Source of the DNA: an uncultured virus (IMG/VR IMGVR_UViG_2061766007_000307)
Taxonomy: Duplodnaviria; Heunggongvirae; Uroviricota; Caudoviricetes
IMG/VR virus record: IMGVR_UViG_2061766007_000307
Direction: 5' to 3' (one strand)
DNA length: 64,000 nucleotides
The notes under the pieces were generated by a model. It did no database searches, had not been told where the DNA came from, and was given only the letters and a program-made list of their open reading frames with translations. How positions within the stretch are numbered: position 1 is the first letter of the stretch; each line of letters starts with the position of its first letter. Below, one piece after another: positions 1 to 64,000 of this stretch. The translations under genes and the position numbers were made by a program.

Positions 1-48
1 TCGTTCGGCTTATGAGGCTGAGCTGGAACCATCTCCAGTCCGCCCAGC
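1..48 (-). tRNA. tRNA with CAT anticodon (Met/Ile2), 3' end outside the window
   Basis: Minus strand reads GCTGGGCGGACTGGAGATGGTTCCAGCTCAGC-CTCATAA-GCCGA, i.e. acceptor 5' strand, D region and anticodon loop. Confidence 0.75.
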
Positions 49-89
49 TATGTATTTTATTATCAGACTTGTCAAAGATCTAAATCAAG

Positions 90-162
90 AGCCTCTGGCC
101 GGACTTGAACCGACAGCCTATTGATTACAAATCAATCGTTCTACCAATTGAACTACAGAGGC
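90..162 (-). tRNA. tRNA-Thr(TGT)
   Basis: Acceptor GCCTCTG/CAGAGGC, anticodon arm ATTGA-TTTGTAA-TCAAT, T-loop TTCAAGT. Confidence 0.92.
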
Positions 163-180
163 ATTTTGTTTCACATTTAT

Positions 181-281
181 GTGAACTACTCATGAACTAA
201 AGATTCATGAGCTTCGGATTTCAACGGGTTATTTGCGTTGCGTACAGACCAACTTTTCAGTTGGTTTAGACTCCGTCTTAT
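181..281 (-). mobile_element. Family-1 omegaRNA/right-end cassette, truncated by N-gap
   Basis: Near-identical to the copies at 12810 and 38722; ends GAAGCTCATGAATCTTTAGTTCATGAGTAGTTCAC. Confidence 0.85.
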
Positions 282-291
282 NNNNNNNNNN

Positions 292-1044
292 CAGGAATAT
301 GACAATCTCCGTAACACCAAGCGGAAAATACTATGTATCAATATTATCCGAAGTTGAACATAAACCTTCAAGGAAAACCAACAAGAAGGTTGGAATCGAC
401 TTGGGTATCAAGGATTTCATAGTAACTAGCGATGGTGTGAGGTATTCAAGCAACAAGTTCATCAAACGCTACACCAAGAAACTTGCAAAAGTACAAAAGT
501 GCTTATCAAAGAAGCATAATGGCAGTGGAGAATGGCATAAAATGAGACTACGTGTTGCAAGAATACATGAGAAAATACATAACTGCCGCATGGATAAATT
601 ACATAAGATTTCCGCCGATTTGGTAAGGAATTATGATGTGATTTGTTGTGAGGATTTGAATGTGAAAGGAATACAGAGAAATAGACGGCTCGCCCAAAGC
701 ATAGCTGATGCTAGTTGGGGTACATTCTTGAATCTTCTTTCGTATAAATGTGCGAGGGACGACAAACAGATCGTAAAGGTTGGTCGTTTCTACCCGTCAT
801 CCAAGACTTGCCATCACTGTGGCTATGTTAAGAAAGATTTGTCTCTAAAAGACAGAAATTGGAAATGCCCTCATTGCGGACGTATGATTGATCGCGATTT
901 GAACGCGTCAATCAACATCCTTAATGAAGGTATTAAAAGCATATCGACTGGAACGGTCGATTATACGGAGGGAGCAGACGTAAGACCTACCCGTAGGCAG
1001 TCAGCGTTGAAATCCGAAGCCCACGAATCTTTAGTTCGTGGGTA
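292..1044 (+). CDS. tnpB: IS200/IS605-family TnpB (family 1), 5' part lost in gap
   Basis: GIDLG, CCEDL, CxxC...CPxC zinc finger and DRDLNA; highly similar to 27234 and 51080 copies; listed start 233 crosses the N-gap. Confidence 0.92.
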
Positions 1045-1126
1045 NNNNNNNNNNNNNNNNNNNNNNNNNNNNNNNNNNNNNNNNNNNNNNNNNNNNNNNN
1101 NNNNNNNNNNNNNNNNNNNNNNNNNN

Positions 1127-1652
1127 CAATAGTGTTGACATCACCTGTTACAGCGTTCACACTGACAAAACCAGTACCCATAGAACCGAAGATATACTCT
1201 GGATCTGTTGGCTTTGGACCAAGGATACGTCTCAAGACACACAATCTAGACTGAGGCTTGATGATATCTGCCATCTGCAATCTCTTTATAGCACTGTCTA
1301 ATGAAATAATGTGATCAAGATCCACTGGCATATCTTCTAGCCACCATGTCTGTGTTCTTGTTACAAAAGTGCTGTTTTTCTGATGGTAGAACTGGATGCA
1401 CATTGATGTGTCCTGTACAACATTCATCACTCTTTCGATGCGTACAGTACCTTCTGCTGTGATGTTGTCTGTGAACGTTATCTGGCTTTCATAGAATACA
1501 GCAGCATCGGACTTCTGAGATTCAGTAGCAAAATCTTCTTTAGCCACTTCCAAAAAGTTGTCAACAGTAACTGTGACAGAACGTTTCTTGGTACATGAGC
1601 TGAACGCTAATACGGCGATCAAGCTTGCGAATAAAAAAATAATTTTTTTCAT
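1127..1652 (-). CDS. Putative lipoprotein, 3' end in gap
   Basis: MKK, hydrophobic stretch and LAFSSC lipobox-like motif. Confidence 0.7.
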
Positions 1653-1837
1653 AAAAAGTATATAAATTGTTTATAGTGTACGTCTTATATGCACATTATA
1701 TCTGACCGCATAGTTTCTCTCATACAGAAACTAATTCAGTATACGCGCAAAAGTCCTAATTGGACCTCCAGACTAGAGGGCACGCCTCACAACCATTGCA
1801 GTGTAATCCTCATCAAACACTATACGGAACACTTTCT

Positions 1838-2005
1838 GTGAACTGCCCACGAACCAAAGATTCAAGGGCTTCGGATTTCAACGCTGACGGCCTACGAATA
1901 GGTCTTACGTCTGCTCCCTCCGTATAATCGACCGTTCCAGCCGATATTATATCACAAGCCAAGATTAGTGCAATTCATCCCAAAACTGACGATTTTTGGG
2001 TTCCA
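1838..2005 (-). mobile_element. IS605-type MITE: left-end hairpin plus family-1 omegaRNA/right end
   Basis: 1838-1946 matches the tnpB 3' ends; 1960-2002 matches the left-end hairpin at 50918-50965 (GGATGAATTGCACTAA). Confidence 0.8.
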
Positions 2006-2179
2006 GCACTTTCTATAAAAAAAGATTTCCTACTACCTGCTATACCTGCGTCGCCACCAGCACAAGTGCTTATTCCCCTATTGGTGCAGCCACCCTCAGC
2101 AGATAAAGCTGAAACAGACACCTCTGTATCTATTCGCTTTATCGGGTATGGTTCTCTCCATGTTTTAGGAGAGCAATTG

Positions 2180-2250
2180 CACAGCTTTAAGGATTCGAAC
2201 CTCAATCAACGGTTTTGGAGACCGCTATCCTACCATTAGACTAAAGCTGT
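2180..2250 (-). tRNA. tRNA-Trp(CCA)
   Basis: Acceptor ACAGCTT/AAGCTGT, anticodon arm GCGGT-CTCCAAA-ACCGT, T-loop TTCGAAT. Confidence 0.92.
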
Positions 2251-2278
2251 TTAATTATATAATCACAGAAAAATCTGC

Positions 2279-2674
2279 TTATTCGTAAAGTACAATTGTT
2301 GTTTTACGTACTTTATCATAACATGAGATCTTGACAGGCTCACGATTTTCGATATCTTCAAGAATGTATACATATCTTGCGTCTAAATCTACAGGATTGT
2401 CTGTAGGTTTAGGAGGACATTTCTCGCCGCGCCATCCCCAATATGACCTCGAAACACTAGATCTGTCACCATCAAGAATGAAATCTAATGCATCATCATA
2501 TGTCATTTTAAGATCTACAAGATCTGCACCTACACCTTCAGGATATCCATCAAAATGACAGTATACATATAGATAATCATATGGAGTGCTGATAACTTTA
2601 CCACATGAAGATTTAAGTACTCTGTGTTTATCTTCTTCTCTTAATTTCAATGCAATAAATGATCTAGTAGACAT
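2279..2674 (-). CDS. Conserved phage hypothetical protein
   Basis: MSTRS...YVYCHFDGYPEGVG motif, common in phage hypotheticals. Confidence 0.75.
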   Translation of the reverse strand: MSTRSFIALKLREEDKHRVLKSSCGKVISTPYDYLYVYCHFDGYPEGVGADLVDLKMTYDDALDFILDGDRSSVSRSYWGWRGEKCPPKPTDNPVDLDARYVYILEDIENREPVKISCYDKVRKTTIVLYE

Positions 2675-2759
2675 CTTCGATTATGTATTAGGATATATTG
2701 TATTTACAATCACCAGGCAAATAAAACATGAGGAACTTGATGAAAGTTCCTCATTTTTG

Positions 2760-2838
2760 TGTCAGGAGATGGATTCGAACCACCAGGACACTTCTAACCT
2801 AGAATTCAAAGCTGCTTTACCCGTTTGCATATCCCGAC
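2760..2838 (-). tRNA. Atypical tRNA, possible CTA (amber) anticodon on an extended anticodon stem
   Basis: Acceptor GTCGGGA/TCCTGAC-A, D-arm TGC/GCA, T-arm GGTGG-TTCGAAT-CCATC; anticodon arm best folds as CTTTGAA-TTCTAGG-TTAGAAG. Confidence 0.6.
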
Positions 2839-2843
2839 AAATG

Positions 2844-2916
2844 CAGCGGAGACCGGACTCGAACCGGCGACACCATGATTAAGAATCGTGTACTCTACCA
2901 ACTGAGCTACTCCGCT
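2844..2916 (-). tRNA. tRNA-Lys(CTT)
   Basis: Acceptor AGCGGAG/CTCCGCT, anticodon loop TTCTTAA, T-loop TTCGAGT. Confidence 0.9.
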
Positions 2917-2939
2917 AAGGATGTAAACTATGCACTTAT

Positions 2940-3230
2940 TTACACCCCAAGATTGGTTGTTTTGCAAATACCGTTATAGTGCTTAAAGCTAAGGCTGTAA
3001 TCCATATGCATTAAACCACTCTGCCACTCCGGCATGATAATAGAAAGTGTGAACTTTGCGCCGGAGACGAGATTCGAACTCGCGATATATGAACGAAATC
3101 ATGATTATACACGATAGCACTATGGCTTTGCGATAAGGCTCTACAGTAATGCTCTTGACTCGATGCTTAAATCTAGGATGATATAAAGCTTGAATGTAAA
3201 GAGTAAATGTAAAGCTTCAGTCAATTTGTG
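2940..3230 (-). ncRNA. Circularly permuted tRNA-like RNA lacking an anticodon loop
   Basis: The 3' half (3093-3059) precedes the 5' half (3033-3001); perfect 7-bp acceptor stem, T-arm, D-arm and open 6-bp anticodon stem; outer boundaries approximate. Confidence 0.75.
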
Positions 3231-3258
3231 AGATATGGCTAACCCAATAGCCATATCC
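3231..3258. other. Stem-loop between the unknown gene and the permuted RNA
   Basis: GATATGGCTA-ACCCAA-TAGCCATATC inverted repeat. Confidence 0.6.
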
Positions 3259-3278
3259 CTGAAATAGTAATATGTAGT

Positions 3279-4100
3279 TTAGTTCTTCGCTCCGAAGAAT
3301 AGATATGATAGCATCTTGTCTATATCAAGATTAGCTTCTACAGACTCTGTATCGTTAACTTCCTTCAGTGCAGCTATCACAGCATCAAGGATCAACGACT
3401 TGCGTGACAACAAGAATGCTCTCTGAGTCTGTGTCCATTCTCCAGAAAACTCCTGTCTTGTCTGATCGGCCATTTCTACAATCTGCGCTCTCTCAACAAT
3501 AGCTGCACGGTAATTGGCAGGCAAGCACTTAGGATCTATATTAGGATCCTTCAAAATCTCCTGCGTTTTAACTGTTGTACGATCTACAGAGCGTATCACG
3601 TCTGTCTCATAAACCTCGCGGCTAGCATAATCTATAGTCTCAGACTTTGTCCATCTCTTTGAATCAGAGCGTACTGGAATATTCTTGAACATCTCGTCCA
3701 ATGATGCCATTGTAAGAATGTTCTTCAATCTCATCAATTCAACAGCAGTCAAATTTCCAAGCAAAACACCATCAACAACCAAAGGGACTCTTTTAGCGCC
3801 TACAGAATTGGTAGCCTCAATCTGGAACAGCAATTTCAAGTACTTAGGAAGTGCTCCTGTATGGGCGTCCTTGTCATTCAGCATGTAATTGAATTGTTCA
3901 GACACTGTTGTAGCAACTTTCTTGTCTGAGTGTTCTGAAGGCTTGTCTGAGAATCCCTCATGAGGCTCATAAGTTTTCAACTCGCCGATAAACTGTCCTT
4001 GCTTTGATTTGAAAAGAGTAGTGTAATCGCTGATCTCTTTTGCAGCAACGGTCTGAGCGTGATCTACAACACCCAGAAGTGTGTTCATTTTCATTGTCAT
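3279..4100 (-). CDS. Conserved helical protein of unknown function, directly upstream of the permuted RNA
   Basis: Likely start MTMKMNTLL at 4100, GTGATTATA motif at 4155-4163; recalled resemblance to the DUF7873 family is unverified. Confidence 0.8.
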   Translation of the reverse strand: MTMKMNTLLGVVDHAQTVAAKEISDYTTLFKSKQGQFIGELKTYEPHEGFSDKPSEHSDKKVATTVSEQFNYMLNDKDAHTGALPKYLKLLFQIEATNSVGAKRVPLVVDGVLLGNLTAVELMRLKNILTMASLDEMFKNIPVRSDSKRWTKSETIDYASREVYETDVIRSVDRTTVKTQEILKDPNIDPKCLPANYRAAIVERAQIVEMADQTRQEFSGEWTQTQRAFLLSRKSLILDAVIAALKEVNDTESVEANLDIDKMLSYLFFGAKN

Positions 4101-4212
4101 GTCAATAACTAAAATTAAACCTAAGCGGTAATGTTTTACTAATTGTTTCAAATATATAATCACTCATGATCACATGTTTGCACAAATCTTTGTATTTTTT
4201 ACGGTGAAATTG

Positions 4213-4283
4213 TGATCCCAGATAGAATCGAACTATCATCTACAGATTAAAAGCCTGCAGCTCTACCGTTGAGCTATGAGATC
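4213..4283 (-). tRNA. tRNA-Lys(TTT)
   Basis: Acceptor GATCTCA/TGGGATC-A, anticodon loop CTTTTAA, T-loop TTCGATT. Confidence 0.9.
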
Positions 4284-4285
4284 AT

Positions 4286-4560
4286 GATCACCTTTTTCCC
4301 TGGACACATGTCATTTTCCGTGCGACGGAGTGAGGACAAGGTGTAAACCCGGCAAAGTTTGCTTCCGTGTATGGACCAGTTAATACACAAGGAACAGTTT
4401 ACCATCAAACTTCACTGTAGGGTCTGCAGCTCTACAGCTGAAACTCAACTTCATCTTAACGAGCTAGAGAAGTTTTAGAATAAACGGGCTGGTAACCGGA
4501 GCAGCTGTGGGCTGGTAACCGGAGCAGCACGGAGCACATTGTGGAATATGCCTGACCGAC
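4286..4560 (-). ncRNA. Candidate structured ncRNA between tRNA-Ser and tRNA-Lys
   Basis: Nested stems AACTTC/GAAGTT, CTGTAG/CTACAG, GTAAAC/GTTTAC, GTGTAT/ATACAC, CACCTT/AAGGTG, TCCGT/ACGGA; 20-nt direct repeat. Confidence 0.45.
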
Positions 4561-4563
4561 TAG

Positions 4564-4650
4564 CGGTGGCTGCAGGGTTCGAACCTGCGTACCGTATTAA
4601 CGGCCTAACAGTTTAGCAAACTGCCCTCTTAACCACTTGAGTAAACCACC
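4564..4650 (-). tRNA. tRNA-Ser(GCT)
   Basis: Anticodon arm GCAGT-TTGCTAA-ACTGT, long variable arm CCGT/ACGG, G73. Confidence 0.93.
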
Positions 4651-4672
4651 AGAATGTATTTGTACATTATTG

Positions 4673-4745
4673 TACGAGGTACGGGATTCGAACCCGTGAT
4701 CTCCACCGTGAAAGGGTGGCGTCCAAACCACTAGACGGACCCCGC
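4673..4745 (-). tRNA. tRNA-Glu(TTC)
   Basis: Anticodon arm CCACC-CTTTCAC-GGTGG, T-arm ACGGG-TTCGAAT-CCCGT. Confidence 0.92.
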
Positions 4746-4948
4746 AGATATATATGTGGACCCTGCGACCAACAGGTTATTTATTCTTCCAATGAGATTT
4801 AATCCCACCACATCTCCTAGAACAACAAGGATTTGGATGAGAATTTAGATTTGGCTTTTTGAATAAAAATTTACGATTACATACAGGACATTCTAATTCA
4901 ATCATTTCTTTATGAACATGATCTTTTTGTCTATTGTAAGTTCCTGAA

Positions 4949-4996
4949 GTGAACTACTCATGAACTAAAGATTCATGAGCTTCGGATTTCAACGGG
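4949..4996 (-). mobile_element. Family-1 right end/omegaRNA 3' part, truncated by gap
   Basis: Identical to 181-228. Confidence 0.8.
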
Positions 4997-5006
4997 NNNN
5001 NNNNNN

Positions 5007-5221
5007 TAGAAATATCTGATGATGCAGAAACTATGAATTTCATCAAACAAGCAGTACCTGCTATATTCTACCCTCACCCTAAGAAAGAGACACCAGCTGA
5101 GTATAGGCAGCGAAAAGATAGGGAAAAGTCAACCAGGCCAGCTGACAATAGCTCATTCGGTATGTCTGATAAGAATATGTCTACTCTCCAGAAATTAAAA
5201 GAACAGCTTGCATCTGAATAA
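5007..5221 (+). CDS. C-terminal fragment of an unknown protein (open back to the N-gap)
   Basis: Frame open upstream of the listed ATG up to the gap. Confidence 0.55.
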
Positions 5222-5400
5222 CTCAAAATAATCTGTAGCAAAAGATCTTATTCAATACTGGCTATATGAATAGGATAGGCTTATGAAAGCGATGAATTTT
5301 ATTCGGGCTGAAATATCAGCTCGAATTTTTTATGTCCGATAAGAAACTTTGTTTGAGGTTTTTACAGTAAATATAGCATATAAGATATATCTGATGTAAT

Positions 5401-6357
5401 ATGAAGACGTTCAGACAGTTTTTGAATGAAGAAAATTTCAGCCATTTTACGATCGTGGATCGAAATGGCGATGTACATTATACAAACGGTGCAGAAAAAT
5501 TTGAATTAGCGACAATTCTCAGCATGTATGCTGCGAATTGTATCACGAAATTAGCAAATAGATATAACGATAATGTTGTCGGAGACGTAATGTATGAATC
5601 TACTCCGCGCGGCGATGAATATAGTATAAGGAGGGATGCTGACTTTAATCTTGACAATGCAATAGATCAGGCATATTCAGATTTTAATGAAAACAGAAAA
5701 AATATGAAATCACTGGTCAGTGATGAGTATTATGATGAATTATGGAGCTATATAGTACGTATGGAAACCAAAAACACGACTTTAAGAGGAATGTATTGGT
5801 TCTATTATCTTGCTGTATATTGGGCCGAGATAGAGAAATTGGCTGGTGTCAAAGGCCCTGCTAGTGAAATAAATTCAAAACATCACTATATACAAAAATA
5901 CGAATCGTCAAAAGTATATATAAAGAAATTATTCGAAACTATTGCAGACAGAGCATCTCAAGGCAATCCTATACGTATTGCTCTAGACAGACGCAAGCTC
6001 ATAAAAAATACAAAGGTTGCTATATATAAAGTTGATAGAGCAGAAATAGAGAGTGCATCTGATGTCAAATTCAAGAATATACAGTTGTTTGTCACTAAAC
6101 GACATGATTTGTACGACGCTCCTGTATGGGTATCTATTCATAGTACAAATTATGATATTTTTGGAGCAGGAGGCGACAATCCTCTATGGGCAGTCATATT
6201 CAGAGGAAATGATATGGGTGCAGTTGAATCTCTAGAAATAGCTATCCCTGAATATAGATTCGATGATAAGGATATCCCTGAGACATTAGATGATGCTAGC
6301 ATACTGGAAGATATAAATAAAGCTTATACGTATGATTACAATACATATAAGTATTAA
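5401..6357 (+). CDS. Putative capsid-internal protein
   Basis: N-terminus MKTFRQFLNEE resembles the T4 capsid-targeting sequence; GTAAATA at 5367. Confidence 0.65.
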   Translation: MKTFRQFLNEENFSHFTIVDRNGDVHYTNGAEKFELATILSMYAANCITKLANRYNDNVVGDVMYESTPRGDEYSIRRDADFNLDNAIDQAYSDFNENRKNMKSLVSDEYYDELWSYIVRMETKNTTLRGMYWFYYLAVYWAEIEKLAGVKGPASEINSKHHYIQKYESSKVYIKKLFETIADRASQGNPIRIALDRRKLIKNTKVAIYKVDRAEIESASDVKFKNIQLFVTKRHDLYDAPVWVSIHSTNYDIFGAGGDNPLWAVIFRGNDMGAVESLEIAIPEYRFDDKDIPETLDDASILEDINKAYTYDYNTYKY

Positions 6358-6389
6358 TGATATGGCATAAGTAACATTATGCCATATCA
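6358..6389. terminator. Hairpin between convergent genes
   Basis: TGATATGGCATAA-GTAACA-TTATGCCATATCA. Confidence 0.6.
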
Positions 6390-6421
6390 TTATATAGGAG
6401 TCTACTCGAGTTGCTAAAGAT

Positions 6422-8302
6422 TCATTTATACGTGGTCTGAAAGTTTTGATCGTTAGAATAATGCGTCATAGTACACTTGTAAGTTTTCACGAATTTCAAC
6501 TTTCCAGCATCCCATATTTTGTATGCATGCCTAGACCGCATTACATAGTCTTCCGTCAGCGAAGGGTCTTTCCTACATTCTTCAAGCTTGCATTTCATGA
6601 AATTCGACCTATGGTATCTGATGCCATTGATAGCCCATGAATAGCATGGAGCAGATAATCCGCATTCTTCAAACCCGCATACTTTATAGACATTGCCTTT
6701 TGTATAACATAGATCTCCATATGTGATGATTTCACGTGGATGATACATCCTTTCGAAATATTTCAGCATCTTCGAAAAGCCGCCAGACACTTCAGTGTCT
6801 TTGCAAGACACAACTCTATATATCTCATACGATCCTTCTTTTGGCTTCGATCCCATAGAATTGCGCAGCTTGCCGACAAGCATGACTTCAACTAATTCGC
6901 CATCATAGAACAGACCTATCTTATATGTTGAATTTACATATCCTTGTATATGATATGCGTTTACAAAAGGCGCAGCGCTCTTGCTGTCTATCTCTCTGAC
7001 TTCACATTTCCTTGCATGCACTCTCCTGGAGCATAAATGCAGTTTGGACTTGATGTAATCTTTAATGATATCCTGTCTCAAATACCAATCATCTTCCCAT
7101 ATATGTAATAATTGATACCCTAACTCATTGCATTTCAATGACTTATTTTGATGGTATTTCTTGTGCATCCTTGGGTTGAAATCTGAATGCCAGAATATTC
7201 CATTAAACTCTATAGCTATTCTCTTTTCAGGAATCACTATATCTAGCTCTAACGGATATATCAGTTTGCGGTCTCCAGATATAATCTCTCCATTGTAGAT
7301 GCTCTTGATATAATCAAGAAGCCCTGTTTCTGCTATGGATGAGCAGCCTATATATGGTGATTTTATAGGACATATTATGCTTGACTGCGATGATCTGCGT
7401 GTATACAGATTCTTATCTATCTCAAAAGACTTTTCAGTACACATGGAGCATGTAGGGTCGCTGCAAGATACTACATACGTATCTTGAGTCTCTCTTATTA
7501 TGTCTGGATGTCTTTCTAAAAATAACGAATGATTGATATCAATCATGTCTGATGTTTGGGTAAACCACTTTCCATCATATTTCTGAAAATTGGTCTCCAT
7601 TCTCTTTTTTATAACATCAGGGTTGAATGAAGGATTCTCGTAGCCTGTCTTGTTCCTGTATGTTTTCTGTATTTTTGTTTTGACTATATCAGACTGCATA
7701 GCATAGTCTGTACCGTATTTCATACGGCATGTCTTCATGGATTTGTCATGGAAATCTACCATCTCAAAAGGTGTTGCCACACCATATTTCGCCATACATG
7801 TAGCTTTCTGTTTAGCTTGGACATCCTTAGACTGTCCTACCCATTCTACGCCATATCTCTCCTTGAATGTATTGCATATGCGATCTTTCACAACAGATGA
7901 TTTGAATACATTATCTACTCCATATCTGTTGATCACTGTCTGTCTGCATGTTTCTTTCTTATCAGGATCTGCGTTGCAGCATTTAGAGCTGCAGTATATA
8001 GGGTATCCCGATTTGAAGTTCCTGAACTTCGTAGGACGTCCACATACCTTGCACAAGCCAGCTGCATGAGGATTGAAATATATGAATAATCGCTCAGAAA
8101 AGCTCTTATTTGCGCAGATCTCGGCAGACGTGATATCTTTATACAATTCAGGAAAACACTTAGAAAATACATGTTCTTTTTTGAACATGCCATTTGAGGT
8201 CTCTACTTGAAGGAAAGCGTATACATCTTCTTTGTTTGACGGGTTTCCTGAAAAGTGATATCTATCAAAAAGTTCTTTTATGTCTACGGGTCTCTTTGTC
8301 AT
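6422..8302 (-). CDS. Free-standing homing-endonuclease-like protein
   Basis: CxxC and YCSSKC zinc motifs, repeated T(C)xx(K/R)YG units, ELDIVIPEKRIAIEFNGIFWH Vsr/PD-(D/E)XK-like nuclease motif, IWEDDW. Confidence 0.78.
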   Translation of the reverse strand: MTKRPVDIKELFDRYHFSGNPSNKEDVYAFLQVETSNGMFKKEHVFSKCFPELYKDITSAEICANKSFSERLFIYFNPHAAGLCKVCGRPTKFRNFKSGYPIYCSSKCCNADPDKKETCRQTVINRYGVDNVFKSSVVKDRICNTFKERYGVEWVGQSKDVQAKQKATCMAKYGVATPFEMVDFHDKSMKTCRMKYGTDYAMQSDIVKTKIQKTYRNKTGYENPSFNPDVIKKRMETNFQKYDGKWFTQTSDMIDINHSLFLERHPDIIRETQDTYVVSCSDPTCSMCTEKSFEIDKNLYTRRSSQSSIICPIKSPYIGCSSIAETGLLDYIKSIYNGEIISGDRKLIYPLELDIVIPEKRIAIEFNGIFWHSDFNPRMHKKYHQNKSLKCNELGYQLLHIWEDDWYLRQDIIKDYIKSKLHLCSRRVHARKCEVREIDSKSAAPFVNAYHIQGYVNSTYKIGLFYDGELVEVMLVGKLRNSMGSKPKEGSYEIYRVVSCKDTEVSGGFSKMLKYFERMYHPREIITYGDLCYTKGNVYKVCGFEECGLSAPCYSWAINGIRYHRSNFMKCKLEECRKDPSLTEDYVMRSRHAYKIWDAGKLKFVKTYKCTMTHYSNDQNFQTTYK

Positions 8303-8520
8303 GATTGTGTATTTATCTTATTGCCTTTAGGGATGAGCCATGCCATATCATCAAGCCAATTGTTCTTCAGTGCTTTGGTATACGCTCCGTTAGATTTCTT
8401 TGCAAACTCAAGTCTGGAGGCATACTTCTTGGACTCCTTGAAAACTTCGTCTTTTGTCCATATGGTCTTTTCATTGATGAATACTGATGACGTTTTATAA
8501 ATAAAAGATAGACAAGACAC
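8299..8520 (-). CDS. Small protein with one WTKDEV...KNNWLD helical repeat of the type seen in phage endonucleases
   Basis: ATGA overlap with the downstream nuclease gene; start uncertain. Confidence 0.45.
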   Translation of the reverse strand: MSCLSFIYKTSSVFINEKTIWTKDEVFKESKKYASRLEFAKKSNGAYTKALKNNWLDDMAWLIPKGNKINTQS

Positions 8521-8538
8521 TTTAGATCTTGTCTATCT
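8506..8538 (-). terminator. Hairpin downstream of queC
   Basis: AGATAGACAAGA-N9-TCTTGTCTATCT followed by a T-tract on the minus strand. Confidence 0.6.
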
Positions 8539-8569
8539 CTGACGTTAACCAATAAATGAAAAATACAGA

Positions 8570-9319
8570 TTATTCCTGATATGGGACAGGATCTTTAAGA
8601 CCATTAACAGCAAAAGCTTCTAAGCGCTCTGTGCAGCTACCGCACTTTCCGCAGCTCTTTACTTCGTCGCTACCATCACCGCAAGGGATAGGATTGTAAC
8701 ATGTATGAGTATTTCTCAATACTTCTTCTCTTTCAGATTCAGTGAATCCCAAATGCTGCATTGCAGCAATACCAGATGCAAGAACAGCGCCTTTATCAAT
8801 ATTGACAAACGGTGCAATATAATCGACTCTCTCACTGCCCCAGTTTGAGAGGGCGTACAGCTCTCGTGCCATCTTTTGCGATGCTTCGCGACAATCGGGG
8901 TATATCGCGTGGTCCCCAGCGTGCAATCCCAAAGTAATCTTGACATCACTCTTAGTCTTGTTAGCCCAGCCCAAAGCCTTACCATAAATGATAGAAGAGA
9001 AAATGATATTACGGTTTTCAACAACAGTAGACTTCATATTCTCGTCAGCATAATGTCCTTCTGGAATAGCTTCGCCGCCTTTGTGCAGAGATGATGCAGA
9101 ATCCGAAAAACAATCGCGAAGATCAATGATCTGGTGTGAAACATTGAATCCTTTGTCCTGAAGGAACTTGATATTATTCTGGACCTTACGCAATTCAACA
9201 TCATGCTTCTGTCCATAGTTGAACGAGAATGCTCTAATTTCGTCGTAGCCGTTTGCAAGAAGATGCATCAACAGGCATGTGGAATCCAGTCCGCCGCTTA
9301 AACTTATAACTGCTTTCAT
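8570..9319 (-). CDS. queC: 7-cyano-7-deazaguanine synthase
   Basis: SGGLDS PP-loop, YGQKH, RN, YPDCR, TCY...CGKCGSCTER zinc site. Confidence 0.95.
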   Translation of the reverse strand: MKAVISLSGGLDSTCLLMHLLANGYDEIRAFSFNYGQKHDVELRKVQNNIKFLQDKGFNVSHQIIDLRDCFSDSASSLHKGGEAIPEGHYADENMKSTVVENRNIIFSSIIYGKALGWANKTKSDVKITLGLHAGDHAIYPDCREASQKMARELYALSNWGSERVDYIAPFVNIDKGAVLASGIAAMQHLGFTESEREEVLRNTHTCYNPIPCGDGSDEVKSCGKCGSCTERLEAFAVNGLKDPVPYQE

Positions 9320-9344
9320 ATATATTAATAATTAAATGTTATAG

Positions 9345-10106
9345 TCAATCCTCTAATATATAATCACAAGAATCTCTAGGATCTACCGAAATATTAGAGT
9401 ATCCTCCGCCCTTTATATCAGCTCCCTGGACCCCTACCCTATATCCATTGATATAAGTGTTATAGAACAATAGGTCTTTTGTTTCTATGTGACGCCTCAC
9501 GATATCATCGTTCATAATAGCAAAGTGCAAGCCGCTAGCCAGTAGACAATATATTCTATTTGTGCTATATAGCGCATAATTGCCATCGATCACCATGCCG
9601 TCATTGATACCTACGGCAAGTGTCATATGGTCGCATAGCTTATGCTTGATTGCGCTGTTGCTGAGCGAATCCGTGATATACCAATAATCGTCTCCCTTGC
9701 AATGTCTCAAGATATCTCCCAGACATGTGTAGACATATGTGTCATGTGTATGTCCGATGATTCCTGTGAGATGCCCATATTCTTTGACATGATAGAATAC
9801 AGACAGGAATGCATATCCTGCATTTCTAGCATAATGATACTTGAGATCTATAGGAACGATGTATGCTGTGCTGTCCGAAGGTTTTGTACATATAGCGATC
9901 ACATCAATATGATAAGTCTTCTGCAAGGTGATATCATCTGTGCTGTTCCCTGTTATAGGAACAGTGATACAGTCTTGAAGACCTAGGCGATCTTTCAGGA
10001 TGTTTTCAATAACTGGCATCCTTTTAGTAAAAAGGTTGTATTCACAAAGTCTATCTGTCTGTTGATGTTCTGCAGTCATGCTGCTGTAATCTTTGTAATT
10101 ATCCAT
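9345..10106 (-). CDS. Hypothetical protein, possible PD-(D/E)XK fold
   Basis: HIDV...PIDLK spacing; weak. Confidence 0.55.
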   Translation of the reverse strand: MDNYKDYSSMTAEHQQTDRLCEYNLFTKRMPVIENILKDRLGLQDCITVPITGNSTDDITLQKTYHIDVIAICTKPSDSTAYIVPIDLKYHYARNAGYAFLSVFYHVKEYGHLTGIIGHTHDTYVYTCLGDILRHCKGDDYWYITDSLSNSAIKHKLCDHMTLAVGINDGMVIDGNYALYSTNRIYCLLASGLHFAIMNDDIVRRHIETKDLLFYNTYINGYRVGVQGADIKGGGYSNISVDPRDSCDYILED

Positions 10107-10307
10107 TTAGATGTTCTTAATTATTAAATATACAAAGGGAACTATATACCTCGAACAATGAGGATTTGCTATATTGGTGTTTCATTGAATGACCAATACA
10201 TCGTCCAGCCAACATTAATCATGTTTCCCTGCGGGATATGAATTGTACGAGGTACAAGATTCGAATATAATCACAAACGATCATACATTTATATAATCAC
10301 AAAAGCC

Positions 10308-10841
10308 TCAGAGTATATCGCGAACTTCCATCAAAATAAATCCTAGCCTGTTCTCTCCCAGCCATTCAGAAGGGTGTACAGATTTTGGAGACCGCGCATC
10401 CAAGCCTATACCCCATCTCCTATCATATGGACTTGCTTCAGCCAGTATCATACCTCGAGTAGATACCAGAAGATCTTTCAGTTTCGGGTTCTGACTGAAC
10501 TTTGCAATATTACCTTTCAAGACTATATCATTGACAACAGTGTTCCATGTATTGTCATTGAAATTCCTGACTTTGCGTCCCAATGCCTTTATATTCTTGG
10601 GATCTGTTGTAGCCATGATCAAGTCGAAGGCAGCCTTATCATTGAACGCCATAGCCTTCATAGCCATCATATACTGTTCCATGCATACGTATTTCACGTT
10701 ATCTACAGTGAACTCGCTTATATACCATTGTGAAAAGGGTGCATACTTCCCATCTTTAGGATATGGACCCCAAAAGAAAGCAAAGGACAAGTGCTGCCCT
10801 TTGCGTTCAAGTTCAATAAGATCTTTGATTCTGTATTTCAT
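10308..10841 (-). CDS. NADAR (YbiA-like) family hydrolase
   Basis: FSQWY, EQYMMAMKA, KALGRKV, KFSQN, EASPYDRRWGIG, GENRLG. Confidence 0.93.
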   Translation of the reverse strand: MKYRIKDLIELERKGQHLSFAFFWGPYPKDGKYAPFSQWYISEFTVDNVKYVCMEQYMMAMKAMAFNDKAAFDLIMATTDPKNIKALGRKVRNFNDNTWNTVVNDIVLKGNIAKFSQNPKLKDLLVSTRGMILAEASPYDRRWGIGLDARSPKSVHPSEWLGENRLGFILMEVRDIL

Positions 10842-11275
10842 TATATGCTATTTTTTTCATGGATGATTTGTTTGATCAGGTTATCCATATCGATACCATC
10901 GATAAGACCCATGCGCTGCAGAAGCTTTGCACATTCGATCCAATCTACATTTTTATTGCTATCTAACGGGATGCCGAGTGCTCTGTCGTCAATATAGATA
11001 TCTGCATGGACCTTAGGGCTGTCCGAAAATTTAGCTCTCGGGTTCTCATTAATCCCATATAAAAGGATGTCGTGCTGTCTGAACCATTCTACTGCGTCAC
11101 TGAGGAAGGTGTATTTCTTGTCTCCGCAAGTATCAGAATCGCCTCTCATAGTATAAAGGATCAACTTATGGTTTTTTGCAAGATACCTTAAAACAGGTGC
11201 AGCACCTATCTCTTTTCCTACATGCGGAAAATCATGTTCGACACATGTTCCGTCAAAATCTACACAAATGTACAT
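10841..11275 (-). CDS. HAD-superfamily hydrolase (Bacteroidetes-type)
   Basis: VDFDGT, LYTMR, KVHADIYIDDR. Confidence 0.88.
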   Translation of the reverse strand: MYICVDFDGTCVEHDFPHVGKEIGAAPVLRYLAKNHKLILYTMRGDSDTCGDKKYTFLSDAVEWFRQHDILLYGINENPRAKFSDSPKVHADIYIDDRALGIPLDSNKNVDWIECAKLLQRMGLIDGIDMDNLIKQIIHEKNSI

Positions 11276-11321
11276 TGTCTTAAAACCAGATATAGATTAG
11301 AGAATTATATACTTGTTATTG

Positions 11322-12547
11322 TTATTTACAAGATTTACTATATTGACGTTTCATCGGGTGTCCAATGACATTGCCCTCACCGTCCTTAATCCCACTTCCC
11401 GACGGGATTTTATTTTCGATTGCATCCAGGGCTTGCGGATGCAGACCAAACTGCAATATATTCTTTGCAGCGTTCACGTCCCTATCATGGTGTTCGCCAC
11501 AAACAGGACATGTCCACTCTCTTACATTGAGGTTTTTGACATCCTTGTTCTGATAGCCGCACTTGTGGCATATCTGGCTAGATGGATCAAAGCGACCTAT
11601 AAACACAACGTTCTTGCCATACCATTCGCTCTTGTATGTAAGCTGCCTTACAAACTCTCCCCAAGAAACAGACTGTATAGCTCTCGCAAGATGATGGTTC
11701 TTCAACATACTGTCAACATTAAGGTCTTCCAGACATATTGTGTCGAATCTCTTCACAATATGTCTGTGGATAATTTGTGAAGATAATCCGACCTTTGGTT
11801 GGCTATCTTTCTGTGTTGCCTTGCAACCTTTAGCCTCATTTCTTCATGACGCTTTGACGTCTTTTCAGTCCTTGCGAACTTCTGCTGAAGCTTTTTCAGT
11901 TTCCTTTGGCCACGTTCAAAGTACTTCGGATTACTATATTTCGTACCGTCAGACAATGTAGCAAAGTCCTTTATTCCCAGGTCGATTCCAACAGCAGTTT
12001 CCTCTTGTATCTTGGCTTTCGATACATTCGGCTTGCCGTCGTCGACTACGATGGAACACCAGTAATCTCCACATTTGTCTCTTGATACAGTCAACGTGCC
12101 AATCTTGCAAGTTGAAAGGTCAAACTCTTGGTTGTGACACAGTTTCATCCACCCTATCTTTGGTATCTTCACCTTGTTCTTTTCGAAGTCGAAATGAACA
12201 CTATTGATGAACTTGCACACGTCCTTTGAGTGCTTCTTTGACTTAAACTTAGGGAATCCTTTCTTTGACTTGAAGAACTGCGTGTATGCATTGTCGAGAC
12301 AGCGCAATGACTGCTGTAACGCTTCATTTGTACAATCATTGAGCCATTTATACTCTTCAGTATGTTTAAGCAATGTCAGTTCTTTTGCGAGTTGCAGGTA
12401 CGTTACGTTTTTCTTTGTTTCTTTGTATGTCTCAACTTTTCGGTCAAGTCCCCAATTGTATATAAAACGAGCACAGCCGAAGAATTGAGACAGCATGATC
12501 TGCTGCTTCACTGTCGGTTTTATTTTGTATTTGTACGCTCGTTTCAT
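11322..12547 (-). pseudogene. tnpB: TnpB family 2, frameshifted by a 2-nt insertion near 11758
   Basis: MKRAYKY...GIDLG...LHKLSTD in one frame and [11 protein letters not shown]...CPVC...DRDVNAA in the next; GAC-AT-ATT-GTG junction; 3' end differs from family 1 (ATGAAACGTCAA). Confidence 0.85.
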
Positions 12548-12558
12548 AATAGATGATT

Positions 12559-12803
12559 GTGAACTACTCATGAACTAAAGATTCATGTGCTTCAGATTTC
12601 AACGGGATGTTTGCGTTGCGTACAGACTAGCTTTTCAGTTGGTCTAGACTCCGTCTTATTAGTCCATCCTTCCGTATAATCGATCGTTCCAGTCGATGTT
12701 GTTTTATCAACACTGTAAAGATACAATGATGATTTTACATTTACAAGAAATTTTGGACTTTTTGTGTGATTCATCACAGAAACTGAAGATTTCAAGGTTT
12801 TTC
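12559..12803 (-). mobile_element. Non-autonomous cassette: left-end hairpin, TATCTTTAC promoter-like motif, omegaRNA, right end
   Basis: Homologous to 12810, 37235 and 38722; right end lies 11 nt upstream of the family-2 tnpB ATG. Confidence 0.85.
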
Positions 12804-12809
12804 ATAATT

Positions 12810-13036
12810 GTGAACTACTCATGAACTAAAGATTCATGAGCTTCGGATTTCAACGAGATGTTTGCGTTGCGTACAGACCAGCTTTTCAGTTGGTTTAGAC
12901 TCCGTCNNNNNNNNNNNNNNNNNNNNNNNNNNNNNNNNNNNNCTGTAAAAATACAATGATGATTTTATATTTACACGAAATTTTGAACTTTTTGTACGAT
13001 TCATCCCCGAAACTGAAGATTTCTGGGTTTTCTCGT
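12810..13036 (-). mobile_element. Second tandem non-autonomous omegaRNA cassette (internal gap)
   Basis: Same layout; TCAT precedes ACGAGAAAACCC left end. Confidence 0.82.
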
Positions 13037-13126
13037 ATGATTCATATAAATCGTGTGTTATTCTGAAAAATCAAGAAAACTTGATTTTTATTGACTTAGG
13101 GACAACAAGTATATAGTTCCCTAACC

Positions 13127-13801
13127 CTACTTGATACCTATCACAAGTGCGGCCTCTTTGAATCTTCGTGATTTATACTTTCCATAAAATGCGCGGTCTG
13201 CAAGTATATCATACAGCATCTTGTCATCTACATGTTCTGCAAGTTCCGGGAAGGTACCTAAGATTCCTGTCTTTTTATTGACAGACCCTATACCACATTG
13301 ATAAGCCCAAGACATAAGGGCCGCTTGTGCGCATGGGCTGAGATATTTTGTATCAGGTATGTACTTCTTGGCTGAAGTGTGTATCATGTCTATGGTTTTG
13401 GATAAGATGTGATCAGCTTTCGCTTTGGTTATAGTGTCACCCCAGACATAATATGATGTATCTTTGATGTATCCTCTCTTATAGAGTTCATCAAGACAAC
13501 ATTTTGTCGTACCCCATCCTATTGTGGGTACGCCATTAGAGCACTTGTAGACAGTGTCTCTATACCCTTCGAACTGTTTGATTGCCGCGATTGCAGCTCT
13601 TTTGTCCATGTTATGGATGCTGCGTGTCTCTACGTAAGTATCTTCTACAATTGTAGTGTCTGTTTCAAATGAGCTTATAGAAGCTTCATTGTTACTTGCT
13701 GTACATCCATGTGATGCAAAGATAGTAAGAATAACAGCAACAAAGGCTGCGACTTTAGCACATAGATACTTCATCTTGGTGTTTTCTGTTTTGTTAGTCA
13801 T
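13127..13801 (-). CDS. GH24 phage lysozyme with N-terminal hydrophobic anchor
   Basis: IKQFEGYRDTVYKCSNGVPTIGWG catalytic motif, C-terminal RRxxEA. Confidence 0.85.
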   Translation of the reverse strand: MTNKTENTKMKYLCAKVAAFVAVILTIFASHGCTASNNEASISSFETDTTIVEDTYVETRSIHNMDKRAAIAAIKQFEGYRDTVYKCSNGVPTIGWGTTKCCLDELYKRGYIKDTSYYVWGDTITKAKADHILSKTIDMIHTSAKKYIPDTKYLSPCAQAALMSWAYQCGIGSVNKKTGILGTFPELAEHVDDKMLYDILADRAFYGKYKSRRFKEAALVIGIK

Positions 13802-13888
13802 TGTATGTGTTATTTTTGTTATGTGCTAAAAATACTAACAATTTAATTAGCATCCACGCATTTGTGTTGAAATTTTTATATAAAGCAA

Positions 13889-13919
13889 GCTTGCATGCTC
13901 TATAACAGAGCATGCAAGC
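13889..13919. terminator. Hairpin
   Basis: GCTTGCATGCTCT-ATAAC-AGAGCATGCAAGC. Confidence 0.6.
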
Positions 13920-13942
13920 CATAAACATATGGAAAAATCACA

Positions 13943-15307
13943 TCAAATAGACTTCAACAAATCCCAGATTCGATCTTCAACTGAAAGGTTTCCTTTCAAT
14001 GTGACAACAGGGCGTCCTGCAACATCCAGACCCTTAATGACGTCTGCAAAAATTCCATGCATGGTCTTCTGGACCTCTCTGTCTGTAATGCGCTTGCCGT
14101 CGTCTTCTATTTCAGGATTATCCAATGGATGCACCCATGCAATAGATGAGATATTAGTACAGAACATATTGAAAGCTTCTCTGAACACTTTCACTTGAGT
14201 CTCATTATTGTCGTATATTGCGTATGCAATATTGTCGATCAGACATCTATCCAAAATGATATTATCACTGAAGCGCATGTATGCAGCCATAAGATTACAG
14301 CCTGTATACAGTGCAGTGGCAAGACCTGCCTTTTCTGGATCGCGATAGTCACATATCTCATGGATAGCAGGATATTTCAAATAAGCTCCCCTACCATTCA
14401 GAAGGTCAGTGAGTTCTTTCGCTGTAGTAGTCTTTCCAGCTCCAGCAGCACCTACAAAAGCAATCTTAGCATAGCCTGTAGTCAAATCACATATTGTGTT
14501 CTTGAATGTCCTGATATTGGCAAGGATGACAGCTTCAGCTTTATCTGTAGTATCTACAGGACAGTCTACAATATTGATAGAAGGCTTTCCCTGGATAAAT
14601 CTCTTGTCATCTCCTACTTCGAGAGACTGGAAGTTATCGCATCCCAACAATACAGGATATGATGTGTCAATAGAGATGATATTCTGGCAGATACGTATAA
14701 GATCTCTGTGATCCTGGATCTCATTAGCATCGGCAAGGCCTAGCAGATGCACTGATTTATCCCAGCACCATTTGCCATGGGATACACAATAAGCTATCAA
14801 GCTTGCACGATCGAATCCATTGAACTGGTATGGTATACCTATGACGTCAACATACATGTCTGTATTCATAAGTTCGATCATATCAGCGATCTCCTCGATA
14901 GTATTGCCATGAGGGATAACCATGAGCAAGGTGCTGCTGTCGTTAGGCAATAGCATACGGGCAGCGGATTCAGCCCATGTTGAATTATATTCGTCGAAAT
15001 TGACATCTGCCATGACAATATCAGGCTTGTTCTTGACGATGTAATTCACATATGACGTCATGCTAGGCATCATACCTTTGATCTTATACTCAAAATATGA
15101 ATTGTCGAACATTGTGATAGTATTGTCGTCATTGCAGGCCTTTTCAAATTGTGCACTTTCGACATCAGAGAAATACAACAAGAAATATTGGCCGCCTTTC
15201 TCATACTGCTTCAAATGAATGACATGTTTTGGAAAATCAATAAAGACATCCAAACCTTCACCTTTTCGGTCAGCATATAAATATTTTTCTTTTACTATTC
15301 TTTTCAT
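13943..15307 (-). CDS. TGT-like TIM-barrel domain fused to a P-loop nucleoside/nucleotide kinase-like domain
   Basis: MFDNSYFE, VIPHG, HLLG, SIDTS in the N-terminal part; GAAGAGKTT, LDRCLID, EDDGKR in the C-terminal part. Confidence 0.65.
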   Translation of the reverse strand: MKRIVKEKYLYADRKGEGLDVFIDFPKHVIHLKQYEKGGQYFLLYFSDVESAQFEKACNDDNTITMFDNSYFEYKIKGMMPSMTSYVNYIVKNKPDIVMADVNFDEYNSTWAESAARMLLPNDSSTLLMVIPHGNTIEEIADMIELMNTDMYVDVIGIPYQFNGFDRASLIAYCVSHGKWCWDKSVHLLGLADANEIQDHRDLIRICQNIISIDTSYPVLLGCDNFQSLEVGDDKRFIQGKPSINIVDCPVDTTDKAEAVILANIRTFKNTICDLTTGYAKIAFVGAAGAGKTTTAKELTDLLNGRGAYLKYPAIHEICDYRDPEKAGLATALYTGCNLMAAYMRFSDNIILDRCLIDNIAYAIYDNNETQVKVFREAFNMFCTNISSIAWVHPLDNPEIEDDGKRITDREVQKTMHGIFADVIKGLDVAGRPVVTLKGNLSVEDRIWDLLKSI

Positions 15308-15330
15308 GACGTTAATTAATTGATAAATAA

Positions 15331-15753
15331 TTAGATATCTGTAGATTGCTCTTGAGATACCCAGCCACTCAAAGCTTCGTCTTCAGTTACATCGAACGGA
15401 AGAATCACTGGACCCATGCTCAAAATATAAGAATCTTCGCGCTGTGCATAGTATGCTTTTGATGTCATTACCTGAAGAGGAGACATCAGCATCTTGACAG
15501 GAGCGTTGATAATAGATTCTATATCAAGAGACAAGTCGCATCCCATTGTGGCTTTCTTTGATGTGAAATGAGCACCTTCTATGAACTTATGCACTGCAGG
15601 GAAATCTGTCATATGCATATATGAAACATATAAGTCGCTCAAACCTTTGTTCCCTACTAGCAGGTCTGCTAGTTCCTTGACGCTGAAGCGTCGGTGTAAT
15701 TCACCAACGCGTTCAGTTTCAGGAGATATAAATAGACATTTTACAGGATTCAT
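15331..15753 (-). CDS. Hypothetical protein
   Basis: Co-oriented ORF with ATGA overlap. Confidence 0.65.
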   Translation of the reverse strand: MNPVKCLFISPETERVGELHRRFSVKELADLLVGNKGLSDLYVSYMHMTDFPAVHKFIEGAHFTSKKATMGCDLSLDIESIINAPVKMLMSPLQVMTSKAYYAQREDSYILSMGPVILPFDVTEDEALSGWVSQEQSTDI

Positions 15754-16247
15754 GACTTACAAGCAGCAGTTATGTTTTCGATTGTGTTCAGTACTGGCTG
15801 TAGCTCAGAAAGAAGGCTCTTGATCTCTTCGTCTTCTGTTGTTTCAAGATAAGACTTCATCTCGAATGTATGAGATACAAAAGCTGCTAAGTCGAACAAG
15901 TATGCGATGACATCTTCGTTCTTCTGGAAATCTTCATTAAAAGTAAGGGCATCTGCCAGCTTGCCTGTGATTTCATCAGACCATCCAGAAAGGATGACAT
16001 CACGGTCCATAGTGAACAGTGCCGATAGCATGTCAACTACGGCCATATCTTCAGATTTCTCTCCTAAGATAACTGTGCATATAGTGTTCAAGCGGTCTTT
16101 AAGCTGACTTGCAAAAGGCCATACGGTTTCCTCAGGCTTCTTGGTGATATTGTCATCAACAATAGTTGATGTCTGCTTCAAGCGATCGATCAATTCTAAA
16201 ATTCTTGATTTCGCTTCTGTTGGTTGTGGATTATTAACGTTTTCCAT
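15750..16247 (-). CDS. Hypothetical protein
   Basis: Co-oriented, tightly packed ORF. Confidence 0.7.
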   Translation of the reverse strand: MENVNNPQPTEAKSRILELIDRLKQTSTIVDDNITKKPEETVWPFASQLKDRLNTICTVILGEKSEDMAVVDMLSALFTMDRDVILSGWSDEITGKLADALTFNEDFQKNEDVIAYLFDLAAFVSHTFEMKSYLETTEDEEIKSLLSELQPVLNTIENITAACKS

Positions 16248-16259
16248 TTGATATAATTT

Positions 16260-16793
16260 TTATTGTTTAGTTTTCTTGTTTTGTTCATACAGCGACATTG
16301 CTACGTATTCTGCTAGAATAGGCAGCTCGATCTCTACAATAGTGTCTTTGTCAGAACACTCTGCTCCAGTAAGATCGCTGATGAGCTTCTTGACACTAGT
16401 GACATGTCTGAGGCTATATGTCAAGACAGGCTCTGTCTTAGGTGTATAAGTCTTGCTAGCAAGTTCAGTATTCTTCTTGCGTATCATACTGCCGATAGCA
16501 CGAGCATCAGCCGGAGCAAGGCTATTGAAGTTGAAGTTCTTCAAGATGCATGAAGGGAATATCAGAGACCCTATAGGATTGGTGAACATGTATGACTTGA
16601 CATCTCCGTGCATCTTTGCAAGATTGTCGATATCTTCAAGATCTCTCTTCATCTTGCATACACGAGAAATACCTATAGGAAGGATCGTGTACCAACTTGA
16701 TTCTACAGGAATGCTATTGCCTGCAGAAACTGTTTCATTCAAAGATTGTTTGATCTTCGAAGCGTTTTCTTTAGTAATAGAAAATTTGTCCAT
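16260..16793 (-). CDS. Hypothetical protein
   Basis: ORF with GTGATTATA motif upstream at 16888. Confidence 0.7.
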   Translation of the reverse strand: MDKFSITKENASKIKQSLNETVSAGNSIPVESSWYTILPIGISRVCKMKRDLEDIDNLAKMHGDVKSYMFTNPIGSLIFPSCILKNFNFNSLAPADARAIGSMIRKKNTELASKTYTPKTEPVLTYSLRHVTSVKKLISDLTGAECSDKDTIVEIELPILAEYVAMSLYEQNKKTKQ

Positions 16794-17029
16794 ATGTCGA
16801 AATAAAAAAATTATATTTTAAGATGCACAACCGCATCGGATATACTCTTTACAGATACATTCCAATTTGTAAGGAACTTTCTTTGTATATAATCACCGCT
16901 AGCGGATAGATTTTACACTTCAAGCGAATAATAATGTTTCTATGATACATTTTGCGTCTTGACAAACAATGCGCACTCGTCTCTCACAGACAAGTACGCA
17001 CAATAAATATTTTGGACATTAGTTATGAT

Positions 17030-17389
17030 TCAATCTGACTTCAGGCATCTGCAAGCATCTGGAGCATATAGTACTTTCAGATCCCTTTCGCGGGCCACAG
17101 CGAGCTCGCATCTGCATCCAGGACTATTCAGATAGCCTGCACACATGTATATATAATCACACCTTAAAAGCATTTCTATATCCTGACCCATGTACCAAGC
17201 CCAGTCATGATCAGCTTTTTCAGTGCGTCCGTTACAATCAAACTTGTCGATGTCTACTGGAGAGACTATTTCAATGTTTCCATCGAACATATCCATCAAA
17301 TGCTTTACTGCAGCATCATGCCTGAGCACTACAGTATCTTCGAAACCTCCTATAGGCAGACTTATATATACCTTTTTCATATTACACAT
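17030..17389 (-). CDS. DUF4406-like (nucleoside deoxyribosyltransferase-fold) protein
   Basis: KVYISLPI, DIEMLLRCDYIY, SPGCRCE. Confidence 0.8.
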   Translation of the reverse strand: MCNMKKVYISLPIGGFEDTVVLRHDAAVKHLMDMFDGNIEIVSPVDIDKFDCNGRTEKADHDWAWYMGQDIEMLLRCDYIYMCAGYLNSPGCRCELAVARERDLKVLYAPDACRCLKSD

Positions 17390-17392
17390 GTA

Positions 17393-19012
17393 TTAGCTGA
17401 TATAATTTCTAGTGACATCGACCATAGAGTATCCTGATGATTTAGATACGTGCATGACACTGTCGAACAAAGTATCGTCAATCTGTGCATGATGCACTAT
17501 ATACATTCCTATATGGCGATGATGAGTATACCTGCGGAGCAGCTTCACTATGTCACATATAGCATAGATGTCTACCTGTGCAAGGCTTTCATCGATAAAG
17601 CACACATCGACTTCGCTTGATGTCGTCATAAACGTATCCAATAGAGCAAGCTTTATAGCAAAATCAACCTTCTTCTGCTCGCCGCTGCTCAATACAGAGA
17701 CATCCATATTCCTTCCTGTCGCTGTTATTGTATAGTCTGCATTGAAGCTGATCTTAGTGCCTATGATATTGGAAGCATGTTTTGAAATGATATCAAGATG
17801 CATACCCACAACCTGGAGGATACAATTGGAATCTTTCCTTGTCGTCTCATAGATAGTATTCATGATGCAGCACTTCTTAGTATCTTCTTCAACTTTAGAC
17901 TGAAGATCAGCTATATCTTTCTCTATACGGGAAATACTGTCTGCAGATGCCTTGCGTATAGAGCTGTTCCTTTCTAGAGAAGCCAACTTCACACGGAGAT
18001 CAGTGACCTCAGTATTGATAGAAGTCAGCCTGCTGCATATATCAGCATATACAGCATTCTCTTCAGTCTCCTTCTGATGCAGCTCATCGTATTCAGCCTT
18101 AGAAGATTCCCACCGGCCTAACACATCAGTATATTCTGCCTTATAGTCTGCTATGATAGCTTTCTTGATAGCGTCTGTGACAGCCTGCCTGCATGTAGGG
18201 CAGGTATTCATCGAACTGACAGCATTGGCTCTATTGATGAGATCTTCTTTGCGTGCATTCAATACAGATGCATTGTTGCTAAGCGTAGTCAGTGCAGACC
18301 TGTATTTATTGAGTGCGTCTATAGATGCTTTCTGCTTGGTGATGATATCTTCGTACTCCATCCTGAGGGTATCGATGGATGCGTTTATTTCTGCAATATC
18401 CTTATCATTGCATTGTGAATCATGTTCCACAACATCCATAATATTGGCTATGTTGTTCTTATATCCGTTTATGAGAGTCTTCATTGTCTCTATATTGGAC
18501 TTTGTAGCATTGAGGTATTGCTTGGCTTTGTCGTTGACAGCTTTGATGATATCCATTCCCATGACAACTTCGACAATTTCTTTGCGCTTTGCTGGAGTCA
18601 TCGATGTTATACAGCTCTCTCCTGAGAATGTCATAAGGAATGACGCTATGTTGTAACGCATGCCTATCTTCTTGATTATAAATGCATTAGCAGATGCTAC
18701 TGAAGGGAACGAAAGTCTTTCTCCGTCATATTTGACCTCTAATGTCTTCATAGTCCTCTCAATAACCATCTCTATCCCTCCAGATAGAGATATACAAACC
18801 TTGACCCAACATTCACCATTAGTAGATACATTCGTGATATCTGCTTTCTTATAGTTACACTTGCCCCAGATACCCCAAAGCAGGGCATTCATAATAGTGG
18901 ACTTGCCGCTACCATTGATGCCGTCTATCAGGTTTATACCTTCAGCAAATGAGATCGCTGTCTCATAGTTGGGAAAAGATCTGAAATTCTTTATGTGTAA
19001 AGATTTGATCAC
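17393..19012 (-). CDS. gp46/SbcC/Rad50-like recombination ATPase
   Basis: IKNFRS, GINGSGKS, coiled coil with CPTC hook, LSSGE, FIDE, IVHH. Confidence 0.92.
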   Translation of the reverse strand: MIKSLHIKNFRSFPNYETAISFAEGINLIDGINGSGKSTIMNALLWGIWGKCNYKKADITNVSTNGECWVKVCISLSGGIEMVIERTMKTLEVKYDGERLSFPSVASANAFIIKKIGMRYNIASFLMTFSGESCITSMTPAKRKEIVEVVMGMDIIKAVNDKAKQYLNATKSNIETMKTLINGYKNNIANIMDVVEHDSQCNDKDIAEINASIDTLRMEYEDIITKQKASIDALNKYRSALTTLSNNASVLNARKEDLINRANAVSSMNTCPTCRQAVTDAIKKAIIADYKAEYTDVLGRWESSKAEYDELHQKETEENAVYADICSRLTSINTEVTDLRVKLASLERNSSIRKASADSISRIEKDIADLQSKVEEDTKKCCIMNTIYETTRKDSNCILQVVGMHLDIISKHASNIIGTKISFNADYTITATGRNMDVSVLSSGEQKKVDFAIKLALLDTFMTTSSEVDVCFIDESLAQVDIYAICDIVKLLRRYTHHRHIGMYIVHHAQIDDTLFDSVMHVSKSSGYSMVDVTRNYIS

Positions 19013-19091
19013 GTCGATAAAGTGTTAAAATATACTTCTTGTGATATATAATCACATGAATATACCGAAATGTCCTTTTTAGTATGTTTCA

Positions 19092-19660
19092 GCAAACCAC
19101 CCCATGAACCTAATATAAGTAAGGGAATATATAGATATAGAAATGGGAATATCGGGATAGTGCTTGGATAGACCTGGAAATATCCATGTTTCACAAATAT
19201 ACCCATGAACTTAATATAAGTAAGGGAAATAATAGATATAGAAATGGGGATATAAGATAGTGCTTGGGAAGGCCTGGATACCTGGATACCTGGATACCTG
19301 GATACCTGGATACCTGGATAGAACGTGAACGTAAATAGAGATTAAAAAGAACAGGCTAAAGTCCTGTTCCGGATATATGTGGCTAAGCCACATATATCCA
19401 TAACCATATAGATCAGATATCTCATAGTTATAACATCATATCTGTTGGACATCTGCAGAATCATAGATATAAGCAAATACTCCTATGTTTTACAAAAATA
19501 CCCATGAACTTAATATAAGTAAGGGAAATAATGGATATTGAAATGTGATATGTATAAAACCGAGAGAATAAGTCCGAGAATACCTATATTTCACAAATAT
19601 ACCCATAAACTTAATATAAGTAAGGGAAATAATAGATATGGATCGGTAATGATGGAATAG
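19092..19660. repeat. Repeat locus A: four copies of a ~45-bp unit, double palindrome and (CCTGGATA)6
   Basis: CCCATRAACYTAATATAAGTAAGGGAA at 19101, 19202, 19501, 19602; palindromes 19349-19399; 8-mer array 19273-19320. Confidence 0.9.
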
Positions 19661-19982
19661 TGCTGATAAGCTCAGTGTATGTCTGGGGTATATATGGGAT
19701 AGGACAGAAACATAAAAAGATAAGGATAAAAATAAAACTTGTAGTACGCAGTTCCGTGAGTTGTGTCTTCAGCACAACTCACATAATACTATAGGATCTG
19801 TATGTATATCTTTACGTGTAACATCATATACATTCATAAACGTGATATAACGAAAGATCTCATATATGCCTTATATCTTACATGATTTTATGATTATCCT
19901 TTGTCAAATCGCTTCTAATATAGCAAAAATGAAATTTACTGTGATTATATACCTGATTATATACTGTCAATAGCTTGTTATT

Positions 19983-20258
19983 ATGACATATACTGAATTT
20001 TGTACTGAGTATTTCCGTATCAAAGATTCTGCCGATAAGATACTGCGCATTTTAGATTCTTTGACTTTCATGGGCCATGGTGTTGCTGTGAAGGCTTTTG
20101 CAGATATCTACAGGTTCATCAATAAATGGAAGGTCCGTGAAGCAAGTAGATATGATGGGTATTTTTGGGAAATCAGCAAGAAAGTCTTGTCTAATGAACT
20201 GAAAGCACGGGTTTCAGAAATAGACGGCAAGATTTCTGAGATAGTTCGTAAGATCTGA
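19983..20258 (+). CDS. Hypothetical protein
   Basis: GTGATTATA at 19941 upstream. Confidence 0.65.
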   Translation: MTYTEFCTEYFRIKDSADKILRILDSLTFMGHGVAVKAFADIYRFINKWKVREASRYDGYFWEISKKVLSNELKARVSEIDGKISEIVRKI

Positions 20259-20302
20259 TGTAAAATAACTTATAGGAAGAGATAAAGAACATAAATCAGT
20301 AG

Positions 20303-20398
20303 TCTGCTGGAACTGCTGATTATACTGAGGGAGCAGATGTAAGGCCTGCCAGAGTTGAAATCTGAAGTTCACATACTAAAGATCTGTAAGTAGTTCAC
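20303..20398 (+). mobile_element. Degenerate family-1 omegaRNA/right-end remnant
   Basis: GCTGGAAC..GATTATAC.GAGGGAGCAGATGTAAG...GTTGAAATC.GAAG...GTAGTTCAC. Confidence 0.75.
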
Positions 20399-20442
20399 AA
20401 TGTTAATACCGCAAAGCATAAAACATCTTTTGTAAATAGATT

Positions 20443-20640
20443 ATGGAAACGCATATTACGGTTAATGAGATGATCAAGCTCTGCAATGAAAAAGGTGTAT
20501 CATTAGATACTCCTATTGTTATTGGGGATGTAAATAACTGGGAAAAGCCTCTGCTGTACTCATTTTATGTCGACCTGAAGACGTATGAAGGTACTGAGAC
20601 TAGACATGAGATAGAGATATCTATAGTCACTGATGATTGA
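20443..20640 (+). CDS. Small hypothetical protein
   Basis: ATG with AT-rich leader. Confidence 0.6.
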   Translation: METHITVNEMIKLCNEKGVSLDTPIVIGDVNNWEKPLLYSFYVDLKTYEGTETRHEIEISIVTDD

Positions 20641-20660
20641 TAAATTGTAAATTGTAAATT

Positions 20661-20843
20661 ATGGTAGCGATATTGATCCCTATATTACTTCTATTGTACT
20701 CTCTAGGTGTACTCATAGCATTCATTATGTTTGCATCTTTAGTCCATAATCGACACATGTGGATTGATCCAGTTTACATCCTTTACAGTTGGTTGTTTGT
20801 AATTGTAATATGGCAAGAATATTATAGAGACAGAGACATCTAG
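20661..20843 (+). CDS. Small membrane protein
   Basis: Two hydrophobic segments; TAG stop directly abuts the next in-frame ATG. Confidence 0.6.
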   Translation: MVAILIPILLLLYSLGVLIAFIMFASLVHNRHMWIDPVYILYSWLFVIVIWQEYYRDRDI

Positions 20844-22238
20844 ATGAAATTCAACCCTGAAATAGTATTTGATAAAAGCTTGGACGTCAGGAATCATATT
20901 ACAGAAGATATGAGGAAGATGGCCAAGCAGATGCCTTATACAACAATATTATACGTAGGTACTAAGCTGATACCTTGCGGAAGTATATCATATTTGAAGA
21001 TAAGCGACACATCCTTCTGTCCTACGATATCACTTGATATCCCGAAAGTATCTCTCAATTCGTCTATTGATAATACACGAGAGATTATTCCTGGAACTGT
21101 CATATCATTCCTTGCTAGCGACGGTGTAGGGCTAATAGAATCTGTCTTTACTGCAGACAGTGTGAGGGACGATGGTATATATCTGACTATATCTGGGAAT
21201 CTGCGTGTCCCTGACATGTTCAGGAAATGCTCATGTTCTCTGCCTGGCAGGAGCGCAGAAGCTCTTGCATGTATGGCCCAGCAGATGGGTACAGGATTCT
21301 GTACTAACATAGAATTATCTGATACTAATGACGCCATGATATGGGTCAATGGGCATAATTCTACAGTTGATTTCTGTCAGTATATCGCACAGCATGCGTA
21401 TAAGGATGACAAGTCGTTTTTTGACTCGTTCATAAGTATAGACCATAATCTATATTTTATCGAGTGTAACAGATTGTTCGATAAATTTGCTTTCAAAGAC
21501 GATATAATTAACTCTTTCAAAATCAATAAGATACCTTCTACTCAATTTGATAAATCAGGAACAGATGTAGCTATAGGATCAAAAGATGATATTAAAGATT
21601 CTCCTTATAAGCTGACAAATATAAATTCAGCAACTGGATGGAATAATTATTTCGATAACTACATATTGGAGAATAATCCATCTGATACAGTAACATCTGG
21701 CGCACGTGTGGTCATAGAATACTATGATAGAATCAGTGATAGCTTCATAAGCGAGTTCGCTGAGGCCCTGATAGACCATAAAGAAGGTATGGTCCCTGTC
21801 AATAGAGGACTGGTAGTTGATGGTACCAAAGAGTTCGAGGATGTCTATGATGTTATAACATATCCTATGCTAGATACTGACAATCATCATAAGAATTTTT
21901 ATTGGGCTCAGGCTTTCAATGAATTGAATCTGAAAAGCGTGCGAGGTTCAGGAATATGCTGCGAATTATCGCTCAATACATATATCAAGAGAGGTACGGC
22001 TATATGGGTAGATATTTATAGGAGCAGGAATGACACTACAGATCAGAGCAATGATGATTCATCATCATCATCAGAAGCTGTTTCTGATAATATGGTGCTA
22101 GATATCCCTAAGACAGGATTTTATGTTGTAGATGGTATAGATTATGTTGTAGATTGTGGCCAATTAAAACAGTATGTTCATCTTATAAGACGATCTATGA
22201 TACCTGGTCCGTCTGCCAGTGTCGCATTGAATGTATGA
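20844..22238 (+). CDS. Putative baseplate hub/tail structural protein
   Basis: Beta-rich; C-terminal TGFYVVDGIDY...LIRR resembles hub-protein ends; inference. Confidence 0.5.
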   Translation: MKFNPEIVFDKSLDVRNHITEDMRKMAKQMPYTTILYVGTKLIPCGSISYLKISDTSFCPTISLDIPKVSLNSSIDNTREIIPGTVISFLASDGVGLIESVFTADSVRDDGIYLTISGNLRVPDMFRKCSCSLPGRSAEALACMAQQMGTGFCTNIELSDTNDAMIWVNGHNSTVDFCQYIAQHAYKDDKSFFDSFISIDHNLYFIECNRLFDKFAFKDDIINSFKINKIPSTQFDKSGTDVAIGSKDDIKDSPYKLTNINSATGWNNYFDNYILENNPSDTVTSGARVVIEYYDRISDSFISEFAEALIDHKEGMVPVNRGLVVDGTKEFEDVYDVITYPMLDTDNHHKNFYWAQAFNELNLKSVRGSGICCELSLNTYIKRGTAIWVDIYRSRNDTTDQSNDDSSSSSEAVSDNMVLDIPKTGFYVVDGIDYVVDCGQLKQYVHLIRRSMIPGPSASVALNV

Positions 22239-22271
22239 TTGTGAACGATTGAGAACAACATAAGCAAAACA

Positions 22272-22299
22272 AAAATAGGAGCCGTATAGCTCCTATTTT
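22272..22299. terminator. Bidirectional terminator
   Basis: AAAATAGGAGC-CGTATA-GCTCCTATTTT between convergent genes. Confidence 0.75.
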
Positions 22300-22329
22300 T
22301 GTTTATAGTCTTTACATGAATGCATTTGA

Positions 22330-24390
22330 TTATTTGTCATCAGGAAGTGCGTATTTTACTGGAATGCCTTTCCATGAAGGATATTTCTCAGTAAATGAGT
22401 CCATAGGATTGTTCTCATTATCCAACAACCATAGGACACGCTTACGAGCATCAACATCTTTCAGATCAGCTTTTGTATTCTCAGTAACCCATTGGCCATC
22501 ACCGCAAATAATAACTGCAATATCTTTACGATCATTTAACAATTTTGCAGCAACTGCCATAGGTACAGTTATATTAGAAGATCCTACATGGCCTTTAAGC
22601 TCTAGTTGTCCATTATTAAAGCCTTTTCCTAAAATCTGCTCAAGCACATCAGGGTCTTTAACCTGATAAGTTCCATTATAATAGCAATCACCATCCCATG
22701 AATGTACAGCTAAATCAGGAATACCGCATGCTTTACAAGATTGTACCATCATAGTCACCTGATATGCAACAATTTCAGGATCCATTGAACCAGACACATC
22801 TTGGAACATATGCAGCGTAGGTCTAGACTTATTGCTCTTGATATCTTTGATACGCATGATACCTGTTTCTGCGGTAGTATGCATGTATTTCTTGTTTACA
22901 GAAATATCACCATAAATTTCAGCGATTCTAGAAAGATTCAACCAAAGCTTCATGCTCTTTGCATCCATTTTAGATATATGTCTTTCAAGTGCACGGCTTG
23001 CAGCCAGGTCTAAACCGAACGTTCTCATGCGGCGATATACCTCTGAATTGGTTCCAACAGTATCTTCTGGAAGCAATGACTTGCCATCCAATTCTGGCGT
23101 TATGACGTTAGGAGCTTCATCAGCTATACCTTTTTGTACTTGAGGCTTGCCAGTTTTACCGCTAGAAGCTTTAAGCTGGGAATTAGGACCTAATTCGTTA
23201 TCGAAATCTCTTAGTCCTCCTCCTTCTCCTTCGCCTCCCATAGCATTATCGCTTCCTCTGGTGCTTTTTTTGCCAGCACTCATACCTTCCTGGCCTTGTC
23301 CGTTTTGACCACCTTGACCATTACCCTGACCTTGACTGTCTTGACCATTACCCTGACCTTGTCCGTCTTGACCCTTGTCCTGGCCTTGACCCTTGCCCTG
23401 ACCTTGACTGTCTTGACCATTACCCTGACCTTGTCCGTCTTGACCACCTTGACCCTTACCCTGACCTTGTCCGTCTTGACCTCCTTGACTGCTCACGTTT
23501 CCGTCATGACCTCCTTGGCTTTGTCCCTGTCCTTGTCCTTGACCTTGGCCCTGACCCTGTCCTTGACCCTGTCCTTGGCCCTGTCCTTGTCCCTGACCCT
23601 GACCTTGACCCTGTCCTTGACCCTGACCTTGGCCTTGGCCTTGTTTATTTTGTTGGTCCATAGATTCTCTGTATTTCATCCATGCGATAATATACTCTTT
23701 AGCGTCAGTACCATACATTTCAACAAAACCTGGATCATCAAGATCTGCGATATCATTTCTATATATATCCTCGAGATCTTTAATTAGTTCAAGCTGGCCG
23801 CTATAACTCTTACCTTTACAGCATCTATGACACCATCCATGAATAGTATCACTGATGATAGATCTTGCACGTTTTGAATATTTTGCAATTGTATTATTGA
23901 CCTGTTCATCTGCCAATATATTTCTTAGCATTCCCTGATCAGGAACCTTTTCATCGTTATGATTGAAATACATATGCAGAAGCTCATGTGCAACTACGAT
24001 ATTTATAAGCTCAGTATCACCTTTCAGACCATCAGGGCTCAAACAGAATCCAGCGTTGAACACTATAGAAGGGATACCTCTAGAATTACAGACAGCCATA
24101 GTATTGAATGCATTCGGATTGTTATAGTCCTGCTTGAGCACTATATATTGCTGGATCTTGTGGCCTTTATTGATGATTGATTGAGGGACTCCGTAAATAT
24201 CAGCCTCATTGATAGCAGAAGTGAACAGCGGTTTCCAGAAAGCAGCTTCTGTTTTCTTTACAGTACCATCGTTCAAGACTACAGGAATATACCCGAGTTC
24301 TTTTTCTACGCTTTCCATCTCTTCGATAGCAAAGAGCATCTGCGTTTTGATTCTTTCTTCATACTCGCTTTTTCGATTTAATGTAGCCAT
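22330..24390 (-). CDS. HExxH metallopeptidase-like plus VWA protein with GQ-repeat linker (MoxR partner)
   Basis: AHELLH, (GQ)n tract, MIDAS DVSGS, CGDG. Confidence 0.8.
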   Translation of the reverse strand: MATLNRKSEYEERIKTQMLFAIEEMESVEKELGYIPVVLNDGTVKKTEAAFWKPLFTSAINEADIYGVPQSIINKGHKIQQYIVLKQDYNNPNAFNTMAVCNSRGIPSIVFNAGFCLSPDGLKGDTELINIVVAHELLHMYFNHNDEKVPDQGMLRNILADEQVNNTIAKYSKRARSIISDTIHGWCHRCCKGKSYSGQLELIKDLEDIYRNDIADLDDPGFVEMYGTDAKEYIIAWMKYRESMDQQNKQGQGQGQGQGQGQGQGQGQGQGQGQGQGQGQGQGQGQGQGQSQGGHDGNVSSQGGQDGQGQGKGQGGQDGQGQGNGQDSQGQGKGQGQDKGQDGQGQGNGQDSQGQGNGQGGQNGQGQEGMSAGKKSTRGSDNAMGGEGEGGGLRDFDNELGPNSQLKASSGKTGKPQVQKGIADEAPNVITPELDGKSLLPEDTVGTNSEVYRRMRTFGLDLAASRALERHISKMDAKSMKLWLNLSRIAEIYGDISVNKKYMHTTAETGIMRIKDIKSNKSRPTLHMFQDVSGSMDPEIVAYQVTMMVQSCKACGIPDLAVHSWDGDCYYNGTYQVKDPDVLEQILGKGFNNGQLELKGHVGSSNITVPMAVAAKLLNDRKDIAVIICGDGQWVTENTKADLKDVDARKRVLWLLDNENNPMDSFTEKYPSWKGIPVKYALPDDK
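23290..23645 (-). repeat. Coding Gly-Gln repeat
   Basis: More than 20 consecutive GQ dipeptides followed by GQDGQGQGN-type units. Confidence 0.9.
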
Positions 24391-24554
24391 AATAACTTTA
24401 TTATTTTGTTTTTACTTTTAGATTTCTTAATACCAACACGTTGATCGTCGAGCTTTATTAAAAGAATGATCCGTATACTGATGTCCTTTCAGATCAGACA
24501 ATATATACGGATCACCCTAAAAAATATATTGTACTCTAAAATATAATCACAAGA

Positions 24555-26684
24555 TTACTCTTTCATATATTCTTCGTACTGCTCGCTTAGCTTCATCAAA
24601 CCTCTGAACACATCGCTGTCAAGATCTGAATTAGAAACCTTACGCTCGCTTCCTGAACGCAAAAGGATCATAGTGATCACTGCCTTCAAATATGGTGTGC
24701 CTTCTAGCAGATATGGATGCAGCTCTACAAGAGCACTCTTCAATTCATCACTGATCTTAGACTTCTTCGATGCAACGAAGATATTAGCGGTATTCGACGG
24801 ATTATCTAAGAACATATTTGTAAGGATATGGCTGTTCAGCAACATGAAATTAGCTATCATGATGCAAGGATAATCTGCAGGATATGTCTCCAAGCCGCTG
24901 AGATATGATTTCAAAGCTTTAGCATCATCAAGAAGAGCCTGCTCTTCAGTTCCTTTCAAAGGTAAGAATGCAATGACCTTCTCGTTGTCATAAGTTCCTG
25001 TACCTGCTCTACGAGTGATAAATGTCAATTCTGGAGTAGGTGCGCCGGTATATGCTCCGAAGATAGACAGATACAATCCCTGAAGGGCTGATATTTGCTT
25101 TGTCACCTTCTTAGGTTGCTCTTTTTCAGCATCATTAAGATCGACCTTCAGACCCTGGAAGAATTTAGATGAACCTAGATTCTCAGCCATATCGCTGTCT
25201 TTCACAGCAAAGATTTTTCTTACATCATCGATACCTTCCTTCATAAGAGACTTCAAGTCATCGCTCACAGTACCGCGCTTTCCATCCATCTCATCTTCTG
25301 TGGTGTTGTTTGCTGTATTGATTTCCTTGTCAAGGATCTGAGCCCAATATCTGCAGAACTCTTTTGTCTCGCTGACACCGATCTTAGCTGCGATCTTCTT
25401 GATAAAGATAGGACATTTCTTACCTGTAGTATCTACAGCATCATTTGCAGACTTCAACAATGTATACTTATTAACATCGTCAAGAAGGTTCTTCTTGCCT
25501 TCAAGTGTATTAGGATAACGTCTCTCAATGACATCGTCGATGATCTTACCTACACCTTCCCAGTTACGAGGGTCTAGTGTGAACTGGATATCTTCAGTAT
25601 CCTTATGGAATTTAGACTCGTCTTGCTTTATGTAGTCAATCACAACCTTATTGACATGTCCTTCTTTCTCAGCCCATGAGTACCAGTCTTTTGGAGTAGG
25701 GACATATAGATAAGGAGTGATACGGCCGAAGAACGCACCTGATGCTCTATCATAAGCTTCAGCAACCTCGTCATCATCACATGGACGGTTACTCAATAAG
25801 ATGAAAGCCCATTTAGAACCAAGAACATATTCGCCTGCACCTGCTGTACGCTGCTGCATGATATTCATCAGGTTCTTGAACACTGAAGGGTCTGCGCGGA
25901 AGAACTCATCTACAACGATAAGGCCGCCGTCTACAGAAATACCAGAAACGCCTGTGCGTCCGTTAGCGATAGCATCCAATTTCTCATCCTCTACAAGATT
26001 ACCTGTAGGCTTGTATAGAGGCAGAAATGATGCCGGAGCAGGTCCAAGTCTGTTATCCTTAGATGTAGTGTCAACATCAATATCCAGAACTGATGCGATA
26101 ACACCTTTAGTATTGCTGACATCAACAAGAGAAGGCAGCAAGAATGAATCAGAAGTAAGCTGCCCGCCATCAAGCAGGATAAGACCTCTCTTCTTGTCAT
26201 TGACTGCATTCCACTCACGTATAACCTGCTTCAAGATCGTTGTCTTACCGATACCGATAGCTCCATAGAAACAAGGGACCTGAAGGTTGTGCTCATTTTT
26301 AGGGTTGTAAGACTCCTTAGAGATATCTGCCATAAGGTCTGCAAGGATCTCAGCCATGTCTTCACCGTCGATCTGAGTGACTTCAGACACAGCCTTTCCG
26401 TCAGCGAAGAAGCCGTTCAAAGCTTCATGTACGTTTTTTGTCTTTGTCTGCGAGAGCAACCATTCTATATTAGTTCTGATATTGCCTTCTCCTTTAGAAG
26501 CGTCTGTGCTGACGCTGTTAGGATCGACATTACCAACAAAGAACTTACCTAGTCGTGTTCTAGCAAGAAGGTTCTTGATTGCAACAAGAGGAGTAACCTG
26601 GAGTACTTGTTTAGCCTTATTGACTACAACTTTCCAAACATCAGAGATGCCCTCACGGATAGCATATTCACTGTATAATAACAT
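24555..26684 (-). CDS. MoxR-like AAA+ ATPase
   Basis: GAIGIGKT, VVDEFFRA, LLSNR, DPRNWE; likely start MLLYSEY at 26684. Confidence 0.82.
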   Translation of the reverse strand: MLLYSEYAIREGISDVWKVVVNKAKQVLQVTPLVAIKNLLARTRLGKFFVGNVDPNSVSTDASKGEGNIRTNIEWLLSQTKTKNVHEALNGFFADGKAVSEVTQIDGEDMAEILADLMADISKESYNPKNEHNLQVPCFYGAIGIGKTTILKQVIREWNAVNDKKRGLILLDGGQLTSDSFLLPSLVDVSNTKGVIASVLDIDVDTTSKDNRLGPAPASFLPLYKPTGNLVEDEKLDAIANGRTGVSGISVDGGLIVVDEFFRADPSVFKNLMNIMQQRTAGAGEYVLGSKWAFILLSNRPCDDDEVAEAYDRASGAFFGRITPYLYVPTPKDWYSWAEKEGHVNKVVIDYIKQDESKFHKDTEDIQFTLDPRNWEGVGKIIDDVIERRYPNTLEGKKNLLDDVNKYTLLKSANDAVDTTGKKCPIFIKKIAAKIGVSETKEFCRYWAQILDKEINTANNTTEDEMDGKRGTVSDDLKSLMKEGIDDVRKIFAVKDSDMAENLGSSKFFQGLKVDLNDAEKEQPKKVTKQISALQGLYLSIFGAYTGAPTPELTFITRRAGTGTYDNEKVIAFLPLKGTEEQALLDDAKALKSYLSGLETYPADYPCIMIANFMLLNSHILTNMFLDNPSNTANIFVASKKSKISDELKSALVELHPYLLEGTPYLKAVITMILLRSGSERKVSNSDLDSDVFRGLMKLSEQYEEYMKE

Positions 26685-26773
26685 AATATAATGATTTGAA
26701 AATATAATTTCGTATGATAGATTTACATGTTCAGCACTGATTATATTATCAGATACTAACAAAACCAGTCATT

Positions 26774-27097
26774 ATGAGTAGATACGAGATATCTGGATTA
26801 AAGAAAGCAGTAGCATCATCTCATAGATGGATGCGGAAGCACGCTAACAGGTCTCACAGCGAAAGGCCTATAGTGCAAGACGTGCCTTTAGATGCAATAT
26901 TGCAAATTGTAGAATGTTTCGCTAGATACGACTCTGAGTCTCCTGACAATCTTGACAGCGACACCGTAAATTCCATAAGACAGATAGATATACACGAACT
27001 AGATCGTATCATAGAGAATATTAATGACATTATTGATGACGCAGTAGATCCGTTTGTCGATATAGACGACATTCTGTCTGCTTGTACATATGTATAA
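26774..27097 (+). CDS. Hypothetical protein
   Basis: 107-aa ORF divergent from the ATPase. Confidence 0.55.
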   Translation: MSRYEISGLKKAVASSHRWMRKHANRSHSERPIVQDVPLDAILQIVECFARYDSESPDNLDSDTVNSIRQIDIHELDRIIENINDIIDDAVDPFVDIDDILSACTYV

Positions 27098-27233
27098 TAA
27101 CTCGTGATTATATTAGCCTTTTAGGTAGTATTTGTGGCGATTGTGAGAAATGTAGTCATTCACATTATTTAATTTTAGGAATTATTTGCAAATTTACAAA
27201 AAGATTTGTAATTTTACAGAAAGATTATAAGAA

Positions 27234-28427
27234 ATGGTAAAAATATACAAAACATATAAATACATGATGTGCCCGAATAAGGAGCAGGAAAGTGTTCTTG
27301 CGAGATATTTCGGGTCAGTCCGCTTTGTGTATAACCATTTCCTTGCTGAACGCAAAAGACAGTATAGTGAGAGCGGTAAGAGTGACAACTACCGCACACA
27401 AGCAAAAGCTTTGACCTTGTTGAAAAAGAAAGAAGATTTCGCTTGGCTGAAGGAAATCAACTCCCAGACACTACAGTTCTCTCTTCGCTGTTTGGAAACC
27501 GCATATACTAACTTTTTTAGCGGTAGAACGAAGTTTCCGAGATTCAAGATTAAAAAGAATGGAGGTAGTTTCACTGTTCCTCAGAACTGCTCCATCAAAG
27601 ATGGGAAAATCTACATACCAAAGTTCAAGCAAGGCATCAAAATCAAGGAGCACAGAACATTCCAAGGGAATGTCAGGAATATGACGATCTCCATAACGCC
27701 AAGCGGGAAATACTATGTTTCTATATTATCCGAAGTCGAACATAAGCCTTTGAGGAAAACCAACAAGAAGGTAGGGATAGACTTAGGTATCAAAGATTTC
27801 ATAGTAACTAGCGATGGTATGAGGTATTCAAGCAACAAGTTTGTCAAGCATTATGCCAAGAAACTTACAAAGGCTCAAAAGCGTTTGTCCAAAAAGTACA
27901 AAGGAAGTGGAGAGTGGCATAGGATGCGATTGAAGGTTGCGAGAATACAAGAGAAGATACACAACTGCCGTATGGACAAGTTGCATAAGATTTCCGCCGA
28001 TTTGGTAAGGAATTATGATGTGATTTGCTGCGAGGACTTGAATGTGAAAGGAATGCAGAGAAACCACAAACTCGCTCAAAGCATAGCTGATGCGAGCTGG
28101 GGTATGTTCTTGAATTTGCTTTCGTACAAATGTGAGAGGGACGATAAGCAGCTTGTTAAAGTGAGCAGGTTCTATCCATCCTCAAAGACTTGTAGCCACT
28201 GTGGTTATGTCAAGAAAGATTTGTCTCTGAAAGACAGATATTGGAAATGTCCTCATTGCGGGAATATGATCGATAGAGATTTGAATGCATCGATCAACAT
28301 CCTGAACGAAGGTATCAGAAATATATCGGCTGGAACGGTCGATTATACGGAGGGAGCAGACGTAAGACCTACTCGTGGGCAGTCAGCGTTGAAATCCGAA
28401 GCCTGCGAATCTTTAGTTCGTGGGTAG
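27234..28427 (+). CDS. tnpB: TnpB family 1, intact RuvC triad
   Basis: HTH N-terminus, GIDLG, CCEDL, zinc finger, DRDLNA; right end TTCAC at 28428-28432. Confidence 0.95.
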   Translation: MVKIYKTYKYMMCPNKEQESVLARYFGSVRFVYNHFLAERKRQYSESGKSDNYRTQAKALTLLKKKEDFAWLKEINSQTLQFSLRCLETAYTNFFSGRTKFPRFKIKKNGGSFTVPQNCSIKDGKIYIPKFKQGIKIKEHRTFQGNVRNMTISITPSGKYYVSILSEVEHKPLRKTNKKVGIDLGIKDFIVTSDGMRYSSNKFVKHYAKKLTKAQKRLSKKYKGSGEWHRMRLKVARIQEKIHNCRMDKLHKISADLVRNYDVICCEDLNVKGMQRNHKLAQSIADASWGMFLNLLSYKCERDDKQLVKVSRFYPSSKTCSHCGYVKKDLSLKDRYWKCPHCGNMIDRDLNASINILNEGIRNISAGTVDYTEGADVRPTRGQSALKSEACESLVRG

Positions 28428-28772
28428 TTCACTTGTGAATTGGAAGAAATCACAGATAGCCCATATGATATAATCTATTTCATCTATATCTTCTTTGACA
28501 TGATGCTGTGAGTAGCTATTCATGCTTACTATTCTCTTCAGAGTCTGCACTCTATGATATATGCTTGAAAATGATACAGTATGCGCTTTTCGAGGGTTTT
28601 CTTTTGCATATTCGTCTATACGTGACATGCAATAGTTCAATACATCTTGCTTTGTATAGCACATATATCCGTCACATAATACGCAATGTGCGATATCAAT
28701 CCACTTATGACTGATAAATTTTCTGCGGCGATACCATCCTTTACAATATGACATGAAGTTATCAAATATCAT
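28413..28772 (-). CDS. Hypothetical protein whose last codons come from the IS right end
   Basis: GTGATTATA at 28801; ends SELPTN* inside the right-end hairpin. Confidence 0.65.
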   Translation of the reverse strand: MIFDNFMSYCKGWYRRRKFISHKWIDIAHCVLCDGYMCYTKQDVLNYCMSRIDEYAKENPRKAHTVSFSSIYHRVQTLKRIVSMNSYSQHHVKEDIDEIDYIIWAICDFFQFTSELPTN

Positions 28773-28815
28773 GATCTTAGAAATTAACAGTTTACTATAA
28801 TATAATCACATACAA

Positions 28816-28855
28816 AAAAAGATAGGACCTCTTATATAAGAAGCCCTATCTTTTT
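28816..28855 (-). terminator. Terminator-like hairpin
   Basis: AAAAAGATAGG...CCTATCTTTTT. Confidence 0.6.
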
Positions 28856-28879
28856 GTGTCCGAGTTGAATCAGGATTAA

Positions 28880-29191
28880 TTATTCTCTACCCTCAGGATT
28901 CTGATTCTGTACTTCACTTGATCCTGACTCTGGCTCTACTGCTGTAGGATCAGTGTATACTATTTCGCCATCATCCTCAGCTGATTCTTTATATATGATA
29001 TTAGCACCAGGTGAAGGTACAGTATATTCTATCTCATATTTAGGATATGCTGTGCTGTCGGAATCGATAGCCTTGTTCAGAAGATCATTCATCTGCTCAA
29101 CTGTCAATTCGTTTGACAAACTGTTGTTTATCTTGCGCACAATAGCGTCAATGATAACCTGCATTTGAGAATAACTAGGAGAATTTTTCAT
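28880..29191 (-). CDS. Hypothetical protein
   Basis: Co-oriented ORF in the structural block. Confidence 0.65.
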   Translation of the reverse strand: MKNSPSYSQMQVIIDAIVRKINNSLSNELTVEQMNDLLNKAIDSDSTAYPKYEIEYTVPSPGANIIYKESAEDDGEIVYTDPTAVEPESGSSEVQNQNPEGRE

Positions 29192-29217
29192 GCTTATATT
29201 GTTTAATTATAAATATA

Positions 29218-29538
29218 TTATTGTTCTATAAGACTCATAAGATATTCCATCTGGTCTTCTGTCAGTTCGGACACGCTGTTCTTCTCTACAAGATCATCGA
29301 TCGTAGAGCATGCAGATTCGAACCAATATTCGACTATTGTACCATTCTCTATGATACCGACAGTCTTTCCTATGCACATCTGAAATTTATCTGAAGACAA
29401 CGCAGCGAAAGCTGCTTCTTTAGATACATATGGTCCATAGAACCAGTCAAAATTTGGCAGATACTTCGGAACCTTAGAAGACCCGTCGTTTGCATGAAGT
29501 ATCTGCGCATATGCGAAATCTTGCGTTAATACTGCCAT
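29218..29538 (-). CDS. Hypothetical (putative virion) protein
   Basis: YGPY...GKTVGI...VEYWF motif. Confidence 0.65.
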   Translation of the reverse strand: MAVLTQDFAYAQILHANDGSSKVPKYLPNFDWFYGPYVSKEAAFAALSSDKFQMCIGKTVGIIENGTIVEYWFESACSTIDDLVEKNSVSELTEDQMEYLMSLIEQ

Positions 29539-29546
29539 AATTAATG

Positions 29547-31016
29547 TTAGCTGACTATAATTCTGGTATTTGATCCTGTATCAGCAATATATATTGTGTA
29601 ATCAGTTCCGCTGTACGAATATATAAGCTTAGCAGGATCGTCAATATAATCGTCTTGAGTAGGATCCCATATCTGGTGTGTGAATGTAGCACCTGATGGG
29701 ACCATGACGGCAAATGTAGACATGCTTTCAATATATACTGAATATCCGGCAGGAACTCTGTAATTATCTGCTATTGCTTCAAGCTCTGCATCTGTGAATA
29801 CATATGAATCTGTATCTGCTTTGTATGTATTAGGATAAGCTGTGTCTACTTCTAACATCATATCTGTAGAGCTATTGCTGCTGAATGGATACAGTCTCAA
29901 TGTCTCTTGGATCTTGCGGTCTGTTGTATTAGGATCTGTTGCTTTAGCATGAGTCCTCCATTCGGTACCTAGATCAGGTCCTGTTATAGGCGCTTCATGC
30001 CATGTTCCATTTACATTCAGATCAGATGTCACATTGCTGAAAGGCTTGTCCCATCCATCGAATATCCATCCGTCACGTACAGGATCGGCAGGTGCAACAG
30101 CATCACCTCCTTTATTGACTTTCTGTGTTTTTATAAGAGACCCGTTTACATACATATAGAACTTGACAGTGAACACTGTCTTCTCCCATGTTCCGTATAT
30201 ATTGGTATCAGTCTGAATATTTGTATAATCGCCGTTCCATCCAGTAAAAGTATAATCCTGTCTAGTCGGAGCAGATGGTGGTACTGCGTCATGTCCTTTC
30301 TTTATAGATTGCGTGCTTATGACAGAACCTCCGCTGTAATTATAGAACTTGACTGTGAATGTATCTCTTTCCCATGTTCCGTAGATATTCTTATCAGATG
30401 TAGCATTGAACGGCATAAGAGTGTCCCATCCCAGAAAAGCGTACCCTTCTCTTGTAGGGGATGTTGCTGGTGGATTCACTGGATTATTCTCTTTGACAGT
30501 CATAGACTCGAACAAGCTTCCACCGTTGTACGAATAGAAATTTATGGTGTATCTAGGAATAAGCTTATCCTCTACTATTGCTAATCTCCTTTCTAGATAA
30601 TCCACATACGACCTCAATACGACTGGGTCGTCAGAATCATTCATTCTCAGAGTATTAGGCTCTTCTATATTTATGATATACTCACCAGAGTTTAATTTTC
30701 TAGCAATAGTGGTAGTAGTTGCGCTTACGATCGCTGTAATGTTATTAGCATTAGCAGTTATGGCGTTCATAAGTGTTATATCCGCTGCTTTGCGCTCTGC
30801 TATCTCTTCAGTGAGGCCGTCTATACCAGAACCTCCACCTTCTGTTCCTATTTCAAACCATTGCCTGATGTTACCCTTCATTATATTCAGATATAAGCGG
30901 ATATTATCATCCGCTGCACTGATTTTCATCGCGTATAAAGGGTAGTCTTTTGCAGCAAGATACTCTCCCTTATTTTCAATAACAACGACTGCAGGATGTA
31001 ATGCATTTAATCTCAT
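29547..31016 (-). CDS. Protein with three InlB-B/Listeria-Bacteroides-type repeats (putative fibre/surface protein)
   Basis: Three xTVxFY...PTRxGYxFxGWD...GTW units. Confidence 0.8.
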   Translation of the reverse strand: MRLNALHPAVVVIENKGEYLAAKDYPLYAMKISAADDNIRLYLNIMKGNIRQWFEIGTEGGGSGIDGLTEEIAERKAADITLMNAITANANNITAIVSATTTTIARKLNSGEYIINIEEPNTLRMNDSDDPVVLRSYVDYLERRLAIVEDKLIPRYTINFYSYNGGSLFESMTVKENNPVNPPATSPTREGYAFLGWDTLMPFNATSDKNIYGTWERDTFTVKFYNYSGGSVISTQSIKKGHDAVPPSAPTRQDYTFTGWNGDYTNIQTDTNIYGTWEKTVFTVKFYMYVNGSLIKTQKVNKGGDAVAPADPVRDGWIFDGWDKPFSNVTSDLNVNGTWHEAPITGPDLGTEWRTHAKATDPNTTDRKIQETLRLYPFSSNSSTDMMLEVDTAYPNTYKADTDSYVFTDAELEAIADNYRVPAGYSVYIESMSTFAVMVPSGATFTHQIWDPTQDDYIDDPAKLIYSYSGTDYTIYIADTGSNTRIIVS

Positions 31017-31310
31017 TTCTAGTATTATCGCATATATTACATGAACTACCTTGAAAGGTTCCAGACGTCACAACTGTTCAGCCTGTATAATCGGATGTTC
31101 CTGCCGATATAATATGATCATACTGAAAATAAGATCATATCATATAAGATTTACAATAAGACAATAAGTCTGTATAAGACACAAAAAGAGCACCATCAAG
31201 TTTCACTGTTATGTACATCATCTGATCGCGATGGACCGCTCCTGCTATACAGGCACTAATGTACAGTTCGACTCTATCTGGTGCTCTCTGGTATGTTGTG
31301 TACAGAGCTG

Positions 31311-34100
31311 TTACTTCATGCTTGTCACAAATGTTATTCCGATAGTCAAGTCTAATGAATTGATATATGATCCTACATTAGCATAGACTTCAATAGGAGA
31401 CTCCACAGTTTTTGTCAGAGACATCAATTCAGGAGACGCTGTGCTTCCTGAAATGCTGACAGGTGCTATCACAACAGTAATAGGAACATCTATATATGCA
31501 TCATCTGAGAATGCTAGAGTAGATCCTTCATTGAATGAAATGCCATTAGCATCTGATGCCATGACAGTTGCAAAGTTCTCCAAGCTGCTGCTCTGTTTGC
31601 GGTATCGTGAATTATTGCTCTCGCTTATTTCAGTATCCATAGTTCCGTGATGTCTCAAAAGACCCACTTTCAGATATCTGTTATTGAACATCATAGAAGG
31701 GTCCAATGTAGTGTTCTCTGGATAATTTCCATCAATGAAATCAGAGAAATTATACAGCGAATATCCATTAGGAGCTTTAGATATCTTGGTGAATCTCACA
31801 TATTTAGACTTAGCAGATATGCGTAGAGTGTATCTCATTGTAGCTACATAGTCCACATCAGACTCGTCACTCTTACTGACAGTCTTGCCATTCTGTGATT
31901 TCAATAGCTCCATATATGCTGGAGTAGTCACTATATTGTTCGTTCCTTCGCTGATCTCGGTTTCTGTTCCGTCTGAAGCTATCAGAGTGAATTTGAAGTT
32001 ATTGATGTCTACTGCGTTGAAAGCATCGTTCAATTGCTGAGCTACTGTAGCTATATCTTTAAGCTTCTCATATAGCGATATAGGCTGCTGTTCTTCAGTC
32101 ACCCACCCAGATGCAATCTCTTCAGCACTGTGTCCGAAATACTTCTCACCTGCAGTGAATGATTTGGCCGTGTGTCTGAACATTCCGTTAGTAGCAAGAG
32201 TATTGTTGACAGATGCTTTGACCTGGTCTGCCTGATTTATATTCTGGAGGGCCTTTGTAGATGATCTTTCCAATGTAGAATCCCAAGGAACATAGATATC
32301 ATCGCTCCATGTAGACTTTTTAGGGTTCTCTGGATATCCCGCTTCAAATACATATCTGAACTGGATGATAGTATTATATCTTGTCTCAATAGGGATGACA
32401 AATGATGTCTGTTCTATTGTATTAGGATTCCATCTGAATTTGCGTGTAGTGTCATCCAGCTGGCGCGATCTGCAATAGAATGGAGTGTATCTCCATGCAT
32501 TGAATGGCACTTTAGTTCCATTCAGATCATAATACTCCTTCTTCTGTATATCAGAATCGTTTCCGATGAATCTATATCTCAATTCGACACCTATACATTC
32601 AAATGGTATATCTAACGCTGCAAGCTTGACAATACCATGTATCTCATATTTAGATTCAAGTGCATTAGTGCTCAGTTCATCTGATATATTGAATACTAAT
32701 GTATTGAACTCATTCTGTGCATCTTCTAGAGACTGTGTCACTCTCGCAAGTTCATTCTGGGCTGCGGATCCTGCTGATGTGCCTGATGAGATGATGTTGC
32801 GCAATACATTGATTCTATCTCTGTATGCCTCAATTGTATTCTCTACAGATTTCTTCTGAGATTCTAGCTGCGTTATCTTTGTATAGCTTGATGATGATAT
32901 ATCTCTTGATACATCTACAATAGTGAATGATACATTATCTGTATTTGTGCTGTCTGGTGCTATTATGTCTTCGACAATATTAGCATCGTTCCAGTCATCT
33001 CGTGTGAAGTATGTATCCTTTCTGTATTTGTCCAAGTATTTTCCTAGATCTAGGATTCCGCTGCAGATAGAGTCTGGCGTGGTAGCATTGATATGGATCT
33101 GTTCACCTTCCTCATGTCTATATCCTGTTTTTGTAATCAGTGTAGGGTATATCCAATATTGGTATCTGTTTGATAATGAGAACTTTATAACTCCAGTCTT
33201 TCTGTCACCATCGATATATGGGAATAACTGTGAGCCTACTGTGATAGGCTGGTATCCATCGACATAGCTGACTTTGATATATGATCTGGTCTTATCAATG
33301 ATCTCTACTTTCACACGGGTGTCATGATATCCTTGGCTATTGTATAATGTAAGGACATCTCCTTGGCTGATAGGATAGACAGACCCTTCCTTGCCTCTGA
33401 ATGCTATATCTGAGATATAATAGATCTTCTTATGTTCTACATTCTCATCGACATCGACACTTTCCGTGTCTACAACTCTCAATACATACACACCTCCATA
33501 TGCAGACATATCTGCAGGCTCTATGTCTCTGATGACCTTGAAATGCGAATATTCTTCAATAGTATCATTCTCTTTCCATTGATCAAAAAGCTGTTTTAAC
33601 TGAGAGAAAGGCTTATTCAGTGTTTCTGTATTAGGAATGTTTTCTTTGCCGTGATAAGCTATTATATTGAGCTCTACTCGGTCTTCTTTGTTGTACAATG
33701 TGACTGGAATATCTACTGTCACATCCTTCTCCATCATATTGATGATAGAATCGGATTTGCTGTACACGAAATCACCCTTGACCACTTCTGTAGATCTAGG
33801 GATATCCAGCCTGTTGATGTACATTTTTCTATAAGAACCATCTGACATCCTCACAATACTGTCTCCAGTAGCACCCATCAAGGTCTCTAGGGTCGAATCT
33901 ATTCTATCTACCCTAGATTTCATATAGCCCAAAGAAGGAAGTTCAATATCTCGAGCCTCTCCGCTCGCTAGATATATCTGTGTCTTGACAGATGGCTGGT
34001 TAGAGAATACAGCTTCATGAATTGCAGAATACATATTCATGTTGTTCGCTGTAATTTTAACTATTTGGTCAAGGACTCCTGATAAACTATTTTGAATCAT
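31311..34100 (-). CDS. Large putative virion protein with central coiled coil
   Basis: 929 aa, directly downstream of tail sheath. Confidence 0.7.
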   Translation of the reverse strand: MIQNSLSGVLDQIVKITANNMNMYSAIHEAVFSNQPSVKTQIYLASGEARDIELPSLGYMKSRVDRIDSTLETLMGATGDSIVRMSDGSYRKMYINRLDIPRSTEVVKGDFVYSKSDSIINMMEKDVTVDIPVTLYNKEDRVELNIIAYHGKENIPNTETLNKPFSQLKQLFDQWKENDTIEEYSHFKVIRDIEPADMSAYGGVYVLRVVDTESVDVDENVEHKKIYYISDIAFRGKEGSVYPISQGDVLTLYNSQGYHDTRVKVEIIDKTRSYIKVSYVDGYQPITVGSQLFPYIDGDRKTGVIKFSLSNRYQYWIYPTLITKTGYRHEEGEQIHINATTPDSICSGILDLGKYLDKYRKDTYFTRDDWNDANIVEDIIAPDSTNTDNVSFTIVDVSRDISSSSYTKITQLESQKKSVENTIEAYRDRINVLRNIISSGTSAGSAAQNELARVTQSLEDAQNEFNTLVFNISDELSTNALESKYEIHGIVKLAALDIPFECIGVELRYRFIGNDSDIQKKEYYDLNGTKVPFNAWRYTPFYCRSRQLDDTTRKFRWNPNTIEQTSFVIPIETRYNTIIQFRYVFEAGYPENPKKSTWSDDIYVPWDSTLERSSTKALQNINQADQVKASVNNTLATNGMFRHTAKSFTAGEKYFGHSAEEIASGWVTEEQQPISLYEKLKDIATVAQQLNDAFNAVDINNFKFTLIASDGTETEISEGTNNIVTTPAYMELLKSQNGKTVSKSDESDVDYVATMRYTLRISAKSKYVRFTKISKAPNGYSLYNFSDFIDGNYPENTTLDPSMMFNNRYLKVGLLRHHGTMDTEISESNNSRYRKQSSSLENFATVMASDANGISFNEGSTLAFSDDAYIDVPITVVIAPVSISGSTASPELMSLTKTVESPIEVYANVGSYINSLDLTIGITFVTSMK

Positions 34101-34125
34101 AATGCATCAATTATACACATATAAA

Positions 34126-34156
34126 AATAGGCAGTGAGCAGAAAACCCACTGCCTA
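34126..34156 (-). terminator. Terminator after tail sheath
   Basis: ATAGGCAGTG...CACTGCCTAT with T-tract on the minus strand. Confidence 0.7.
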
Positions 34157-34176
34157 TCTTATTTAACCATGTTAGA

Positions 34177-36831
34177 TTACTCTGCGTTAGAAGTAAGCGC
34201 GCCTGTAGGAAGGATATAGCAGCGCTGAACAAGCTTCTCCATAGGACGGGCACCTTCGATCTTGATGTCAAGGACACCATAGAAATTGTCGATAATCTCT
34301 GCAGTATTATTAGTACTGTTCATGATTACCTCAAAGGCAGTCAATCCACCTGAACGCTGTGGAGTAGCTGTCACACTCTTCAAGAATGTGTTACATTTTG
34401 AAACTATCTCTGTTCTGATAGATTCGGTGTTCTCCTGGAATACATATGGTCTGATGATATTCTCGATCTCATCCATGATGTAAACCACGAAATCTCTGAA
34501 GCTCAATGCAGATAGTGCAGAAACAGGCTTCTGTTTAGCAGTCTTGTTACCATATACACATATTGTGTTCTGTTCATCTCCAGCATCAATGATAGCATTG
34601 ATACCCATAGCTTCAAGCCATTCTCTATCTTTTGTAGACAATGGAACTTCTGGGTTGTATCCTGGAAGAGCACCTCTCAATGTACCTGCAGCAACAGACC
34701 AAGGATTGTCTTTCTGGATGAACAGATTAGAAACTACACCTGCGGGAGGAAGAAGCTTAGCACCCTTGCGGTTCCATGGGTAGAAGTATCCTACATGTGT
34801 TGCGCCATCCTTGATATTAGGCACTGTGAAGATATCAGATGTTGCTATTGCTTTGTAATTCAAGCTGCCGAACTCATCTGTGAAATCATCTACCTTAGTC
34901 AATGCCAATGCAGAAGGTGCGTTAAGAAGGCCTGTTGCGTGCTGTGCCATACATACCTTAGCAAAGATTGCCTTAGAGCTAGGTTCGATGCCGTATCCCC
35001 AGCAGTCTACCAAGTATCTGAATGATACTACCATACGGTCTGTGATAGCCTTCCACATATTAGTATGTCCATAAACAGCTTCAGGAGCAGGTTCAGGTTC
35101 CCACTTGCCTGTAGTCTTGTTGCGAAGAGTCACAGCATATTTCAAAGGAGTATCTTCGGCATCTCTCAATGAATGAAGGATAGCCTTATAGTTGTTAGGG
35201 TTAGATGCACATGGCTCTACACCGACCTCAATCTTATCCATATGTGATGTCTCAAGGATCTTCTTCTCTGCAGGAGTGCCCTTCTCACAATAAGGAACTG
35301 TGAATCCTATGATATTAGTTGTAGATGCAAGATTTCTCAAGAATGTATCTATTGAAATATCTGTGCCTGCAGCATTTGTCAAGCCTGGAACAGATGCTCC
35401 TGTGTATGTATATACACCTGTGATACCATTACAGTCAAACAATGCGTCATCCATTCTGATGAACTGCAATGAAGATGCATGCTCGCCAAGACCCCAAGAT
35501 TTCATCAATGAGATCATGTCATTAGACAATGTCTTGACATCGCTGAAGATCACTATTGTAAACATGAAGTCAGCCAAAGTGTAATCAGATGCACTGAATC
35601 CTTTCTCATCTAGATATTCCTGCAGCTCGAATGGAATGTCATTTCCGTAGTAGTCTGAAATAGGAATATTGTATGCAAGCATTGATGATGTATCGCTTGG
35701 AGTCTTGTATACATATGCTCTGATATCATTACCAGAAGCGTTTGCAATATATACGAAAGGCTGTCCATCATATGTCTCATCATCAGCAGGGTTCAAATGA
35801 ACTGATGTATCGTATGGGTTAGACAAGATGCGGTTACCCAAAACGTCATTAGTTCCCAATAGCTTCACAATATCAATTGTGATGATATCTACCTCAGATT
35901 CGCTTGGTTCAGGCTCATCAGCAATTGTCAATGTAACGTTATCGCCAGAGCGAGTAATTGCTATATTAAGCTGGCGGTCATTAGAATATACATTGTCTAT
36001 ATCTGTAACGTAAACATGAGGTGTTTCTGATAGATACTCAGCCTTAGGATAGATCAACACATCTACAGGCTCTACATTTTCGTCCAAGATACTCGCTCCT
36101 GTCGGATCATCTGGGTTAGGGATATATCTGCAAAGATGTGCGCGACCGATAGGCTTATAAGTAGCATTGGCTATGTACCATAGGTTGTCGCTGTCTTTGT
36201 TGATGTCTTCTGAGAATATAATGACATTCAGATAATCATATTCTGCAAGCGCTGCAGCAGCTGCTGTATTATCTGTTCCATTGTTCTCAGTACCATTCTC
36301 TGTGTCATCACCTGCAAGATTACTCCATGTAACAACAGATTCGTCTGTAAAGTCACATAGCAATTTCTTTTCGCCTAACGTGATGATGTTCTGATCATTT
36401 ATAGAATCGCGCAAGCGGTCAGGCCATGGCTCATACCACAAAGCCGTAGAGAAAGCTCCTTTGATCGGTGATGCGAAAGGCTGTGCAAACTTTGTACCTA
36501 TTGCATATCCATCAATAACATTCTCTGCGTCACCATATGAATGAAGGTTAAGCGCAATAATCGGACCAGCTTTCAACATTTCAATAGCTGTACGATGGAA
36601 GAAACATCCGTTAGCCTCTAGTTTAGGGTCGATGTTGCCAAATATAGATACAAACTGATCTGAATCGTTGATCTTAAATGGCTTGTTGAATGGGCCTTTG
36701 TAAGAAAAGCCTGGAACAATTCGGCCTCTTGAATATGTGCTCTCGTATGTTGGCTGCATAGTGCTCAAATCGAACTCGCGGCGGTAAACACCGGCAGACT
36801 TGATACTAACTAATTCTTGAGATATTGCCAT
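34177..36831 (-). CDS. Contractile tail sheath protein (gp18-like)
   Basis: SAGVYRREFD, GPFNKP, FVSIFG, PWSVAAGTLRG, GINAI, YGNKT, VFQENT, STNNTAEIID. Confidence 0.92.
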   Translation of the reverse strand: MAISQELVSIKSAGVYRREFDLSTMQPTYESTYSRGRIVPGFSYKGPFNKPFKINDSDQFVSIFGNIDPKLEANGCFFHRTAIEMLKAGPIIALNLHSYGDAENVIDGYAIGTKFAQPFASPIKGAFSTALWYEPWPDRLRDSINDQNIITLGEKKLLCDFTDESVVTWSNLAGDDTENGTENNGTDNTAAAAALAEYDYLNVIIFSEDINKDSDNLWYIANATYKPIGRAHLCRYIPNPDDPTGASILDENVEPVDVLIYPKAEYLSETPHVYVTDIDNVYSNDRQLNIAITRSGDNVTLTIADEPEPSESEVDIITIDIVKLLGTNDVLGNRILSNPYDTSVHLNPADDETYDGQPFVYIANASGNDIRAYVYKTPSDTSSMLAYNIPISDYYGNDIPFELQEYLDEKGFSASDYTLADFMFTIVIFSDVKTLSNDMISLMKSWGLGEHASSLQFIRMDDALFDCNGITGVYTYTGASVPGLTNAAGTDISIDTFLRNLASTTNIIGFTVPYCEKGTPAEKKILETSHMDKIEVGVEPCASNPNNYKAILHSLRDAEDTPLKYAVTLRNKTTGKWEPEPAPEAVYGHTNMWKAITDRMVVSFRYLVDCWGYGIEPSSKAIFAKVCMAQHATGLLNAPSALALTKVDDFTDEFGSLNYKAIATSDIFTVPNIKDGATHVGYFYPWNRKGAKLLPPAGVVSNLFIQKDNPWSVAAGTLRGALPGYNPEVPLSTKDREWLEAMGINAIIDAGDEQNTICVYGNKTAKQKPVSALSALSFRDFVVYIMDEIENIIRPYVFQENTESIRTEIVSKCNTFLKSVTATPQRSGGLTAFEVIMNSTNNTAEIIDNFYGVLDIKIEGARPMEKLVQRCYILPTGALTSNAE

Positions 36832-36874
36832 AATTTGTTATATAGTCTATTATATTCTTATTTACTGTCTTACC

Positions 36875-37071
36875 TGAAACAACAAAAACAATGTGCAATG
36901 TCTATCTGACACTGCACATTGCGCCCACCCCAAATAATGGTCATTATTTATGTTATGACCTTGACGCTTCATTGGATGGTCAAAGGGAATCATCCTCCAC
37001 GCCCATGAACACGTTTATTAACATGCACGTAACCATCGAATATATAATCACAAAGATATGGCAATATGCTC
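36875..37071 (-). ncRNA. Stand-alone family-2 omegaRNA-like unit 1 (promoter, scaffold, variable segment, terminator)
   Basis: GTGATTATA, then GGGCGTGGAGGATG...CATCCAATGAAGCGTCAA aligning with the tnpB-2 3' end, then CAATGTGCAGTGTC/GACATTGCACATTG and a T-tract. Confidence 0.7.
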
Positions 37072-37234
37072 TGAAACAATAAAAAACAATGTACAATGTC
37101 TATATGACACTGCACATTGCGCCCTCCAAACAATGGTCATTATCTATGACCTTGACGCTTCACAGGATGGCCAAAGGGAAGCATCCTCCACGCCCATGAA
37201 CACGCTTGTTAACATGCACGTAACCATCAATATT
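37072..37234 (-). ncRNA. Family-2 omegaRNA-like unit 2 (own promoter replaced by the family-1 cassette)
   Basis: Direct repeat of unit 1. Confidence 0.7.
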
Positions 37235-37480
37235 GTGAACTACCCATGAACTAAAGATTCATAGGCTTCGGATTTCAACGGGATGTTTGTGTTGCGTACA
37301 GACCAACTTTTCAATTGGTTTAGACTCCGTCTTATTAGTCCCTCCCTCCGTATAATCGACTGTCCCGGCCGATGTTGTTTTATCAACACTGTAAAGATAC
37401 AATAATGATTTTACGTTTACACGAAATTTTAGACTTTTGTGTGATTCATCTAAGAAATTAAAGATTTCTGGGTTTCTCGT
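37235..37480 (-). mobile_element. Family-1 omegaRNA cassette with left end
   Basis: Homologous to 12810 and 38722. Confidence 0.85.
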
Positions 37481-37481
37481 A

Positions 37482-37672
37482 TGAAACAACAAAAACAATG
37501 TGCAATGTTTAATAAACACTGCACATTGCGCCCACCAAATAATGGTCAATTATTTATGACCTTGACGCTTCACTGGATGGCAAAAGGGATCATCCTCCAC
37601 GCCCATGAACACGCTTATTAACATGCACGTAATCATCAAATATATAATCACACAGATATGGCAATATGCTCT
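37482..37672 (-). ncRNA. Family-2 omegaRNA-like unit 3
   Basis: Direct repeat of unit 1 with GTGATTATA at 37643-37651. Confidence 0.7.
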
Positions 37673-37679
37673 GATTGGA

Positions 37680-38720
37680 AATAAAATATGCAATACCCTC
37701 GCGAGCACTGCATATATGAGAATTATCTGTTTAATTTTCTAACGTAAAGATACTATATTATAATGTATGTTCCAACAGAAACTTTGAAAATCTTTTCAAT
37801 ATATACAAAAAAGATAGCAGTACCCTCACGAGCATTGCTATCAGATGAATTTAATATTATTAAGTATGTACCGTGAACTGCCCACGAACCAAAGATTCGC
37901 GTGCTTCGGATTTCAACGGGATATTTGCGTTGCGTACAGACCAACTGAAAAGTTAGTTTAGACTCCGTCTTATTAGTCCCTCCCTCCGTATAATCGACCG
38001 TCCCAGCCGATGTTGGTTATCAACACTGTAAAGATACAACAATATTCTATATGATCAAACAAAAGCCTTGTTTATTGTATGTAAGTAACAAAAAGAAATG
38101 CAGTGCTCTCACGAGCACTGCATTCAAATGATTAATTTTTTATGGATTAGTTTTGTGTGCTGTAAAGATACAATAATGTTCTATATGATCAAACAAAAAC
38201 ATTGTTTATTGTATGTAAGCAACAAAAAGAAATGCAGTACTCTCACGAGCGCTGCATTCAAAGGATTAAATTTTATTGATTATGATACTGTAAAGATACT
38301 ATAATGTTCTGAATATCCAAACAGAAATATAGAAATTTTTCATATAATAAATATACAAAAGAAAAGCAGCACTCTCACGAGCACTGCTAGTCGAAAGGAT
38401 TATATTGTATTATGATATTGTAAAGATACTATGAAGTTCTGAATATCCAAACAGAAATAGAGAAATTTTTCATGTGATATATAAAAATGCAGTACTCTCA
38501 CGAGCACTGCATTCCTGGAAACATAAAAAAAATATAAAAAATAAATGGATGATCTTATTTTAGCTTAAATGCATAAAATTTATCCGCAGCTAAAGAACAA
38601 CACGTCCTATTGCCTGTATGTATGCATTTATATACATATAATCACGCAGAAATCTCTTTTTGATGCAAATATAAACAAAAAAAATAACATGCATTATTCT
38701 CGCGAGCATTGCATGTTATA
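37680..38720 (-). ncRNA. Array of seven conserved-hairpin sRNA-like units
   Basis: TGCAGTRCYCTCRCGAGCACTGCA-type hairpins at 37686, 37813, 38097, 38231, 38365, 38486, 38684, each with a T-tract 3' on the minus strand; TATCTTTAC motif about 30-35 nt upstream of four of them. Confidence 0.65.
37873..38037 (-). ncRNA. Family-1 omegaRNA without left end, using an sRNA-array promoter and terminator
   Basis: Upstream sequence 38026-38095 matches array unit 38160-38230 rather than the left-end hairpin. Confidence 0.7.
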
Positions 38721-38721
38721 A

Positions 38722-38969
38722 GTGAACTACTCATGAACTAAAGATTCATGAGCTTCGGATTTCAACGGGATGTTTGCGTTGCGTACAGACCGACTGAAAA
38801 GTTGGTTTAGACTCCGTCTTATTAGTCCCTCCCTCCGTATAATCGACCGTTCCAGCCGATGTTGTTTATCAACACTGTAAATATACAATAATGATTTTAT
38901 ATTTACAAGAAATTTTGAACTTTTTTGTGCGATTCATCCCAGAAACTGAAGATTTCTGGGTTTTCTCGT
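38722..38969 (-). mobile_element. Family-1 omegaRNA cassette with left end
   Basis: Complete ungapped copy; TCAT precedes the left end. Confidence 0.88.
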
Positions 38970-39044
38970 ATGATTTTATAAAGGTGCTGGATGCAATAAG
39001 AGCATGCAACACCTTTACCTTAAAGAGACGTATATATGCATTGA

Positions 39045-40391
39045 TTACATATCACCGAAACCACCGTTTGATGGTGAAGATGCTGCACCGAATGGATTGC
39101 TAGGAGCTGCTCCCATGTTACCTACAAATGGGTTGCTCTGCGGTGCTGCTCCCATATTGCCTGCAAATGGGTTGCTCTGTGGTGCTGCTCCATGCATGTT
39201 TACACCAAAAGGATTGCTTGCTGGAGCTGCCGGCTGGGCTGCAAACGGATTGGCTACCTGTATCTGAGGTGCTACACCCTGAGCTATTGCAGAAGCAGCT
39301 GTTCCTGCTGATGTTGTCATCATAGCCATTGCTTCTTGATAGCGTCTAGCAAATGTTTCTTGAACCTCTTTAACCTTTTCAGGAGTGAACATATTTGGGT
39401 TCGATGTCAGCAATGCATTGTACTTTTCTTTGATACCCTTGAATGCAGCATAGAATTGAGCCTTCCATGCTTCGTAAGCTTTAATATCAGTACCTACATA
39501 AACGAATGAGCCGCCAGATGTCTTGACTAACTTGTCGTGTCCTAGATCATATGATTGAAGTGATACATTGTACTGGATACGGCGGCTGCGAGATGCATCA
39601 TAAGACAAATCTACAACGATGGCCTTAGTATTAGAAGGCTGGACTAATTCTGCCATAGCACCGTAAAGTCCCTGCTCTTCAAATGCCTTGCTCAATGTAT
39701 ATGAAACACGGAACAAAACGAAGCGACCCACAGTATCTGGATTGTTCTTATTGCTAAGAATCTGGCCTAAGAAATACTTATTGTCAATAGTGCGTACGAA
39801 TTTCTTTCTTAATTCAGTGTCACCAGATAAAGCATTAAGCATCTTATCCAAAATGTCATCATGCTTATTAGCTACTCTTGGAGATATCTCGCAGAAAATA
39901 GGCTCTTTCTCGTCACACGGATCACATATCATTGTCATGATAGAGTTGAATACTGAAACAGACTTATTCTTATCGATCATGATAGGATAAGGTCTGATCA
40001 CGACTGTGTTGCTCTCCTTGTAATTCAAAGCGAAAATACACTCCTCTGTGATAGGTTCGTAACCACCTGAATCACCGTTGATTTGAGATACAACATCAAC
40101 TTCGTTTGATCCATCCATACCAGACAACCAATCATCCTCGCCACCTACGTTGTCAGGGATGTCGAACTGTGTCCCTTCATTGTTGTAACTTTCAGTTTCA
40201 ATTGAATGATTTGCATAAGGATTATCATGAACTGTTGTGTCAATGACTGATGCTCCTGGTACACTTTCTTCGTCCGCTGTACTGCTGACATTAAACGGAT
40301 TTGAAGCTGTTTCTGATGCTTCGCGAGCTGCCTTTTCTGTGGCTAGTCTCTTTTTACGCTGATACTGCGTTTCTTTAATTTCTTCTGCCAT
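39045..40391 (-). CDS. gp32-like single-stranded DNA-binding protein (putative)
   Basis: YFLGQILSNKNNPDTVGRFVLFRV resembles the T4 gp32 core; acidic N-terminal extension and NPF-repeat tail. Confidence 0.55.
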   Translation of the reverse strand: MAEEIKETQYQRKKRLATEKAAREASETASNPFNVSSTADEESVPGASVIDTTVHDNPYANHSIETESYNNEGTQFDIPDNVGGEDDWLSGMDGSNEVDVVSQINGDSGGYEPITEECIFALNYKESNTVVIRPYPIMIDKNKSVSVFNSIMTMICDPCDEKEPIFCEISPRVANKHDDILDKMLNALSGDTELRKKFVRTIDNKYFLGQILSNKNNPDTVGRFVLFRVSYTLSKAFEEQGLYGAMAELVQPSNTKAIVVDLSYDASRSRRIQYNVSLQSYDLGHDKLVKTSGGSFVYVGTDIKAYEAWKAQFYAAFKGIKEKYNALLTSNPNMFTPEKVKEVQETFARRYQEAMAMMTTSAGTAASAIAQGVAPQIQVANPFAAQPAAPASNPFGVNMHGAAPQSNPFAGNMGAAPQSNPFVGNMGAAPSNPFGAASSPSNGGFGDM

Positions 40392-40402
40392 AATTGTTAC
40401 AA

Positions 40403-40459
40403 TTAAAATACATTTGTTCAGTTAAAATACATTTGTTCAGTTAAAATACTTTTGTTTAT
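40403..40459. repeat. Three 19-bp AT-rich tandem repeats in the SSB leader
   Basis: TTAAAATACATTTGTTCAG twice plus one degenerate copy. Confidence 0.88.
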
Positions 40460-40681
40460 TAAGACGTTATTAAAAGTATTGAAGTTGTTAAAACTTGTTC
40501 TACTTTTTACATACTTCCTGCAATCTCTGTAAAAGGATTGTGGTGTCGTATAGGACATAACGAGTGCCCTCTATTGACTATCCTACTTGCATAGGAATCG
40601 TCAACTGCTTTTCGTATGATGCTCAAGGCTCATTCTGTTCTTACATCTATATAATCATTGCATCCGACGAGATATCTCCCA

Positions 40682-41044
40682 TTACTTGAAAAAATATCTG
40701 GTCAATACAGTATTTTTCACTATGATGTCCACTACGCAAACAGGTTCTTCATTAACAACATATGCCTTGCACTGTACTCTGATATCAACACCTTCAGGTA
40801 CAGTGATCCATTCGTTGATAGCGCCTTGGACTATTCTTTCGATCTCGTCACACTTTACTGTAGTCTCAAATATATAATGTTCCAGATCTACCCCAAATGT
40901 AGGATGCTCTATAAACTCACCTGGCTTGGTGAACAGCAGTATCTCTATCTGCTGTACCATAATGTCCCATTCAGATGTGAGCTCTGTGAGATCATATCTG
41001 TATCTATGATGAGTATCCGGAAATGCGAATATATCGAACGCCAT
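40682..41044 (-). CDS. gp25-like baseplate wedge protein
   Basis: QIEILLFTKPGE...PTFGVDLEHYIFE. Confidence 0.85.
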   Translation of the reverse strand: MAFDIFAFPDTHHRYRYDLTELTSEWDIMVQQIEILLFTKPGEFIEHPTFGVDLEHYIFETTVKCDEIERIVQGAINEWITVPEGVDIRVQCKAYVVNEEPVCVVDIIVKNTVLTRYFFK

Positions 41045-41079
41045 GAGTGTAAATACTATATATTGTATTTACGTCGTTA

Positions 41080-42303
41080 ATGTTTCCTAGAAAGCAATAT
41101 ACATATAGAGAAGGTAGTGCACTCACTCCTGATGTGTCATCTGAGGGTGTCACGCTCATAGGGTCATACATGAATGACATGCCTTTAGGCACATTCGCAT
41201 ACCCTTATAGGACAGATGCAATGTTCGAAGGAGAAGACTACGGAGATATATTCGCTATCCTTACATCTAAAGGATGGAGATTCTTCCAGGCAGATAAAGC
41301 AGGTGGCCCCATCTTCAAAATGTGGAAGCACTCTATAAGCAGCATTTCGGGAGGATCTAGCCGATTGTACAACAAAAGGATAGCATATCATATAGACGAG
41401 AACAGCGAATGCGGACCTATATTCCTATCAGGAATGACTTTAGGTACAGAAGGTGATGACCTCAAGAGACAATATATAAGTTGTGATGTCTTGCCGTTTG
41501 CAAGTGCTTTCTATGACTATAAAGGGATACCTGAGAGTGATGATGCTAGAAAATATATACTATGCTCTAGCGATGACAGATATAATGATCAGGTTAATCT
41601 TCCTTGGCAATATAGGTTGACCCTTGTCCCTCAAGACGATAAATGCGTCTTATCGAGCAGCTCTGATATACTGAAAGCTATAACATCAGAAAAAGGATAT
41701 GTGAATAAAGTGTTCAGCAAAGAAGAGGCATCTCGCAATATAGGGTATATATTCAAAAGCCAAAACTCTACGCTGCACACGTCTTGGGGAGAATATGCTG
41801 AGCAGTATCCTAAGCATGACAGCTATACATATAGATACTTTGAAATCGACGGCGGTGATGCTGATGATCGTATGATGATAGGCAGCACAGAAGACCGCAT
41901 AGCTATATATTATAAAGACAGCGCTACAAACTATTCAAAAATAGCAGATCTTCTGGTCCATGCTGATGAAGAAGGCTCTTCAATAGATACTGTCCTCAGA
42001 TTCAATAACAGATATCTATTCAGAGCTATATATAATAAAAGTATAGCTAACAAAGTGAAGCTGCAGATTGGAGAGCTTATCAGACAGGATGATGTCGTAG
42101 TGTTCTTGTTCGACAGCTGTGTTGATGATCCAGAAAGAGCAGCTATCAGAGACTTGCTGCTACAGAAATACAACAGGACTGTTGTGACTAATGGCGGAAC
42201 TCCTTCGGATGTGCTGCTATGCTACAAGCCTGATCTGGATATCATGAGTGATAATGATGATCTTCGCACACAAATACTGAACCAATGCAAAATAGCTAAA
42301 TGA
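41080..42303 (+). CDS. Hypothetical (putative virion) protein
   Basis: First of five tightly packed large ORFs; GTAAATA at 41049. Confidence 0.7.
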   Translation: MFPRKQYTYREGSALTPDVSSEGVTLIGSYMNDMPLGTFAYPYRTDAMFEGEDYGDIFAILTSKGWRFFQADKAGGPIFKMWKHSISSISGGSSRLYNKRIAYHIDENSECGPIFLSGMTLGTEGDDLKRQYISCDVLPFASAFYDYKGIPESDDARKYILCSSDDRYNDQVNLPWQYRLTLVPQDDKCVLSSSSDILKAITSEKGYVNKVFSKEEASRNIGYIFKSQNSTLHTSWGEYAEQYPKHDSYTYRYFEIDGGDADDRMMIGSTEDRIAIYYKDSATNYSKIADLLVHADEEGSSIDTVLRFNNRYLFRAIYNKSIANKVKLQIGELIRQDDVVVFLFDSCVDDPERAAIRDLLLQKYNRTVVTNGGTPSDVLLCYKPDLDIMSDNDDLRTQILNQCKIAK

Positions 42304-42304
42304 T

Positions 42305-43585
42305 ATGATGTACAATATATACATAAACGAAAATACAGCGATCCAGGTAGCATCTGAAAGGATAGAAGGTGCACTATATAAAACAGGTAGCAGATACACA
42401 TGGCTTCCTAAGCACAGTCCTGTCCTGCCTCCTGGGGCTGAACAAATATCGCCTTTCGAGATACAATATGTGAGCCATTTCACAATGTGGCATAATGATA
42501 TATCAGGCGAACATAAAGTCTTATTGAAAGCTAATTGTGAATATGCTGAAGACACATTGACTATATGGGCTCTTGATGAACTGCATTATGCAGGATATGC
42601 TAAAGACATAGCAGGTACCAGCTTCAATAGATATGCAGATCTATATATTCCGGATACGGCTGTATTGAGAAGTATCTTCCCTGTGGTATATTCTGATGGC
42701 AGCAGAGCAGGTCTTTCTTTATCAGAATATATCGTCAATACAGATACATATGGTGAAGAACTTGCGAATCTGAGCGAATTAGTTGTCAATCCATATATAA
42801 CGTTCAGTTCAGTAGACCCTAACGAGCGTATCGTAGGCCTTTCAGCACACCTGTCTAAGAATCATATTGTAGTAGATATTGAAGTACCTGATGCCGAAGC
42901 CTTTTTGAAGAAATACAATAGCGGATATGTATGCTATAAGATCTCAGGGTACAGGCAGGATGGCACTGTCAATACAGGTACGACTATAACAGGAGTTGCT
43001 GAAAGAACATTAGTATCTAGCGATAAATATCTGATCAGCTTGAACGAATATCTCAGCAACAAGCAGATGTCTTTCAATATCATGCCAAAGTTTGTAGATA
43101 TCAGCATTACAGATGTTGTTGTTGAAGTCAGTGCAGTATTTTGGAGGGATTCACATACATCTTTAGAAGACATGCATACTGGTGTCATGGATTGCGAAGC
43201 TGTCTACATTACAAGAGATCCTGTGTCATTATCTGATAAAGTGCCTCTATCTAACGGATTTTATGATGTTACATGGGATGACTGTTTGGTATTGTATGCA
43301 GGATCTGCAGCTCCATTTATGGAAATCCAGCAATACGCTCATGTTCCAGGACCTTCTAGATTGAAGGTGTATAACTGTATCAAAGAATCAGATCCCGTAG
43401 CCAAGGGAGGTTCACCTTATACGCTATTCAAAGTACAGGTCAATAAAGAACAGGCAGTGTCTGCTCCTACTTCAATTATAGTACCTTTCAATGAGGTAAT
43501 ATGTATAGTAGGAGTTGCTGCACTAGAAAATATTGATAATCAATCAAATAACTCCAGCTCAGACTTATGGACCAGTCAGAAATAA
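42305..43585 (+). CDS. Hypothetical (putative virion) protein
   Basis: 426-aa ORF in operon. Confidence 0.7.
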   Translation: MMYNIYINENTAIQVASERIEGALYKTGSRYTWLPKHSPVLPPGAEQISPFEIQYVSHFTMWHNDISGEHKVLLKANCEYAEDTLTIWALDELHYAGYAKDIAGTSFNRYADLYIPDTAVLRSIFPVVYSDGSRAGLSLSEYIVNTDTYGEELANLSELVVNPYITFSSVDPNERIVGLSAHLSKNHIVVDIEVPDAEAFLKKYNSGYVCYKISGYRQDGTVNTGTTITGVAERTLVSSDKYLISLNEYLSNKQMSFNIMPKFVDISITDVVVEVSAVFWRDSHTSLEDMHTGVMDCEAVYITRDPVSLSDKVPLSNGFYDVTWDDCLVLYAGSAAPFMEIQQYAHVPGPSRLKVYNCIKESDPVAKGGSPYTLFKVQVNKEQAVSAPTSIIVPFNEVICIVGVAALENIDNQSNNSSSDLWTSQK

Positions 43586-45144
43586 AATTCAAATATCGAG
43601 CAGGTAACACAAATGTATCCATCCCTCACGACAAATTGTCTAAAGGCGAATACTATGTGAACACAAGCTCTGGATTCATGTATGTGAAAACTCTAGGAAC
43701 GGATGGTCTTTTGTTTCCTGGTGTTATTTATGATGCTGCTGATATCGATAGAGAAGATGGATTGTCATCTGAAGAAACGTATAAAGGCATTCAATCGAAG
43801 CAATATCTCATATTTCACAAGTATGGGAGCAATGAGGGCCGCTTCGTTCCAGGAGAAGCCTCGCCTATGTGCATAGTGAGATCTGATCTCGCAGAAATCA
43901 GAAATGGCAAGATCCAAGTCAAAGTCCACTCAGAATATATTGAAAAAGCATCGGCTGAACTGGACAAGTCAGGAAGCTCTTCATCTATACTGTCTGTTAT
44001 GGGATATACAGATAGCAGTTTCAAAGATGTCAATCAATACGGTTCATCGTCTATGGTCACCCTGACTGATATAGATTCTGAAGGATATGCAACTATAGGG
44101 GAAGTTGTCAGTGGATATCTCCTTATGAAAGGACAACCTGATGCATCTGATATTATAGCTTATGGTGTTCCCGGCATGGCATGGCATGTCAGAAGAGATG
44201 ATATATCATTCGAAGATAACACTACAATATATGGAAATGCCATATTGACACAAGTAGTTTCTGGGTCTAAATACTCTATCGAAGTATATACGCCATATAG
44301 AAGCATATGCGATAAGACGTGTATCAATATAGAATCAGACAAGCTGCAGCTGAGGTCTTATAGTGCACATCATTCATGCCAGGCTAACATCTATTCTTCT
44401 AATGAAATGAGCCTTGCTGAAAAAATGACTATAGCTCTTGCATGGAGACCTTCTCCATACGGTGAAGACGCTACGTATTCTAATGGACAGAAATTCTATC
44501 CTGCAAAGCCTACATCAGGATGCATGGGCATATATTTCAATGATAAGGCTATTATAAATACTGATAGAATCAATGCTATCATGTTCGGAGGCCAGATACT
44601 TATAGATACTCAGGAAGCTATAAAATACCATGTATCTATATTGAATACTGTACCTTCAAAAATGGCTACCATATATGGAGGTATAGATATCAGGTCAAAT
44701 GTAGTAGATACAGATATTCCTGTGTTTATAGCCTCAACAGACAGCACATCTAATATACCTATCAGCTTGATTCATGGCGGTATATATGATAATTGCGATA
44801 CTGAGATCAAAGACAACGGGAGCTACAGTGCTCTCAATATAGAGTATACGTTGCCTATATCTACAATATCTACAGCGCAGCCATTATGTCATATTCATAA
44901 TATAATATATTGTGATGCAGAGACTATAAACGGTGGCGAGCCTATTGATGGACTAGAAACAGAATCTGGTATACGTTTTTTAATGATTGATTATCAACAG
45001 ATTATAATCGATATAAATGGTGGTGGCAATAGCGAGACTGCTACTTTACGTAAATACTACAGACTGAATGGAACTAATACCATTGCATTTGACGCCCTAC
45101 AAAATATAACAATAAATATACGAGACAAACAGTATGGATCTTAA
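43567..45144 (+). CDS. Hypothetical (putative tail/baseplate) protein
   Basis: 525 aa, beta-rich, N-terminal IKFKY. Confidence 0.7.
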   Translation: MDQSEIKFKYRAGNTNVSIPHDKLSKGEYYVNTSSGFMYVKTLGTDGLLFPGVIYDAADIDREDGLSSEETYKGIQSKQYLIFHKYGSNEGRFVPGEASPMCIVRSDLAEIRNGKIQVKVHSEYIEKASAELDKSGSSSSILSVMGYTDSSFKDVNQYGSSSMVTLTDIDSEGYATIGEVVSGYLLMKGQPDASDIIAYGVPGMAWHVRRDDISFEDNTTIYGNAILTQVVSGSKYSIEVYTPYRSICDKTCINIESDKLQLRSYSAHHSCQANIYSSNEMSLAEKMTIALAWRPSPYGEDATYSNGQKFYPAKPTSGCMGIYFNDKAIINTDRINAIMFGGQILIDTQEAIKYHVSILNTVPSKMATIYGGIDIRSNVVDTDIPVFIASTDSTSNIPISLIHGGIYDNCDTEIKDNGSYSALNIEYTLPISTISTAQPLCHIHNIIYCDAETINGGEPIDGLETESGIRFLMIDYQQIIIDINGGGNSETATLRKYYRLNGTNTIAFDALQNITINIRDKQYGS

Positions 45145-47680
45145 ATTCAGATATATAAATACAAAAACTGGTGCATTTGCCAATAACGCTCAGCGTTATG
45201 AAGGTGCTTTTGCTAAGATCAGTACAGATGTAATTTCTGTACAGCCACAGTCTCGCCGAATATTATTCCCTCACATAGGGTATCCTACAGAAGAAGGGAC
45301 TTGCGCTATTGCTATCAATAAAGGTGATGGTGCTAGTGATATGGGAAGTTTTGCATGGGAAACTTTCAGTTCATCTAGCTTCGGCGAAGCAAAAGAGTTT
45401 ACGTATATTCTGCAAAATACTAAAAATACATTTTGGTATCCTGCACCATCGGGAGAGTTTTCACCTGTTCATGGTTTGTTATATGATATAGATAATGTAC
45501 CTGGATCATATTATCTGAATGGTATGCTCGGTGATACAGACGATACGACATTGCTGCAATCTACATCAGGTACAATCAAGCAAAGTGAAGTGTTGAGCTA
45601 TCTTCACGATACGCCAGTCATTATGTCTGATTCAAACAGAATATGGATCACACCAATAGCAAGTCCACTAGAAACTAAAGGAAATTCGGGAGCCTCTCTC
45701 ATAGGGAAAAATAATATATCTATGTTCTCTCGAAGCGGATTGTATACTACAGTAGCTTCAGTTCTGAATAACGATGATGATGCACATATTATAGACGGAG
45801 AGACATATGAGACAGCAAAGGCTATTCTGTATGGATATAATAACTATACAGACATGTATAAGCATATAGTGTCTCCTGCAAGTAATACGCATCTTAATAA
45901 GACATTTGTATCTATCAGAGTGCTTGCAGGTCATATATATACAGACACAGATCAGTGGCAGACAGACGCATTTGATACTGTCGTTGAAGAAATAGACAGA
46001 TTAGATAACGCACATGCTGAATTTATAGATGGAATGTGGAAGCCTATAACCATCATCGCTGAAGGTATAGAGCTGTACTATACTGGAGAGACTATGGTGG
46101 ACTCTAATTCTATACGTATAATAGGTGCTGTTGGTGATAACAGTAACTATTTCAATCATTTGCAATCATACAATGTAGACCCTAAACCAAGCAGCACATT
46201 CAAAGCACTTACAGATAACGGAAACTCTGTAGCTATTTATGATATAGAGAATAGCAAACCTCCTCTTATTGTGTTTGAACCAAATGGATTCTATTTGAGC
46301 GAAGAATTTGAATGGGGATATGTTACGCGTTTCACTGACAATAATGACAGGTGGAGATATTACGATATCAATTCCAACAACCAGCGTAAGATAGGTATAG
46401 CTGATGCAAGCGGTATACGTGGTGTATGCGAAGATACGCCATCTCAAACGTTAGACGGTAAAAAAATATATAAGATTATAGATCGAGACGCTTTACTATA
46501 CAGCAAATGGTGGATAGCTCACGATAATGGAGGATATAATAAAGGTCCGTACCAATGTTCTATAGGAATACCTATAGCGACATCTGATTATAATATAGGA
46601 GTCGGTGATATGACTATAAGTGATAGATCTGCAGATATATATAATCAAAGATGTGATATTTTAGATTTGGCTAATATATCTAGATGTGATAATACTAGAA
46701 ACCTTGTACCTTTCAGAGGGCAAGAAAATAAATATATATTAGCCTTTGTAAAAATATCTTCAGAAGTAGATCCTTCTTATATGGCTAAAGTCACAGATAG
46801 TATAGAAAATGGTGGTAGTGGATATTCTACAGAGCAGTGGAATAGCAATATAGTTTCTCCTGGATGGGGGTCTTATGAATTCATGTTGTATTTCGGACGA
46901 CGTTATGCGTCAAACCAAGATTACGATATGATATCAAGATGTAACATAAATACGTATCATCCATCATTCGCTACGATACATTCGTATTGGACAAGTACAG
47001 GAAGCACGTCATCTGGAAGTTATGGTGTAGATAATTTGAGTACATCTCAAAGCAAATACCCTCCAGTTGGCAACTCAGAATGGAGATCTCGAATAGCACG
47101 AATAAATCCTTGTTGGCCTTCTGATGGATATGGTGTTCTTGATTACGCAGAAGACCAGAACCATCAACCAACAACACAAAGACTGAATGGTACAGAAAAC
47201 ATACAGGTATACAACTGCCCTACTAAAGATATATGGTATACGGTATATGCTGATCTGAACAGTGGAGTTCCTAATACCGTGCAGATTAGCGATCCGTGGT
47301 ATAGATCAGAAATCATAAAAATGACTCCTACTACAGAGCAAGAAGAATCTGATTTCATATCTAAGCGTACATTTGATACGAAAGCGTTCTATTCTCCTAG
47401 TAACCCTAACGTGATAACGTTCAGAATAACGCCTCCAGATATGTCGTCTGTCAGTCCTGCTTCATGTAAAGTGACTAAATCTAAATCAGAATTCATCAGT
47501 GAAGGCTTTACTTTTGATGATGTGCGTAAAAGATATACAGCACCGGAGCATTCGTCATATAAGATTCAAGTACCTGCAGGAGAGACATGGAGGAGCCCTG
47601 AAACAGGAAAAGCGTTCTTTGCTGGAAATATGATAGATTATGTTAAATATTCTGGAATGACATTTGAAATAGTAGCTTAA
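45134..47680 (+). CDS. Hypothetical (putative tail/baseplate) protein
   Basis: 848 aa, N-terminal LKFRY, C-terminal YSGMTF. Confidence 0.7.
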   Translation: MDLKFRYINTKTGAFANNAQRYEGAFAKISTDVISVQPQSRRILFPHIGYPTEEGTCAIAINKGDGASDMGSFAWETFSSSSFGEAKEFTYILQNTKNTFWYPAPSGEFSPVHGLLYDIDNVPGSYYLNGMLGDTDDTTLLQSTSGTIKQSEVLSYLHDTPVIMSDSNRIWITPIASPLETKGNSGASLIGKNNISMFSRSGLYTTVASVLNNDDDAHIIDGETYETAKAILYGYNNYTDMYKHIVSPASNTHLNKTFVSIRVLAGHIYTDTDQWQTDAFDTVVEEIDRLDNAHAEFIDGMWKPITIIAEGIELYYTGETMVDSNSIRIIGAVGDNSNYFNHLQSYNVDPKPSSTFKALTDNGNSVAIYDIENSKPPLIVFEPNGFYLSEEFEWGYVTRFTDNNDRWRYYDINSNNQRKIGIADASGIRGVCEDTPSQTLDGKKIYKIIDRDALLYSKWWIAHDNGGYNKGPYQCSIGIPIATSDYNIGVGDMTISDRSADIYNQRCDILDLANISRCDNTRNLVPFRGQENKYILAFVKISSEVDPSYMAKVTDSIENGGSGYSTEQWNSNIVSPGWGSYEFMLYFGRRYASNQDYDMISRCNINTYHPSFATIHSYWTSTGSTSSGSYGVDNLSTSQSKYPPVGNSEWRSRIARINPCWPSDGYGVLDYAEDQNHQPTTQRLNGTENIQVYNCPTKDIWYTVYADLNSGVPNTVQISDPWYRSEIIKMTPTTEQEESDFISKRTFDTKAFYSPSNPNVITFRITPPDMSSVSPASCKVTKSKSEFISEGFTFDDVRKRYTAPEHSSYKIQVPAGETWRSPETGKAFFAGNMIDYVKYSGMTFEIVA

Positions 47681-47681
47681 T

Positions 47682-50012
47682 ATGGCAAACGATATACATT
47701 TTAGATTCACGCGCAAGGCAAACCCTTGGAGGACATTGAAAGATGTTTATGATGGCGATTCAAGTATCAACTTGTCAATCGCCATTAAGAAAGGCATGGC
47801 TTTCAAAGATAGTGATCTCTTGCATATTCCTGCTATAGAATATAGTGATTTTCAAACAGATACACACTTATCTACAAATAGAGAAGGTAAGTATCTTGTT
47901 GTTGCAAGCAAAGACTCTGATTCATTACGTCTGATTAATTTCAGTTCTATTACTATAGAAAAGATAAGCCAACTTATAGATAGTTCTACGCCAGATAGCA
48001 GCAAGCTTTATTATTACGAAACATCTAAAGGCTTCTGTTATACATCTATAGGTAAAGAATTCCTCTTCGGTAACTACTATAGCAAAGAAGTACCTTCAGA
48101 TGAAACTACATATACATTCTCAGGCGACCATAATGATTATGTACAGTCAGCATCTAGAGCATATATCACGAACAACATCAGCTTCAATGCTTTCAGCTTC
48201 CATGCAGCAACAGAGAATCATATAAGCCCTATAGGTTTGTATAATACTGATGAGTCTCTTATATATCTTTCAGATGGTTCTTATGATCTTTCTACGATAG
48301 AAGGTACTCATGAATTTATACGCAAAGGATTATTAGTGCAAAGCGAAAGCGGCAGCGCTTCGGATACAAGTTACGTTTCTGGAGATGGATATGTGAAGGT
48401 TAATAATGTTCCTAAAGATAACAGGCCACTGGTTGTGTATGGACATGCCGACTTTACTTCAGGTGGCCAGAATGTCAGTGCTTTAGGATTGTTCACAGGA
48501 ACTCGTGAGGTCAATGTATTCAATGGAGAGCACGATGCTATACAATTATTTGATACTCATATACATTTTGGAGATGATGTAGAGCTGAATGATGCGTGCA
48601 AAGCAGTCAATGAACTATGCAGTAAAAATGCTCATAGCGATATTTTGATCGGTAACTCCTTGAGAATCAAATCTATACAAAAATATAGAGGGTCTCTTAT
48701 AGATGATACCATATATACAACAGATAAAGACTTCATGGCAGGCTACAATGATGTTACAGGAAAGTGCATATGCATGACCTTAGATAGAGAAGAGCCTGTT
48801 GTTAACGTATCTATGCCAGTTTATGTCAGTTCAATGGGTATGCGTGTTGTTGGATTGACTCCAGGTACTGCGACGGGTCATGACTATGGTAAAGGTGTTG
48901 TGACAGAAGACAGACCTTTCTTAACATATCCTGTTGAAGAAGGTGCAGAAGGTATACCTTCTATTGAATATGACGTTCAGGCATTCTATAATGGACCTTA
49001 TTTCTACAATACAGAAGAAGAGGCTATTGCTGCAGGAGAGGCTCTTGTGAACTGTGAGCGTGTGAACTATCATATATTCCAGCAAGATGGTGTTCCTAGT
49101 AAAGGTTCATGGGTTCTATATAAAGAGGACAAGAGTGTAACAAAAACATCATCATACTGTTGTTTTGAATATGTAGCTAGTACTGCTCGTGCTGCAGGAG
49201 GTTCTGGATGGACGTATAGTACAGTTGATGAAGCCAATAGAAAAATACCTAGCACAGCTTTTCATGGTATAGATAATGGTAGATTTATATGCTACGTGAA
49301 GTTCAGTGAAACTATGCGAATGGACATGTATCATAAGGATAATTTTGGAGGCTTATTCCAATGGCATTGGCATTGGTATCAGGCTGTTAGTGATGCCAAT
49401 GATGCTTCTCAAAGCATTGTGTATTTACCTGAAGGTACTGTTTGTGCGAAAAAAGATCGTATATATTCGTATTCAGTTGAGAATAATGTATATACATATA
49501 ATTATACATATGAATATGTTGAAAAGGGTGTATTATATGGGCTAGTGATAAATCCTGAATTAGCAGATCCGAAATCGCTGACAACAGCACCTAAAGTTTA
49601 TTTGTGTAAGATAACCAATGAAGATGGAAGTATCAAATCAGAGCATTTGCCTTATCTGCATGCATCTCAATGCAATAGATCTTGCGAGCGAATTGGTGAT
49701 ATATATACTTTTAGCATCAATTATTTAGGAAGAGTATGTTCATGGAGCATATCTTCAGATAAGATGGATAGTTATTTCGATGTGACTACATTAGAAGATG
49801 GTACTGAATATATATCGTTCAGAAAACAATTGGAAAATGATTTGAAAGAAGATATTTCAGTCAGCGGAGAGAATGCGTTTGTCACACCAACTGCCCTTGA
49901 AGGTGATGTATGTATCGATATCGACAAATCTGTAAAGACAGGTAATATATTCAATCAAACACACAGTATTTGTATTCCATTGTATTCTGGATGTACGTTT
50001 GTCGAACGCTAA
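47682..50012 (+). CDS. Hypothetical (putative tail/baseplate) protein
   Basis: 776 aa, N-terminal IHFRF, C-terminal YSGCTF. Confidence 0.7.
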   Translation: MANDIHFRFTRKANPWRTLKDVYDGDSSINLSIAIKKGMAFKDSDLLHIPAIEYSDFQTDTHLSTNREGKYLVVASKDSDSLRLINFSSITIEKISQLIDSSTPDSSKLYYYETSKGFCYTSIGKEFLFGNYYSKEVPSDETTYTFSGDHNDYVQSASRAYITNNISFNAFSFHAATENHISPIGLYNTDESLIYLSDGSYDLSTIEGTHEFIRKGLLVQSESGSASDTSYVSGDGYVKVNNVPKDNRPLVVYGHADFTSGGQNVSALGLFTGTREVNVFNGEHDAIQLFDTHIHFGDDVELNDACKAVNELCSKNAHSDILIGNSLRIKSIQKYRGSLIDDTIYTTDKDFMAGYNDVTGKCICMTLDREEPVVNVSMPVYVSSMGMRVVGLTPGTATGHDYGKGVVTEDRPFLTYPVEEGAEGIPSIEYDVQAFYNGPYFYNTEEEAIAAGEALVNCERVNYHIFQQDGVPSKGSWVLYKEDKSVTKTSSYCCFEYVASTARAAGGSGWTYSTVDEANRKIPSTAFHGIDNGRFICYVKFSETMRMDMYHKDNFGGLFQWHWHWYQAVSDANDASQSIVYLPEGTVCAKKDRIYSYSVENNVYTYNYTYEYVEKGVLYGLVINPELADPKSLTTAPKVYLCKITNEDGSIKSEHLPYLHASQCNRSCERIGDIYTFSINYLGRVCSWSISSDKMDSYFDVTTLEDGTEYISFRKQLENDLKEDISVSGENAFVTPTALEGDVCIDIDKSVKTGNIFNQTHSICIPLYSGCTFVER

Positions 50013-50022
50013 ACAAAAACAA

Positions 50023-50060
50023 AAGAAAGAGAGTTCTATTTAGTGAAACTCTCTTTCTTT
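50023..50060. terminator. Bidirectional terminator
   Basis: AAGAAAGAGAGTT...AACTCTCTTTCTT between convergent genes. Confidence 0.7.
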
Positions 50061-50106
50061 CTGCTAATTATTTTTAGATTGGTTTAATGGACCTCAGGAT
50101 ATAGCG

Positions 50107-50334
50107 TTAATATACAACACTAATTTTAGAGATAGACAAACTAGAAATTCTCCATGAGAACATAGTTCCTTCCATCATTTGAGCAACCTTAGCGTCAACA
50201 TCTGCAGGGCTGACAGCATCTACAAGATGGATCTCTTTAACCTTTTTGATGCCCTTTTCTGTTTCTGTATCAACCTCAACAGTTACTTGAAAAAACATGT
50301 TGTTGGGCGTTCTTTCATTTAATTCTTCTACCAT
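50107..50334 (-). CDS. DUF4494-like small protein
   Basis: FQVTV...KKVKEIHLVDAVS...ISKI; likely start MVEELN. Confidence 0.65.
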   Translation of the reverse strand: MVEELNERTPNNMFFQVTVEVDTETEKGIKKVKEIHLVDAVSPADVDAKVAQMMEGTMFSWRISSLSISKISVVY

Positions 50335-50338
50335 AATA

Positions 50339-50563
50339 TTATTCTGAAAAATAGTAAAACTTTGAATCAATTATCTCAATAATATCCTCAGTAAGAGAAT
50401 CGTAATCCTCTTCAAGGATATCTACGTCAATGTCTTCAATTGTTTCTATCTGTTTCTTCAAAGACTCTGCGTAAAATTCTTCTGAAAAAGCATATCTTAC
50501 TTTGCCTGAGTCATGCTCTTTCACTATGTAAACAATCTGTTCCATATCTTCGTGTATTAACAA
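50339..50563 (-). CDS. Small acidic hypothetical protein
   Basis: GTGATTATA at 50590 upstream; start uncertain. Confidence 0.55.
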   Translation of the reverse strand: MLIHEDMEQIVYIVKEHDSGKVRYAFSEEFYAESLKKQIETIEDIDVDILEEDYDSLTEDIIEIIDSKFYYFSE

Positions 50564-50594
50564 AACTCGAGCAATATTGCTCTTTAGTATATAA

Positions 50595-50885
50595 TCACTC
50601 AGAAATTCTGTTTCCTAACGCAATTACATAATATTCTTGGTCAGATTCAGCTCCCCATTCAGGCTTGCCCTTGCGTATGCTTATAGAATCAATCTCAAAC
50701 AACATTGAGGTATGTGTATACCCTAAAGTGAATTTGACATGAGTGTAGCCTTTGAACGTGATGCTATCCTTTTCCATCAGTCTAACTGTCCAAAAGGGCT
50801 TGATGACACGATATTCTTCTTTCTTTATGCCAGAACATATCATATCATACCATTGTTTCTTCAAAGGTAAAAATAATATCTTCAT
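50595..50885 (-). CDS. ASCH/PUA-like domain protein
   Basis: LPLKKQWYDMICSGIKKEEYR, GKPEWGA, YYVIALG. Confidence 0.85.
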   Translation of the reverse strand: MKILFLPLKKQWYDMICSGIKKEEYRVIKPFWTVRLMEKDSITFKGYTHVKFTLGYTHTSMLFEIDSISIRKGKPEWGAESDQEYYVIALGNRISE

Positions 50886-50914
50886 GAATCTTCGAATATT
50901 TATACTATAAAGTA

Positions 50915-52278
50915 CAAGAAAACCTCGAAATCTTTAGTTTCGTGGATGAATTGCACTAACCTTGGTTTACTATATAATCACTTATAGTGTCAGGATTAGC
51001 TTCTTCTATCGAACAAACTAAGCTTAAAAAGAGTTGTAAATTTGCAAAAATATATGTAATTTTACAGAAAAATTATAAAATGGTAAAGATATACAGAACA
51101 TACAAGTATAGGATGTATCCGAATAAGGAGCAAGAGCAAGTTCTTGCGAGATATTTCGGCTCTGTCCGTTTTGTGTATAACCATTTCCTTGCTGAACGCA
51201 AAAGGCAATACGAAGAGAACGGTAAGAGCGATAACTATCTTGCACAGGCAAAAACTTTGACCTTGCTGAAAAAGAAAGAAGATTTCGCATGGCTAAAAGA
51301 GATCAACTCCCAAACCTTGCAGTTTTCTCTCCGCTGTTTAGAAACCGCCTATACTAACTTTTTCAGCGGTAGAACGAAGTTTCCGAGATTCAAGACGAAG
51401 AAGCACGGAGGTAGCTTCACTGTCCTGCAAAACTGCTCTATCAAAGATGGAAAAATCTTTATTCCGAAGTTCAAACAAGGCATCAAAATCAAAGAGCACA
51501 GAGCATTCCAAGGGAATGTTAGAAATATGACGATTTCGGTCACACCAAGCGGGAAATGCTATGTTTCCATATTATCCGAAGTTGAACACGAACCTTCAAG
51601 GAAAACCAACAAGAAGGTCGGGATAGATTTAGGCATCAAGGATTTCATAGTAGCTAGCGATGGTGTGAGGTATTCAAGCAACACGTTTGTCAAGCATTAT
51701 GCTAAAAAGCTTACAAAAGCTCAAAAGTGCTTATCAAAGAAGCATAATGGTAGCGGTGAATGGCATAGGATGCGATTGAAGGTTGCGAAGATACATGAGA
51801 AGATACATAACTGCCGTATGGACAAATTGCATAAGATTTCTGCCGATTTGGTAAGGAATTATGATGTGATTTGTTGCGAGGATTTGAATGTGAAAGCTAT
51901 GCAGAGAAACCACAAGCTCGCACAAAGTATAGCTGATGCTAGCTGGGGTGCATTCTTGAATCTACTTTCGTACAAATGTGCGAGAGAAGATAAGCAGCTT
52001 GTCAAGATAGACAGGTTCTATCCTTCTTCAAAGACTTGCAGTCACTGCGGTTATGTTAAGAAAGACTTGTCTCTAAAAGACAGAACCTGGAAATGCCCTC
52101 ATTGCAGACAGATGATTGATCGCGATCTGAATGCCGCGATCAATATCCTAAATGAAGGCATTAGAAATATATCGGCTGGAACGGTCGATTATACGGAGGG
52201 AGCAGATGTAAGACCTACTTGTAGGCTGTCAGCGTTGAAATCCGAAGCCCGTGGATCTTTAGTTCATGAGTAGTTCAC
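50915..52278 (+). mobile_element. Non-autonomous IS200/IS605-type element (left end, tnpB, right end; no tnpA)
   Basis: Left hairpin CCTCGAAATCTTTAGTTTCGTGG and right hairpin ending GTAGTTCAC; left boundary approximate. Confidence 0.78.
51080..52273 (+). CDS. tnpB: TnpB family 1, intact RuvC triad
   Basis: Start MVKIYRTY by homology with 27234; same motifs. Confidence 0.95.
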   Translation: MVKIYRTYKYRMYPNKEQEQVLARYFGSVRFVYNHFLAERKRQYEENGKSDNYLAQAKTLTLLKKKEDFAWLKEINSQTLQFSLRCLETAYTNFFSGRTKFPRFKTKKHGGSFTVLQNCSIKDGKIFIPKFKQGIKIKEHRAFQGNVRNMTISVTPSGKCYVSILSEVEHEPSRKTNKKVGIDLGIKDFIVASDGVRYSSNTFVKHYAKKLTKAQKCLSKKHNGSGEWHRMRLKVAKIHEKIHNCRMDKLHKISADLVRNYDVICCEDLNVKAMQRNHKLAQSIADASWGAFLNLLSYKCAREDKQLVKIDRFYPSSKTCSHCGYVKKDLSLKDRTWKCPHCRQMIDRDLNAAINILNEGIRNISAGTVDYTEGADVRPTCRLSALKSEARGSLVHE

Positions 52279-54040
52279 ATGGGATGCTATTACGGCTAAC
52301 ATGATTGCTATTGAATGATTGAGGAGTATTGTCTATATATGACATAAGATCATAGTTGAATGCAGCAATATTGGTATCCATGCTAGGGTCTATCAGATCT
52401 TCTATGAAGTTCTGGAACTGCCTGTTGTTATATGCTGCGCTTGCTGTCACACAAGACATTGCCATATCATCATGGCCTGTAATAGCTGCATAAGATGATG
52501 ATCCTTCTTTTCTGCTGAAATTTGCAAATTCTCCGACAGTATCTATATCCTGGAGCACTATCTGTCTCTTGCTTTCCAATACACGGAAGTCCTGGCAGCA
52601 GCTTGCTTTAGAATCTTTGGTAAGGACTAATCCCTTGATATTTCCAGTCGGATTATAATTAATGATGGAAGAAGCTTCCATCTGGTTCATCTCACCGTCG
52701 ACCATAAACAAATAGTTATACAGAGATTCTCCATATTTATTCCACTCTATATTGATCATGTGATTATATGTGAGCATTGTATATGTAGACAGGCAGTATA
52801 AGACTTCTGCCATCTGTTTGATGGTAGCTTCAGAACTTTTCCAGTATCCGCACTGCACAAGTTTGATCTTGTCTCTGATATCATTAGAATTGTTCTGCAG
52901 TAGCGATATGTCGAATATTTGGATCACTGAAGAATCGTTTCCAGAACCTTCAGCAATATCTACTGACAGCAAGAATCGCTTGTCTGGCCTATTCAGCTCA
53001 TGAGTATCGAAATCTTCATGCCATCTGAAACATTCCATGAATGGGACTCCTGATGGAGCGTTGAAAGGCTTCGCTATAAATGTTGTAGTAGACTTCATCA
53101 GTTCTATAACGCGAGGTCCCAGAAGAGTATATCCAGAATCCATGAATGAGTTTCCATACTGTCTCATGAATGAAGCTTCACCTCCTACGTCTTTAAGAGT
53201 AGCTTTCATCCATGCCTCATCTCTTCCAGGACGCTCCCACCAGTCCACTCTGATAGGGACATATGAATTTTCACCTTTACATGCCTCGTCATATATATGA
53301 TAGAATCTGTTCAGTCCATTCGGTGTAGATGTTATTATGATCTTAGAGTCAGACATTGACGAAATGGTAGGCATCGCGTTCTCATAGAAGTTATCCAGCA
53401 GGTTCTTCTGTACATGAGCGAACTCATCACAATACAGCACGTGCACGGTGAATCCGATGAAAGAGTTCTTTGTTGTACCTTGGCATACTATACGCGATCC
53501 ATTATCGAACTTGATATTCTTGCTACTCATGTTCACAACGCCAGGCTGCAGGAAATACGGGATACGCTGCATAATCTCTCGTATCTTGTCAGCGATTTCT
53601 TCAGCTGACTGTGCTTTATTTGAAAGCAAACCGACAGTCTTCTCTGCATGGAATGTCGAATACCATAGCAAGAATATTGAAGCTGTGACGGTCTTACCCA
53701 TCTGTCGTGATGTCAAAACCACATTAAATCTGTTCTGCATATAGTTCTTCAGCATCTTCTTCTGGTAAGGAAAGAGCTTCACTTTCTTGTATCCCTGAGT
53801 ACCTGTCATGATATAACAATACGTCTCAGCATAATATATTATATCATTCTTGCACCGGTATATCTCTGCTATCTCTTCTCTGGTGTACATAAAAGGCATA
53901 TTGGCTCTGCGGAAGTCGCTGCTCTTGAAAAACGGTGACTTGCCTTTGATGATACCGTTTTCTGCATCCTCCTTCCACTTCTCAACCTTCTCGGTAGACC
54001 AGGTCACTACCTTCACCACTTCCTTCTTTTTCTTTGCCAT
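52259..54040 (-). CDS. terL: Terminase large subunit (T4 gp17-like)
   Basis: SRQMGKT, LYCDEFAH, ITSTPNG, SVDIAEG, HDDMAMS. Confidence 0.95.
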   Translation of the reverse strand: MAKKKKEVVKVVTWSTEKVEKWKEDAENGIIKGKSPFFKSSDFRRANMPFMYTREEIAEIYRCKNDIIYYAETYCYIMTGTQGYKKVKLFPYQKKMLKNYMQNRFNVVLTSRQMGKTVTASIFLLWYSTFHAEKTVGLLSNKAQSAEEIADKIREIMQRIPYFLQPGVVNMSSKNIKFDNGSRIVCQGTTKNSFIGFTVHVLYCDEFAHVQKNLLDNFYENAMPTISSMSDSKIIITSTPNGLNRFYHIYDEACKGENSYVPIRVDWWERPGRDEAWMKATLKDVGGEASFMRQYGNSFMDSGYTLLGPRVIELMKSTTTFIAKPFNAPSGVPFMECFRWHEDFDTHELNRPDKRFLLSVDIAEGSGNDSSVIQIFDISLLQNNSNDIRDKIKLVQCGYWKSSEATIKQMAEVLYCLSTYTMLTYNHMINIEWNKYGESLYNYLFMVDGEMNQMEASSIINYNPTGNIKGLVLTKDSKASCCQDFRVLESKRQIVLQDIDTVGEFANFSRKEGSSSYAAITGHDDMAMSCVTASAAYNNRQFQNFIEDLIDPSMDTNIAAFNYDLMSYIDNTPQSFNSNHVSRNSIPCELLMN

Positions 54041-54102
54041 AGAATCGATCTATATGCTATATGAGAGGATTTACAAAAGGGACTATTTATAGTCTCTTTT
54101 TG

Positions 54103-54594
54103 TTATCTGATGACATTATCATATCCAGTAACAGATACAGGCTTTTCATCAAGCTCCAATGTAAATGTTCCGCCAATTCTATATGCAGATATACTGCAGT
54201 GTATACCGTCTGGAAGATTGCCAGATAATTGGCATTCGTAATCATCTGATGGCTGAGGGTCACGAATACGTGATACTTCGCTTATGAAGTAAGAATCACA
54301 ATTATCATCGTCTACATCCCATCCTTTAACCTTACAATACACTTCATACAGGTAGTCTACACATCTTGCAAACCATTCGATATTCTTGACCCCACCTTTA
54401 CCATCTCTGCCGAATATATCATGGTCGTAGTAACTTACGCTTAACAATTCATGAACCATATTTTTCCAGTCATCATATGTATACGAACGGTTCAATCTTT
54501 GAATCTCTCGATCGTTTTCAAGATCTGGCCTGAGAATCTGTATGAATTCTGAATAGTCAGTGCTCTCGTTGATAAATTCACTAAATGTTTTCAT
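54103..54594 (-). CDS. Putative capsid-internal protein
   Basis: N-terminus MKTFSEFINES. Confidence 0.65.
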   Translation of the reverse strand: MKTFSEFINESTDYSEFIQILRPDLENDREIQRLNRSYTYDDWKNMVHELLSVSYYDHDIFGRDGKGGVKNIEWFARCVDYLYEVYCKVKGWDVDDDNCDSYFISEVSRIRDPQPSDDYECQLSGNLPDGIHCSISAYRIGGTFTLELDEKPVSVTGYDNVIR

Positions 54595-54612
54595 GATATA
54601 TCTATTGTATAT

Positions 54613-55476
54613 TTATTGTGCGTGTTCGTCATTCACAAGTGCCATGAGTTCTTTAGAGTTAGAGAATACGACACCTTCCAGCTCATCTGATATTTTCTCT
54701 ATAGCATCTTCATCTAGTTTCGTATTATAGTTTGTATCATCTACTTTATAATCAGCAGGGATAGATAATGTAGAAGCTGGTGGATTCGATATATTGTCAT
54801 TATGTTTGTCTTCATGTTCGTCAGTTTCATCTGTGTGATCTGATGCGCTATCATCAGATACAGTCTCTTCAGGCTGAGGTGCTGATTCAGGCTGTGCATT
54901 GCTGCTATTAGAGGATATAGATACTGTATTGGGTGTCTTCTTCTTGGACATACCTGAGCGCGCAACGACATCGCTCATAATATTCTCATATTCATCCTTC
55001 AGATCACATATAAGCTGTGCGCGGTATTTCAGAAGATCTATAAGTGATTTGTTGAGATTAGATAGCATTCCGTATAGCTTTGGGTCTACTTCTACGCATT
55101 TGATGCTATCCACTAGCGAATCACTTGCGGATACTGTATTTTCAATCTGCGAACATAGCAGAGTGAGGGCGTCAGAATCTAATTCGCTTCTGGATCTGAT
55201 ATAATCTATTTCTGGGATATTTTCTATCTCATCTGTACTTGTGCATGTGAAAACTTTCTTGATAGCATTGACTAATTTCTTACACATGAAATTAGCGTCT
55301 TCTATCTCTGCCTTTACTTTCTTTGAATCAGGCGTTTTACCGTTCTTAGCTTCTTTATTTGCAGACTTGATGACACCTAAGGTGCTGTTGTCTCTATCGA
55401 TTGCATCAGGAAAGTTCCCTTCACCTAACAGATCCATCATGCGGTCGACTGTATGCTTCGCTTGCTTTCCGTTCAT
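54613..55476 (-). CDS. Helical protein with acidic tail; possible terminase small subunit
   Basis: Position near terL, PKLYGMLSNL...VFSNSKELM pattern, GTAAATA upstream; inference only. Confidence 0.45.
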   Translation of the reverse strand: MNGKQAKHTVDRMMDLLGEGNFPDAIDRDNSTLGVIKSANKEAKNGKTPDSKKVKAEIEDANFMCKKLVNAIKKVFTCTSTDEIENIPEIDYIRSRSELDSDALTLLCSQIENTVSASDSLVDSIKCVEVDPKLYGMLSNLNKSLIDLLKYRAQLICDLKDEYENIMSDVVARSGMSKKKTPNTVSISSNSSNAQPESAPQPEETVSDDSASDHTDETDEHEDKHNDNISNPPASTLSIPADYKVDDTNYNTKLDEDAIEKISDELEGVVFSNSKELMALVNDEHAQ

Positions 55477-55583
55477 GGTGTTAATTCTTGTTTTATATTA
55501 TATTTACTTGATTCTACACAATAACAAAAAACGATACTGTTAATAGTACCGTTTTCTGCTTAGTTATCAATATGTCAAACATA

Positions 55584-56630
55584 TTAGAACATCGACACGA
55601 AACTGTCTACAGTCGATGCATTATGTTTGTGTTTATCTAACTCTGCATCATTAGATAGCTTCTCGACGCTTTCAGCTGCTATTGGGTCTATACTTTCAGG
55701 TATGGACTCAGCTTCTCCAAGATCGTCTGATGCAGTATCTTTATTTTGATCTAGTTCTGCATTCTTAGATTTAGTTTTAGATTTAGACGTCTTAGTTTTA
55801 GATTTTGAAGGCTTTGTCTTCTTATTCTTCTTGCTTGATTTTTTATATGCCTTTTTGGCTTTAGGCTTATCATCTTCGGTCTCAGATTCAACTACAGTTT
55901 CGGCCTCAGGTTCAGACTCTGTCGTTATATTTTCATCCTCACCAGAGTCTTCATTATGCTGTGCGAGATCATCCGGACTCTCTTCAGATCGTGGCTGTTC
56001 TGTCTGGGGTTCTGTCTGTGGTTCTGTTGTATATTGTTGGTTTTCAAACAGTTCGTGTTCTGCGTCAGCTTCTTTTTGTTCAAAAGACTCCACAGTTTCA
56101 CTAGATACAGACATATCAGTGTCTGTATCTTTGCCAGCAGGCCCTTCGTTTTCTTGCTGTTCAGGCTCAGGTTCTGCTGTTCTATCTGCTGTATTATCTT
56201 TTTTATCGTTTTCAATATTATTACGAACTTCACTCTGGATATAGATCAGCGACAAACATATAGCAGGTAGCAATCCTCCTGTAGCAAATGCAAGGATTCT
56301 CTTCTGGTCGATAACTTCCCAGTCGTCTAAAGCGAACAGCTCTGCAAACGGCTTGATATCTGTGATATGTATATATGCAGAGTATGTATTCGCACAGATC
56401 TGGAACATCGTTATGAAACCAAGCACATAAAGTGCAGATTTGATCGCAGCATCACCTCTATTGATCATCAGCAGTGCAGCAATAGATATTTCAATAGCGA
56501 CAGACATCATCCAGCCGAACATCAATGTAGGATGTGAAAGCGTGAAAAGATCTACAGCGCTCACTAATGACACAATCATCATCAGAGCATACGCTATCAG
56601 GATGAGATTACTTAAAAGCTTCAGATTCAT
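55584..56630 (-). CDS. Membrane protein with four TM segments and an acidic/Lys-rich low-complexity tail
   Basis: Hydrophobic first ~130 aa; E/D-rich then K-rich tracts. Confidence 0.75.
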   Translation of the reverse strand: MNLKLLSNLILIAYALMMIVSLVSAVDLFTLSHPTLMFGWMMSVAIEISIAALLMINRGDAAIKSALYVLGFITMFQICANTYSAYIHITDIKPFAELFALDDWEVIDQKRILAFATGGLLPAICLSLIYIQSEVRNNIENDKKDNTADRTAEPEPEQQENEGPAGKDTDTDMSVSSETVESFEQKEADAEHELFENQQYTTEPQTEPQTEQPRSEESPDDLAQHNEDSGEDENITTESEPEAETVVESETEDDKPKAKKAYKKSSKKNKKTKPSKSKTKTSKSKTKSKNAELDQNKDTASDDLGEAESIPESIDPIAAESVEKLSNDAELDKHKHNASTVDSFVSMF

Positions 56631-56791
56631 AATATTAATAATTGTTTCACGATATTTACATTAGTGCGAACATCTATGCCATATAATCACATAAATACAT
56701 AAAAAGATCACATATTACATACAAATATTCTACTTCAAAAAGATTTTTGTTATTGTAAATAACGTATAACCAATAGAATAATAGATTCAAT

Positions 56792-57385
56792 ATGGCATCA
56801 AGCGGAGTCAACATGCTGGTAGAAAACAGCATAAAGAACGGCGATGTAGTATCATTGTCGCCTCTTGGAGGGTATTATGCGTTCAGGCTGATGAACATTG
56901 TCGGCGATGATATCAGAAGTATAGATCTTACAGACAAGCCTGGAGTACAGCTTGTATCTGATGACACTACAGTCGTCATCGACGAAACTCCTCATAAAGA
57001 TATAAACAAGAGGGACGGACAGTGCATGTTCGCTATCACTTCTCAGGAAGCTGCCAGCCTCCTCGAGATCAAGAACTTCTCAATCGTCTATAATGTGTCA
57101 GGAATCTATGTCACATTGTTCCGCGGCGTGTTCGAAGATGTCAACAAGAAAGATAATGATGACGCATCTTCATTAGAGGATGCTATGCAGAGAGCATCCA
57201 GTGCGGAAGCTCTTGCAGCAGACTATCTTGCAAAGCTCGATGCCCTACAGGCTGAATATGACAGCCTGAACACATCTTCAGCAGACACTATAGCAGGGCT
57301 GCAGGCACAGATATCTGCATTAGAGAACGAGCTCAGCAATCTCAGAAACTCAATGATATCAGCAAATATCGTGGATGAATTCTGA
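56792..57385 (+). CDS. Hypothetical protein with C-terminal coiled coil
   Basis: Heptad pattern; GTAAATA at 56755. Confidence 0.7.
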   Translation: MASSGVNMLVENSIKNGDVVSLSPLGGYYAFRLMNIVGDDIRSIDLTDKPGVQLVSDDTTVVIDETPHKDINKRDGQCMFAITSQEAASLLEIKNFSIVYNVSGIYVTLFRGVFEDVNKKDNDDASSLEDAMQRASSAEALAADYLAKLDALQAEYDSLNTSSADTIAGLQAQISALENELSNLRNSMISANIVDEF

Positions 57386-57431
57386 TCAATATGAACAGAC
57401 AAACAGTATATACATGAAAATATAACATAAT

Positions 57432-58565
57432 ATGAAAAACGTTATCACATTAAAAGAATACCTGAACAAAAATAACAAAGGAGCAGATATAAACGAAGGG
57501 CTATTGAGCAGCCTCAGCAATCTGTTCACAGCGAACTATGAGATCAAGAACCCTATCTTGAAGGAGCTCTTGAGAGAAGTAGACTGCCCTATCTCATGGA
57601 AAGAGACTAAATTGAAAAATTCTATCCTCAAGCTTGTCGACGAATTCGTAGCCACACAGGCCAAGACATATGCCGAAGAGCTGATTAGCGCAAGAGATAA
57701 AGACGCAAAAGAAGACGCCGGCGATATAGTGTTCGATTCAGAGACAAGATTCGGATCGCTGAAGAACAAGAGGCTTGTCGAAAAGGCTTCAGCTACGCTT
57801 TCTGCTATGAAGAACCTTGTGTCTTCTTCAAAAACAGCCAAAGACGCAGGAGCTACATGGGTCCAGATCGTTTATGATGAAGCTGTCATAGCGACAATCC
57901 AGACTGCTTTGAAGAATTCAGAGATTAGCGATGAGATAAAGACAATAGAGATGAACTCTCTTGAGAAGGCACAGGAGCAGCTTAACAAGGAGAAGAAAGA
58001 AATCCATGAAAAGAATACGAAAGAATTCTTGAAAGTATACAGCAAGTGCCATCCTACGACAATGAATAACTATAAGATCGCATACGATGGTGGTACAGAA
58101 GCTTTCAACGATCTAAAGAAGCTTATAGAAAATAAAGGCTCAGATGTTTTCGACGATGATAAATCGCTGAATACTTTCGGTATAAACAAAGGCAAGAAGA
58201 TTGACAACGCAGTAGCAGCTGTCACAGTGCTCGGCCTTACAGGAGCGTACAACGAAGAGACTACTAAGGATCTTATCGGAAAGATCAAGAAATCTGAAGG
58301 CGGTGAGAAAAATCTTGCAGCAGCGTACACTACTGCAGATTATATTATTGGGCAGCTTGCAAATAACAGATATGATGCTGCAATGCTCAAGAGTCTCAAG
58401 CAGTTTATGAATACAAAGAGCTTCGGCGATGTGTCTTCACTTATCGACAGATTGGTCGCATATACAGCGTCAATAGCTAAAAGCCTTTCTAACAGCAAAT
58501 ATGATGATATTGCAGAAACTGCATCCAGAATATATCTGAATACCGAAAACGTATGGAATAAGTAA
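57432..58565 (+). CDS. Putative capsid-internal protein
   Basis: TLKEYLN...INEG leader; helical, K/E-rich. Confidence 0.6.
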   Translation: MKNVITLKEYLNKNNKGADINEGLLSSLSNLFTANYEIKNPILKELLREVDCPISWKETKLKNSILKLVDEFVATQAKTYAEELISARDKDAKEDAGDIVFDSETRFGSLKNKRLVEKASATLSAMKNLVSSSKTAKDAGATWVQIVYDEAVIATIQTALKNSEISDEIKTIEMNSLEKAQEQLNKEKKEIHEKNTKEFLKVYSKCHPTTMNNYKIAYDGGTEAFNDLKKLIENKGSDVFDDDKSLNTFGINKGKKIDNAVAAVTVLGLTGAYNEETTKDLIGKIKKSEGGEKNLAAAYTTADYIIGQLANNRYDAAMLKSLKQFMNTKSFGDVSSLIDRLVAYTASIAKSLSNSKYDDIAETASRIYLNTENVWNK

Positions 58566-58595
58566 AACGTTTATTTCACGTTTTGCTGAATAGAA

Positions 58596-58630
58596 CACCG
58601 TTCAAATACATTGAACGGTGTTTTTTTTTT
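58596..58630 (+). terminator. Intrinsic terminator
   Basis: CACCGTTCAA-ATACA-TTGAACGGTG followed by T10. Confidence 0.85.
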
Positions 58631-58650
58631 GTTTCTGTAAGACTATAGTT

Positions 58651-59095
58651 TACAAAAATACCCATGAACCTAATATAAGTAAGGAAATATATAGATATAG
58701 AAATGAGAATGTTGAGATAGTGCAGGGAATATGGCGGGATATGTGCTCAAATACATTATCTAACAAAAATACCCATGAACCTAATATAAGTAAGGGAAAT
58801 AATAGATATAGAAATGGGAATATTGAAATAGTTCTGAAAGGTTGAGGGTACTGGATAAAAACAGAAACATAAAACAGATATTAAAAAGAACAGGATAAAG
58901 TCCTGTTCCGGATATATGTGGCTTAGCCACATATATCCATAACCATATAGATCAGATATGATAGAGATTTATACCTATCTATCATAGAAATATATTGCAT
59001 TGATCCGTATACATACTGCTATAAAATATCAGGGTTTAACAAAAATACCCATGAACCTAATATAAGTAAGGGAAATAATTGATATAGAACTGGGA
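58651..59095. repeat. Repeat locus B, homologous to locus A
   Basis: Unit at 58661, 58772, 59048; ~80-bp double-palindrome block 58880-58959 nearly identical to 19341-19420. Confidence 0.9.
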
Positions 59096-59277
59096 TATAT
59101 CTGGAAACATTGTATATGACAGTGCTTGTCTATAAGGGTAGTCATAAGTTTTCATGAACAAATATAGAATTAAAAGATATGGCGATTTATCGTCATGTCG
59201 GCACGTAGACGCGGCTTTAGACGTGTCTACGCATCAATATTTGCACGTAAAGGGTTGGGTTAGCTTACAGAATGCTT

Positions 59278-59529
59278 ATATTTGTATAGTTATTTCGCGT
59301 ATAACAAAAGATCTCTATTGTTTAATATAAGATATACGTATTAGAATTATATCGCATTAAAATGCGTTTACAGAAGTTTTTGTGATTACGTATCCTACTG
59401 ATTTATAGAGAGGATATATTTGTACAGTTATTTCGCGTATAACAAAAGATCTCTGCTATTCAATATAAGATATGCATTTCAGGATTATATCGCATTAAAA
59501 CGCGTTTATAGAGATTTTTTGTGATTATA
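59278..59529 (+). repeat. Two ~110-bp direct repeats, period 138 bp, each ending in GTGATTA
   Basis: GTTATTTCGCGTATAACAAAAGATCTCT at 59289 and 59427. Confidence 0.85.
59521..59529 (+). promoter_or_regulatory. Representative GTGATTATA phage promoter-like motif (about 20 copies in window)
   Basis: Recurs in sense orientation upstream of genes and RNAs on both strands. Confidence 0.7.
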
Positions 59530-59559
59530 TAATACACAATTAAATTAAAATGGTCTATT

Positions 59560-60060
59560 ATGGCACATATTGAAATATTTGTGAAGAACAAAGGACAACA
59601 CAAATGGAAGTTCATAGGAGAAGCTTCTCATGCCCTGAGGTATTCATATAAGCTGTGGGTCGAGATGGAGAAGAAGTACCTCCCTTCATATTGGCAACAT
59701 TCTCATGTTTATATGAGCAGGCTGGTCTGCGGCGATGACAACAGCAGGCAGGAGATCTGGGACTTGTGGAAGAGAAGCGATGTCCCTGATGATGAGAAAG
59801 ACGTTCTTCCGTCCACAATGGACATGGCTATGGTAGATGTAGACAGGATCCCTCAATTCATATCCCATCTGAAATCTGTCGGACAGAGATACGATACAGA
59901 CCATGCCATACAGGCTGCGATCATAGAATCGTACTATAATGACCACAAGGATGAGATGCTTGCGGTAGCGGTAAACCAGACATCTGTAAGAGACCGGCAT
60001 TGCATATTCGGTAAGAGTATGGATGAGCCTTTAGAGTCTTTCATGTCTTGGAGCGTATAA
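59560..60060 (+). CDS. Hypothetical protein
   Basis: 166 aa with promoter motif upstream. Confidence 0.7.
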   Translation: MAHIEIFVKNKGQHKWKFIGEASHALRYSYKLWVEMEKKYLPSYWQHSHVYMSRLVCGDDNSRQEIWDLWKRSDVPDDEKDVLPSTMDMAMVDVDRIPQFISHLKSVGQRYDTDHAIQAAIIESYYNDHKDEMLAVAVNQTSVRDRHCIFGKSMDEPLESFMSWSV

Positions 60061-60294
60061 AAAAACGCAGCAATCTTCACAGACAGCTACGTTTGAATTT
60101 TTGTGAAATACACGAATGATGTAATCACCGTATTTTATTTACACAGCGTACATGAATATGAAGCAGCTTTTTACATACAAAAAAGCTAGTTCACACATAA
60201 AATATAAAATTTTCAGAATATACTGTTACTTTTGTATAAAGTGTTATTAATTTTACCATAACAAAAGAATCACTAACATCTAAAACTATAAGAT

Positions 60295-60699
60295 ATGAAC
60301 ACGTTCACAAACGTAAAAGACCAACATGTGACATACGAGACAGCTAAGGCTCTGAAGGACAAAGGATTCAATGAGCCTGTAGATCGTATCATATGGGTAT
60401 CTGGAGATAACAAAGATACTGATACAGTCGCTATATTAGAAAAAATGTGCAACTCTGATCTTGACCGCGATGACATATTCAGCTGTCCTACACATCAGAT
60501 GGTTCTCAGCTGGCTGAGGGAGACCTATCATCTGTTCATAGAGGTCAGCTTAGGTATGAGCCTGGGTGGCGTTTATCGTTTCGACTATTCAATTCTGGAT
60601 AGCAATTGTAAATATATACGCAAAGCTTTCACCGGCACGACTTACGAAGATGCCACTGAAAAGGCCATACAGGACTGTCTGGCTAATTTTTGTGAATGA
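60295..60699 (+). CDS. Conserved phage hypothetical protein
   Basis: VTYETAKALKDKGF, CPTHQMVLSWLRE, TYEDA. Confidence 0.75.
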   Translation: MNTFTNVKDQHVTYETAKALKDKGFNEPVDRIIWVSGDNKDTDTVAILEKMCNSDLDRDDIFSCPTHQMVLSWLRETYHLFIEVSLGMSLGGVYRFDYSILDSNCKYIRKAFTGTTYEDATEKAIQDCLANFCE

Positions 60700-60729
60700 T
60701 TTGGCTTTTAATTTAATGTGTAGTACATT

Positions 60730-61395
60730 ATGGAATATGACAAAATCAAAAAATTAGAGTATCTGGAAATCCCTGAAGGTACTGTTACAATAAAAGAAAG
60801 AGCGTTCTATAGAGCAGAGTGCTTGAAGTCTGTGAGTATCCCTAGCAGCGTCAGAAGTATAGGCGATGAAGCATTCAGCGGATGTACTTTGTTGAGATCT
60901 GTGAACATTTCAGAAGGCTTGGAAAGCATAGGACGCCAGGCTTTCTGCGAATGTATATATCTGAAGGATGTGAAAATCCCTTCTAGTGTAAGAGAAATAG
61001 ATGTATGTGCATTCAGTACATGCAGCCGTCTGGCGCATATAGATATCCCTGAAGGTGTAGAAGTTATCAGTTCAGGTGCTTTTTGGCAGTGCACTGGATT
61101 GAAGAGCATAAACTTACCTTCAAGCCTCAAGAGTATCGATGAATATGCATTTGGAAAATGTGGGCTTGTTGATATTGAGATTCCTGAAGGTGTGGTTCAT
61201 ATAGGGAAGAGCGCGTTTAGCGGATGTACTCATCTGAAACATGTAAAGATTCCTAAGAGCGTAAAATCCATAGATGACAATGCTTTCGGATCGTGCTATG
61301 CATTAGAGTCTGTAGAGATGTACGAAACTGGTATGAAAATAAGCCCTGAAGTTTTTTTGTACTGCGACCGCATAACATTCACAAAACTAAAGTAA
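60730..61395 (+). CDS. BspA-type leucine-rich repeat protein
   Basis: About eight 23-aa IPxxVxxIxxxAFxxCxxL repeats. Confidence 0.93.
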   Translation: MEYDKIKKLEYLEIPEGTVTIKERAFYRAECLKSVSIPSSVRSIGDEAFSGCTLLRSVNISEGLESIGRQAFCECIYLKDVKIPSSVREIDVCAFSTCSRLAHIDIPEGVEVISSGAFWQCTGLKSINLPSSLKSIDEYAFGKCGLVDIEIPEGVVHIGKSAFSGCTHLKHVKIPKSVKSIDDNAFGSCYALESVEMYETGMKISPEVFLYCDRITFTKLK

Positions 61396-61486
61396 TACGT
61401 CAGGATAATGAGTGATTATATGTACAAAAACCAATATATAATAAAAATGCAGCGACCTTCACAGGCAGCTGCACAAAACAGAATTA

Positions 61487-64000
61487 ATGAAATTTTGTAA
61501 TTTTAATTTCTCATTAAACATCACTCGTGTATGTTATTTACACGACGATATAAACTCTGCCCGTCTGATACACAATATCGAGAGCAGAGATATTGATGTA
61601 TACCCTGATGACGACATCATATTGATAAAGCCTAACAGGCCTAATATTGATTTCATAAAGAGCATCACAGCGTATGGAGCAGGCACTACTACAGTAGGCT
61701 TGAACAAGAATGACGCCCAGCGCCTGAACAGCATCGCAAGATTCAAACATAAGACCAAGCGTACCAAGCCATTCACCAAATATGCTTCTTTAGATGACAT
61801 GAAAGAACGTGCTCTCTCTATATTCAGAGAGGCAGGCTTTAAGAGCGATGAGTCTGCAGAAGAATTCTTTCCTGTCATGGAAACCATCGATACGTGGCTG
61901 AACCGATGCGACCAGTCACTGCAGCACATGATGGCCAAGTATGCTGTGAGCTATGAGAAAGCCAGTTCGAAAGGAAACTGCGGTATCACAAGAAACTGCA
62001 GGAACATATATACAATAGACTGTGATGAAAGCATAGATTACCCTACGCTGGTATCTATTATGACATTCCAGGAAGACATACCTCATTGGCATCTTTCTGA
62101 TCAGGTGTTCGAAGGAATTAGTAATATAGGGAAGCTTGTCAGAAGGATATTTGATCTTACAGGATCCCTTCCTCATATTGTGTATAACTCTGAGTCATCG
62201 CACTTCCAGCTGCAGTATCTGATGGACAAGCCTATATATGTCACTGAAGATGTATCAGTAGCACTATATAAGAACACATCAGCTGCCAGCAGGGATACTG
62301 CGTATATGAATGAACATAAGAAAGACTGGAGATCTGTATTTGACAGAAGCTTCAATTCTATATATACAGATAGCCCATATAAAGTAAGGGATCTATATAC
62401 CATTATAGATGAAGAGTATAAGACAAAGAAGAAGATCATTATAGCATTATTATCTGCTGATGGTGATCTGAAATATGTAGACCAGATAGATTCAAGTATC
62501 AAGAAAGGAGGCCTCAAGCACCGTCTGCTAGACAAGATAGCTTCTGGAAAATTTGTCCGTGCTGTCGATCTCGGAATAAAGATGTTCGAGCTTGCGAAGA
62601 ATTCTAAGCTGCTAGTCTATACTCCTGAATACTACCTATATGGCAATGCACATAGGAACCTTGAATATATAAATACAGGAGACTATAAGTTCGTTGACGC
62701 TAATTACAATTATTGTGCCAACAAGTCTTTATGTATAGGTACTGATTATTCTGAAGTGTTCGATACTGACAGACATGATACTGTATTGAGTCGGTATCAG
62801 ATAGTATATGATAAAGAAAGAAAGTCTTTCAGCATCCAGCCTTTCAATCTTTTGAAGCAGTCTGCATGGCAGTATGCCGAAGAATATGCTATAAATACTA
62901 AATTTGTATCCTTTATAGGTAGCCTTGAAAGTGCTTCGCAGCTTTTCGAAGACGACATTACAGATAAATTCAAATCGTTTGTCTCTACACATACATTCGT
63001 GATGGATAAGAATGTAAGTATAGCAGAATGCAATAAAGCTTTCCAAGACAAGAACAAATATCCTTCAAAAGCACATGTATCACAAGATACAGATGACGAC
63101 GATATGTATGACAAGAATATGGAAGACATATCTAACAAATGTTCTCAATGTATCAGCCAATGTGATATAGCATGCAACAATACTCCAGATAATATAGACG
63201 CTATAAGCATCAAATATACTGGAATGCCTTATAAGGATATATTTATACATCATGTCAGAAAAATTGAAGAAGATGCTCTGAACTGCAGATCTGTTTCAAG
63301 ACATACATTCGACCATACATCAGGATTGTCTTTATTCTATAAGGCGATATCATATAATACAGAATTCTGTACGATGTGCAAGAAGTATAACAAGACACTT
63401 GCTACGTCAGAAAGCACAGAAAATTCTATATACGAAATGAACGCGCTGATATCGTATCTTTTCAATGATATTGTCAATAACGTCTATGGTAATGTTCTTC
63501 CAGGCACGACTCATACAGACAAATACGAACATAAATTCGATATCCGCAGACAGATTGTACGAGTAGACCCTAAATGCTTCGACATATATGCTACAAAGCA
63601 TGCTGAAGATACTAGAGGTGTTATCAATGGATCATTCGCCACTTCATTGTGGTCTGGATCTACCAAGCTTGAAATCATCCCTAATATGTTCAGTGTCCTG
63701 CCTGCATATATCTATAGCGAACGTAAATTACAGGAAAGGATAGATGCTGAAGAAGGAGGCCCTTCTAACAAATATTATAAGAGAAGCGATAAGACACTAT
63801 ATAGAAAAGCATGGATCTCACTGCTCGAAGATGCTTTCAACCCTAAAACACCAACAGAGACAGCTCTTATGAAGATATCTACTTTATATAAGAATGTATC
63901 TTATGTAAAGAAAGGAAAAACATGCAATGGTGTCAAACATATCACTCGAAGAGAGCTTGAAGAGTCTGGCGTGTCATATTACATGAAGAAAGACAAGCAT
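61487..64000 (+). CDS. Large ORF (at least 838 aa, runs off window), possible AEP/Rep-type primase domain
   Basis: Manual translation MKFCNFNFSLNITRVCYLHDD... has no stop to 64000; YTIDCD and PHIVYNSESSHFQLQYLMDKP motifs; GTGATTATA at 61412. Confidence 0.7.
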   Translation, partial: MKFCNFNFSLNITRVCYLHDDINSARLIHNIESRDIDVYPDDDIILIKPNRPNIDFIKSITAYGAGTTTVGLNKNDAQRLNSIARFKHKTKRTKPFTKYASLDDMKERALSIFREAGFKSDESAEEFFPVMETIDTWLNRCDQSLQHMMAKYAVSYEKASSKGNCGITRNCRNIYTIDCDESIDYPTLVSIMTFQEDIPHWHLSDQVFEGISNIGKLVRRIFDLTGSLPHIVYNSESSHFQLQYLMDKPIYVTEDVSVALYKNTSAASRDTAYMNEHKKDWRSVFDRSFNSIYTDSPYKVRDLYTIIDEEYKTKKKIIIALLSADGDLKYVDQIDSSIKKGGLKHRLLDKIASGKFVRAVDLGIKMFELAKNSKLLVYTPEYYLYGNAHRNLEYINTGDYKFVDANYNYCANKSLCIGTDYSEVFDTDRHDTVLSRYQIVYDKERKSFSIQPFNLLKQSAWQYAEEYAINTKFVSFIGSLESASQLFEDDITDKFKSFVSTHTFVMDKNVSIAECNKAFQDKNKYPSKAHVSQDTDDDDMYDKNMEDISNKCSQCISQCDIACNNTPDNIDAISIKYTGMPYKDIFIHHVRKIEEDALNCRSVSRHTFDHTSGLSLFYKAISYNTEFCTMCKKYNKTLATSESTENSIYEMNALISYLFNDIVNNVYGNVLPGTTHTDKYEHKFDIRRQIVRVDPKCFDIYATKHAEDTRGVINGSFATSLWSGSTKLEIIPNMFSVLPAYIYSERKLQERIDAEEGGPSNKYYKRSDKTLYRKAWISLLEDAFNPKTPTETALMKISTLYKNVSYVKKGKTCNGVKHITRRELEESGVSYYMKKDKH

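Follow-up and report, generated by a model that had tools for sequence, protein, structure and literature searches.

What kind of molecule is encoded on the minus strand between the stop codon of a protein gene and the tRNA genes that follow it in an uncultured Caudoviricetes virus? The whole stretch of DNA analysed here, 64,000 nt in length (the window), holds at this place two short segments that together form the stems of a tRNA, in swapped order and with open ends in place of an anticodon loop. Whether such an arrangement is a functional RNA, and what it might do for the phage, is the question that this locus raises.

The permuted cloverleaf

Both segments were verified by a sequence check. 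The upstream half read by the first-pass annotation, TTCATA-TATC-GCGAG-TTCGAAT-CTCGT-CTCCGGC-G, is exact at 3093..3059 of the minus strand; after a 25-nt spacer (3058..3034), the downstream half, GCCGGAG-TG-GCA-GAGTGGTTTAA-TGC-A-TATGGA, is equally exact at 3033..3001. The core opens with the 3' strand of the anticodon stem, followed by the T arm and the 3' strand of the acceptor; beyond the 25-nt spacer come the acceptor's 5' strand, the D arm and the 5' strand of the anticodon stem. It comprises the following parts.

3002..3092, minus strand: circularly permuted tRNA-like core, from the sequence, the covariance model R1, pairing and covariation
3092..3088 (3' strand) and 3006..3002 (5' strand), minus strand: anticodon-like stem
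3087..3084, minus strand: variable region
3083..3067, minus strand: T arm
3066..3060 (3' strand) and 3033..3027 (5' strand), minus strand: acceptor stem
3059 and 3058, minus strand: G73 and C74
3058..3034, minus strand: AT-rich spacer of 25 nt between the acceptor strands
3024..3008, minus strand: D arm

The acceptor features noted earlier were borne out, with seven of seven positions paired, C3-G70 as the third pair and G73 as the discriminator. The position after the discriminator is C in 15/15 elements, as in a tRNA-type 3' end; the same C is found in the six Rfam-mapped tRNAs of the window, and 54 of 59 ARAGORN tRNA calls within these loci carry a terminal C. The core is tRNA-grade in all four stems, in its 7-bp acceptor and N73-C74, and in the nucleotides of its T and D loops. 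D-arm similarity gave no consistent isoacceptor identity. At the permuted core ARAGORN called neither a tRNA nor a tmRNA, and Rfam called nothing at its gathering score.

A covariance model built for the permuted cloverleaf (R1) assigned 48–97 bits to true elements versus at most 41.5 bits to junctions of ordinary neighbouring tRNAs, and scored the window element at 59.5 bits (E ~1e-12). Among 10 homologues, standard pairs were present in 199/199 cells of an alignment that was fitted to R1 and is thereby biased toward the structure; the raw sequences show the same pairs. Control pairing amounted to 66.6% in shuffles and to 38–52% when the partners were slid by 1–3 columns. Both sides had changed in 17 of the 20 core pairs across the 10 homologues, and the core covariation score (0.932 vs 0.229) was reached by 0/500 shuffles. 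The complete pairing and the doubly changed pairs thus confirm the swapped order of acceptor, T, D and anticodon stems that had been proposed from the letters. They support, at the level of sequence, the view that the permuted element is a functional, selected tRNA mimic without an anticodon.

The halves had also been considered as possible remnants of two ordinary decayed tRNAs in tandem. A 17-bit full-length tRNA alignment (E 0.84) at 3126..3059 did hint at a degenerate 5' half. This reading was rejected because the permuted pairs covary.

Extent, domains and setting of the RNA

The core is embedded in a larger structured RNA of Lak-like gut megaphages. The 273-aa open reading frame upstream of it, reported in the first pass, was confirmed and is assigned by Pfam to DUF7873.

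4100..3279, minus strand: DUF7873 gene, 273 aa (Pfam DUF7873, E 2.1e-26)
3278..2917, minus strand: whole structured non-coding RNA, ~360 nt, stretching at most from the stop codon of DUF7873 up to the following tRNA
3155..3224, minus strand: upstream hairpin domain H2, with stem TTGACT (3224..3219) and AGTCAA (3160..3155)
3177..3172, minus strand: H2 apical motif CCUAGA, containing a UAG triplet
3146..3161, minus strand: block with the strongest conservation of primary sequence, GAGTCAAGAGCATTAC; the family consensus is TTGWGTCRANAGCWTTAG, and the window and L005 agree exactly here
3117..3131, minus strand: upstream strand of a long-range helix, GCAAAGCCATAGTGC, pairing with 2982..2964
2964..2982, minus strand: downstream strand of that helix, GCACTAT-AAC-GGT-A-TTTGC, with a conserved 3-nt AAC bulge at 2975..2973
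3100..3113, minus strand: small hairpin CGTG-TATAAT-CATG, directly 5' of the anticodon-like stem, seen in the sequences
2919..2948, minus strand: terminal hairpin ahead of the next tRNA; all homologues have a hairpin at this place

The flanks of the window RNA are conserved in L005, L020 and 11 further homologues, as they are in the complete Lak-type genomes, and the consensus pattern of the conserved block pulls out Lak-like contigs. The H2 stem covaries, reading TTGACT/AGTCAA, TCGAC/GTCGA (L020, L035, L043) or TTGACAC/GTGTCAA (L039), and its helix was selected by RNAalifold. Taken alone, the window copy of H2 has no stable minimum-energy fold (z -0.25). Folding of the flanks with the core swapped for a tetraloop served as a rough guide only, and when RNAalifold was given three full elements as aligned by plain MAFFT, its structure was unreliable because the alignment was off.

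The interior of H2 is rich in AGC with a period of ~6 nt. A 6-nt periodicity had been noted in the window, where it is weak (the base autocorrelation peaks at lag 8 with 0.35, lag 6 giving 0.30), whereas among the relatives it is clear: lag 6 is the top or joint top of lags 1–11 in 11/14 sequences, at 0.32–0.42. As for triplets, UAG enrichment was tried as a signal and rejected, since AGC rather than TAG was the most enriched in 12/14 sequences.

The 5-bp anticodon-like stem of the core runs on into the covarying long-range helix with its AAC bulge. In the window 10/10 pairs form around the bulge. Nine or ten of the 10 pairs are formed in 12/14 sequences, and in 12/14 the partner window lies at a constant offset, 24–26 nt past the conserved motif. 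Covariation is exemplified by CATAGT/ACTATG in Lak-C1 versus CATGGT/ACCATG in Lak-B2. By duplex energy, only 5/14 sequences had an observed value that was equalled by 10 or fewer of 200 shuffles. On inspection of the sequences, the small hairpin reads CGTG..CATG in the window, L005, L034 and Lak, and TTCG..CGAA in G001. The terminal hairpin of L039 and L041 has a GC-rich stem followed by a T run and resembles an intrinsic terminator.

The coupling of RNA and gene that had been suspected from the window held in part. The RNA follows DUF7873 in 12 lineages (the window, L005, L020, L034–L041 and L043), whereas the DUF7873 genes of Lak A/B/C-type phages (L001–L004, L028–L033) have no such RNA after them. 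In four genomes of this type searched in full, the RNA lies ~140–290 kb from the DUF7873 gene and has its own upstream region. R1 found one strong match per complete Lak-type genome (73–84 bits in 4/4), the next matches reaching at most 31 bits. In Lak-B2 and G001 the RNA sits behind an AT-rich spacer, after an apparent divergent gene. Judged from these sequences, it is a stand-alone structured non-coding RNA, present in single copy in the four complete Lak-type megaphage genomes searched. Neither an exact two-part pattern scan of the collection nor a search of genome contigs by pattern and by profile yielded new elements, and 12 of the 13 loci from a 16-mer scan were chance matches. The phages of this RNA family also have tRNA genes with long insertions, and the element sits inside tRNA arrays.

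DUF7873 may be a protein partner of the RNA. An AF2 model of the protein (pLDDT 84.6, pTM 0.70) had no Foldseek match in the PDB at E <=0.001, the top rows including Cas7 subunits at TM <=0.16, and no match in BFVD. Profile searches of the sequence gave 0 matches in the PDB, and 0 families were matched in PHROGs.

Contigs assembled from RNA libraries cover 3060-3215, 3161-3358 and 3220-3400. In two libraries, from two studies, a contig that still includes the upstream flank stops at the final base of the acceptor, 3060; these ends are a weak hint of two-piece processing. No back-splice joints were reported and positions 3014-3059 are uncovered, and since the RNA runs were available as assembled contigs only, the missing joints and cover are neutral either way. 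In a proposed scheme, tRNA-processing enzymes would cut the AT-rich spacer that closes the acceptor stem, with RNase P acting on the 5' side and 3' trimming and CCA completion following after N73-C74. The product would be a two-piece RNA with a tRNA-like CCA end, on the analogy of YrlA from Mycobacterium smegmatis, which has a 7-bp acceptor stem and for which PMC4201824 describes cutting by RNase P and the attachment of CCA.

The H2 loop and a special downstream tRNA

A partner tRNA is encoded 100–400 nt downstream (in the window, 80 nt from the RNA), and its anticodon is CUA, which reads amber, in the window and most relatives.

2838..2759, minus strand: partner, an unusual 80-nt tRNA with anticodon CUA (ARAGORN 'tRNA-Pyl (cta)')
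2843..2916, minus strand: ordinary tRNA-Lys(CUU) between the RNA and the partner (ARAGORN and Rfam)

The partner has a 7-position anticodon stem, CUUUGAA/UUAGAAG, and the loop UUCUAGG at 2804..2798; it escapes Rfam at the gathering score. Over 6 nt, this loop is complementary to the H2 apex of the window. An unconstrained search of the 650 nt downstream for the longest complement to the interior of H2 was not discriminative, shuffles often giving an equal result, and a positional test was therefore used. In this test, which was devised post hoc once the pattern had been noticed, the reverse complement of a locus's own apex was located 14–22 nt before a T loop in 11/13 loci, with a chance expectation of 0.005–0.024 per locus. 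Four matched variant pairs were recovered: CCTAGA/TCTAGG, ACTAGA/TCTAGT (L035), CCTGGA/TCCAGG (L036) and GAGGAG/CTCCTC (L039). A fifth pair, TGTGGGG/CCCCACA of L041, falls outside the positional window, in an adjacent insert-bearing tRNA, which brings the loop variants to five in all. When apex motifs were compared with loci of a different variant, 0/84 matches occurred. The apex/partner pair was present in 20/22 further IMG/VR loci, which are not independent of one another; there was no clear partner loop for L038 (700 nt searched) or L020. Across phages, these loci show that the H2 apex and the anticodon-type loop of a special tRNA change together.

The complementary loop need not belong to a canonical anticodon arm: a Leu(CAA)-like tRNA of type II has it in its long extra arm in Lak A/B/C, L034 and L040. 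The matching triplets in L036 and L039 would read as Trp and Glu codons, so that an amber-suppressor-specific role cannot be general. Reading TAG as sense brought almost no gain in the window. The context of CCUAGA is locally self-complementary (AAAUC-CUA-GAUUU), and this region could close into a triloop hairpin instead.

Proposed role, rival readings and known systems

We infer that the RNA is a tRNA mimic that base-pairs with a dedicated, mostly amber-suppressor, tRNA, and put the chances of this function at about even. The H2 loop and the anticodon loop of the partner would form a kissing complex, through which the RNA would sequester, escort or report on the partner tRNA; it might, for example, hold an amber suppressor inactive, or present the suppressor to an enzyme by means of its tRNA-like handle. 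Lak-type megaphages are among the largest known phages, and in late genes many of them translate TAG as an amino acid. A further-reaching proposal, doubtful though conceivable, is that the RNA represents a new class of riboregulator. As a processed tRNA mimic with a CCA end, it would use its codon-bearing loop to capture the anticodon loop of an amber-suppressor or other special tRNA encoded by the phage itself; it would gate decoding by that tRNA and so set when, in Lak-type megaphage infection, the standard code gives way to the recoded one. This timing is named as an open question by Borges et al. (bioRxiv 10.1101/2021.08.26.457843). An RNA that mimics a tRNA and co-varies with a CUA tRNA is a testable candidate for the control of suppressor tRNAs, and might constitute a novel type of RNA that binds tRNAs. 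Standard tRNA, tmRNA and Rfam detectors overlook the RNA and its non-canonical tRNA partners alike. In the literature on Y RNAs, permuted tRNAs, Lak and other megaphages, recoding suppressor tRNAs and tRNA mimics, we found no description of the RNA; its loop-loop covariation with the downstream CUA tRNA is new here.

Other readings were weighed against this one. The first-pass annotation had suggested a two-piece tmRNA-like RNA with a non-alanine charge, acting in ribosome rescue or tagging. Its gene order is that of two-piece tmRNAs, the permuted tmRNA models RF04321, RF01850 and RF01851 give weak matches (16–19 bits) at the junction of T arm and acceptor, and Ala/Leu-rich frames (SRALALA*, SRALL*) follow the conserved motif, the frame EALHLLFTFKLYIILDLSIESRALL* of the window being confirmed in the sequence. 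However, tagging was not supported. G3:U70 occurs in 0/10 sequences (acceptor pair 30-72: G3-C70 in four, C3-G70 in three, A3-U70 in two and U3-G70 in one). The frame extends for 5 to >50 residues after the motif to differing stops, runs into the tRNA-like core in 3/14 sequences, and is conserved at its start and not at its end. The RNA is recognised as a tmRNA neither by ARAGORN, which reports none at these loci, nor by Rfam at the gathering score, and SmpB and a canonical one-piece tmRNA above the Rfam gathering score are already present in 4/4 Lak-type genomes; we give this reading almost no credence. The companion suggestion of a decoy for anticodon nucleases found no support because the element has no anticodon loop. 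It is likewise extremely unlikely that the RNA is a 3'-UTR or processing element whose tRNA-shaped end defines and protects the 3' end of the DUF7873 mRNA within the tRNA array. The RNA does stand directly after the stop codon in the 12 lineages, and library contigs span the end of the reading frame and the flank (3161-3358, 3220-3400), but it is distant from the DUF7873 gene in all four Lak A/B/C-type genomes, follows the AT-rich spacer behind the apparent divergent gene in Lak-B2 and G001, and would leave the covariation with the tRNA loop unexplained. A genuine permuted (split) tRNA gene, whose open ends are circularised or spliced into a decoding tRNA, would agree with the tRNA-grade stems, 7-bp acceptor, N73-C74 and T/D-loop nucleotides, and with tRNA arrays in phages that have long-insertion tRNA genes. 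We consider it highly improbable, as neither side of the open stem has a conserved U33, purine-37 or anticodon in 13 sequences, and RNA-library contigs reach from the upstream flank through the 3' half to the end of the acceptor without a break; moreover, bacteria are not known to have a BHB splicing system. A permuted group I intron-exon arrangement, for which the flank lengths would suit a small intron, is not favoured: the would-be splice-site bases vary, and the Rfam E-value scans gave no group I row, although permuted halves could escape the model.

The loop-loop covariation would fit equally with a cis-acting T-box-like leader, in which the codon-like loop of H2 senses the partner tRNA and the terminal hairpin then governs how the downstream tRNA genes are read through or processed, giving the tRNA feedback on its own synthesis. 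The RNA is always upstream of the partner tRNA on the same strand, and in L039 and L041 the partner gene comes directly after the terminator-like hairpin. Such a leader nevertheless seems unlikely to us: Rfam scans gave no T-box row at E up to 5–10, no conserved UGGN antiterminator bulge was apparent, most loci have a terminal hairpin lacking the T run and an intervening ordinary tRNA, and the upkeep of a complete tRNA mimic is left unexplained. We also considered an orthologue of YrlA, serving in the repair or decay of RNA by linking a Ro60-like ring protein to an effector. The module order is identical (V-T-AS-D in PMC4201824), and the Rfam YrlA model RF02553 matches the L035 element over its full length (positions 1-114). 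That match, at 35.5 bits, has half the gathering score of 69 bits and is found in 1/11 loci, the window giving none at E up to 10. GTCGAAAG in L020 and L035 fits the Y RNA motif GNCGAAN0-1G, expected in the 5' portion, but in just 2/14 sequences, the others reading GTCAAGAG, GTCGAGAG, GTCAATAG or GTCAACAG at this site. TROVE/Ro60 (PF05731) was found in 0/4 Lak-type genomes by a search that was positive in 2/14 controls, and was absent among the 41 window ORFs scanned. As the RNA is also three times the length of YrlA and has additional conserved domains, orthology appears very unlikely.

The phage RNA stands near several known systems. Like Stem I of a T-box with its specifier, it offers a codon in a loop to the anticodon of one tRNA and changes with that anticodon; unlike a T-box, its complementarity spans 6 nt, which in the partner loop are positions 33-38 or 34-39, it has no T-box sequence or Rfam match, it carries a tRNA mimic of its own, and it belongs to phages of Bacteroidota hosts. 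In Cyanidioschyzon merolae and some archaea, permuted tRNA genes share with it a cloverleaf 3' half upstream of the 5' half and a short acceptor linker; circularisation at a BHB motif gives those genes a full anticodon loop. In contrast to these, the open ends of the phage RNA run on into conserved helices, and anticodon-loop nucleotides are not conserved there.

Two-piece tmRNAs (RF01849-51, RF04321) resemble it in that the acceptor 5' strand is preceded by the T arm and the 3' strand of the acceptor, an AT-rich loop whose excision is expected lies in between, a long helix takes the place of the anticodon arm, and the architecture is large and multi-domain. The phage RNA differs from them in its full D arm and 5-bp anticodon-like stem and in lacking G3:U70 and a conserved tag frame, and its phages have a separate tmRNA and SmpB. 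YrlA-type Y RNAs (RF02553; Chen et al. 2014, PMC4201824) likewise have a variable region, T arm, acceptor stem-loop and D arm in this order. Their tRNA-like module is entered via a helix in the place of the anticodon stem and has tRNA-grade T and D loops, and some members are phage-encoded. YrlA measures ~115 nt, compared with ~360 nt for the phage RNA, which scores far below the Rfam gathering level and occurs in phages where no Ro60/TROVE gene was found. To the shared module the phage RNA adds the covarying AAC-bulge long-range helix, the AGC-periodic hairpin domain, and a loop that co-varies with an anticodon-type tRNA loop. Whatever its function, it is a third natural family with a circularly permuted tRNA fold, after two-piece tmRNA and YrlA.

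A permuted cloverleaf inside a conserved RNA

The homologues demonstrate a conserved multi-domain RNA. It contains a tRNA mimic in permuted order, and one of its loops co-evolves with that of a special tRNA encoded nearby. In the window, which derives from a Lak-like megaphage, the RNA covers about 360 nt (3278..2917, minus strand), with its tRNA-like core at 3092..3002. The layout just 3' of the DUF7873 stop codon is exactly as the first-pass annotation wrote it: the 3' strand of an anticodon-like stem, a variable region, a T arm, the 3' strand of the acceptor, G73, an AT-rich spacer of 25 nt, the 5' strand of the acceptor, a D arm and the 5' strand of the anticodon-like stem. Neither ARAGORN nor Rfam at gathering score made a call at this element in the window. 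Two homologous loci, L005 (protein 79% identical) and L020 (46%), share this arrangement, but their stems are built from different sequences.

A covariance model of the permuted cloverleaf (R1), built here, scored true elements at 48-97 bits, against 41.5 bits for the best junction of two ordinary neighbouring tRNAs. In an alignment of 10 sequences, 199/199 cells were paired, and 17 of the 20 pairs had changed on both sides. The observed values were not reached in any of 500 shuffles, and pairing fell to 38-52% when the partners were displaced by 1-3 columns. The permuted element exceeds chance. The score gap, the pairing, the double changes and both controls rule out a reading as two decayed tRNAs and show the two halves to be a single structure under selection. 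In L038 (2470-2602), the spacer is enlarged by a 133-nt insertion, which has a long hairpin of its own. Large inserts are thus tolerated in the spacer, as would be expected if it were cut out.

The flanks of the core are conserved as well. The stem of the upstream hairpin domain H2 (3224..3155, minus strand) covaries (TTGACT/AGTCAA, TCGAC/GTCGA, TTGACAC/GTGTCAA), and its interior is AGC-rich with a lag-6 periodicity. After H2 comes the most conserved block of the RNA, GAGTCAAGAGC, followed by one strand of a long-range helix, whose partner strand lies downstream of the core and is interrupted by a conserved AAC bulge of 3 nt. Of the 10 positions flanking this bulge, 9-10 are paired in 12 of 14 sequences; the best-pairing upstream window also falls at the same offset, 24-26 nt past the conserved motif, in 12 of 14. 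Close relatives have compensating changes (CATAGT/ACTATG in Lak-C1 vs CATGGT/ACCATG in Lak-B2). The unit closes with a terminal hairpin, which is intrinsic-terminator-like in L039 and L041. Thermodynamic support for the structure is modest, and covariation carries the case.

The window (3232-3257, minus strand) and L005 have a hairpin GGCTA-TTGGG-TTAGCC at the 5' edge of the RNA; L038, L040 and L043 have a similar one, GGGCTA...TTAGCC, at its 3' edge. Terminal-hairpin loops have GAGGAT(T/A)T in common, or GTGGAAATTT in Lak.

The H2 apex and its probable partner tRNA

The H2 apex in the window reads CCUAGA (3177..3172). An unusual tRNA of 80 nt lies 80 bases downstream of the RNA, past tRNA-Lys(CUU):

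2759-2838 (-), partner tRNA, labelled Pyl(cta) by ARAGORN and missed by Rfam at gathering score

Folded by hand, it has a 7-position anticodon stem with a G.A mismatch and a loop UUCUAGG, giving the anticodon CUA. The UCUAGG of this loop is the exact complement of the apex, a pair found unchanged in L005, L034, L040, L043, Lak-B2, Lak-C1 and G001. Four loci present variants (apex/partner): ACTAGA/TCTAGT in L035, CCTGGA/TCCAGG in L036, GAGGAG/CTCCTC in L039 and TGTGGGG/CCCCACA in L041. Partner loops resemble anticodon loops (UU-CUA-GG, UU-CCA-GG, UU-CUC-CU); in Lak A/B/C, L034 and L040, the complementary loop is found instead in the long extra arm of a Leu(CAA)-like tRNA.

A positional test asked, for each locus, whether the 700 nt downstream contain the complement of that locus's apex 6-mer at a distance of 14-22 nt ahead of a T loop. 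Devised after the pattern was noticed, and with just five variants in existence, it was positive in 11 of 13 loci, with a chance of 0.005-0.024 per locus; L038 missed, as did L041, whose match is within an insert and distant from the T loop. Apex motifs set against loci of a different variant gave 0/84 matches. Searching IMG/VR with the conserved block gave another 22 loci; 20 of them had the pair, and none added a variant. From these sequence comparisons, we judge the apex-partner pairing likely to be real.

An RNA-library contig from a related strain differs at two bases in the 5' stem strand of the partner tRNA (2806, 2808). Elsewhere, tRNA genes of 96-181 nt are enlarged by long insertions or by very long extra arms; a single one of them is called by ARAGORN, and several hold a loop complementary to the RNA apex.

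tRNA genes with insertions or long arms
L041 2612-2770, anticodon region longer by about 85 nt
L035 2779-2899
L005 ~4563-4730
L034 3156-3255
L046 1238-1333
L051 1960-2060

In the mechanism we propose, RNase P and 3' processing would open the spacer, leaving a two-piece, CCA-ended mimic; the H2 loop would kiss the anticodon-type loop of the partner tRNA, and the RNA may sequester, escort or report on that tRNA. The main rival is a cis-acting, T-box-like variant of this loop-tRNA idea. Because two of the loop variants correspond to Trp and Glu triplets, the role cannot be amber-specific everywhere. There is little sign of TAG recoding in the window. Across 19000-39100, translation with TAG as Gln extends just 2 of 9 long ORFs, each through a single read-through; the standard code is in use here, even though the phage encodes a CUA tRNA.

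Genomic surroundings and the DUF7873 gene

The 273-aa ORF upstream of the RNA (4100..3279, minus strand) encodes a DUF7873 protein (Pfam), is 66-69% identical at the DNA level to 15 Prevotella Lak phage records, and is enclosed by a minus-strand tRNA array. The protein model has a confident fold (pLDDT 84.6); structure comparison of this predicted model matched no known fold, and the PDB had no sequence match. Large terminase, lysozyme and TnpB genes are also present in the window, along with a putative base-modification cluster.

Other genes in the window
27234-28427 (+), 50987-52273 (+) and 11753-12571 (-), TnpB-like genes; two full (HTH_OrfB_IS605, OrfB_IS605, Cas12f1-like TNB), one shorter copy without the TNB domain
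6422-8302, 8570-9319 and 10308-10841 (-), DUF7487/Mom-like/REase protein, QueC (7-deazaguanine pathway) and NADAR domain protein, suggesting DNA or RNA base modification

A DUF7873 profile search of IMG/VR gave 17 loci, in which the element was sought 3' of the gene by a simple script and inspection. It was present in 11 (L037 is cut by the contig end; L038 has the 133-nt spacer insertion), and the six Lak A/B/C-like loci, L028-L033, had none within 1.5 kb of the gene. Scanning three complete Lak genomes and one 553-kb IMG/VR genome with R1 returned a single strong match each (73-84 bits; next <=31 bits). In all four, the entire RNA including its flanks is conserved, lies far from the DUF7873 gene and has tRNA-Lys(UUU) after it; in Lak-B2 and G001 it stands 3' of an AT-rich spacer behind an apparently divergent gene. 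With its flanks kept and surroundings of its own, the RNA is therefore an independent gene. The coupling to the upstream protein that had been proposed holds as adjacency in 12 other lineages, a synteny that is suggestive and no more, and does not extend to these four genomes.

Comparison with tmRNA, split tRNAs and Y RNA

A tmRNA-like RNA had been suggested, but the RNA is not a tmRNA. G3:U70 occurs in 0/10 aligned sequences. The AL-rich reading frame is present as described, and across 14 homologues its start is kept and its end and stop are not, which argues against a tag, for which the reverse pattern would be seen. SmpB is already encoded in 4/4 Lak-type genomes (E about 1e-55; e.g. Lak-B2 118712-119143), as is a canonical one-piece tmRNA above the Rfam gathering score (47-54 bits), 7-9 kb from the permuted RNA in three of the four.

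Canonical tmRNAs in Lak-type genomes
Lak-A1 MK250015.1, 223026-223421
Lak-C1 MK250029.1, 182229-182625
G001, 314698-315093
Lak-B2 MK250021.1, 417475-417884

No Rfam 15 family reaches threshold on the RNA. We found no published description of it in the literature; supplementary tables on Lak and huge phages, outside the search, could list it as an unannotated feature. According to Borges et al., recoding phages may rely on 'novel types of RNA molecules', and suppressor tRNAs may be of non-canonical form; the passages concerned describe no RNA of this kind (bioRxiv 10.1101/2021.08.26.457843).

Among the homologues compared, no conserved U33, anticodon or purine 37 stands beside the open anticodon-like stem. 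The acceptor end resembles true phage tRNA genes, with C after the discriminator in 15/15 elements; ARAGORN ends the window tRNAs one base, a C, past Rfam position 73 in 6/6, and 54 of its 59 calls across loci end in C and 5 in CCA. Contigs from two RNA libraries (two studies) both end at 3060, the last acceptor base, with the upstream flank still joined, a weak hint that tRNA-processing enzymes cut the spacer.

The Rfam YrlA model aligned at full length with the L035 copy, 1 of 11 loci, at 35.5 bits, half the gathering score, and 4/4 Lak-type genomes gave no TROVE/Ro60 gene in a search that was positive in control genomes. The RNA does not qualify as a YrlA, but the architecture is common to both: in the sections of PMC4201824 on YrlA, the module order is the same as in the phage RNA, and cutting of the spacer by tRNA-processing enzymes is demonstrated for the M. 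smegmatis YrlA.

What the first reader, a model, noticed from the sequence alone, without database searches (positions are those of the whole stretch)
36875..38969. 2.1-kb non-coding RNA island holding stand-alone guide-RNA-like genes for two TnpB families
Seen: between tail sheath and SSB there is no credible ORF. Instead there are about a dozen co-oriented minus-strand units: three family-2 scaffold-like repeats, three family-1 omegaRNA cassettes and seven hairpin units (two of which terminate omegaRNAs). Most have their own promoter-like motif and terminator. Known: TnpB omegaRNA normally overlaps the tnpB 3' end and IS right end, with the flanking DNA as guide. Inference: the phage may have separated guides from nuclease and collected them at one locus, a CRISPR-like multi-guide repertoire served in trans by the tnpB genes at 27234 and 51080.
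Basis: partly seen in the sequence, partly recalled or inferred. Interest (0 to 1): 0.9.

Follow-up and report, generated by a model that had tools for sequence, protein, structure and literature searches.

The report
Gene-less guide-RNA transposons in phage
A 2.2-kb gene-free stretch of a cattle-gut phage holds three protein-less copies of a TnpB jumping element that kept only a promoter and the guide-RNA scaffold, set among small promoter-terminator units of unknown use; guide-only elements of this kind are already described, so the finding is real but mostly ordinary.

Summary
The repeats are real and were counted correctly: 3 omegaRNA units (B), 3 copies of a ~160-nt terminated unit (A) and 7 hairpin terminators (C). 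All are sense on the minus strand of an ORF-free 2.2-kb spacer upstream of the tail sheath gene.

The B units share the right end and scaffold of the two intact tnpB genes, end at the same GTTCAC, and show covariation. They also carry the IS200/IS605 left-end hairpin, and B3 carries the TTTAT target motif. They are therefore gene-less PATE/MITE-type transposons.

- They are not gathered at one locus. A covariance model finds 13 omegaRNA-like copies across the 64-kb window, and 10 lack a tnpB.
- Each island guide is simply the local flank. None has a TTTAT-flanked match elsewhere in the window or in IMG/VR.
- Contigs from other studies show one allele without B2 and a further insertion exactly 3' of a TTTAT.
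- The two tnpB genes are one family (90% identical).
- A resembles no tnpB 3' end and has no relatives found.

Best reading: promoter-driven orphan omegaRNAs are served in trans by TnpB and aimed at their own empty sites (homing or retention). This is a new member of a known kind. A, C and the unique unit U remain unexplained.

The parts
36875..37074 (-). A1: ~160-nt RNA-like unit with a promoter-like TATCTTTG (37051-37058) and its own terminator (36922-36888)
   Evidence: Repeat families D4, D6, D7 and D9. 88-90% identical to A2 and A3. Terminator scan. Model R1 scores 173.7 bits. MFE z = -4.2.
37073..37234 (-). A2: same unit without its promoter. It starts directly after the B1 right end, so its 5' part is the B1 'guide'. 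Terminator at 37120-37086.
37235..37484 (-). B1: gene-less TnpB element. omegaRNA scaffold 37235-37377, promoter motif 37390-37400, left-end hairpin about 37445-37474. The first bases of the left end and the TTTAT motif are missing.
   Evidence: 89% identical to B3. Ends at GTTCAC. Model R2 scores 106.8 bits. Left-end alignment.
37482..37674 (-). A3: full A unit with promoter-like motif and terminator (37529-37495)
   Evidence: Model R1 scores 179.3 bits.
37675..37790 (-). C1: promoter-like motif, ~30-nt leader and hairpin terminator (37715-37686)
   Evidence: (D2, D3).
37802..37872 (-). B2 'guide' region (37872-37843) and the C2 hairpin terminator (37842-37802). The guide region is homologous to a C-unit leader.
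   Evidence: 22 of 31 positions identical to the C4 leader; 9 of 500 shuffles reach that score.
37873..38059 (-). B2: omegaRNA scaffold (37873-38015) driven by a C-type promoter (38028-38059). No left end.
   Evidence: Model R2 scores 102.4 bits. A contig of run X6 joins 37871 directly to 38419 and so lacks this unit.
38085..38514 (-). C3-C6: four tandem units of promoter, leader and hairpin terminator. Hairpins at 38085-38125, 38219-38259, 38351-38391 and 38474-38514. Promoters end at 38162, 38290 and 38420.
   Evidence: (D2, D3, D5).
38520..38675 (-). U: single-copy unit between C7 and C6, with TATATTTG and TTTAT at its 5' side. In run X5 a B-type right end is inserted exactly 3' of that TTTAT (38675-38671).
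   Evidence: no second copy in the window; z = -2.6.
38676..38721 (-). C7 hairpin terminator. It begins 5 nt after the B3 right end, so its 5' arm is the B3 'guide'.
38722..38982 (-). B3: complete gene-less element. TTTAT motif (38982-38978), left end with hairpin, promoter motif (38876-38886), omegaRNA scaffold (38722-38864).
   Evidence: Model R2 scores 111.2 bits.
27234..28432 (+). Intact tnpB (397 aa) with its omegaRNA and right end finishing at 28432. No left-end hairpin was found upstream.
   Evidence: Pfam OrfB_IS605, Cas12f1-like_TNB and HTH_OrfB_IS605. PDB ISDra2 TnpB chain 8h1j, E 1.7e-83..
50899..52278 (+). Full element: TTTAT (50899-50903), left-end hairpin, tnpB 51080-52273, right end at 52278.
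12559..13042 (-). B4 and B5: two B-type gene-less elements in tandem outside the island. B5 has TTTAT. The left end of B4 abuts the right end of B5.
1838..2024 (-). B8: gene-less element with the short (tnpB-type) central stem, a left-end hairpin and TTTAT.
   Evidence: Model R2 scores 123.3 bits.

Best explanation
The spacer upstream of the tail sheath gene of a cattle- and pig-gut myovirus, probably infecting Bacteroidales, is a tolerated non-coding landing zone.

Into an array of small promoter-leader-terminator units (C x7, A x3, U) went three gene-less derivatives of the phage's own ISDra2-like IS200/IS605 element. These are PATE/MITE-type elements. The tnpB reading frame is deleted and a promoter is fused to the omegaRNA scaffold.

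Most likely working:
1. Each B unit is transcribed from its own TAnnTTTAC-type promoter.
2. The scaffold is bound in trans by TnpB made from the genes at 27234 and 51080.
3. The 3' flank serves as a fixed guide.
4. The complex cuts TTTAT-flanked copies of the same locus that lack the insertion, in sister genomes or in co-infecting relatives.
5. Recombinational repair restores or spreads the insertion (restorative or non-restorative transposon homing).

Guides are set by where the element landed. They are not acquired.

Shown here: homology to the tnpB right end, covariation in the scaffold, the left-end hairpin, the TTTAT motif, dispersed and partly decayed copies, and insertion polymorphism between samples.

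Inferred: transcription, loading on TnpB, cleavage and homing.

A, C and U are probably short host-polymerase transcripts or plain promoter/terminator modules. Their role is unknown.
For: **Homology to the tnpB right end**
- The B units match the last ~110 nt of both tnpB genes. All 10 unmasked copies end at the same GTTCAC and diverge after it.
- In a 14-sequence alignment, 10 of 24 predicted pairs keep pairing through changes on both sides. This includes the pairs that close the B-specific 30-nt stem insertion.

**Left end and target motif**
- The left-end hairpin of B1, B3, B4 and B5 matches that of the full element at 50899.
- TTTAT lies 12-17 nt 5' of the hairpin foot in 9 of 11 left ends examined. 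It is present in the element at 51080, B3, B5, B8, L031 and L004-L007, and absent in B1 and B4. Its background frequency is 0.0022 per position.

**The nuclease**
- TnpB is ISDra2-like (8h1j, E 1.7e-83). It keeps the motifs GIDLG, CEDLN and DRDLNA at the positions of the matching motifs in the best PDB hit.

**Dispersal**
- Model R2 finds 13 copies in the window. Two sit beside an intact tnpB, one inside a truncated tnpB, and 10 are orphan. Several are partial.

**Guides**
- The island guides are local flanks with no second match.
- The B2 guide region is homologous to a C leader.

**Polymorphism between samples**
- A 373-nt contig of run X6 joins 37871 to 38419 with nothing between. This allele reads promoter ...TTTACA|GTACATAC... 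and lacks the B2 scaffold.
- A 224-nt contig of run X5 joins a B-type right end to 38669/38670. That is exactly 3' of a TTTAT that is unoccupied in the window.
- Loose ends at 37234/37235 and 38722 show further flanks.

**Literature**
- PATEs that encode omegaRNAs needing TnpB in trans are described in PMC10055086 (passages read).
- TnpA-independent non-restorative homing, including between co-infecting phages, is set out in PMC13565253 (passages read).
Against: - No Y1 transposase was found among 52 window ORFs scanned against Pfam. Transposition would therefore need a host enzyme, or the spread is by homing only.
- B1 lacks the first left-end bases and the TTTAT motif. B2 has no left end at all. 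Neither is a simple canonical insertion. My account of B2 is inference: insertion after the TTTAC of a C promoter, then loss of the left end by recombination between the two promoter copies.
- The B scaffolds are well kept (102-111 bits against 123-129 for the tnpB-linked ones), and pairs are maintained. This could equally mean selection for a use by the phage.
- Pieces of the island are held at about 90-99% identity in contigs from three other studies. Most of the arrangement is therefore stable.
- The B3 guide begins 5 nt before a 13-bp terminator stem, which may make it a poor guide.
- Nothing here shows transcription.
- A, C and U, which make up more than half of the island, are not explained by this model.
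Confidence: 0.7

Rival explanations
1. The phage has uncoupled guides from the nuclease and keeps a CRISPR-like repertoire of stand-alone guides at this locus, aimed at foreign DNA (host or competing phages) and served in trans by TnpB.
For: - The orphan omegaRNAs have their own promoter motif, and B2 and B3 have a terminator close behind.
- Scaffolds are conserved, with compensatory changes.
- Orphans outnumber intact tnpB genes 10 to 2 in the window.
- B2 has lost the transposon left end and sits in a promoter-terminator cassette.
Against: - Only 3 of the 13 copies are in the island.
- Spacing is irregular (638 and 849 nt) and the space between is filled by other repeats.
- The guides are the adjacent local sequence. 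No second site was found in the window.
- No TTTAT-flanked hit was found in IMG/VR: exact 18-mers gave 0, 0 and 3 hits, and all 3 lack TTTAT and stop at 18 nt.
- No adaptation genes were found among 52 ORFs scanned.
- An empty allele of B2 and an alternative TTTAT insertion exist in other samples.
Confidence: 0.07
2. The island is mainly a cluster of functional phage small-RNA genes, or a transcription barrier between the upstream gene and the late structural operon. A, C and U are the selected parts. The omegaRNA elements are passengers that landed in the only long non-coding stretch.
For: - There are ten strong minus-strand terminators (terminator-like sites: 9 found against 1.1 expected). 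All are co-oriented with the flanking genes.
- A promoter-like motif recurs (8 found against 0.27 expected).
- The A units fold well below shuffles (z -3.2 to -4.3).
- A and C occur nowhere else in the window.
- In run X5, two substitutions in the C2 stem (37833, 37835) improve pairing: an A.C mismatch becomes G-C and a G.U pair becomes A-U. I read this by hand.
Against: - No relatives of A were found in IMG/VR, JGI metagenome contigs (15 hits of 19-26 nt only), 401 Bacteroidales genomes or Rfam.
- Only 1 compensatory pair is seen among the three A copies.
- The low folding energy comes mostly from the terminator.
- The C-type hairpin is also an ordinary gene terminator in other gut phage contigs.
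- The related phage L001 has only a 290-bp gap upstream of its sheath gene.
- C copy number differs between samples.
- No complementarity above shuffles was found to the omegaRNA, the tnpB 5' region, the sheath 5' region or the left end.
Confidence: 0.15
3. The island is inert debris. Tandem duplication and decay of transposon fragments and promoter/terminator pieces have left nothing that is used by the phage or by the elements.
For: - B1 and B2 have damaged or missing left ends.
- Other copies in the window are fragments.
- Copies differ by 8-12%.
- Unit number varies between samples.
Against: - The full scaffold is kept in B1-B4, with compensatory changes.
- The promoter motif is intact in all B and C units.
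- A fresh TTTAT insertion in another sample shows that the family is still moving.
Confidence: 0.08

Closest known systems
PATEs (palindrome-associated transposable elements): gene-less IS200/IS605 elements that encode omegaRNAs, as noted for Geobacillus stearothermophilus (Meers et al., preprint PMC10055086; passages read) and for IStron ends (10.1101/2023.11.20.567912; legend passage read)
   Same: - No reading frame.
- Left and right ends with subterminal hairpins like those of the tnpB-bearing element.
- Target motif 5' of the left end.
- An omegaRNA that must be used by a TnpB encoded elsewhere.
- Many copies per genome.
   Different: - These sit in a phage genome at high density: 13 omegaRNA-like copies in 64 kb.
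- The scaffold carries a 30-nt longer central stem than the tnpB-linked version.
- A promoter motif is fused directly to the scaffold.
- Two of the three island copies have lost part or all of the left end.
ISDra2 TnpB with its omegaRNA (PDB 8h1j, 8exa)
   Same: - The TnpB sequence is related (E 1.7e-83) and the RuvC-type motifs are present.
- The omegaRNA overlaps the 3' end of tnpB and ends at the transposon right end.
- A 5-nt T-rich target motif: TTTAT here. TTGAT for ISDra2 is recalled, not tested.
   Different: In the island the scaffold stands without the gene, and the TAM differs by one base.
Transposon homing by TnpB, restorative and non-restorative (review PMC13565253; passages and Table 1 read)
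   Same: - The guide equals the flank of the insertion.
- The target is the insertion-free allele.
- Co-infecting phages are named as possible targets.
- The non-restorative form needs no TnpA.
   Different: Nothing was tested here. That gene-less copies take part in homing is inferred.
CRISPR arrays and phage-borne mini-arrays (recalled, no paper read)
   Same: Several guide-bearing RNAs served by one nuclease.
   Different: - No regular repeat-spacer structure.
- No acquired spacers.
- No adaptation genes.
- The guide lies outside the mobile unit and is fixed by position.

Membership tests
Gene-less IS200/IS605 element (PATE/MITE) carrying an omegaRNA | No protein-coding gene inside the element | tested here: met
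   No ORF over 96 aa in code 11, and none is conserved between copies. 0 of 8 island ORFs have a family hit below E 0.01.
Gene-less IS200/IS605 element (PATE/MITE) carrying an omegaRNA | Right end of the same kind as a tnpB-bearing element, ending at the same base | tested here: met
   All 10 unmasked copies, including both tnpB-linked ones, end in GTTCAC and diverge after it.
Gene-less IS200/IS605 element (PATE/MITE) carrying an omegaRNA | Left end with a subterminal hairpin like that of the full element | tested here: inconclusive
   Met for B3 (and for B5 and B8 outside the island). In B1 the hairpin is present but the first bases are missing. Absent in B2.
Gene-less IS200/IS605 element (PATE/MITE) carrying an omegaRNA | Conserved target motif (TAM) directly 5' of the left end | tested here: inconclusive
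   TTTAT is present in 9 of 11 left ends examined, including B3. It is absent at B1 and B4, and B2 has no left end.
Gene-less IS200/IS605 element (PATE/MITE) carrying an omegaRNA | Copies at unrelated sites, with presence/absence differences between genomes | tested here: met
   13 model hits at 11 separate places in the window. A B2-free allele and an extra TTTAT insertion appear in contigs from other studies.
Gene-less IS200/IS605 element (PATE/MITE) carrying an omegaRNA | Mobilised by a Y1 TnpA transposase | not testable with these tools
   No transposase family other than TnpB (OrfB_IS605) was found among 52 ORFs scanned. No whole genome is held.
TnpB omegaRNA | Scaffold homologous to the 3' end of tnpB | tested here: met
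   Model R2 scores B1-B4 at 95.6-111.2 bits and the tnpB-linked copies at 123-129 bits.
TnpB omegaRNA | Conserved secondary structure supported by covariation | tested here: met
   10 of 24 pairs show compensatory changes in 14 sequences. The 3' hairpin is also the DNA hairpin of the right end, so part of this signal may serve TnpA rather than the RNA.
TnpB omegaRNA | Transcribed, bound by TnpB and guiding cleavage next to a TAM | not testable with these tools
   Only motifs are available. No usable RNA run was found.
CRISPR-like acquired guide array | Regular repeats separated by short variable spacers that match foreign DNA | tested here: not met
   B spacing is 638 and 849 nt and is filled by other repeat families. 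The guides are local flanks without a TTTAT-flanked match in the window or in IMG/VR.
omegaRNA of a second TnpB family (claimed for A) | Similarity to the 3' end of a tnpB gene, followed by a variable guide | tested here: not met
   A matches only itself in the window. The bases after the proposed TCAA end are conserved in all three copies and form a hairpin. The two intact tnpB genes are one family.
Any Rfam family | Score at or near the gathering threshold | tested here: not met
   Only tRNAs reach gathering score in the window. In the island the single hit is a chance miRNA match at E 0.55.

The most novel reading that the evidence does not exclude
The phage has turned one TnpB transposon into a distributed, promoter-driven guide set. 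Ten orphan omegaRNAs per 64 kb outnumber the two nuclease genes five to one. Each is aimed at the insertion-free allele of its own locus. TnpB then works as a multi-site, RNA-guided marker-exclusion weapon against co-infecting relatives, an RNA-guided counterpart of the seg and mob endonucleases of T4. The C units of the island, each with TTTAC followed by a leader, would be spare landing or target sites. B2, which has lost its left end and sits in a promoter-terminator cassette, would be a first step from a mobile guide to a fixed guide gene.
Probability: 0.22. Interest if true: 0.7.

Novelty: new member of a known kind. Interest (0 to 1): 0.35.

Why it matters
If the orphan omegaRNAs are loaded on TnpB during infection, this phage would be a natural case of one nuclease served by many separately transcribed guides. 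It would also be a convenient system to test two open questions. The first is whether gene-less elements spread between co-infecting phages by RNA-guided homing without a transposase. The second is how guide genes detach from their nuclease on the way from transposon to CRISPR-like systems. As it stands, the finding mainly adds a phage example, with a defined TTTAT motif and visible insertion polymorphism, to a class already described in bacteria and archaea.

Tried and rejected
**Searches for relatives**
- Known phages: no match to the island or to 34000-41000 in 50,697 phage records.
- Relatives of A:
  - The 19-mer found nothing in IMG/VR.
  - In JGI metagenome contigs it gave 15 loci, which match only 19-26 nt and are chance.
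  - Model R1 found only the three copies, plus a 14-bit hit at 17043-17149.
- Island DNA against 401 Bacteroidales genomes: only G001, the genome of L031, holds the right end. The other 17 genomes have 24-52-nt AT-rich matches at E 4e-5 to 1e-3, six of them on the promoter-like stretch 38657-38699. I take these as composition or promoter likeness.
- Syntenic comparison: the relatives L001-L003 (sheath 66-91% identical) lose similarity 35 bp upstream of the sheath start, and a different gene lies there. No empty-site comparison was possible.

**Coding and pairing tests**
- Coding in A:
  - The plus-strand 63-aa ORFs change frame between copies.
  - The minus-strand 18-28-aa ORF shows 4 substitutions in its first 16 codons, all amino-acid changing.
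- Pairing of A or U with the omegaRNA, the tnpB 5' region, the sheath 5' region or the left end: z between -1.2 and +2.4.

**Guides**
- The guides of B4 and B7 have 14-of-16 matches at 7902 and 8026 in the HNH endonuclease gene. These lack TTTAT and lack extended similarity, so I take them as chance.

**Expression**
- No RNA holder is listed for the stretch.
- Run X20 is only guessed to be RNA. It gave four short contigs, including one over 37215-37360. I do not use it as evidence either way.

**Other**
- No whole genome is held for the window. Copy numbers are therefore for 64 kb only.
- Four runs of N (282-291, 1045-1126, 4997-5006, 12907-12942) interrupt four of the copies outside the island, so their completeness cannot be judged.
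Full report
**Anatomy**

Window 36832-39044 lies between a tail sheath gene and a 448-aa ORF.
- The sheath gene is 34177-36831 on the minus strand (PHROG tail sheath, E 4.6e-52).
- The 448-aa ORF is 39045-40391 on the minus strand. It has no hit in Pfam, PHROGs or PDB sequences. 'SSB' is therefore unverified. Its tail has NPF repeats.

The stretch has no convincing reading frame.
- The longest ORF is 96 aa in code 11, 113 aa with TAG=Q and 149 aa in code 4.
- These ORFs run across repeats and change frame between copies.
- 0 of 8 hit a protein family below E 0.01.

Everything is organised on the minus strand. Reading 5' to 3' from 39044, the order is: B3, C7, U, C6, C5, C4, C3, B2, C2, C1, A3, B1, A2, A1, then the sheath gene.

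Signals on that strand:
- Terminator-like sites number 9 against 1.1 +/- 1.0 in shuffles, and 8 are on the minus strand.
- A sigma-70 scan shows no excess (9 against 12.5).
- GTATNTTTACA occurs 8 times in the window against 0.27 expected. It is always on the minus strand and always in a B or C unit.
- Four units carry TTTG-N19-TAnnTTTAC.
- That this resembles the Bacteroidota -33/-7 promoter is my recollection, not a test.

**The B units are TnpB guide-RNA scaffolds**

- Their last ~46 nt and an inner 32-nt block match, in the same sense, the 3' ends of both tnpB genes.
- All ten unmasked copies in the window end with GTTCAC and diverge immediately after it.
- An alignment of 14 scaffolds was built from 8 window copies, a Bacteroidales MAG contig (L031) and 5 IMG/VR phages. 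It gives three helices, and 10 of 24 pairs are kept through changes on both sides.
- The B type differs from the tnpB-linked type by a 30-nt longer central stem. Its closing pair is kept by a C-G to G-C swap.
- TnpB itself is ISDra2-like (8h1j, E 1.7e-83) with the RuvC-type motifs in place.

**The B units are also transposon derivatives**

- B1, B3, B4 and B5 carry, upstream of the promoter motif, the same hairpin as the left end of the full element at 50899-52278.
- I compared left-end flanks of window copies, L031 and four related phage elements. The only shared feature upstream is TTTAT, 12-17 nt 5' of the hairpin foot, in 9 of 11 left ends. Its background frequency is 0.0022 per position. 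I take TTTAT as the target-adjacent motif.
- B3 is complete: TTTAT, left end, promoter, scaffold.
- B1 lacks the first left-end bases and the TTTAT motif.
- B2 has no left end. Its scaffold follows a promoter of the C3/C4 type.
- The promoter of the B type has the same end motifs and spacing as the promoter in front of tnpB (TTGTAAAT ... TGTAnnTTTACAG). By eye, 22 of 34 positions are identical. This fits an internal deletion of the tnpB frame.

- The two intact tnpB genes are 90% identical and share one omegaRNA. They are one family.
- A third tnpB of another lineage (11322-12571) is frameshifted.
- A matches nothing but itself in the window.
- The bases after its supposed TCAA end are conserved and hairpin-forming in all three copies.
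- Rfam has no match for A.
- No relative of A was found in IMG/VR, JGI metagenome contigs or 401 Bacteroidales genomes.

**The guides are not collected in one place**

Model R2 finds 13 scaffold-like copies in the 64-kb window:
- 2 are beside an intact tnpB.
- 1 is inside a truncated tnpB.
- 10 are orphan, in the tRNA region, at 12.5-13.0 kb, 20.3 kb, 31.0 kb and in the island.
- Several are fragments.

Five related TnpB-bearing phage contigs total 937 kb and have 7 hits. Six are beside a full tnpB and one is orphan. The high orphan density is the unusual feature of this phage.

**Guides**

- The B1 guide is the start of A2.
- The B2 guide region is homologous from its first base to a C-unit leader: 22 of 31 positions, and 9 of 500 shuffles reach that score.
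- The B3 guide runs into the C7 terminator stem after 5 nt.
- None of the ten guides has a second site in the window at up to 1 mismatch in 16.
- Exact 18-mers of the three island guides give 0, 0 and 3 IMG/VR hits. None lies next to TTTAT and none extends past 18 nt.

**Population evidence**

- The stretch is held in cattle- and pig-gut runs of several studies.
- I laid contigs of three DNA runs from other studies. Island pieces are present with roughly 1-10% differences, against 1-4% in the flanking genes (table 8).
- A 373-nt contig of run X6 joins 37871 directly to 38419. This allele has a C-type promoter followed at once by the B2 'guide' and the C2 terminator. It lacks the B2 scaffold and C3-C5.
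- A 224-nt contig of run X5 joins a B-type right end to 38669/38670. That is exactly 3' of the TTTAT at 38675-38671, a site that is empty in the window.
- Loose ends at the right-end positions show further flanks.

These are the marks of a moving transposon family. The B2-free allele is what the B2 guide would recognise: TTTAC followed by 15 of 16 bases.

**Mechanism**

The most likely working is as follows.
1. Each B unit is transcribed from its own promoter.
2. The RNA is bound in trans by TnpB from 27234 or 51080.
3. The complex cuts the insertion-free allele of the unit's own locus next to TTTAT, in sister or co-infecting genomes.
4. Repair copies the element back.

No Y1 transposase was seen among 52 ORFs scanned. 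Transposition would therefore need a host enzyme. Homing alone would need none, as set out in PMC13565253 (passages read). All functional steps are inferred.

**The other units**

C is a 13-bp stem with a GTGA loop and a T run. A near-identical hairpin serves as an ordinary gene terminator in 15 of 22 IMG/VR loci found with a degenerate pattern. C, A and U look like very short host-polymerase transcription units. I could not assign them a role, and they remain the open part of the island.

**Comparison and novelty**

Gene-less IS200/IS605 elements that encode omegaRNAs and depend on TnpB in trans are described. The source is the Discussion of PMC10055086 (passages read). Notes from this scan on other genomes reach the same filing; these are leads, not evidence. 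The island is therefore a new member of a known kind. It has three local peculiarities:
- a phage setting with high orphan density;
- a longer scaffold stem with a fused promoter;
- one copy (B2) that has lost its mobile left end inside a promoter-terminator cassette.

**Limits**

Only 64 kb are available and no whole genome is held. Supplements of the cited papers were not opened.

Noticed in passing
window 2759-2838 (minus): ARAGORN calls a tRNA with anticodon CTA (amber suppressor, labelled tRNA-Pyl) inside a cluster of 7 tRNA genes at 89-4745. Rfam's tRNA model did not list it at gathering score. Long ORFs of the window read through in code 11, so I saw no sign of TAG recoding here.
   Followed up: partly
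window 11322-12571 (minus): A tnpB of a different lineage is split by a frameshift into ORFs of 272 aa and 144 aa. Its start lies directly after the right end of B4, so the B4 'guide' is the 5' end of this gene.
   Followed up: partly
window 37302-37319, 37940-37957, 38789-38806 and copies at 12.6 kb and 0.2 kb: The hairpin inside the B-specific stem insertion is flipped between copies. The loop reads TGAAAA in B1, B4, B5 and B6, and TTTTCA in B2 and B3. This is an inversion of the palindrome that keeps the stem.
   Followed up: no
window 7902 and 8026 (minus), inside ORF 6422-8302: The guides of B4 and B7 each have a 14-of-16 match, 124 nt apart, in the same HNH/homing-endonuclease gene. Neither has TTTAT or flanking similarity. 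This is probably chance; about 0.3 such hits are expected over ten guides by my estimate.
   Followed up: partly
window 282-291, 1045-1126, 4997-5006, 12907-12942: All four runs of N in the window fall inside omegaRNA or tnpB right-end copies.
   Followed up: no
window 27116-27233: The tnpB at 27234 has the promoter region of the family but no left-end hairpin. Similarity to the full element in L031 starts only at 27116, so this copy looks immobile.
   Followed up: partly
L062-L083 (IMG/VR), e.g. L067 2440-2530: Fifteen gut-phage contigs share a terminator almost identical to the C hairpin (GCAGYGCTC GTGA GAGYGCTGC followed by a T run). It is preceded by a second CTCGTGAGAG hairpin and lies between two ordinary genes.
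   Followed up: partly
window 8570-10841: QueC (8570-9319) and a NADAR-domain protein (10308-10841) lie next to a 626-aa HNH endonuclease with a Mom-like PHROG match. This may be a DNA-modification module.
   Followed up: no
window 52259-52278: The right end of the element at 51080 (52278) lies a few bases from the stop of the convergent large terminase gene (52259-54040). The insertion therefore sits tightly between genes.
   Followed up: no

Follow-up and report, generated by a model that had tools for sequence, protein, structure and literature searches.

Three tandem units on the minus strand of a 64,000-nt stretch of DNA from a large gut phage (the whole of which is called the window below) are probably, as judged from sequence comparison, stand-alone omegaRNA-like genes that stem from one right end, were tandemly duplicated and have an RNA structure under selection. 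Each unit would form a small minus-strand transcription unit with a predicted RNA of ~150 nt ending at an intrinsic terminator, units 1 and 3 being putatively driven by an extended -10-like phage promoter. The predicted RNA would be a diverged homologue of the right-end omegaRNA scaffold of a family-2 tnpB element bearing terminal inverted repeats (TIRs). The features of the region are as follows.

34177 to 36831, minus strand: gene of the tail sheath protein, directly following unit 1 (start codon at 36831)
36875 to 37072, minus strand: unit 1, with promoter motif (37042-37052), scaffold (36929-37036) and, ahead of a T run, intrinsic terminator (36888-36922)
37073 to 37234, minus strand: unit 2, with scaffold (37125-37227) and terminator (37086-37120) and lacking a promoter of its own
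37235 to 37480, minus strand: D3a, an ORF-less derivative of a family-1 tnpB element, joined directly upstream of unit 2
37482 to 37674, minus strand: unit 3, with promoter motif (37642-37652), scaffold (37534-37636) and terminator (37495-37529)

The units measured 198, 162 and 193 nt (units 1, 2 and 3) and displayed 88-90% identity in BLAST comparisons (89.9% over 198 nt for units 1 and 3, 87.6% over 170 nt for units 1 and 2, 88.7% over 159 nt for units 2 and 3). TRF detected a tandem period of 191 in the repeat region, and a 23-mer and a 17-mer each occurred three times, where shuffles led to an expectation of 0 and 0.1, respectively. These observations bear out the triplication described in an earlier note on this DNA; the length of ~195 bp given there holds for units 1 and 3 and is too large for unit 2. 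The repeat had also been read on the plus strand. The quoted strings were all recovered (TTGACGCTTCATTGGATG-N14-TCCTCCACGCCC in unit 1, TTGACGTTTCATCGGGTG-N13-CCCTCACCGTCC at 11343 in the tnpB-2 end, and a GGTCA(T)/(A)TGACC hairpin with three 3' strings); the functional strand is the minus one, and the orientation had to be reversed. The units were considered non-coding since indels among them disrupt every short frame (as judged by eye). Joints 37059->38091 and 37059->38225 in runs X6 and X5 hint at shorter forms of the island, the shorter side comprising only 24 letters. The possibility of a better match to an unrelated Rfam family was also checked, and no family of Rfam 15 matched the units: only 6 tRNAs reached the gathering threshold in the whole window, and region 36500-39500 searched at E<=5 gave only two far-sub-threshold chance matches, both outside the units.

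The window contains four tnpB genes of two families and about eight ORF-less family-1 elements. Among these, the D3 family combines a left-end part and a right end in 8 different flanks; in D3a, the left-end part carries a TTGTATCTTTACAG promoter motif and the right-end scaffold ends with GTAGTTCAC. The 2.2-kb spacer that holds the units is crowded with other IS-derived pieces. The features relevant to family 2 are listed here.

10133 to 10246, minus strand: second stand-alone family-2 scaffold (82 bits with covariance model R1; E 7e-8 with a sequence-only profile)
11296 to 12571, minus strand: family-2 tnpB element, with gene tnpB-2 (11322-12571) and right-end scaffold (11296-11417)
13085 to 13123, plus strand: family-2 left TIR, an inverted copy of ...CAACAAGTATATAGTTCCCT

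The tnpB-2 gene retains the DED residues, and its frame is shifted near residue 265 with respect to an intact homologue of 408 aa (locus L001). Two family-1 ORF-less copies lie between the left end at 13085-13123 and tnpB-2.

Homology of the units to omegaRNA scaffolds is highly probable at the sequence level. Covariance model R1 was built on a seed of 8 family-2 scaffolds (6 viral loci, the tnpB-2 end and 10132-10248), the units being excluded, and was applied to the entire window with all filters disabled and a shortened calibration, for which reason its E-values are rough. All three units were matched over their full length on the minus strand, with 42.7 bits for unit 3 (E 4e-7), 31.6 bits for unit 1 (E 1e-4) and 28.2 bits for unit 2 (E 6e-4). 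The tnpB-2 end scored 127 bits and the scaffold at 10133-10246 reached 82 bits (E 1e-15), the latter being much closer to the tnpB-2 end than are the units; the next best match in the window was at 15.0 bits (E 0.41). Specificity was assessed in 79 tnpB loci (247 kb), where 19 matches were recorded at E<=1. Sixteen of them corresponded to tnpB 3' ends, one for each of the 16 closest TnpB relatives, and two were second places in L006 and L008, while the remaining one (L036, 21.7 bits) was the sole match among 63 more distant relatives. True tnpB-attached members outside the seed scored 34-59 bits, which places the units within the range of the family. The sequence-only profile (nhmmer) gave E-values of 1.9e-4, 3.2e-3 and 0.012 on the units and, in the reverse search, the best foreign matches of a unit profile were family-2 scaffolds (L010/L012 at E 0.0026). 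BLAST of the tnpB-2 end against the units gave nothing at E<0.01. The covariance search that the earlier note had proposed, from the 3' ends of family-2 tnpB homologues, was thus significant for every unit, and its main claim, i.e. that the units are omegaRNA-like and related to the family-2 tnpB 3' end, is upheld by the agreement of R1, the sequence-only profile and the reciprocal search.

The scaffold of the units is composed of a P1 hairpin (CAUGU/RCGUG), helices P2 (GGCG/CGUC) and P3 (GGAUG/CAUCC), a 3' hairpin (GGUCAU/AUGACC) and a pseudoknot joining the P1 loop (AAYAA) with UURUU directly before the guide position. Compared with the tnpB-2 scaffold, the pseudoknot sequence is different: it is re-coded to AAUAA/UUAUU, with a compensatory AACAA/UUGUU (U-A to C-G) in unit 2. 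All 108 paired cells of the units were indeed paired, as were the five pseudoknot pairs in each of the three units. At the level of the family, the nested helices of alignment A5 were fitted to the model, and 93.4% of cells were paired vs 38-44% when the structure was slid, with 15 pairs changed on both sides (92.7% vs 38-46% with 24 sequences). The family pseudoknot, which was not part of the model, was 95% paired and all five of its pairs co-vary. Among the units, variable columns were less frequent in paired (6/72) than in unpaired (26/92) positions (Fisher p 0.0014, gap columns being counted as variable), and pairing was kept in all six changes at paired columns. Nine of the ten variants examined in contigs of other runs fell inside the aligned units, and all nine were unpaired or pair-preserving. 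Covariation within the units was limited to 2 compensatory events, matched by 67 of 500 shuffles, since only three close copies were available. MFE folding of the minus strand was no better than that of shuffles (z of +0.02, -0.46 and -1.11), and RNAalifold on the raw MAFFT alignment recovered P1 only; the helices were set by hand and then checked by pair counts. That pairing is retained despite substitutions, as formerly proposed, agrees with these counts, and the best reading of the sequence data is that the RNA structure of the units would still be under selection.

The flanks of the units consist of other non-coding modules and of the tail-sheath gene, with no adjacent effector or transposase. 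No tnpB ORF was found upstream, the closest such genes being those at 27234-28427 and 11322-12571; the units lack the terminal ...GTATATAGTTCCCT repeat, and no family-2 TIR occurs on either side. The only left-end-like match in the window was the one at 13085-13123, none being found beside the units, which confirms the absence of an IS left end noted previously. The units could be inert solo right-end remnants of a decayed family-2-like element, copied passively with the leader module, their RNA being perhaps made and having no TnpB-related role. Besides the missing tnpB, left end and terminal repeat, this is favoured by the frameshift in the nearest family-2 gene, by a spacer full of IS debris, by a terminator that occupies the guide position and by the distribution of related sequences. 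Several studies have yielded gut metagenomes that contain the unit region. In the related phage L082, the same tail-sheath gene (73% aa) occurs without the island, which suggests that the units arose recently and are confined to one lineage, as expected of selfish remnants. A 'distant' blastn of the units against the GenBank phage collection gave no match, and exact unit words (23-mer, 18-mer) gave 0 matches each in viral contigs. A looser core pattern retrieved only two other distinct elements from viral contigs (L080/L081/L087 and L085/L086) and nothing from genome contigs. Both are stand-alone family-2-type scaffolds, neither close to the units, so that no tnpB was found with a right end matching the units better than family 2; the L081 and L085 copies also sit between unrelated genes. 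Yet, the units have diverged far from the family consensus with every helix kept and the pseudoknot fully re-coded, the differences among units and samples are unpaired or pair-preserving, and an intact promoter motif stands ~15 nt before P1 in units 1 and 3. Inert remnants are therefore considered unlikely, while keeping an appreciable probability.

Promoter motif TGTGATTATAT occurs 24 times in the window (4.5 expected), mostly just 5' of genes and also of a tRNA, where one copy stands 6 nt before the 5' end. Its presence in units 1 and 3 and not in unit 2 had been noticed before and was confirmed; unit 2 lacks it because the ORF-less family-1 element at 37235-37480 abuts it. Likewise, the minus-strand scan found an intrinsic terminator in each of the three units, as had been claimed (36922-36888, 37120-37086 and 37529-37495), among 9 terminator-like sites in the region (1.0 expected). 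An IS left end was rejected as the source of the motif, 11 of the 13 family-2 loci having no copy at all and L004 and L008 one each, in neither case between left end and tnpB start. The 884-aa gene downstream was considered as a hidden effector and dismissed because it codes for the tail sheath protein. The proximity of this gene leads to another explanation, in which the units would be a cis-acting leader or attenuator of the tail-sheath operon, with fold and terminator tuning read-through into this late structural gene and the origin of the scaffold being incidental. The unit 1 terminator indeed ends ~45 nt upstream of the tail-sheath ATG with no separate TGTGATTATAT in between, and in L082 the leader of the orthologous gene (290 nt) holds this motif with a terminator hairpin after it. 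Scaffolds in 5' leaders were also observed for L081 and for 10133-10246, which lies in the leader of ORF 9345-10106 and is preceded by two TGTGATTATAT motifs (10265-10275 and 10291-10301). A contig of run X20 bridges 36764-36936; the RNA status of this run is only guessed, its contigs cover small parts of the region and it was excluded as expression evidence, none of the listed runs containing the region being on record as RNA. An attenuator does not explain, however, why an omegaRNA pseudoknot architecture was kept; units 2 and 3 are set back 200-650 nt from the gene, with an additional terminator intervening in each case, and L082 manages without a scaffold. This role is accordingly quite improbable.

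The scaffold is separated from the terminator by 8-10 G-rich nt that run into the terminator stem. In the units, this segment reads GGGGUGGGCG, GGAGGGCG or GGUGGGCG and is followed by an identical terminator arm; the fixed 3' part common to them, GGNGGGCG plus terminator arm, would represent the site where the units themselves inserted. The terminator stem (14-16 bp) would sequester a guide of the normal 16 nt. The earlier note had regarded the RNAs as diversifying, with ATTATTT/ATTGTTT in a guide segment. This view is not supported, since the "guides" are near-identical in all three units, and the single ATTATTT/ATTGTTT difference is a compensatory change in what is instead the 3' strand of the scaffold pseudoknot. 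Nor were targets found for the candidate guide segments: searches within the window yielded self-matches of the units only, an 18-mer spanning guide and terminator had 0 matches in viral contigs, and a 19-base guide pattern was matched 5 times among 185,579 species genomes, roughly what chance would give (own estimate). The latter belonged to GC-rich soil or water bacteria (Comamonas, Serpentinimonas, Acidobacteriaceae and Planctomycetota), with no gut organism among them. A short guide position folded into the terminator, three promoter-driven copies and a scaffold distinct from that of the phage's own tnpB-2 would suit decoy or sponge RNAs, i.e. guide-less scaffolds produced in bulk late in infection to titrate a TnpB or Cas12f-like protein belonging to the host or to rival elements. 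No candidate target protein was identified, however, and the parts of the literature on TnpB omegaRNAs cited here contain no precedent, which makes such a function very improbable. Finally, a chance resemblance of an unrelated phage small-RNA family, which the negative BLAST search and the unremarkable thermodynamic folding would allow, is hardly credible since three independent search types agree on region and strand, the background maximum is 15 bits vs 28-43 bits for the units, and the unmodelled pseudoknot is present at the homologous place.

Stand-alone omegaRNA-like genes under structural selection thus remain the preferred explanation, and the following history is proposed. The leader of the tail-sheath gene, running from promoter to terminator, would have received a single family-2-like right end, which would have lost tnpB, left end and terminal repeat; the whole promoter-scaffold-terminator module would have been duplicated twice, and a family-1 ORF-less element would later have inserted at the promoter of unit 2. 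Whether the RNAs would still load a family-2-type TnpB in trans is a more doubtful matter, to which we give somewhat less than even weight. The fixed 3' segment GGNGGGCG with the terminator arm would then act as guide and, like other stand-alone omegaRNAs, the units would mark unit-less alleles of co-infecting relatives for both cleavage and copy-in. The domestication put forward in the earlier note is plausible in view of the terminators, the promoter motif of units 1 and 3, the lack of transposon ends and the pairing-preserving variation. In its strongest form, i.e. a phage-domesticated, promoter-driven array of omegaRNA genes that programmes a TnpB-family protein of phage or host by means of a short, invariant G-rich guide and for a purpose unrelated to transposon maintenance, it is nevertheless improbable. 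The partner would be a TnpB of the phage (possibly encoded outside the window) or of the host, its job could be TldR-like repression or late cleavage of a host or rival-phage site, and the units would represent a stage, in a virus, that lies between selfish right-end RNAs and arrays of dedicated guide RNAs. In either case, this phage offers a compact natural test case for effector-less omegaRNAs. If the trio binds TnpB, it would exemplify a guide-RNA gene that has a promoter, is not mobile and evolves within a virus, and its re-coded pseudoknot would be a useful variant to map the scaffold features read by TnpB; if not, it records the persistence and duplication of right-end remnants in the leaders of phage genes.

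The ISDra2 omegaRNA (reRNA; Nakagawa et al. 2023, PMC10097598) draws a 16-nt guide from the flank and, like the units, has a scaffold of ~105-120 nt with several stems and a pseudoknot in which the stretch immediately 5' of the guide pairs with a segment close to the 5' end. The units differ in having only 8-10 nt before the terminator stem, in possessing their own promoter and terminator and in lying neither at a tnpB 3' end nor inside transposon ends. PATE-like ORF-less IS200/IS605 elements also encode omegaRNAs (Meers et al. 2023 preprint, PMC10055086) and share with the units the absence of an ORF and a right-end scaffold needing TnpB in trans. PATEs keep left and right ends whereas the units have neither terminus; the D3 family of the window, unlike the units, fits the PATE pattern for family 1. 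TldR guide RNAs (Wiegand et al. 2023 preprint, PMC10705468) adjoin a nuclease-dead tldR gene, and the promoters that they target have been identified. They resemble the units in being TnpB-derived, non-mobile and in some cases phage-encoded, with some guides of 9-11 nt (8-10 nt in the units), but the latter have no adjacent effector, no target was found for them and TnpB-2 keeps the DED residues. Whole omegaRNA units duplicated in tandem are found in the arrays of sigma-associated inactivated TnpB, which are described as able to target multiple sites (PMC10691335). These are accompanied by an inactivated effector and a sigma factor, whereas the units have one guide-position sequence and no linked effector. 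A parallel case is found in another phage, L095, which has a family-2 scaffold (52 bits) with no tnpB closer than 1.5 kb; this stand-alone copy is equipped with its own TATATTTG promoter element, a possible guide of ~29 nt and a terminator. Stand-alone omegaRNAs without effector or transposase were described by Altae-Tran et al. 2021 (as summarised in PMC10691335); they are reported to act in trans, and the same source describes their biological role as unknown. As in the present case, an effector-less scaffold occurs in a genome that also contains effector-containing loci; the candidate for the units is tnpB-2 on the same contig, but it is frameshifted and its scaffold has another pseudoknot sequence. 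Published examples are described as evidently mobilised, whereas the units have no transposon ends and a common 3' flank, and are tandemly triplicated in a phage with one shared 'guide' and a phage promoter motif. With these differences, the units are a variant of known orphan guide RNAs.

The three units, putative minus-strand RNA genes in tandem, lie in a non-coding spacer upstream of the tail-sheath gene. The window belongs to a large phage whose DNA was found in gut metagenomes of bovine and porcine origin (nine studies, 20 runs listed). It carries four tnpB genes, three of family 1 and one, tnpB-2, of the TIR-bearing family 2, besides genes for lysozyme, QueC and NADAR and six tRNAs. The main features are:

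233-1132, 27234-28427 and 50987-52273: three family-1 tnpB genes
10133-10246, minus: solo family-2 scaffold, more similar to the tnpB-2 end than the units; two promoter motifs precede it, and it lies within the leader of ORF 9345-10106
11322-12571: tnpB-2, with the D-E-D residues kept
34177-36831: tail-sheath gene
36832-39044: non-coding spacer of 2.2 kb between an unknown ORF and the tail-sheath gene, holding the units
36875-37072, minus: unit 1
37073-37234, minus: unit 2
37482-37674, minus: unit 3
52259-54040: T4-type large terminase, best relatives in phages of ~220-640 kb (32-35% identity)

Near the tRNA cluster, genes for a DUF7487/Mom-like/REase-domain protein (6422-8302), QueC (8570-9319) and a NADAR-domain protein (10308-10841) suggest base-modification (DNA or RNA) and ADP-ribose-related functions in the phage.

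Three copies exist, as the earlier note had reported, and every string that it quoted was found in the window. The units are 88-90% identical among themselves, and each of their common 17- and 23-mers is found three times versus ~0 in shuffles. A hairpin of 14-16 bp and a T run close every unit and are called as a terminator in all three on the minus strand; the region contains nine terminator-like sites versus 1.0 expected. TGTGATTATAT stands before units 1 and 3; this motif occurs 24 times in the window (4.5 expected), nearly always immediately upstream of a gene and on its strand; one copy stops 6 nt short of a tRNA 5' end. We infer that it is a putative extended -10-like promoter of the phage itself, with transcripts starting ~5-8 nt downstream, and the predicted RNA would be ~150 nt per unit. 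Unit 2 lacks TGTGATTATAT and has a 246-nt element, D3a (37235-37480), fused to its 5' side. In a related phage (L082), whose tail sheath is 73% identical, no units stand upstream of that gene; its leader of 290 nt contains only this promoter motif and a single terminator hairpin. The island is thus specific to one lineage, and unit 1 takes up the tail-sheath leader between promoter and terminator.

For family 2, a search with the C-terminal part of the tnpB-2 product retrieved 79 viral loci. The 16 closest relatives have in common a conserved stretch of ~120 nt, which begins at or after the ORF end (wholly past the stop codon in most) and terminates at ...GTATATAGTTCCCT, beyond which flanks diverge. 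The other end of the element (13085-13123 in the window) bears an inverted copy of the final ~30 nt, which identifies terminal inverted repeats. These TIRs of ~30 bp (...GYCAACARGTATATAGTTCCCT) are A/T-flanked, and no transposase was seen near the element (window 11296-13123; loci L003-L016 for both). The tnpB-2 gene is frameshifted near residue 265 relative to an intact 408-aa homologue (L001); it lies in two frames (272 and 144 aa) with a one-base frame change within 11741-11759, which may be an assembly error. Helices P1, P2, P3, P4, P5 and P6 and a pseudoknot were assigned by hand in an eight-sequence alignment. Helix cells were paired in 93.4% versus 38-44% with partners slid, and 15 pairs displayed both-side changes, values attained in none of 500 shuffles. 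The pseudoknot joins the 5' hairpin loop GGGAA with UUCCC directly before the boundary. Position, strand-specific G-U pairs and architecture designate this right-end RNA as the putative omegaRNA of the family.

The seed of a covariance model comprised these eight sequences, six of them from viral loci and two from the window (the tnpB-2 end and 10132-10248), with no unit among them. The entire window was searched with filters off; calibration was shortened, so that the following E-values are rough:

tnpB-2 end: 127 bits, E 2.2e-25
10133-10246: 82 bits, E 1.3e-15
unit 3: 42.7 bits, E 4e-7
unit 1: 31.6 bits, E 1e-4
unit 2: 28.2 bits, E 6e-4
next best match in the window: 15.0 bits, E 0.41

The three unit matches, all minus-strand, were full-length. 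The specificity control on 79 loci (247 kb) gave 19 matches at E<=1, namely 16 at the 3' ends of L001-L016, two at a second site in L006/L008 and one in L036 (21.7 bits), the sole match in the 63 loci of more distant relatives. Scores of 34-59 bits were obtained for genuine members attached to tnpB but absent from the seed, which places the units within the family's range. A sequence-only family-2 profile also found the units (E 1.9e-4, 3.2e-3 and 0.012), and the best foreign matches of the reverse search with a unit profile were family-2 scaffolds (L010/L012, E 0.0026); plain BLAST saw no similarity between the tnpB-2 end and the units. The claim that the units match the 3'-end scaffold of family-2 tnpB thus held for all three. 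The earlier note had named a missing covariance-model match or a better Rfam family as counting against it; neither was the case, given the significant model and profile matches and the lack of a competing Rfam family for the units. The unit RNA is very probably an omegaRNA-scaffold homologue.

The unit RNA displayed the following elements, helices being read via the model alignment:

P1: CAUGU / RCGUG, loop UAAYAA
P2: GGCG / CGUC
P3: GGAUG / CAUCC
conserved junction: UGAAGC
3' hairpin: GGUCAU / AUGACC with variable loops, AUURUUU next

The five nucleotides UURUU form a pseudoknot with AAYAA of the P1 loop, identical in topology to that of family 2 and wholly re-coded in sequence from GGGAA/UUCCC; unit 2 has a compensatory C-G pair (AACAA/UUGUU). 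ATTATTT versus ATTGTTT, previously read as part of a variable guide, therefore belongs to the scaffold as a pseudoknot strand. Paired cells amounted to 108/108 versus 24-46% when slid, and in a 24-sequence model alignment including the units the pseudoknot, which lies outside the model, was 95% paired with 5/5 pairs co-varying. Variable columns among the units were 6/72 paired versus 26/92 unpaired (Fisher p 0.0014, approximate as gap columns were counted variable), and pairing was kept in all six changes at paired columns. Covariation within the units concerns three close copies only, and 67 of 500 shuffles attained the observed level; minimum-free-energy folding of the units was not better than that of shuffled sequence. 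The units were also present in contigs of three other studies (runs X5, X6 and X8), and of 10 variants examined there, chosen from a much larger number, nine were unpaired or pair-preserving, the remaining one (37055) lying outside the aligned units.

The pseudoknot is followed by GGGGUGGGCG, GGAGGGCG or GGUGGGCG and then by an identical terminator arm. The units displayed no diversity at the guide position, and the earlier proposal of diversifying genes is not supported. This segment had no other match within the window; an 18-mer gave zero matches in viral contigs and a 19-base pattern five in GC-rich non-gut bacteria, by estimate about the chance number. Guides of some domesticated relatives are described as 9-11 nt long (PMC10705468). 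Set against classical omegaRNAs, the units have both structural features (2/2) and lack tnpB linkage and transposon ends: no tnpB occurs at the units, and family-2 left end and terminal repeat are absent on both sides.

A second repeat family, D3, comprises about eight copies or fragments:

181-281, minus: D3
1838-1948, minus: D3
4949-4996, minus: D3
12559-12803, minus: D3
12810-13036, minus: D3
37235-37480, minus: D3a
37873-38081, minus: D3
38722-38969, minus: D3

Judged by alignment, D3 derives from the family-1 tnpB element and has no ORF. It combines a left-end part, which carries a TTGTATCTTTACAG promoter motif and is similar to the region upstream of family-1 genes, with a right-end scaffold whose 3' 150 nt align with family-1 gene 3' ends up to GTAGTTCAC; the 3' flank differs copy by copy. 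Two copies separate the start of tnpB-2 from the family-2 left end, and four of the window's N-masked runs adjoin D3 or tnpB-1 copies. The guide position of D3a (37219-37234) is the start of unit 2. The sites at 37022-37040 (unit 1) and 37622-37640 (unit 3) display a one-base insertion (ATATTCGATGG and ATATTTGATGA versus ATATT-GATGG) that could exempt both units from family-1 TnpB targeting. Tandem mini-units of ~130 nt occupy 37680-38520 (minus), each with a TTGTATCTTTACAG-type promoter motif, an A/T-rich stretch of ~35-40 nt and a terminator hairpin whose loop CUCGUGAGAG is conserved; the L082 tail-sheath leader has one similar hairpin (loop UUCGUGAGAAU).

Stand-alone family-2 scaffolds were also recorded outside the window. 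L095 (1501-1646 of phage record G001, minus, 52 bits) is a family-2 scaffold between a TATATTTG promoter element and ~29 nt of possible guide (AAAAGUUCAAAUACUUAUUUGUUGAGAGG), followed by a strong terminator, with no tnpB within 1.5 kb. It is devoid of the P5/P6 hairpin, its pseudoknot co-varies (AGGGAG/CUCCCU), and a tail-fibre-like gene (Peptidase_S74 domain) is situated upstream of it. Among the others, L081 belongs to a GC-rich phage, where it occupies a 5' leader, and L085 and L086 lie between beta-propeller genes. An extra family-2-like scaffold (L006/L008 438-540, 42 bits; phage record of 363 kb), its pseudoknot fully re-coded (GGUGU/ACACC), directly precedes the left end of a tnpB element.

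The units most likely arose when a single family-2-like right end came between the promoter and terminator of the leader; tnpB, left end and terminal repeat would then have been lost, the promoter-scaffold-terminator module duplicated twice, and a family-1 ORF-less element would have landed at the promoter of unit 2. The leading mechanistic reading, held with less than even confidence, is that the unit RNA continues to be loaded into a family-2-type TnpB in trans, its fixed 3' segment (own insertion-site sequence) serving as guide, as has been proposed for other stand-alone omegaRNAs. That the units are inert remnants, for which the missing tnpB, left end and terminal repeat speak, is a less probable but serious alternative. 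A role as cis-acting leader element is improbable, and one as decoys still more so. Chance resemblance of the scaffold is scarcely credible.

A limited full-text search of the literature brought up no description of tandem copies with their own promoter and terminator in a phage. Trans-acting effector-less omegaRNAs, PATE-like elements and duplicated omegaRNA arrays are already described in PMC10691335 and PMC10055086, and D3 matches the pattern of mobilised effector-less omegaRNA elements reported there. The family-2 TIRs resemble the symmetrical ends of IS630-linked TnpBs as described in PMC10691335, unlike IS200/IS605 ends. The family-2 scaffold shares its pseudoknot topology with the solved ISDra2 omegaRNA, a topology reportedly conserved in Cas12 guide RNAs (PMC10097598).

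Follow-up and report, generated by a model that had tools for sequence, protein, structure and literature searches.

Short promoter-hairpin units interleaved with omegaRNA-like elements upstream of a phage tail-sheath gene

A repeat-filled gap upstream of the tail-sheath gene

The window analysed here, a stretch of 64,000 nucleotides from an uncultured tailed phage, contains a 2.2-kb intergenic gap (36832-39044) between two minus-strand genes, a 448-aa gene upstream (39045-40391), for which no relative was found in IMG/VR, and a tail-sheath gene downstream. The closest named relatives of the sheath come from large phages that infect Bacteroidota (Tenacibaculum, Flavobacterium) and from huge gut phages, and the stretch is present in bovine and pig gut metagenome runs. 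No ORF of note was found in the gap with translation table 11, or when TAG was translated as Q, and a coding reading was dropped on these grounds. The gap houses four short S units, three copies of A (a 170-nt structured element), three copies of B and one X unit, which follow one another on the minus strand, from upstream to downstream, in the order A3, X, S5, S4, S3, A2, S1, B3, A1 fused to B2, B1 and sheath:

34177-36831, minus: tail-sheath gene, directly downstream of the array
36874-37674, minus: B family, with B1 at 36874-37074, B2 at 37075-37234 and B3 at 37482-37674
37235-37484, minus: A1 element, with left-end hairpin, box at 37391-37400 and scaffold at 37235-37379
37680-37753, minus: short unit S1, with box at 37744-37753, 29-nt body, hairpin at 37690-37711 and weak T-tract
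37803-38037, minus: A2 cassette, with box at 38028-38037, omegaRNA-like scaffold at 37873-38017 ending in TTCAC, 34-nt tail at 37839-37872 and terminator hairpin at 37817-37838 with T-tract
38090-38171, minus: short unit S3, with box at 38162-38171, 37-nt body, hairpin at 38100-38121 and T-tract
38224-38299, minus: short unit S4, with box at 38290-38299, 31-nt body, hairpin at 38234-38255 and T-tract
38356-38429, minus: short unit S5, with box at 38420-38429, 29-nt body, hairpin at 38366-38387 and T-tract
38474-38644, minus: X unit, with the phage-type motif TGATTATAT at 38636-38644, a body of ~125 nt and hairpin at 38489-38510
38676-38977, minus: A3 element and terminator, with left end (beginning after TTTAT at 38978-38982) and its hairpin, promoter box, omegaRNA-like scaffold at 38722-38866 ending in TTCAC, and, past the scaffold, a degenerate hairpin at 38689-38714 with T-tract

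The preliminary description of this DNA, which read 37680-38720 as an array of antisense small RNAs, did not cover this transposon-derived context. All N runs of the window (4/4) fall within copies of element A, so repeat copy numbers in the assembly are uncertain and the repeats are perhaps misassembled.

Every B copy ends with a 15-16-bp hairpin and a T-tract, and the small reading frames of the B copies differ from copy to copy. A1 is joined directly to B2 and lacks a terminator of its own, and the sheath ATG lies 57 nt past the end of B1. The X unit, of ~170 nt, combines an S-type hairpin with a promoter motif other than that of the S units. That motif, TGATTATAT, also heads B1 (37042-37050) and B3 (37642-37650) and has 26 matches in the window, mostly directly upstream of genes, compared with 2.8 expected; it looks like the general promoter motif of the phage, separate from the box found in A and S.

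Element A and the tnpB genes of the window

Judged by its sequence and predicted fold, element A represents an IS605-family right end together with its omegaRNA scaffold. The A cores consist of ATCGGCTGGAACGGTCGATTATACGGAGGGAG at the 5´ side and, at the 3´ side, GTTGAAATCCGAAGC, a hairpin and GTAGTTCAC. Both cores overlap the 3´ ends of the tnpB ORFs at 233-1132, 27234-28427 and 50987-52273, all ending in TTCAC, and these three ORFs carry the Pfam domains OrfB_IS605 and Cas12f1-like_TNB. The same tnpB/core arrangement, in a complete transposon with a TTCAC end, was found on a contig of a Bacteroidales MAG (L038). Six aligned A copies are identical through TTCAC and have unrelated flanks directly beyond, which is the behaviour of an IS605 right end, with the flank in the position of the guide. 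A blastn search with A3 detected many further copies in the window. The copies at or next to tnpB genes include the following:

12559-12703 and 12810-12972 (the latter partly N), minus: two tandem A copies directly upstream of a frameshifted tnpB
12571 down to ~11350, minus: the frameshifted tnpB (region 11350-12972)
27234-28434, plus: full-length tnpB with RuvC-type motifs, its 3´ end overlapped by an omegaRNA/right end at 28319-28432, and TGTAATTTTACAG at 27207
50913-52278, plus: IS copy, with left-end hairpin at 50913-50959, TGTAATTTTACAG at 51055, tnpB, and omegaRNA/right end at 52165-52278 ending in TTCAC

The consensus fold of A comprises a 5´ hairpin, a helix closing around a variable middle, and a terminal hairpin; among its 22 pairs, 3 are compensatory, mostly in the terminal hairpin, in an alignment of just nine closely related sequences. 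A covariance model built from eight window copies and L038 gave 13 copies of the scaffold in the 64-kb window by cmsearch, 8 of which are the model-building copies, and among 101 sampled Bacteroidales genomes it matched only the MAG that supplied L038. Rfam, searched at the gathering threshold and at E values up to 10, returned no family for A, B, S or X, exact scans of IMG/VR with two A motifs gave 0 loci each, and the gap, compared by blastn with 50,697 phage records, matched none of them.

The protein encoded at 27234-28427 aligned over its full length to a solved ISDra2-type TnpB (E = 1.7e-83) and keeps the D/E/D-bearing RuvC-type motifs GIDLGIK, CCEDLN and DRDLNA. The tnpB genes of the window look catalytically competent and transposon-borne. 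At the other end of the transposon, the left-end hairpin looks like the right-end one. It was found ~100 nt ahead of A1, A3, A4 and A5, ahead of the tnpB at 50987, and within a copy of 165 nt that has no gene (1838-2002). TTTAT directly precedes the left end in all five complete copies (5/5) and is a candidate target-adjacent motif (TAM).

Gene-less IS200/IS605 elements and standalone omegaRNAs that are mobilised and act in trans, with a role that is unknown, are described in parts of two earlier reports (PMC10691335, PMC10055086). A1-A5 and the copy at 1838-2002 resemble such PATE-like or standalone omegaRNAs, as they keep transposon ends and scaffold without a protein gene while compatible tnpB genes are found elsewhere in the same phage genome. 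They differ in that the middle insert of A is enlarged and a Bacteroidota-type promoter lies within the element, in the dedicated terminator hairpins after A2 and A3, and in the presence of three A copies in a single phage gap, interleaved with S units. Sections of PMC10691335 also describe omegaRNA arrays of sigma-factor-associated, inactivated TnpB, in which units duplicated side by side address several sites. Several omegaRNA units are likewise duplicated in an array here, but the window tnpB genes look competent, the 'guides' are flanking DNA and unrelated units are mixed in. The locus offers a clear natural case of gene-less omegaRNA elements that have their own host-type promoter and terminators after them; across these 64 kb, the large rumen/gut Bacteroidota phage carries four tnpB genes and 13 omegaRNA-like copies.

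Promoters, hairpins and predicted RNAs of the short units

A box, a variable stretch, a conserved hairpin and a T-tract had been described on the minus strand at 37680-38720, and all of these parts are there, far above shuffle expectations. S1, S3, S4 and S5 have one plan, in which a Bacteroidota-type promoter box is followed by an A/U-rich body of 29-37 nt, a GNRA-tetraloop hairpin and a T-tract. The proposed unit length of ~130 bp agrees with a tandem repeat of period 130-134 (3.2 copies at 38025-38440, Tandem Repeats Finder), but just four of the seven hairpins close short units; the other three close A2, A3 and X.

The box motif GTATCTTTAC has seven matches in the window against 0.18 expected (0/100 shuffles reached seven), six at 37391-38429 and one at 12715, and 7/7 are confined to A and S units. 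TTTG precedes the box at 19 nt in S3, S4, S5 and A2. The promoter of these units reads TTTG-N19-TAtcTTTA, in agreement with the Bacteroidetes -33/-7 promoter consensus as set out in part of PMC7366714. In four A copies, the mobile unit itself contains a TTGTATCTTTACAG-type promoter box, placed after the left-end hairpin and before the scaffold, and a closely similar box, TGTAATTTTACAG, is found ~13 nt ahead of the ATG in two tnpB genes (27234 and about 51080).

Six matches to the GCAGTGCTCGTGAGAGTACTGC-type hairpin were found at no more than 3 mismatches, all at 37690-38510, where 0 were expected in the window. The 22-nt form of this hairpin is GCAGTGCTC-GTGA-GAGTACTGC, and a seventh, weaker and degenerate copy lies at 38676-38716. 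Within the window, the type is confined to S1, S3-S5, A2, A3 and X. More broadly, 36500-39500 contains nine terminator-like sites (1.4 expected), eight of the nine on the minus strand. The conserved CTCGYGAG is not a seed but the GUGA/GCGA tetraloop apex of this terminator: of 17 loci obtained by scanning IMG/VR with the hairpin pattern, 15 lie in contigs that show the same apex and a T-tract, in single copies. Those 15 loci represent one other element family, the remaining 2 are GC-rich chance matches, and no S homologue was among the 17. A reading of the hairpin as a CRISPR repeat or RNA anti-CRISPR was considered and set aside; a T-tract always comes next, and the other contigs carry single copies. 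A metagenome scan for the box, 20-50 nt of any sequence and the hairpin apex also gave 17 loci, all of them GC-rich coding chance matches.

With the transcript start set ~6 nt past the promoter box, the four S units are predicted to give RNAs of 60-68 nt. In each, 23-32 nt of A/U-rich sequence at the 5´ side stay unpaired, and a hairpin of -15 to -22 kcal/mol comes next. At the level of motifs, the S units have their own promoter and intrinsic terminator, and short host-polymerase transcripts of ~60-68 nt are plausible given the Bacteroidota sigma-A-type promoter and the intrinsic-terminator-like 3´ end. This part of the original reading is retained, whereas an antisense relation to translation starts is unsupported, as detailed below. 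Contigs from three RNA runs (X18, X19 and X20) cover parts of A and B and nothing at 38044-38715, although contigs cannot show the absence, level or ends of a transcript. The same contigs show the 3´ end of A fused to B, plus an IS-type omegaRNA copy, and DNA carry-over is possible.

Origin and possible roles of the short units

The S units have the promoter box and terminator hairpin of A2 and A3 without the scaffold, and cmsearch with the A model gave no match on any of them. Compared segment by segment, the units are mosaic. In the 50 nt upstream, S3 is identical to A2 at 45/50 positions and S4 to S5 at 45/50, and in the 40 nt downstream S3 and S4 agree at 37/40, but the S bodies match at just 24/33 to 27/37 and are the least conserved segment (~73%, against 90-92% in the adjoining segments). 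Two long repeat families (115 nt at 92% and 75 nt at 91%) overlap within the body, and the 'variable 30 nt' noted earlier is thus largely the junction of two duplication segments. By shuffle test, the S3-S4 and S4-S5 body similarities are significant (0/500 shuffles), the similarity of the A2 tail to the S4 body is marginal (12/500) and to the other bodies not significant, and the S1 body has no significant similarity to any other body. S homologues were found neither in the 50,697 phage records nor in IMG/VR or the metagenome collection. Low conservation of the bodies, the divergent S1 and the lack of homologues in these collections all speak against a conserved seed.

The S and tnpB promoters match at 12/14 motif positions. 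In local alignments of promoter regions with tnpB 5´ regions, 23-284 of 300 shuffles reached the observed score, and a MAFFT alignment was uninformative. The idea that the promoter regions of S and A descend from the 5´ regions of tnpB genes was set aside as unsupported beyond the box motif; wider homology being unsupported, the link between S and tnpB promoters is confined to that motif.

The explanation that we consider best, and about which belief and doubt are evenly balanced, is that the S units, which lack the scaffold, are paralogues of orphan TnpB omegaRNA expression cassettes and were multiplied by segmental tandem duplication. This would have happened in an intergenic region that is prone to recombination and colonised by transposons, in a large Bacteroidota phage. 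Host RNA polymerase would read each S promoter and be stopped by the intrinsic terminator 60-68 nt later, and the product, because it lacks the TnpB scaffold, would be a short A/U-rich RNA unable to guide TnpB. The main consequence may be a block on transcription from transposon-borne promoters into the late tail-sheath operon, and the 'variable' body would largely be the meeting point of two overlapping duplication segments, not a diversified seed. Against a duplicate origin, all the S promoters are paired with intact-looking terminators, which could reflect selection, no S homologue turned up outside the window in the collections searched, the promoter link to tnpB is confined to the motif match, and the similarity of the A2 tail to the S bodies is marginal. 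If duplication did produce the S units, the 'phage sRNA array' would be re-filed as part of an IS605/TnpB guide-RNA expansion, in which copying of promoter and terminator modules can yield units that resemble sRNA genes. Should the S RNAs be made and active, they would record how small-RNA genes arise from pieces of a transposon; otherwise, the locus warns against calling sRNAs from motifs where phage DNA is rich in transposons.

The S units might instead be genuine trans-acting phage sRNAs, made by the host polymerase and pairing through their A/U-rich 5´ bodies with host or competitor RNAs. According to portions of PMC7366714, canonical Bacteroides intergenic sRNAs such as GibS start from a sigma-ABfr-type promoter of their own, have a 5´ region that is single-stranded and end in a Rho-independent terminator. 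The S units have this same plan: the promoter is of host type, TTTG standing 19 nt ahead of the box in S3, S4 and S5, and an unpaired region precedes a stable hairpin. They fit what those portions of the report give as criteria for high-confidence intergenic sRNAs in B. thetaiotaomicron, and a function in trans is therefore conceivable. The bodies also differ among units while the flanks stay similar. The S units depart from GibS-type sRNAs in having neither a conserved seed nor a target signal and in being phage-borne tandem duplicates absent from relatives.

The preliminary description had pointed to plus-strand strings resembling leaders with a start codon. The strings are present, but both ATTATG examples (38258-38284 and 38394-38415) open frames of three codons, ATGATACTGTAA and ATGATATTGTAA, and then stop. 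The complement of ATTATG sits 6 nt past the box, at the extreme 5´ edge of any transcript. SD-like 4-mers at positions -20 to -5 were found in 0/48 phage genes of the window, compared with 11% of random 16-mers, so AAAGGA is unlike the real leaders here. When the four bodies were paired with 54 gene starts of the window by RNAduplex, the best energies (-10.0 to -11.6 kcal/mol) were reached by 34, 30, 50 and 53 of 100 dinucleotide shuffles, and internal coding windows paired as well as gene starts, or better. For the targets that could be tested, the claimed complementarity to gene starts is thus no better than that of shuffled sequences, an outcome that the preliminary description itself had named as refuting its proposal. 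Pairing of S with the A, B or X RNAs or with the tnpB, sheath or upstream-gene leaders gave no standout, the best of 36 tests being reached by 5/200 shuffles, and was dropped as not above shuffles. In 201 Bacteroidales genomes, the complement of an S4 26-mer had 4 matches, all with 3 mismatches, against 1 for the reversed control, a weak test of host targets made with this one 26-mer. With these results, we regard a trans-acting sRNA function as rather unlikely.

Participation of the S units in the TnpB system, as vacant-site or decoy targets or as separate guide-like RNAs alongside the orphan omegaRNAs, appears very improbable. The S units are interleaved with the orphan omegaRNA cassettes and have promoter and terminator in common with them, the post-scaffold tail of A2 aligns weakly with the S4 body (directly after TTCAC and TTTAC, respectively), and standalone trans-acting omegaRNAs and omegaRNA arrays have precedents in the parts of PMC10691335 cited above. 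A scaffold is missing from every S unit, however, and TTTAC stands before the bodies in place of the TTTAT seen at complete left ends. The polarity is also reversed: the variable part of an S unit lies 5´ of the conserved hairpin, while the guide of an omegaRNA follows the scaffold, the flanks of A diverging 3´ of TTCAC. A broader proposal, for which we see little likelihood, is that the region upstream of the sheath is a host-promoter RNA battery, in which orphan omegaRNAs with fixed 3´ flanks would arm the phage TnpB in trans and the S RNAs would be co-opted as short regulators, either as sRNAs against host transcripts or as modulators of TnpB-omegaRNA. If true, it would mean that transposon promoter and terminator modules are recycled into new small-RNA genes.

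In phage lambda, the late structural operon is preceded by the pR'-6S RNA-tR' arrangement, in which a promoter yields a short RNA that ends at a terminator. The same order of elements is predicted here, differing from lambda in the many tandem units, the two promoter types and the mostly transposon-derived sequence. The hairpins and T-tracts could accordingly be conditional terminators of a late-gene leader, with constitutive promoters, short RNAs as by-products, and a phage factor that permits read-through into the sheath operon. No promoter motif was found in the 57 nt between the B1 terminator and the sheath ATG, and the nearest TGATTATAT, at the head of B1, is cut off from that ATG by a terminator with a 15-bp stem. 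Two relatives (L001 and L003), with sheaths 66-73% identical, have just ~290 nt upstream of the sheath gene. This stretch holds one promoter-hairpin unit in the same order: TGATTATAT comes first, then ~70 nt that contain no ATG, then a hairpin whose apex is CGTGAG and its T-tract, and after ~110 nt the sheath ATG. A promoter-proximal terminator ahead of the late gene, conserved in relatives, is therefore seen for B1 and the L001/L003 unit, but not for the S units, whose promoters are of the other type and which are set 1-1.6 kb further up, with several more terminators in between. For the S units themselves, we judge the late-leader role unlikely.

The content of the array was also compared with an independent DNA run (X5), which covers S1-S4 at 95% identity or more. 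This run has no cover at 38464-38631, a cover of 0.18 at 38632-38715, and a joint that connects 37059 to 38225. These gaps and the joint indicate that array content varies among strains; with the much shorter upstream stretch of L001 and L003, they mark the array as dispensable or variable.

Right-end-like copies of one IS605 family, tnpB genes and element B

Thirteen copies resembling A, the omegaRNA scaffold and right end of a single IS605 family, were found in the 64 kb of the window. Four tnpB genes lie alongside them (two full-length, one 5´-truncated and one frameshifted). Of the 101 Bacteroidales genomes sampled, just one had a match to the family, so the phage is unusually heavily colonised. 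The frameshifted tnpB belongs to a different subfamily; two A copies in tandem lie upstream of it, and its start codon is found 15 nt past the point where an A copy ends in TTCAC. Each of the window's four N runs falls within, or at the end of, an omegaRNA-like copy; these repeats are masked or unresolved in the assembly.

Repeated elements, tnpB and assembly gaps (window coordinates)
181-342, 937-1050, 1838-1951, 4949-5070: omegaRNA/right-end-like copies
12559-12703, 12810-12972, 20296-20398, 28319-28432: omegaRNA/right-end-like copies
31041-31114, 37235-37379, 37873-38017, 38722-38866, 52165-52278: omegaRNA/right-end-like copies
11350-12571: tnpB split by a frameshift
282-291, 1045-1126, 4997-5006, 12907-12942: N runs
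36874-37674, minus strand: element B, three copies of ~170-190 nt each

Element B, the second repeated element of the gap upstream of the tail-sheath gene, is predicted to adopt a multi-helix fold and has a terminator of 15-16 bp. No Rfam family was matched by B, and no ORF was consistent among its three copies. The 3´ end of A was joined to B in contigs from three RNA libraries (two studies).

A phage promoter motif and the region upstream of the sheath gene

The window contains 26 sites with the motif TGATTATAT, in most cases following a TG, versus 2.8 expected (for example at 2257, 9358, 16887, 19046, 24541, 56681, 59522 and 61413). Most sites are located 30-50 nt ahead of genes and a tRNA. 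This motif probably represents a general promoter element belonging to the phage itself; it differs from the host-type box shared by A and the S units, the short minus-strand promoter-hairpin units of the same gap. Upstream of the sheath gene (36832-37050), TGATTATAT is followed by a leader, a strong hairpin with a T-tract and then the sheath ATG, an order conserved in two relatives (L001 and L003, both at 4810-5000), and no promoter motif was found in this region between the last terminator and the gene. Together, these two features suggest that sheath expression would require terminator read-through.

Gene starts and a CTA-anticodon tRNA

SD-like 4-mers at positions -20 to -5 were detected for 0 of 48 window genes, compared to 11% of random 16-mers, and the leaders of these genes are A/T-rich and devoid of GG. 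A cluster of seven tRNAs includes one with a CTA anticodon (2759-2838; amber suppressor, assigned as Pyl by ARAGORN). Reading TAG as Q made the long ORFs of the window barely longer.

A two-hairpin element in other viral contigs

We also noted an ~80-nt two-hairpin element, conserved in 15 other viral contigs from IMG/VR (L004-L012 and L015-L020, around 1440-1540). The GCTCGTGAGAG apex is present in both hairpins, and a T-tract follows the second one. In another phage group, this element could represent a small RNA or a 3´ end module.
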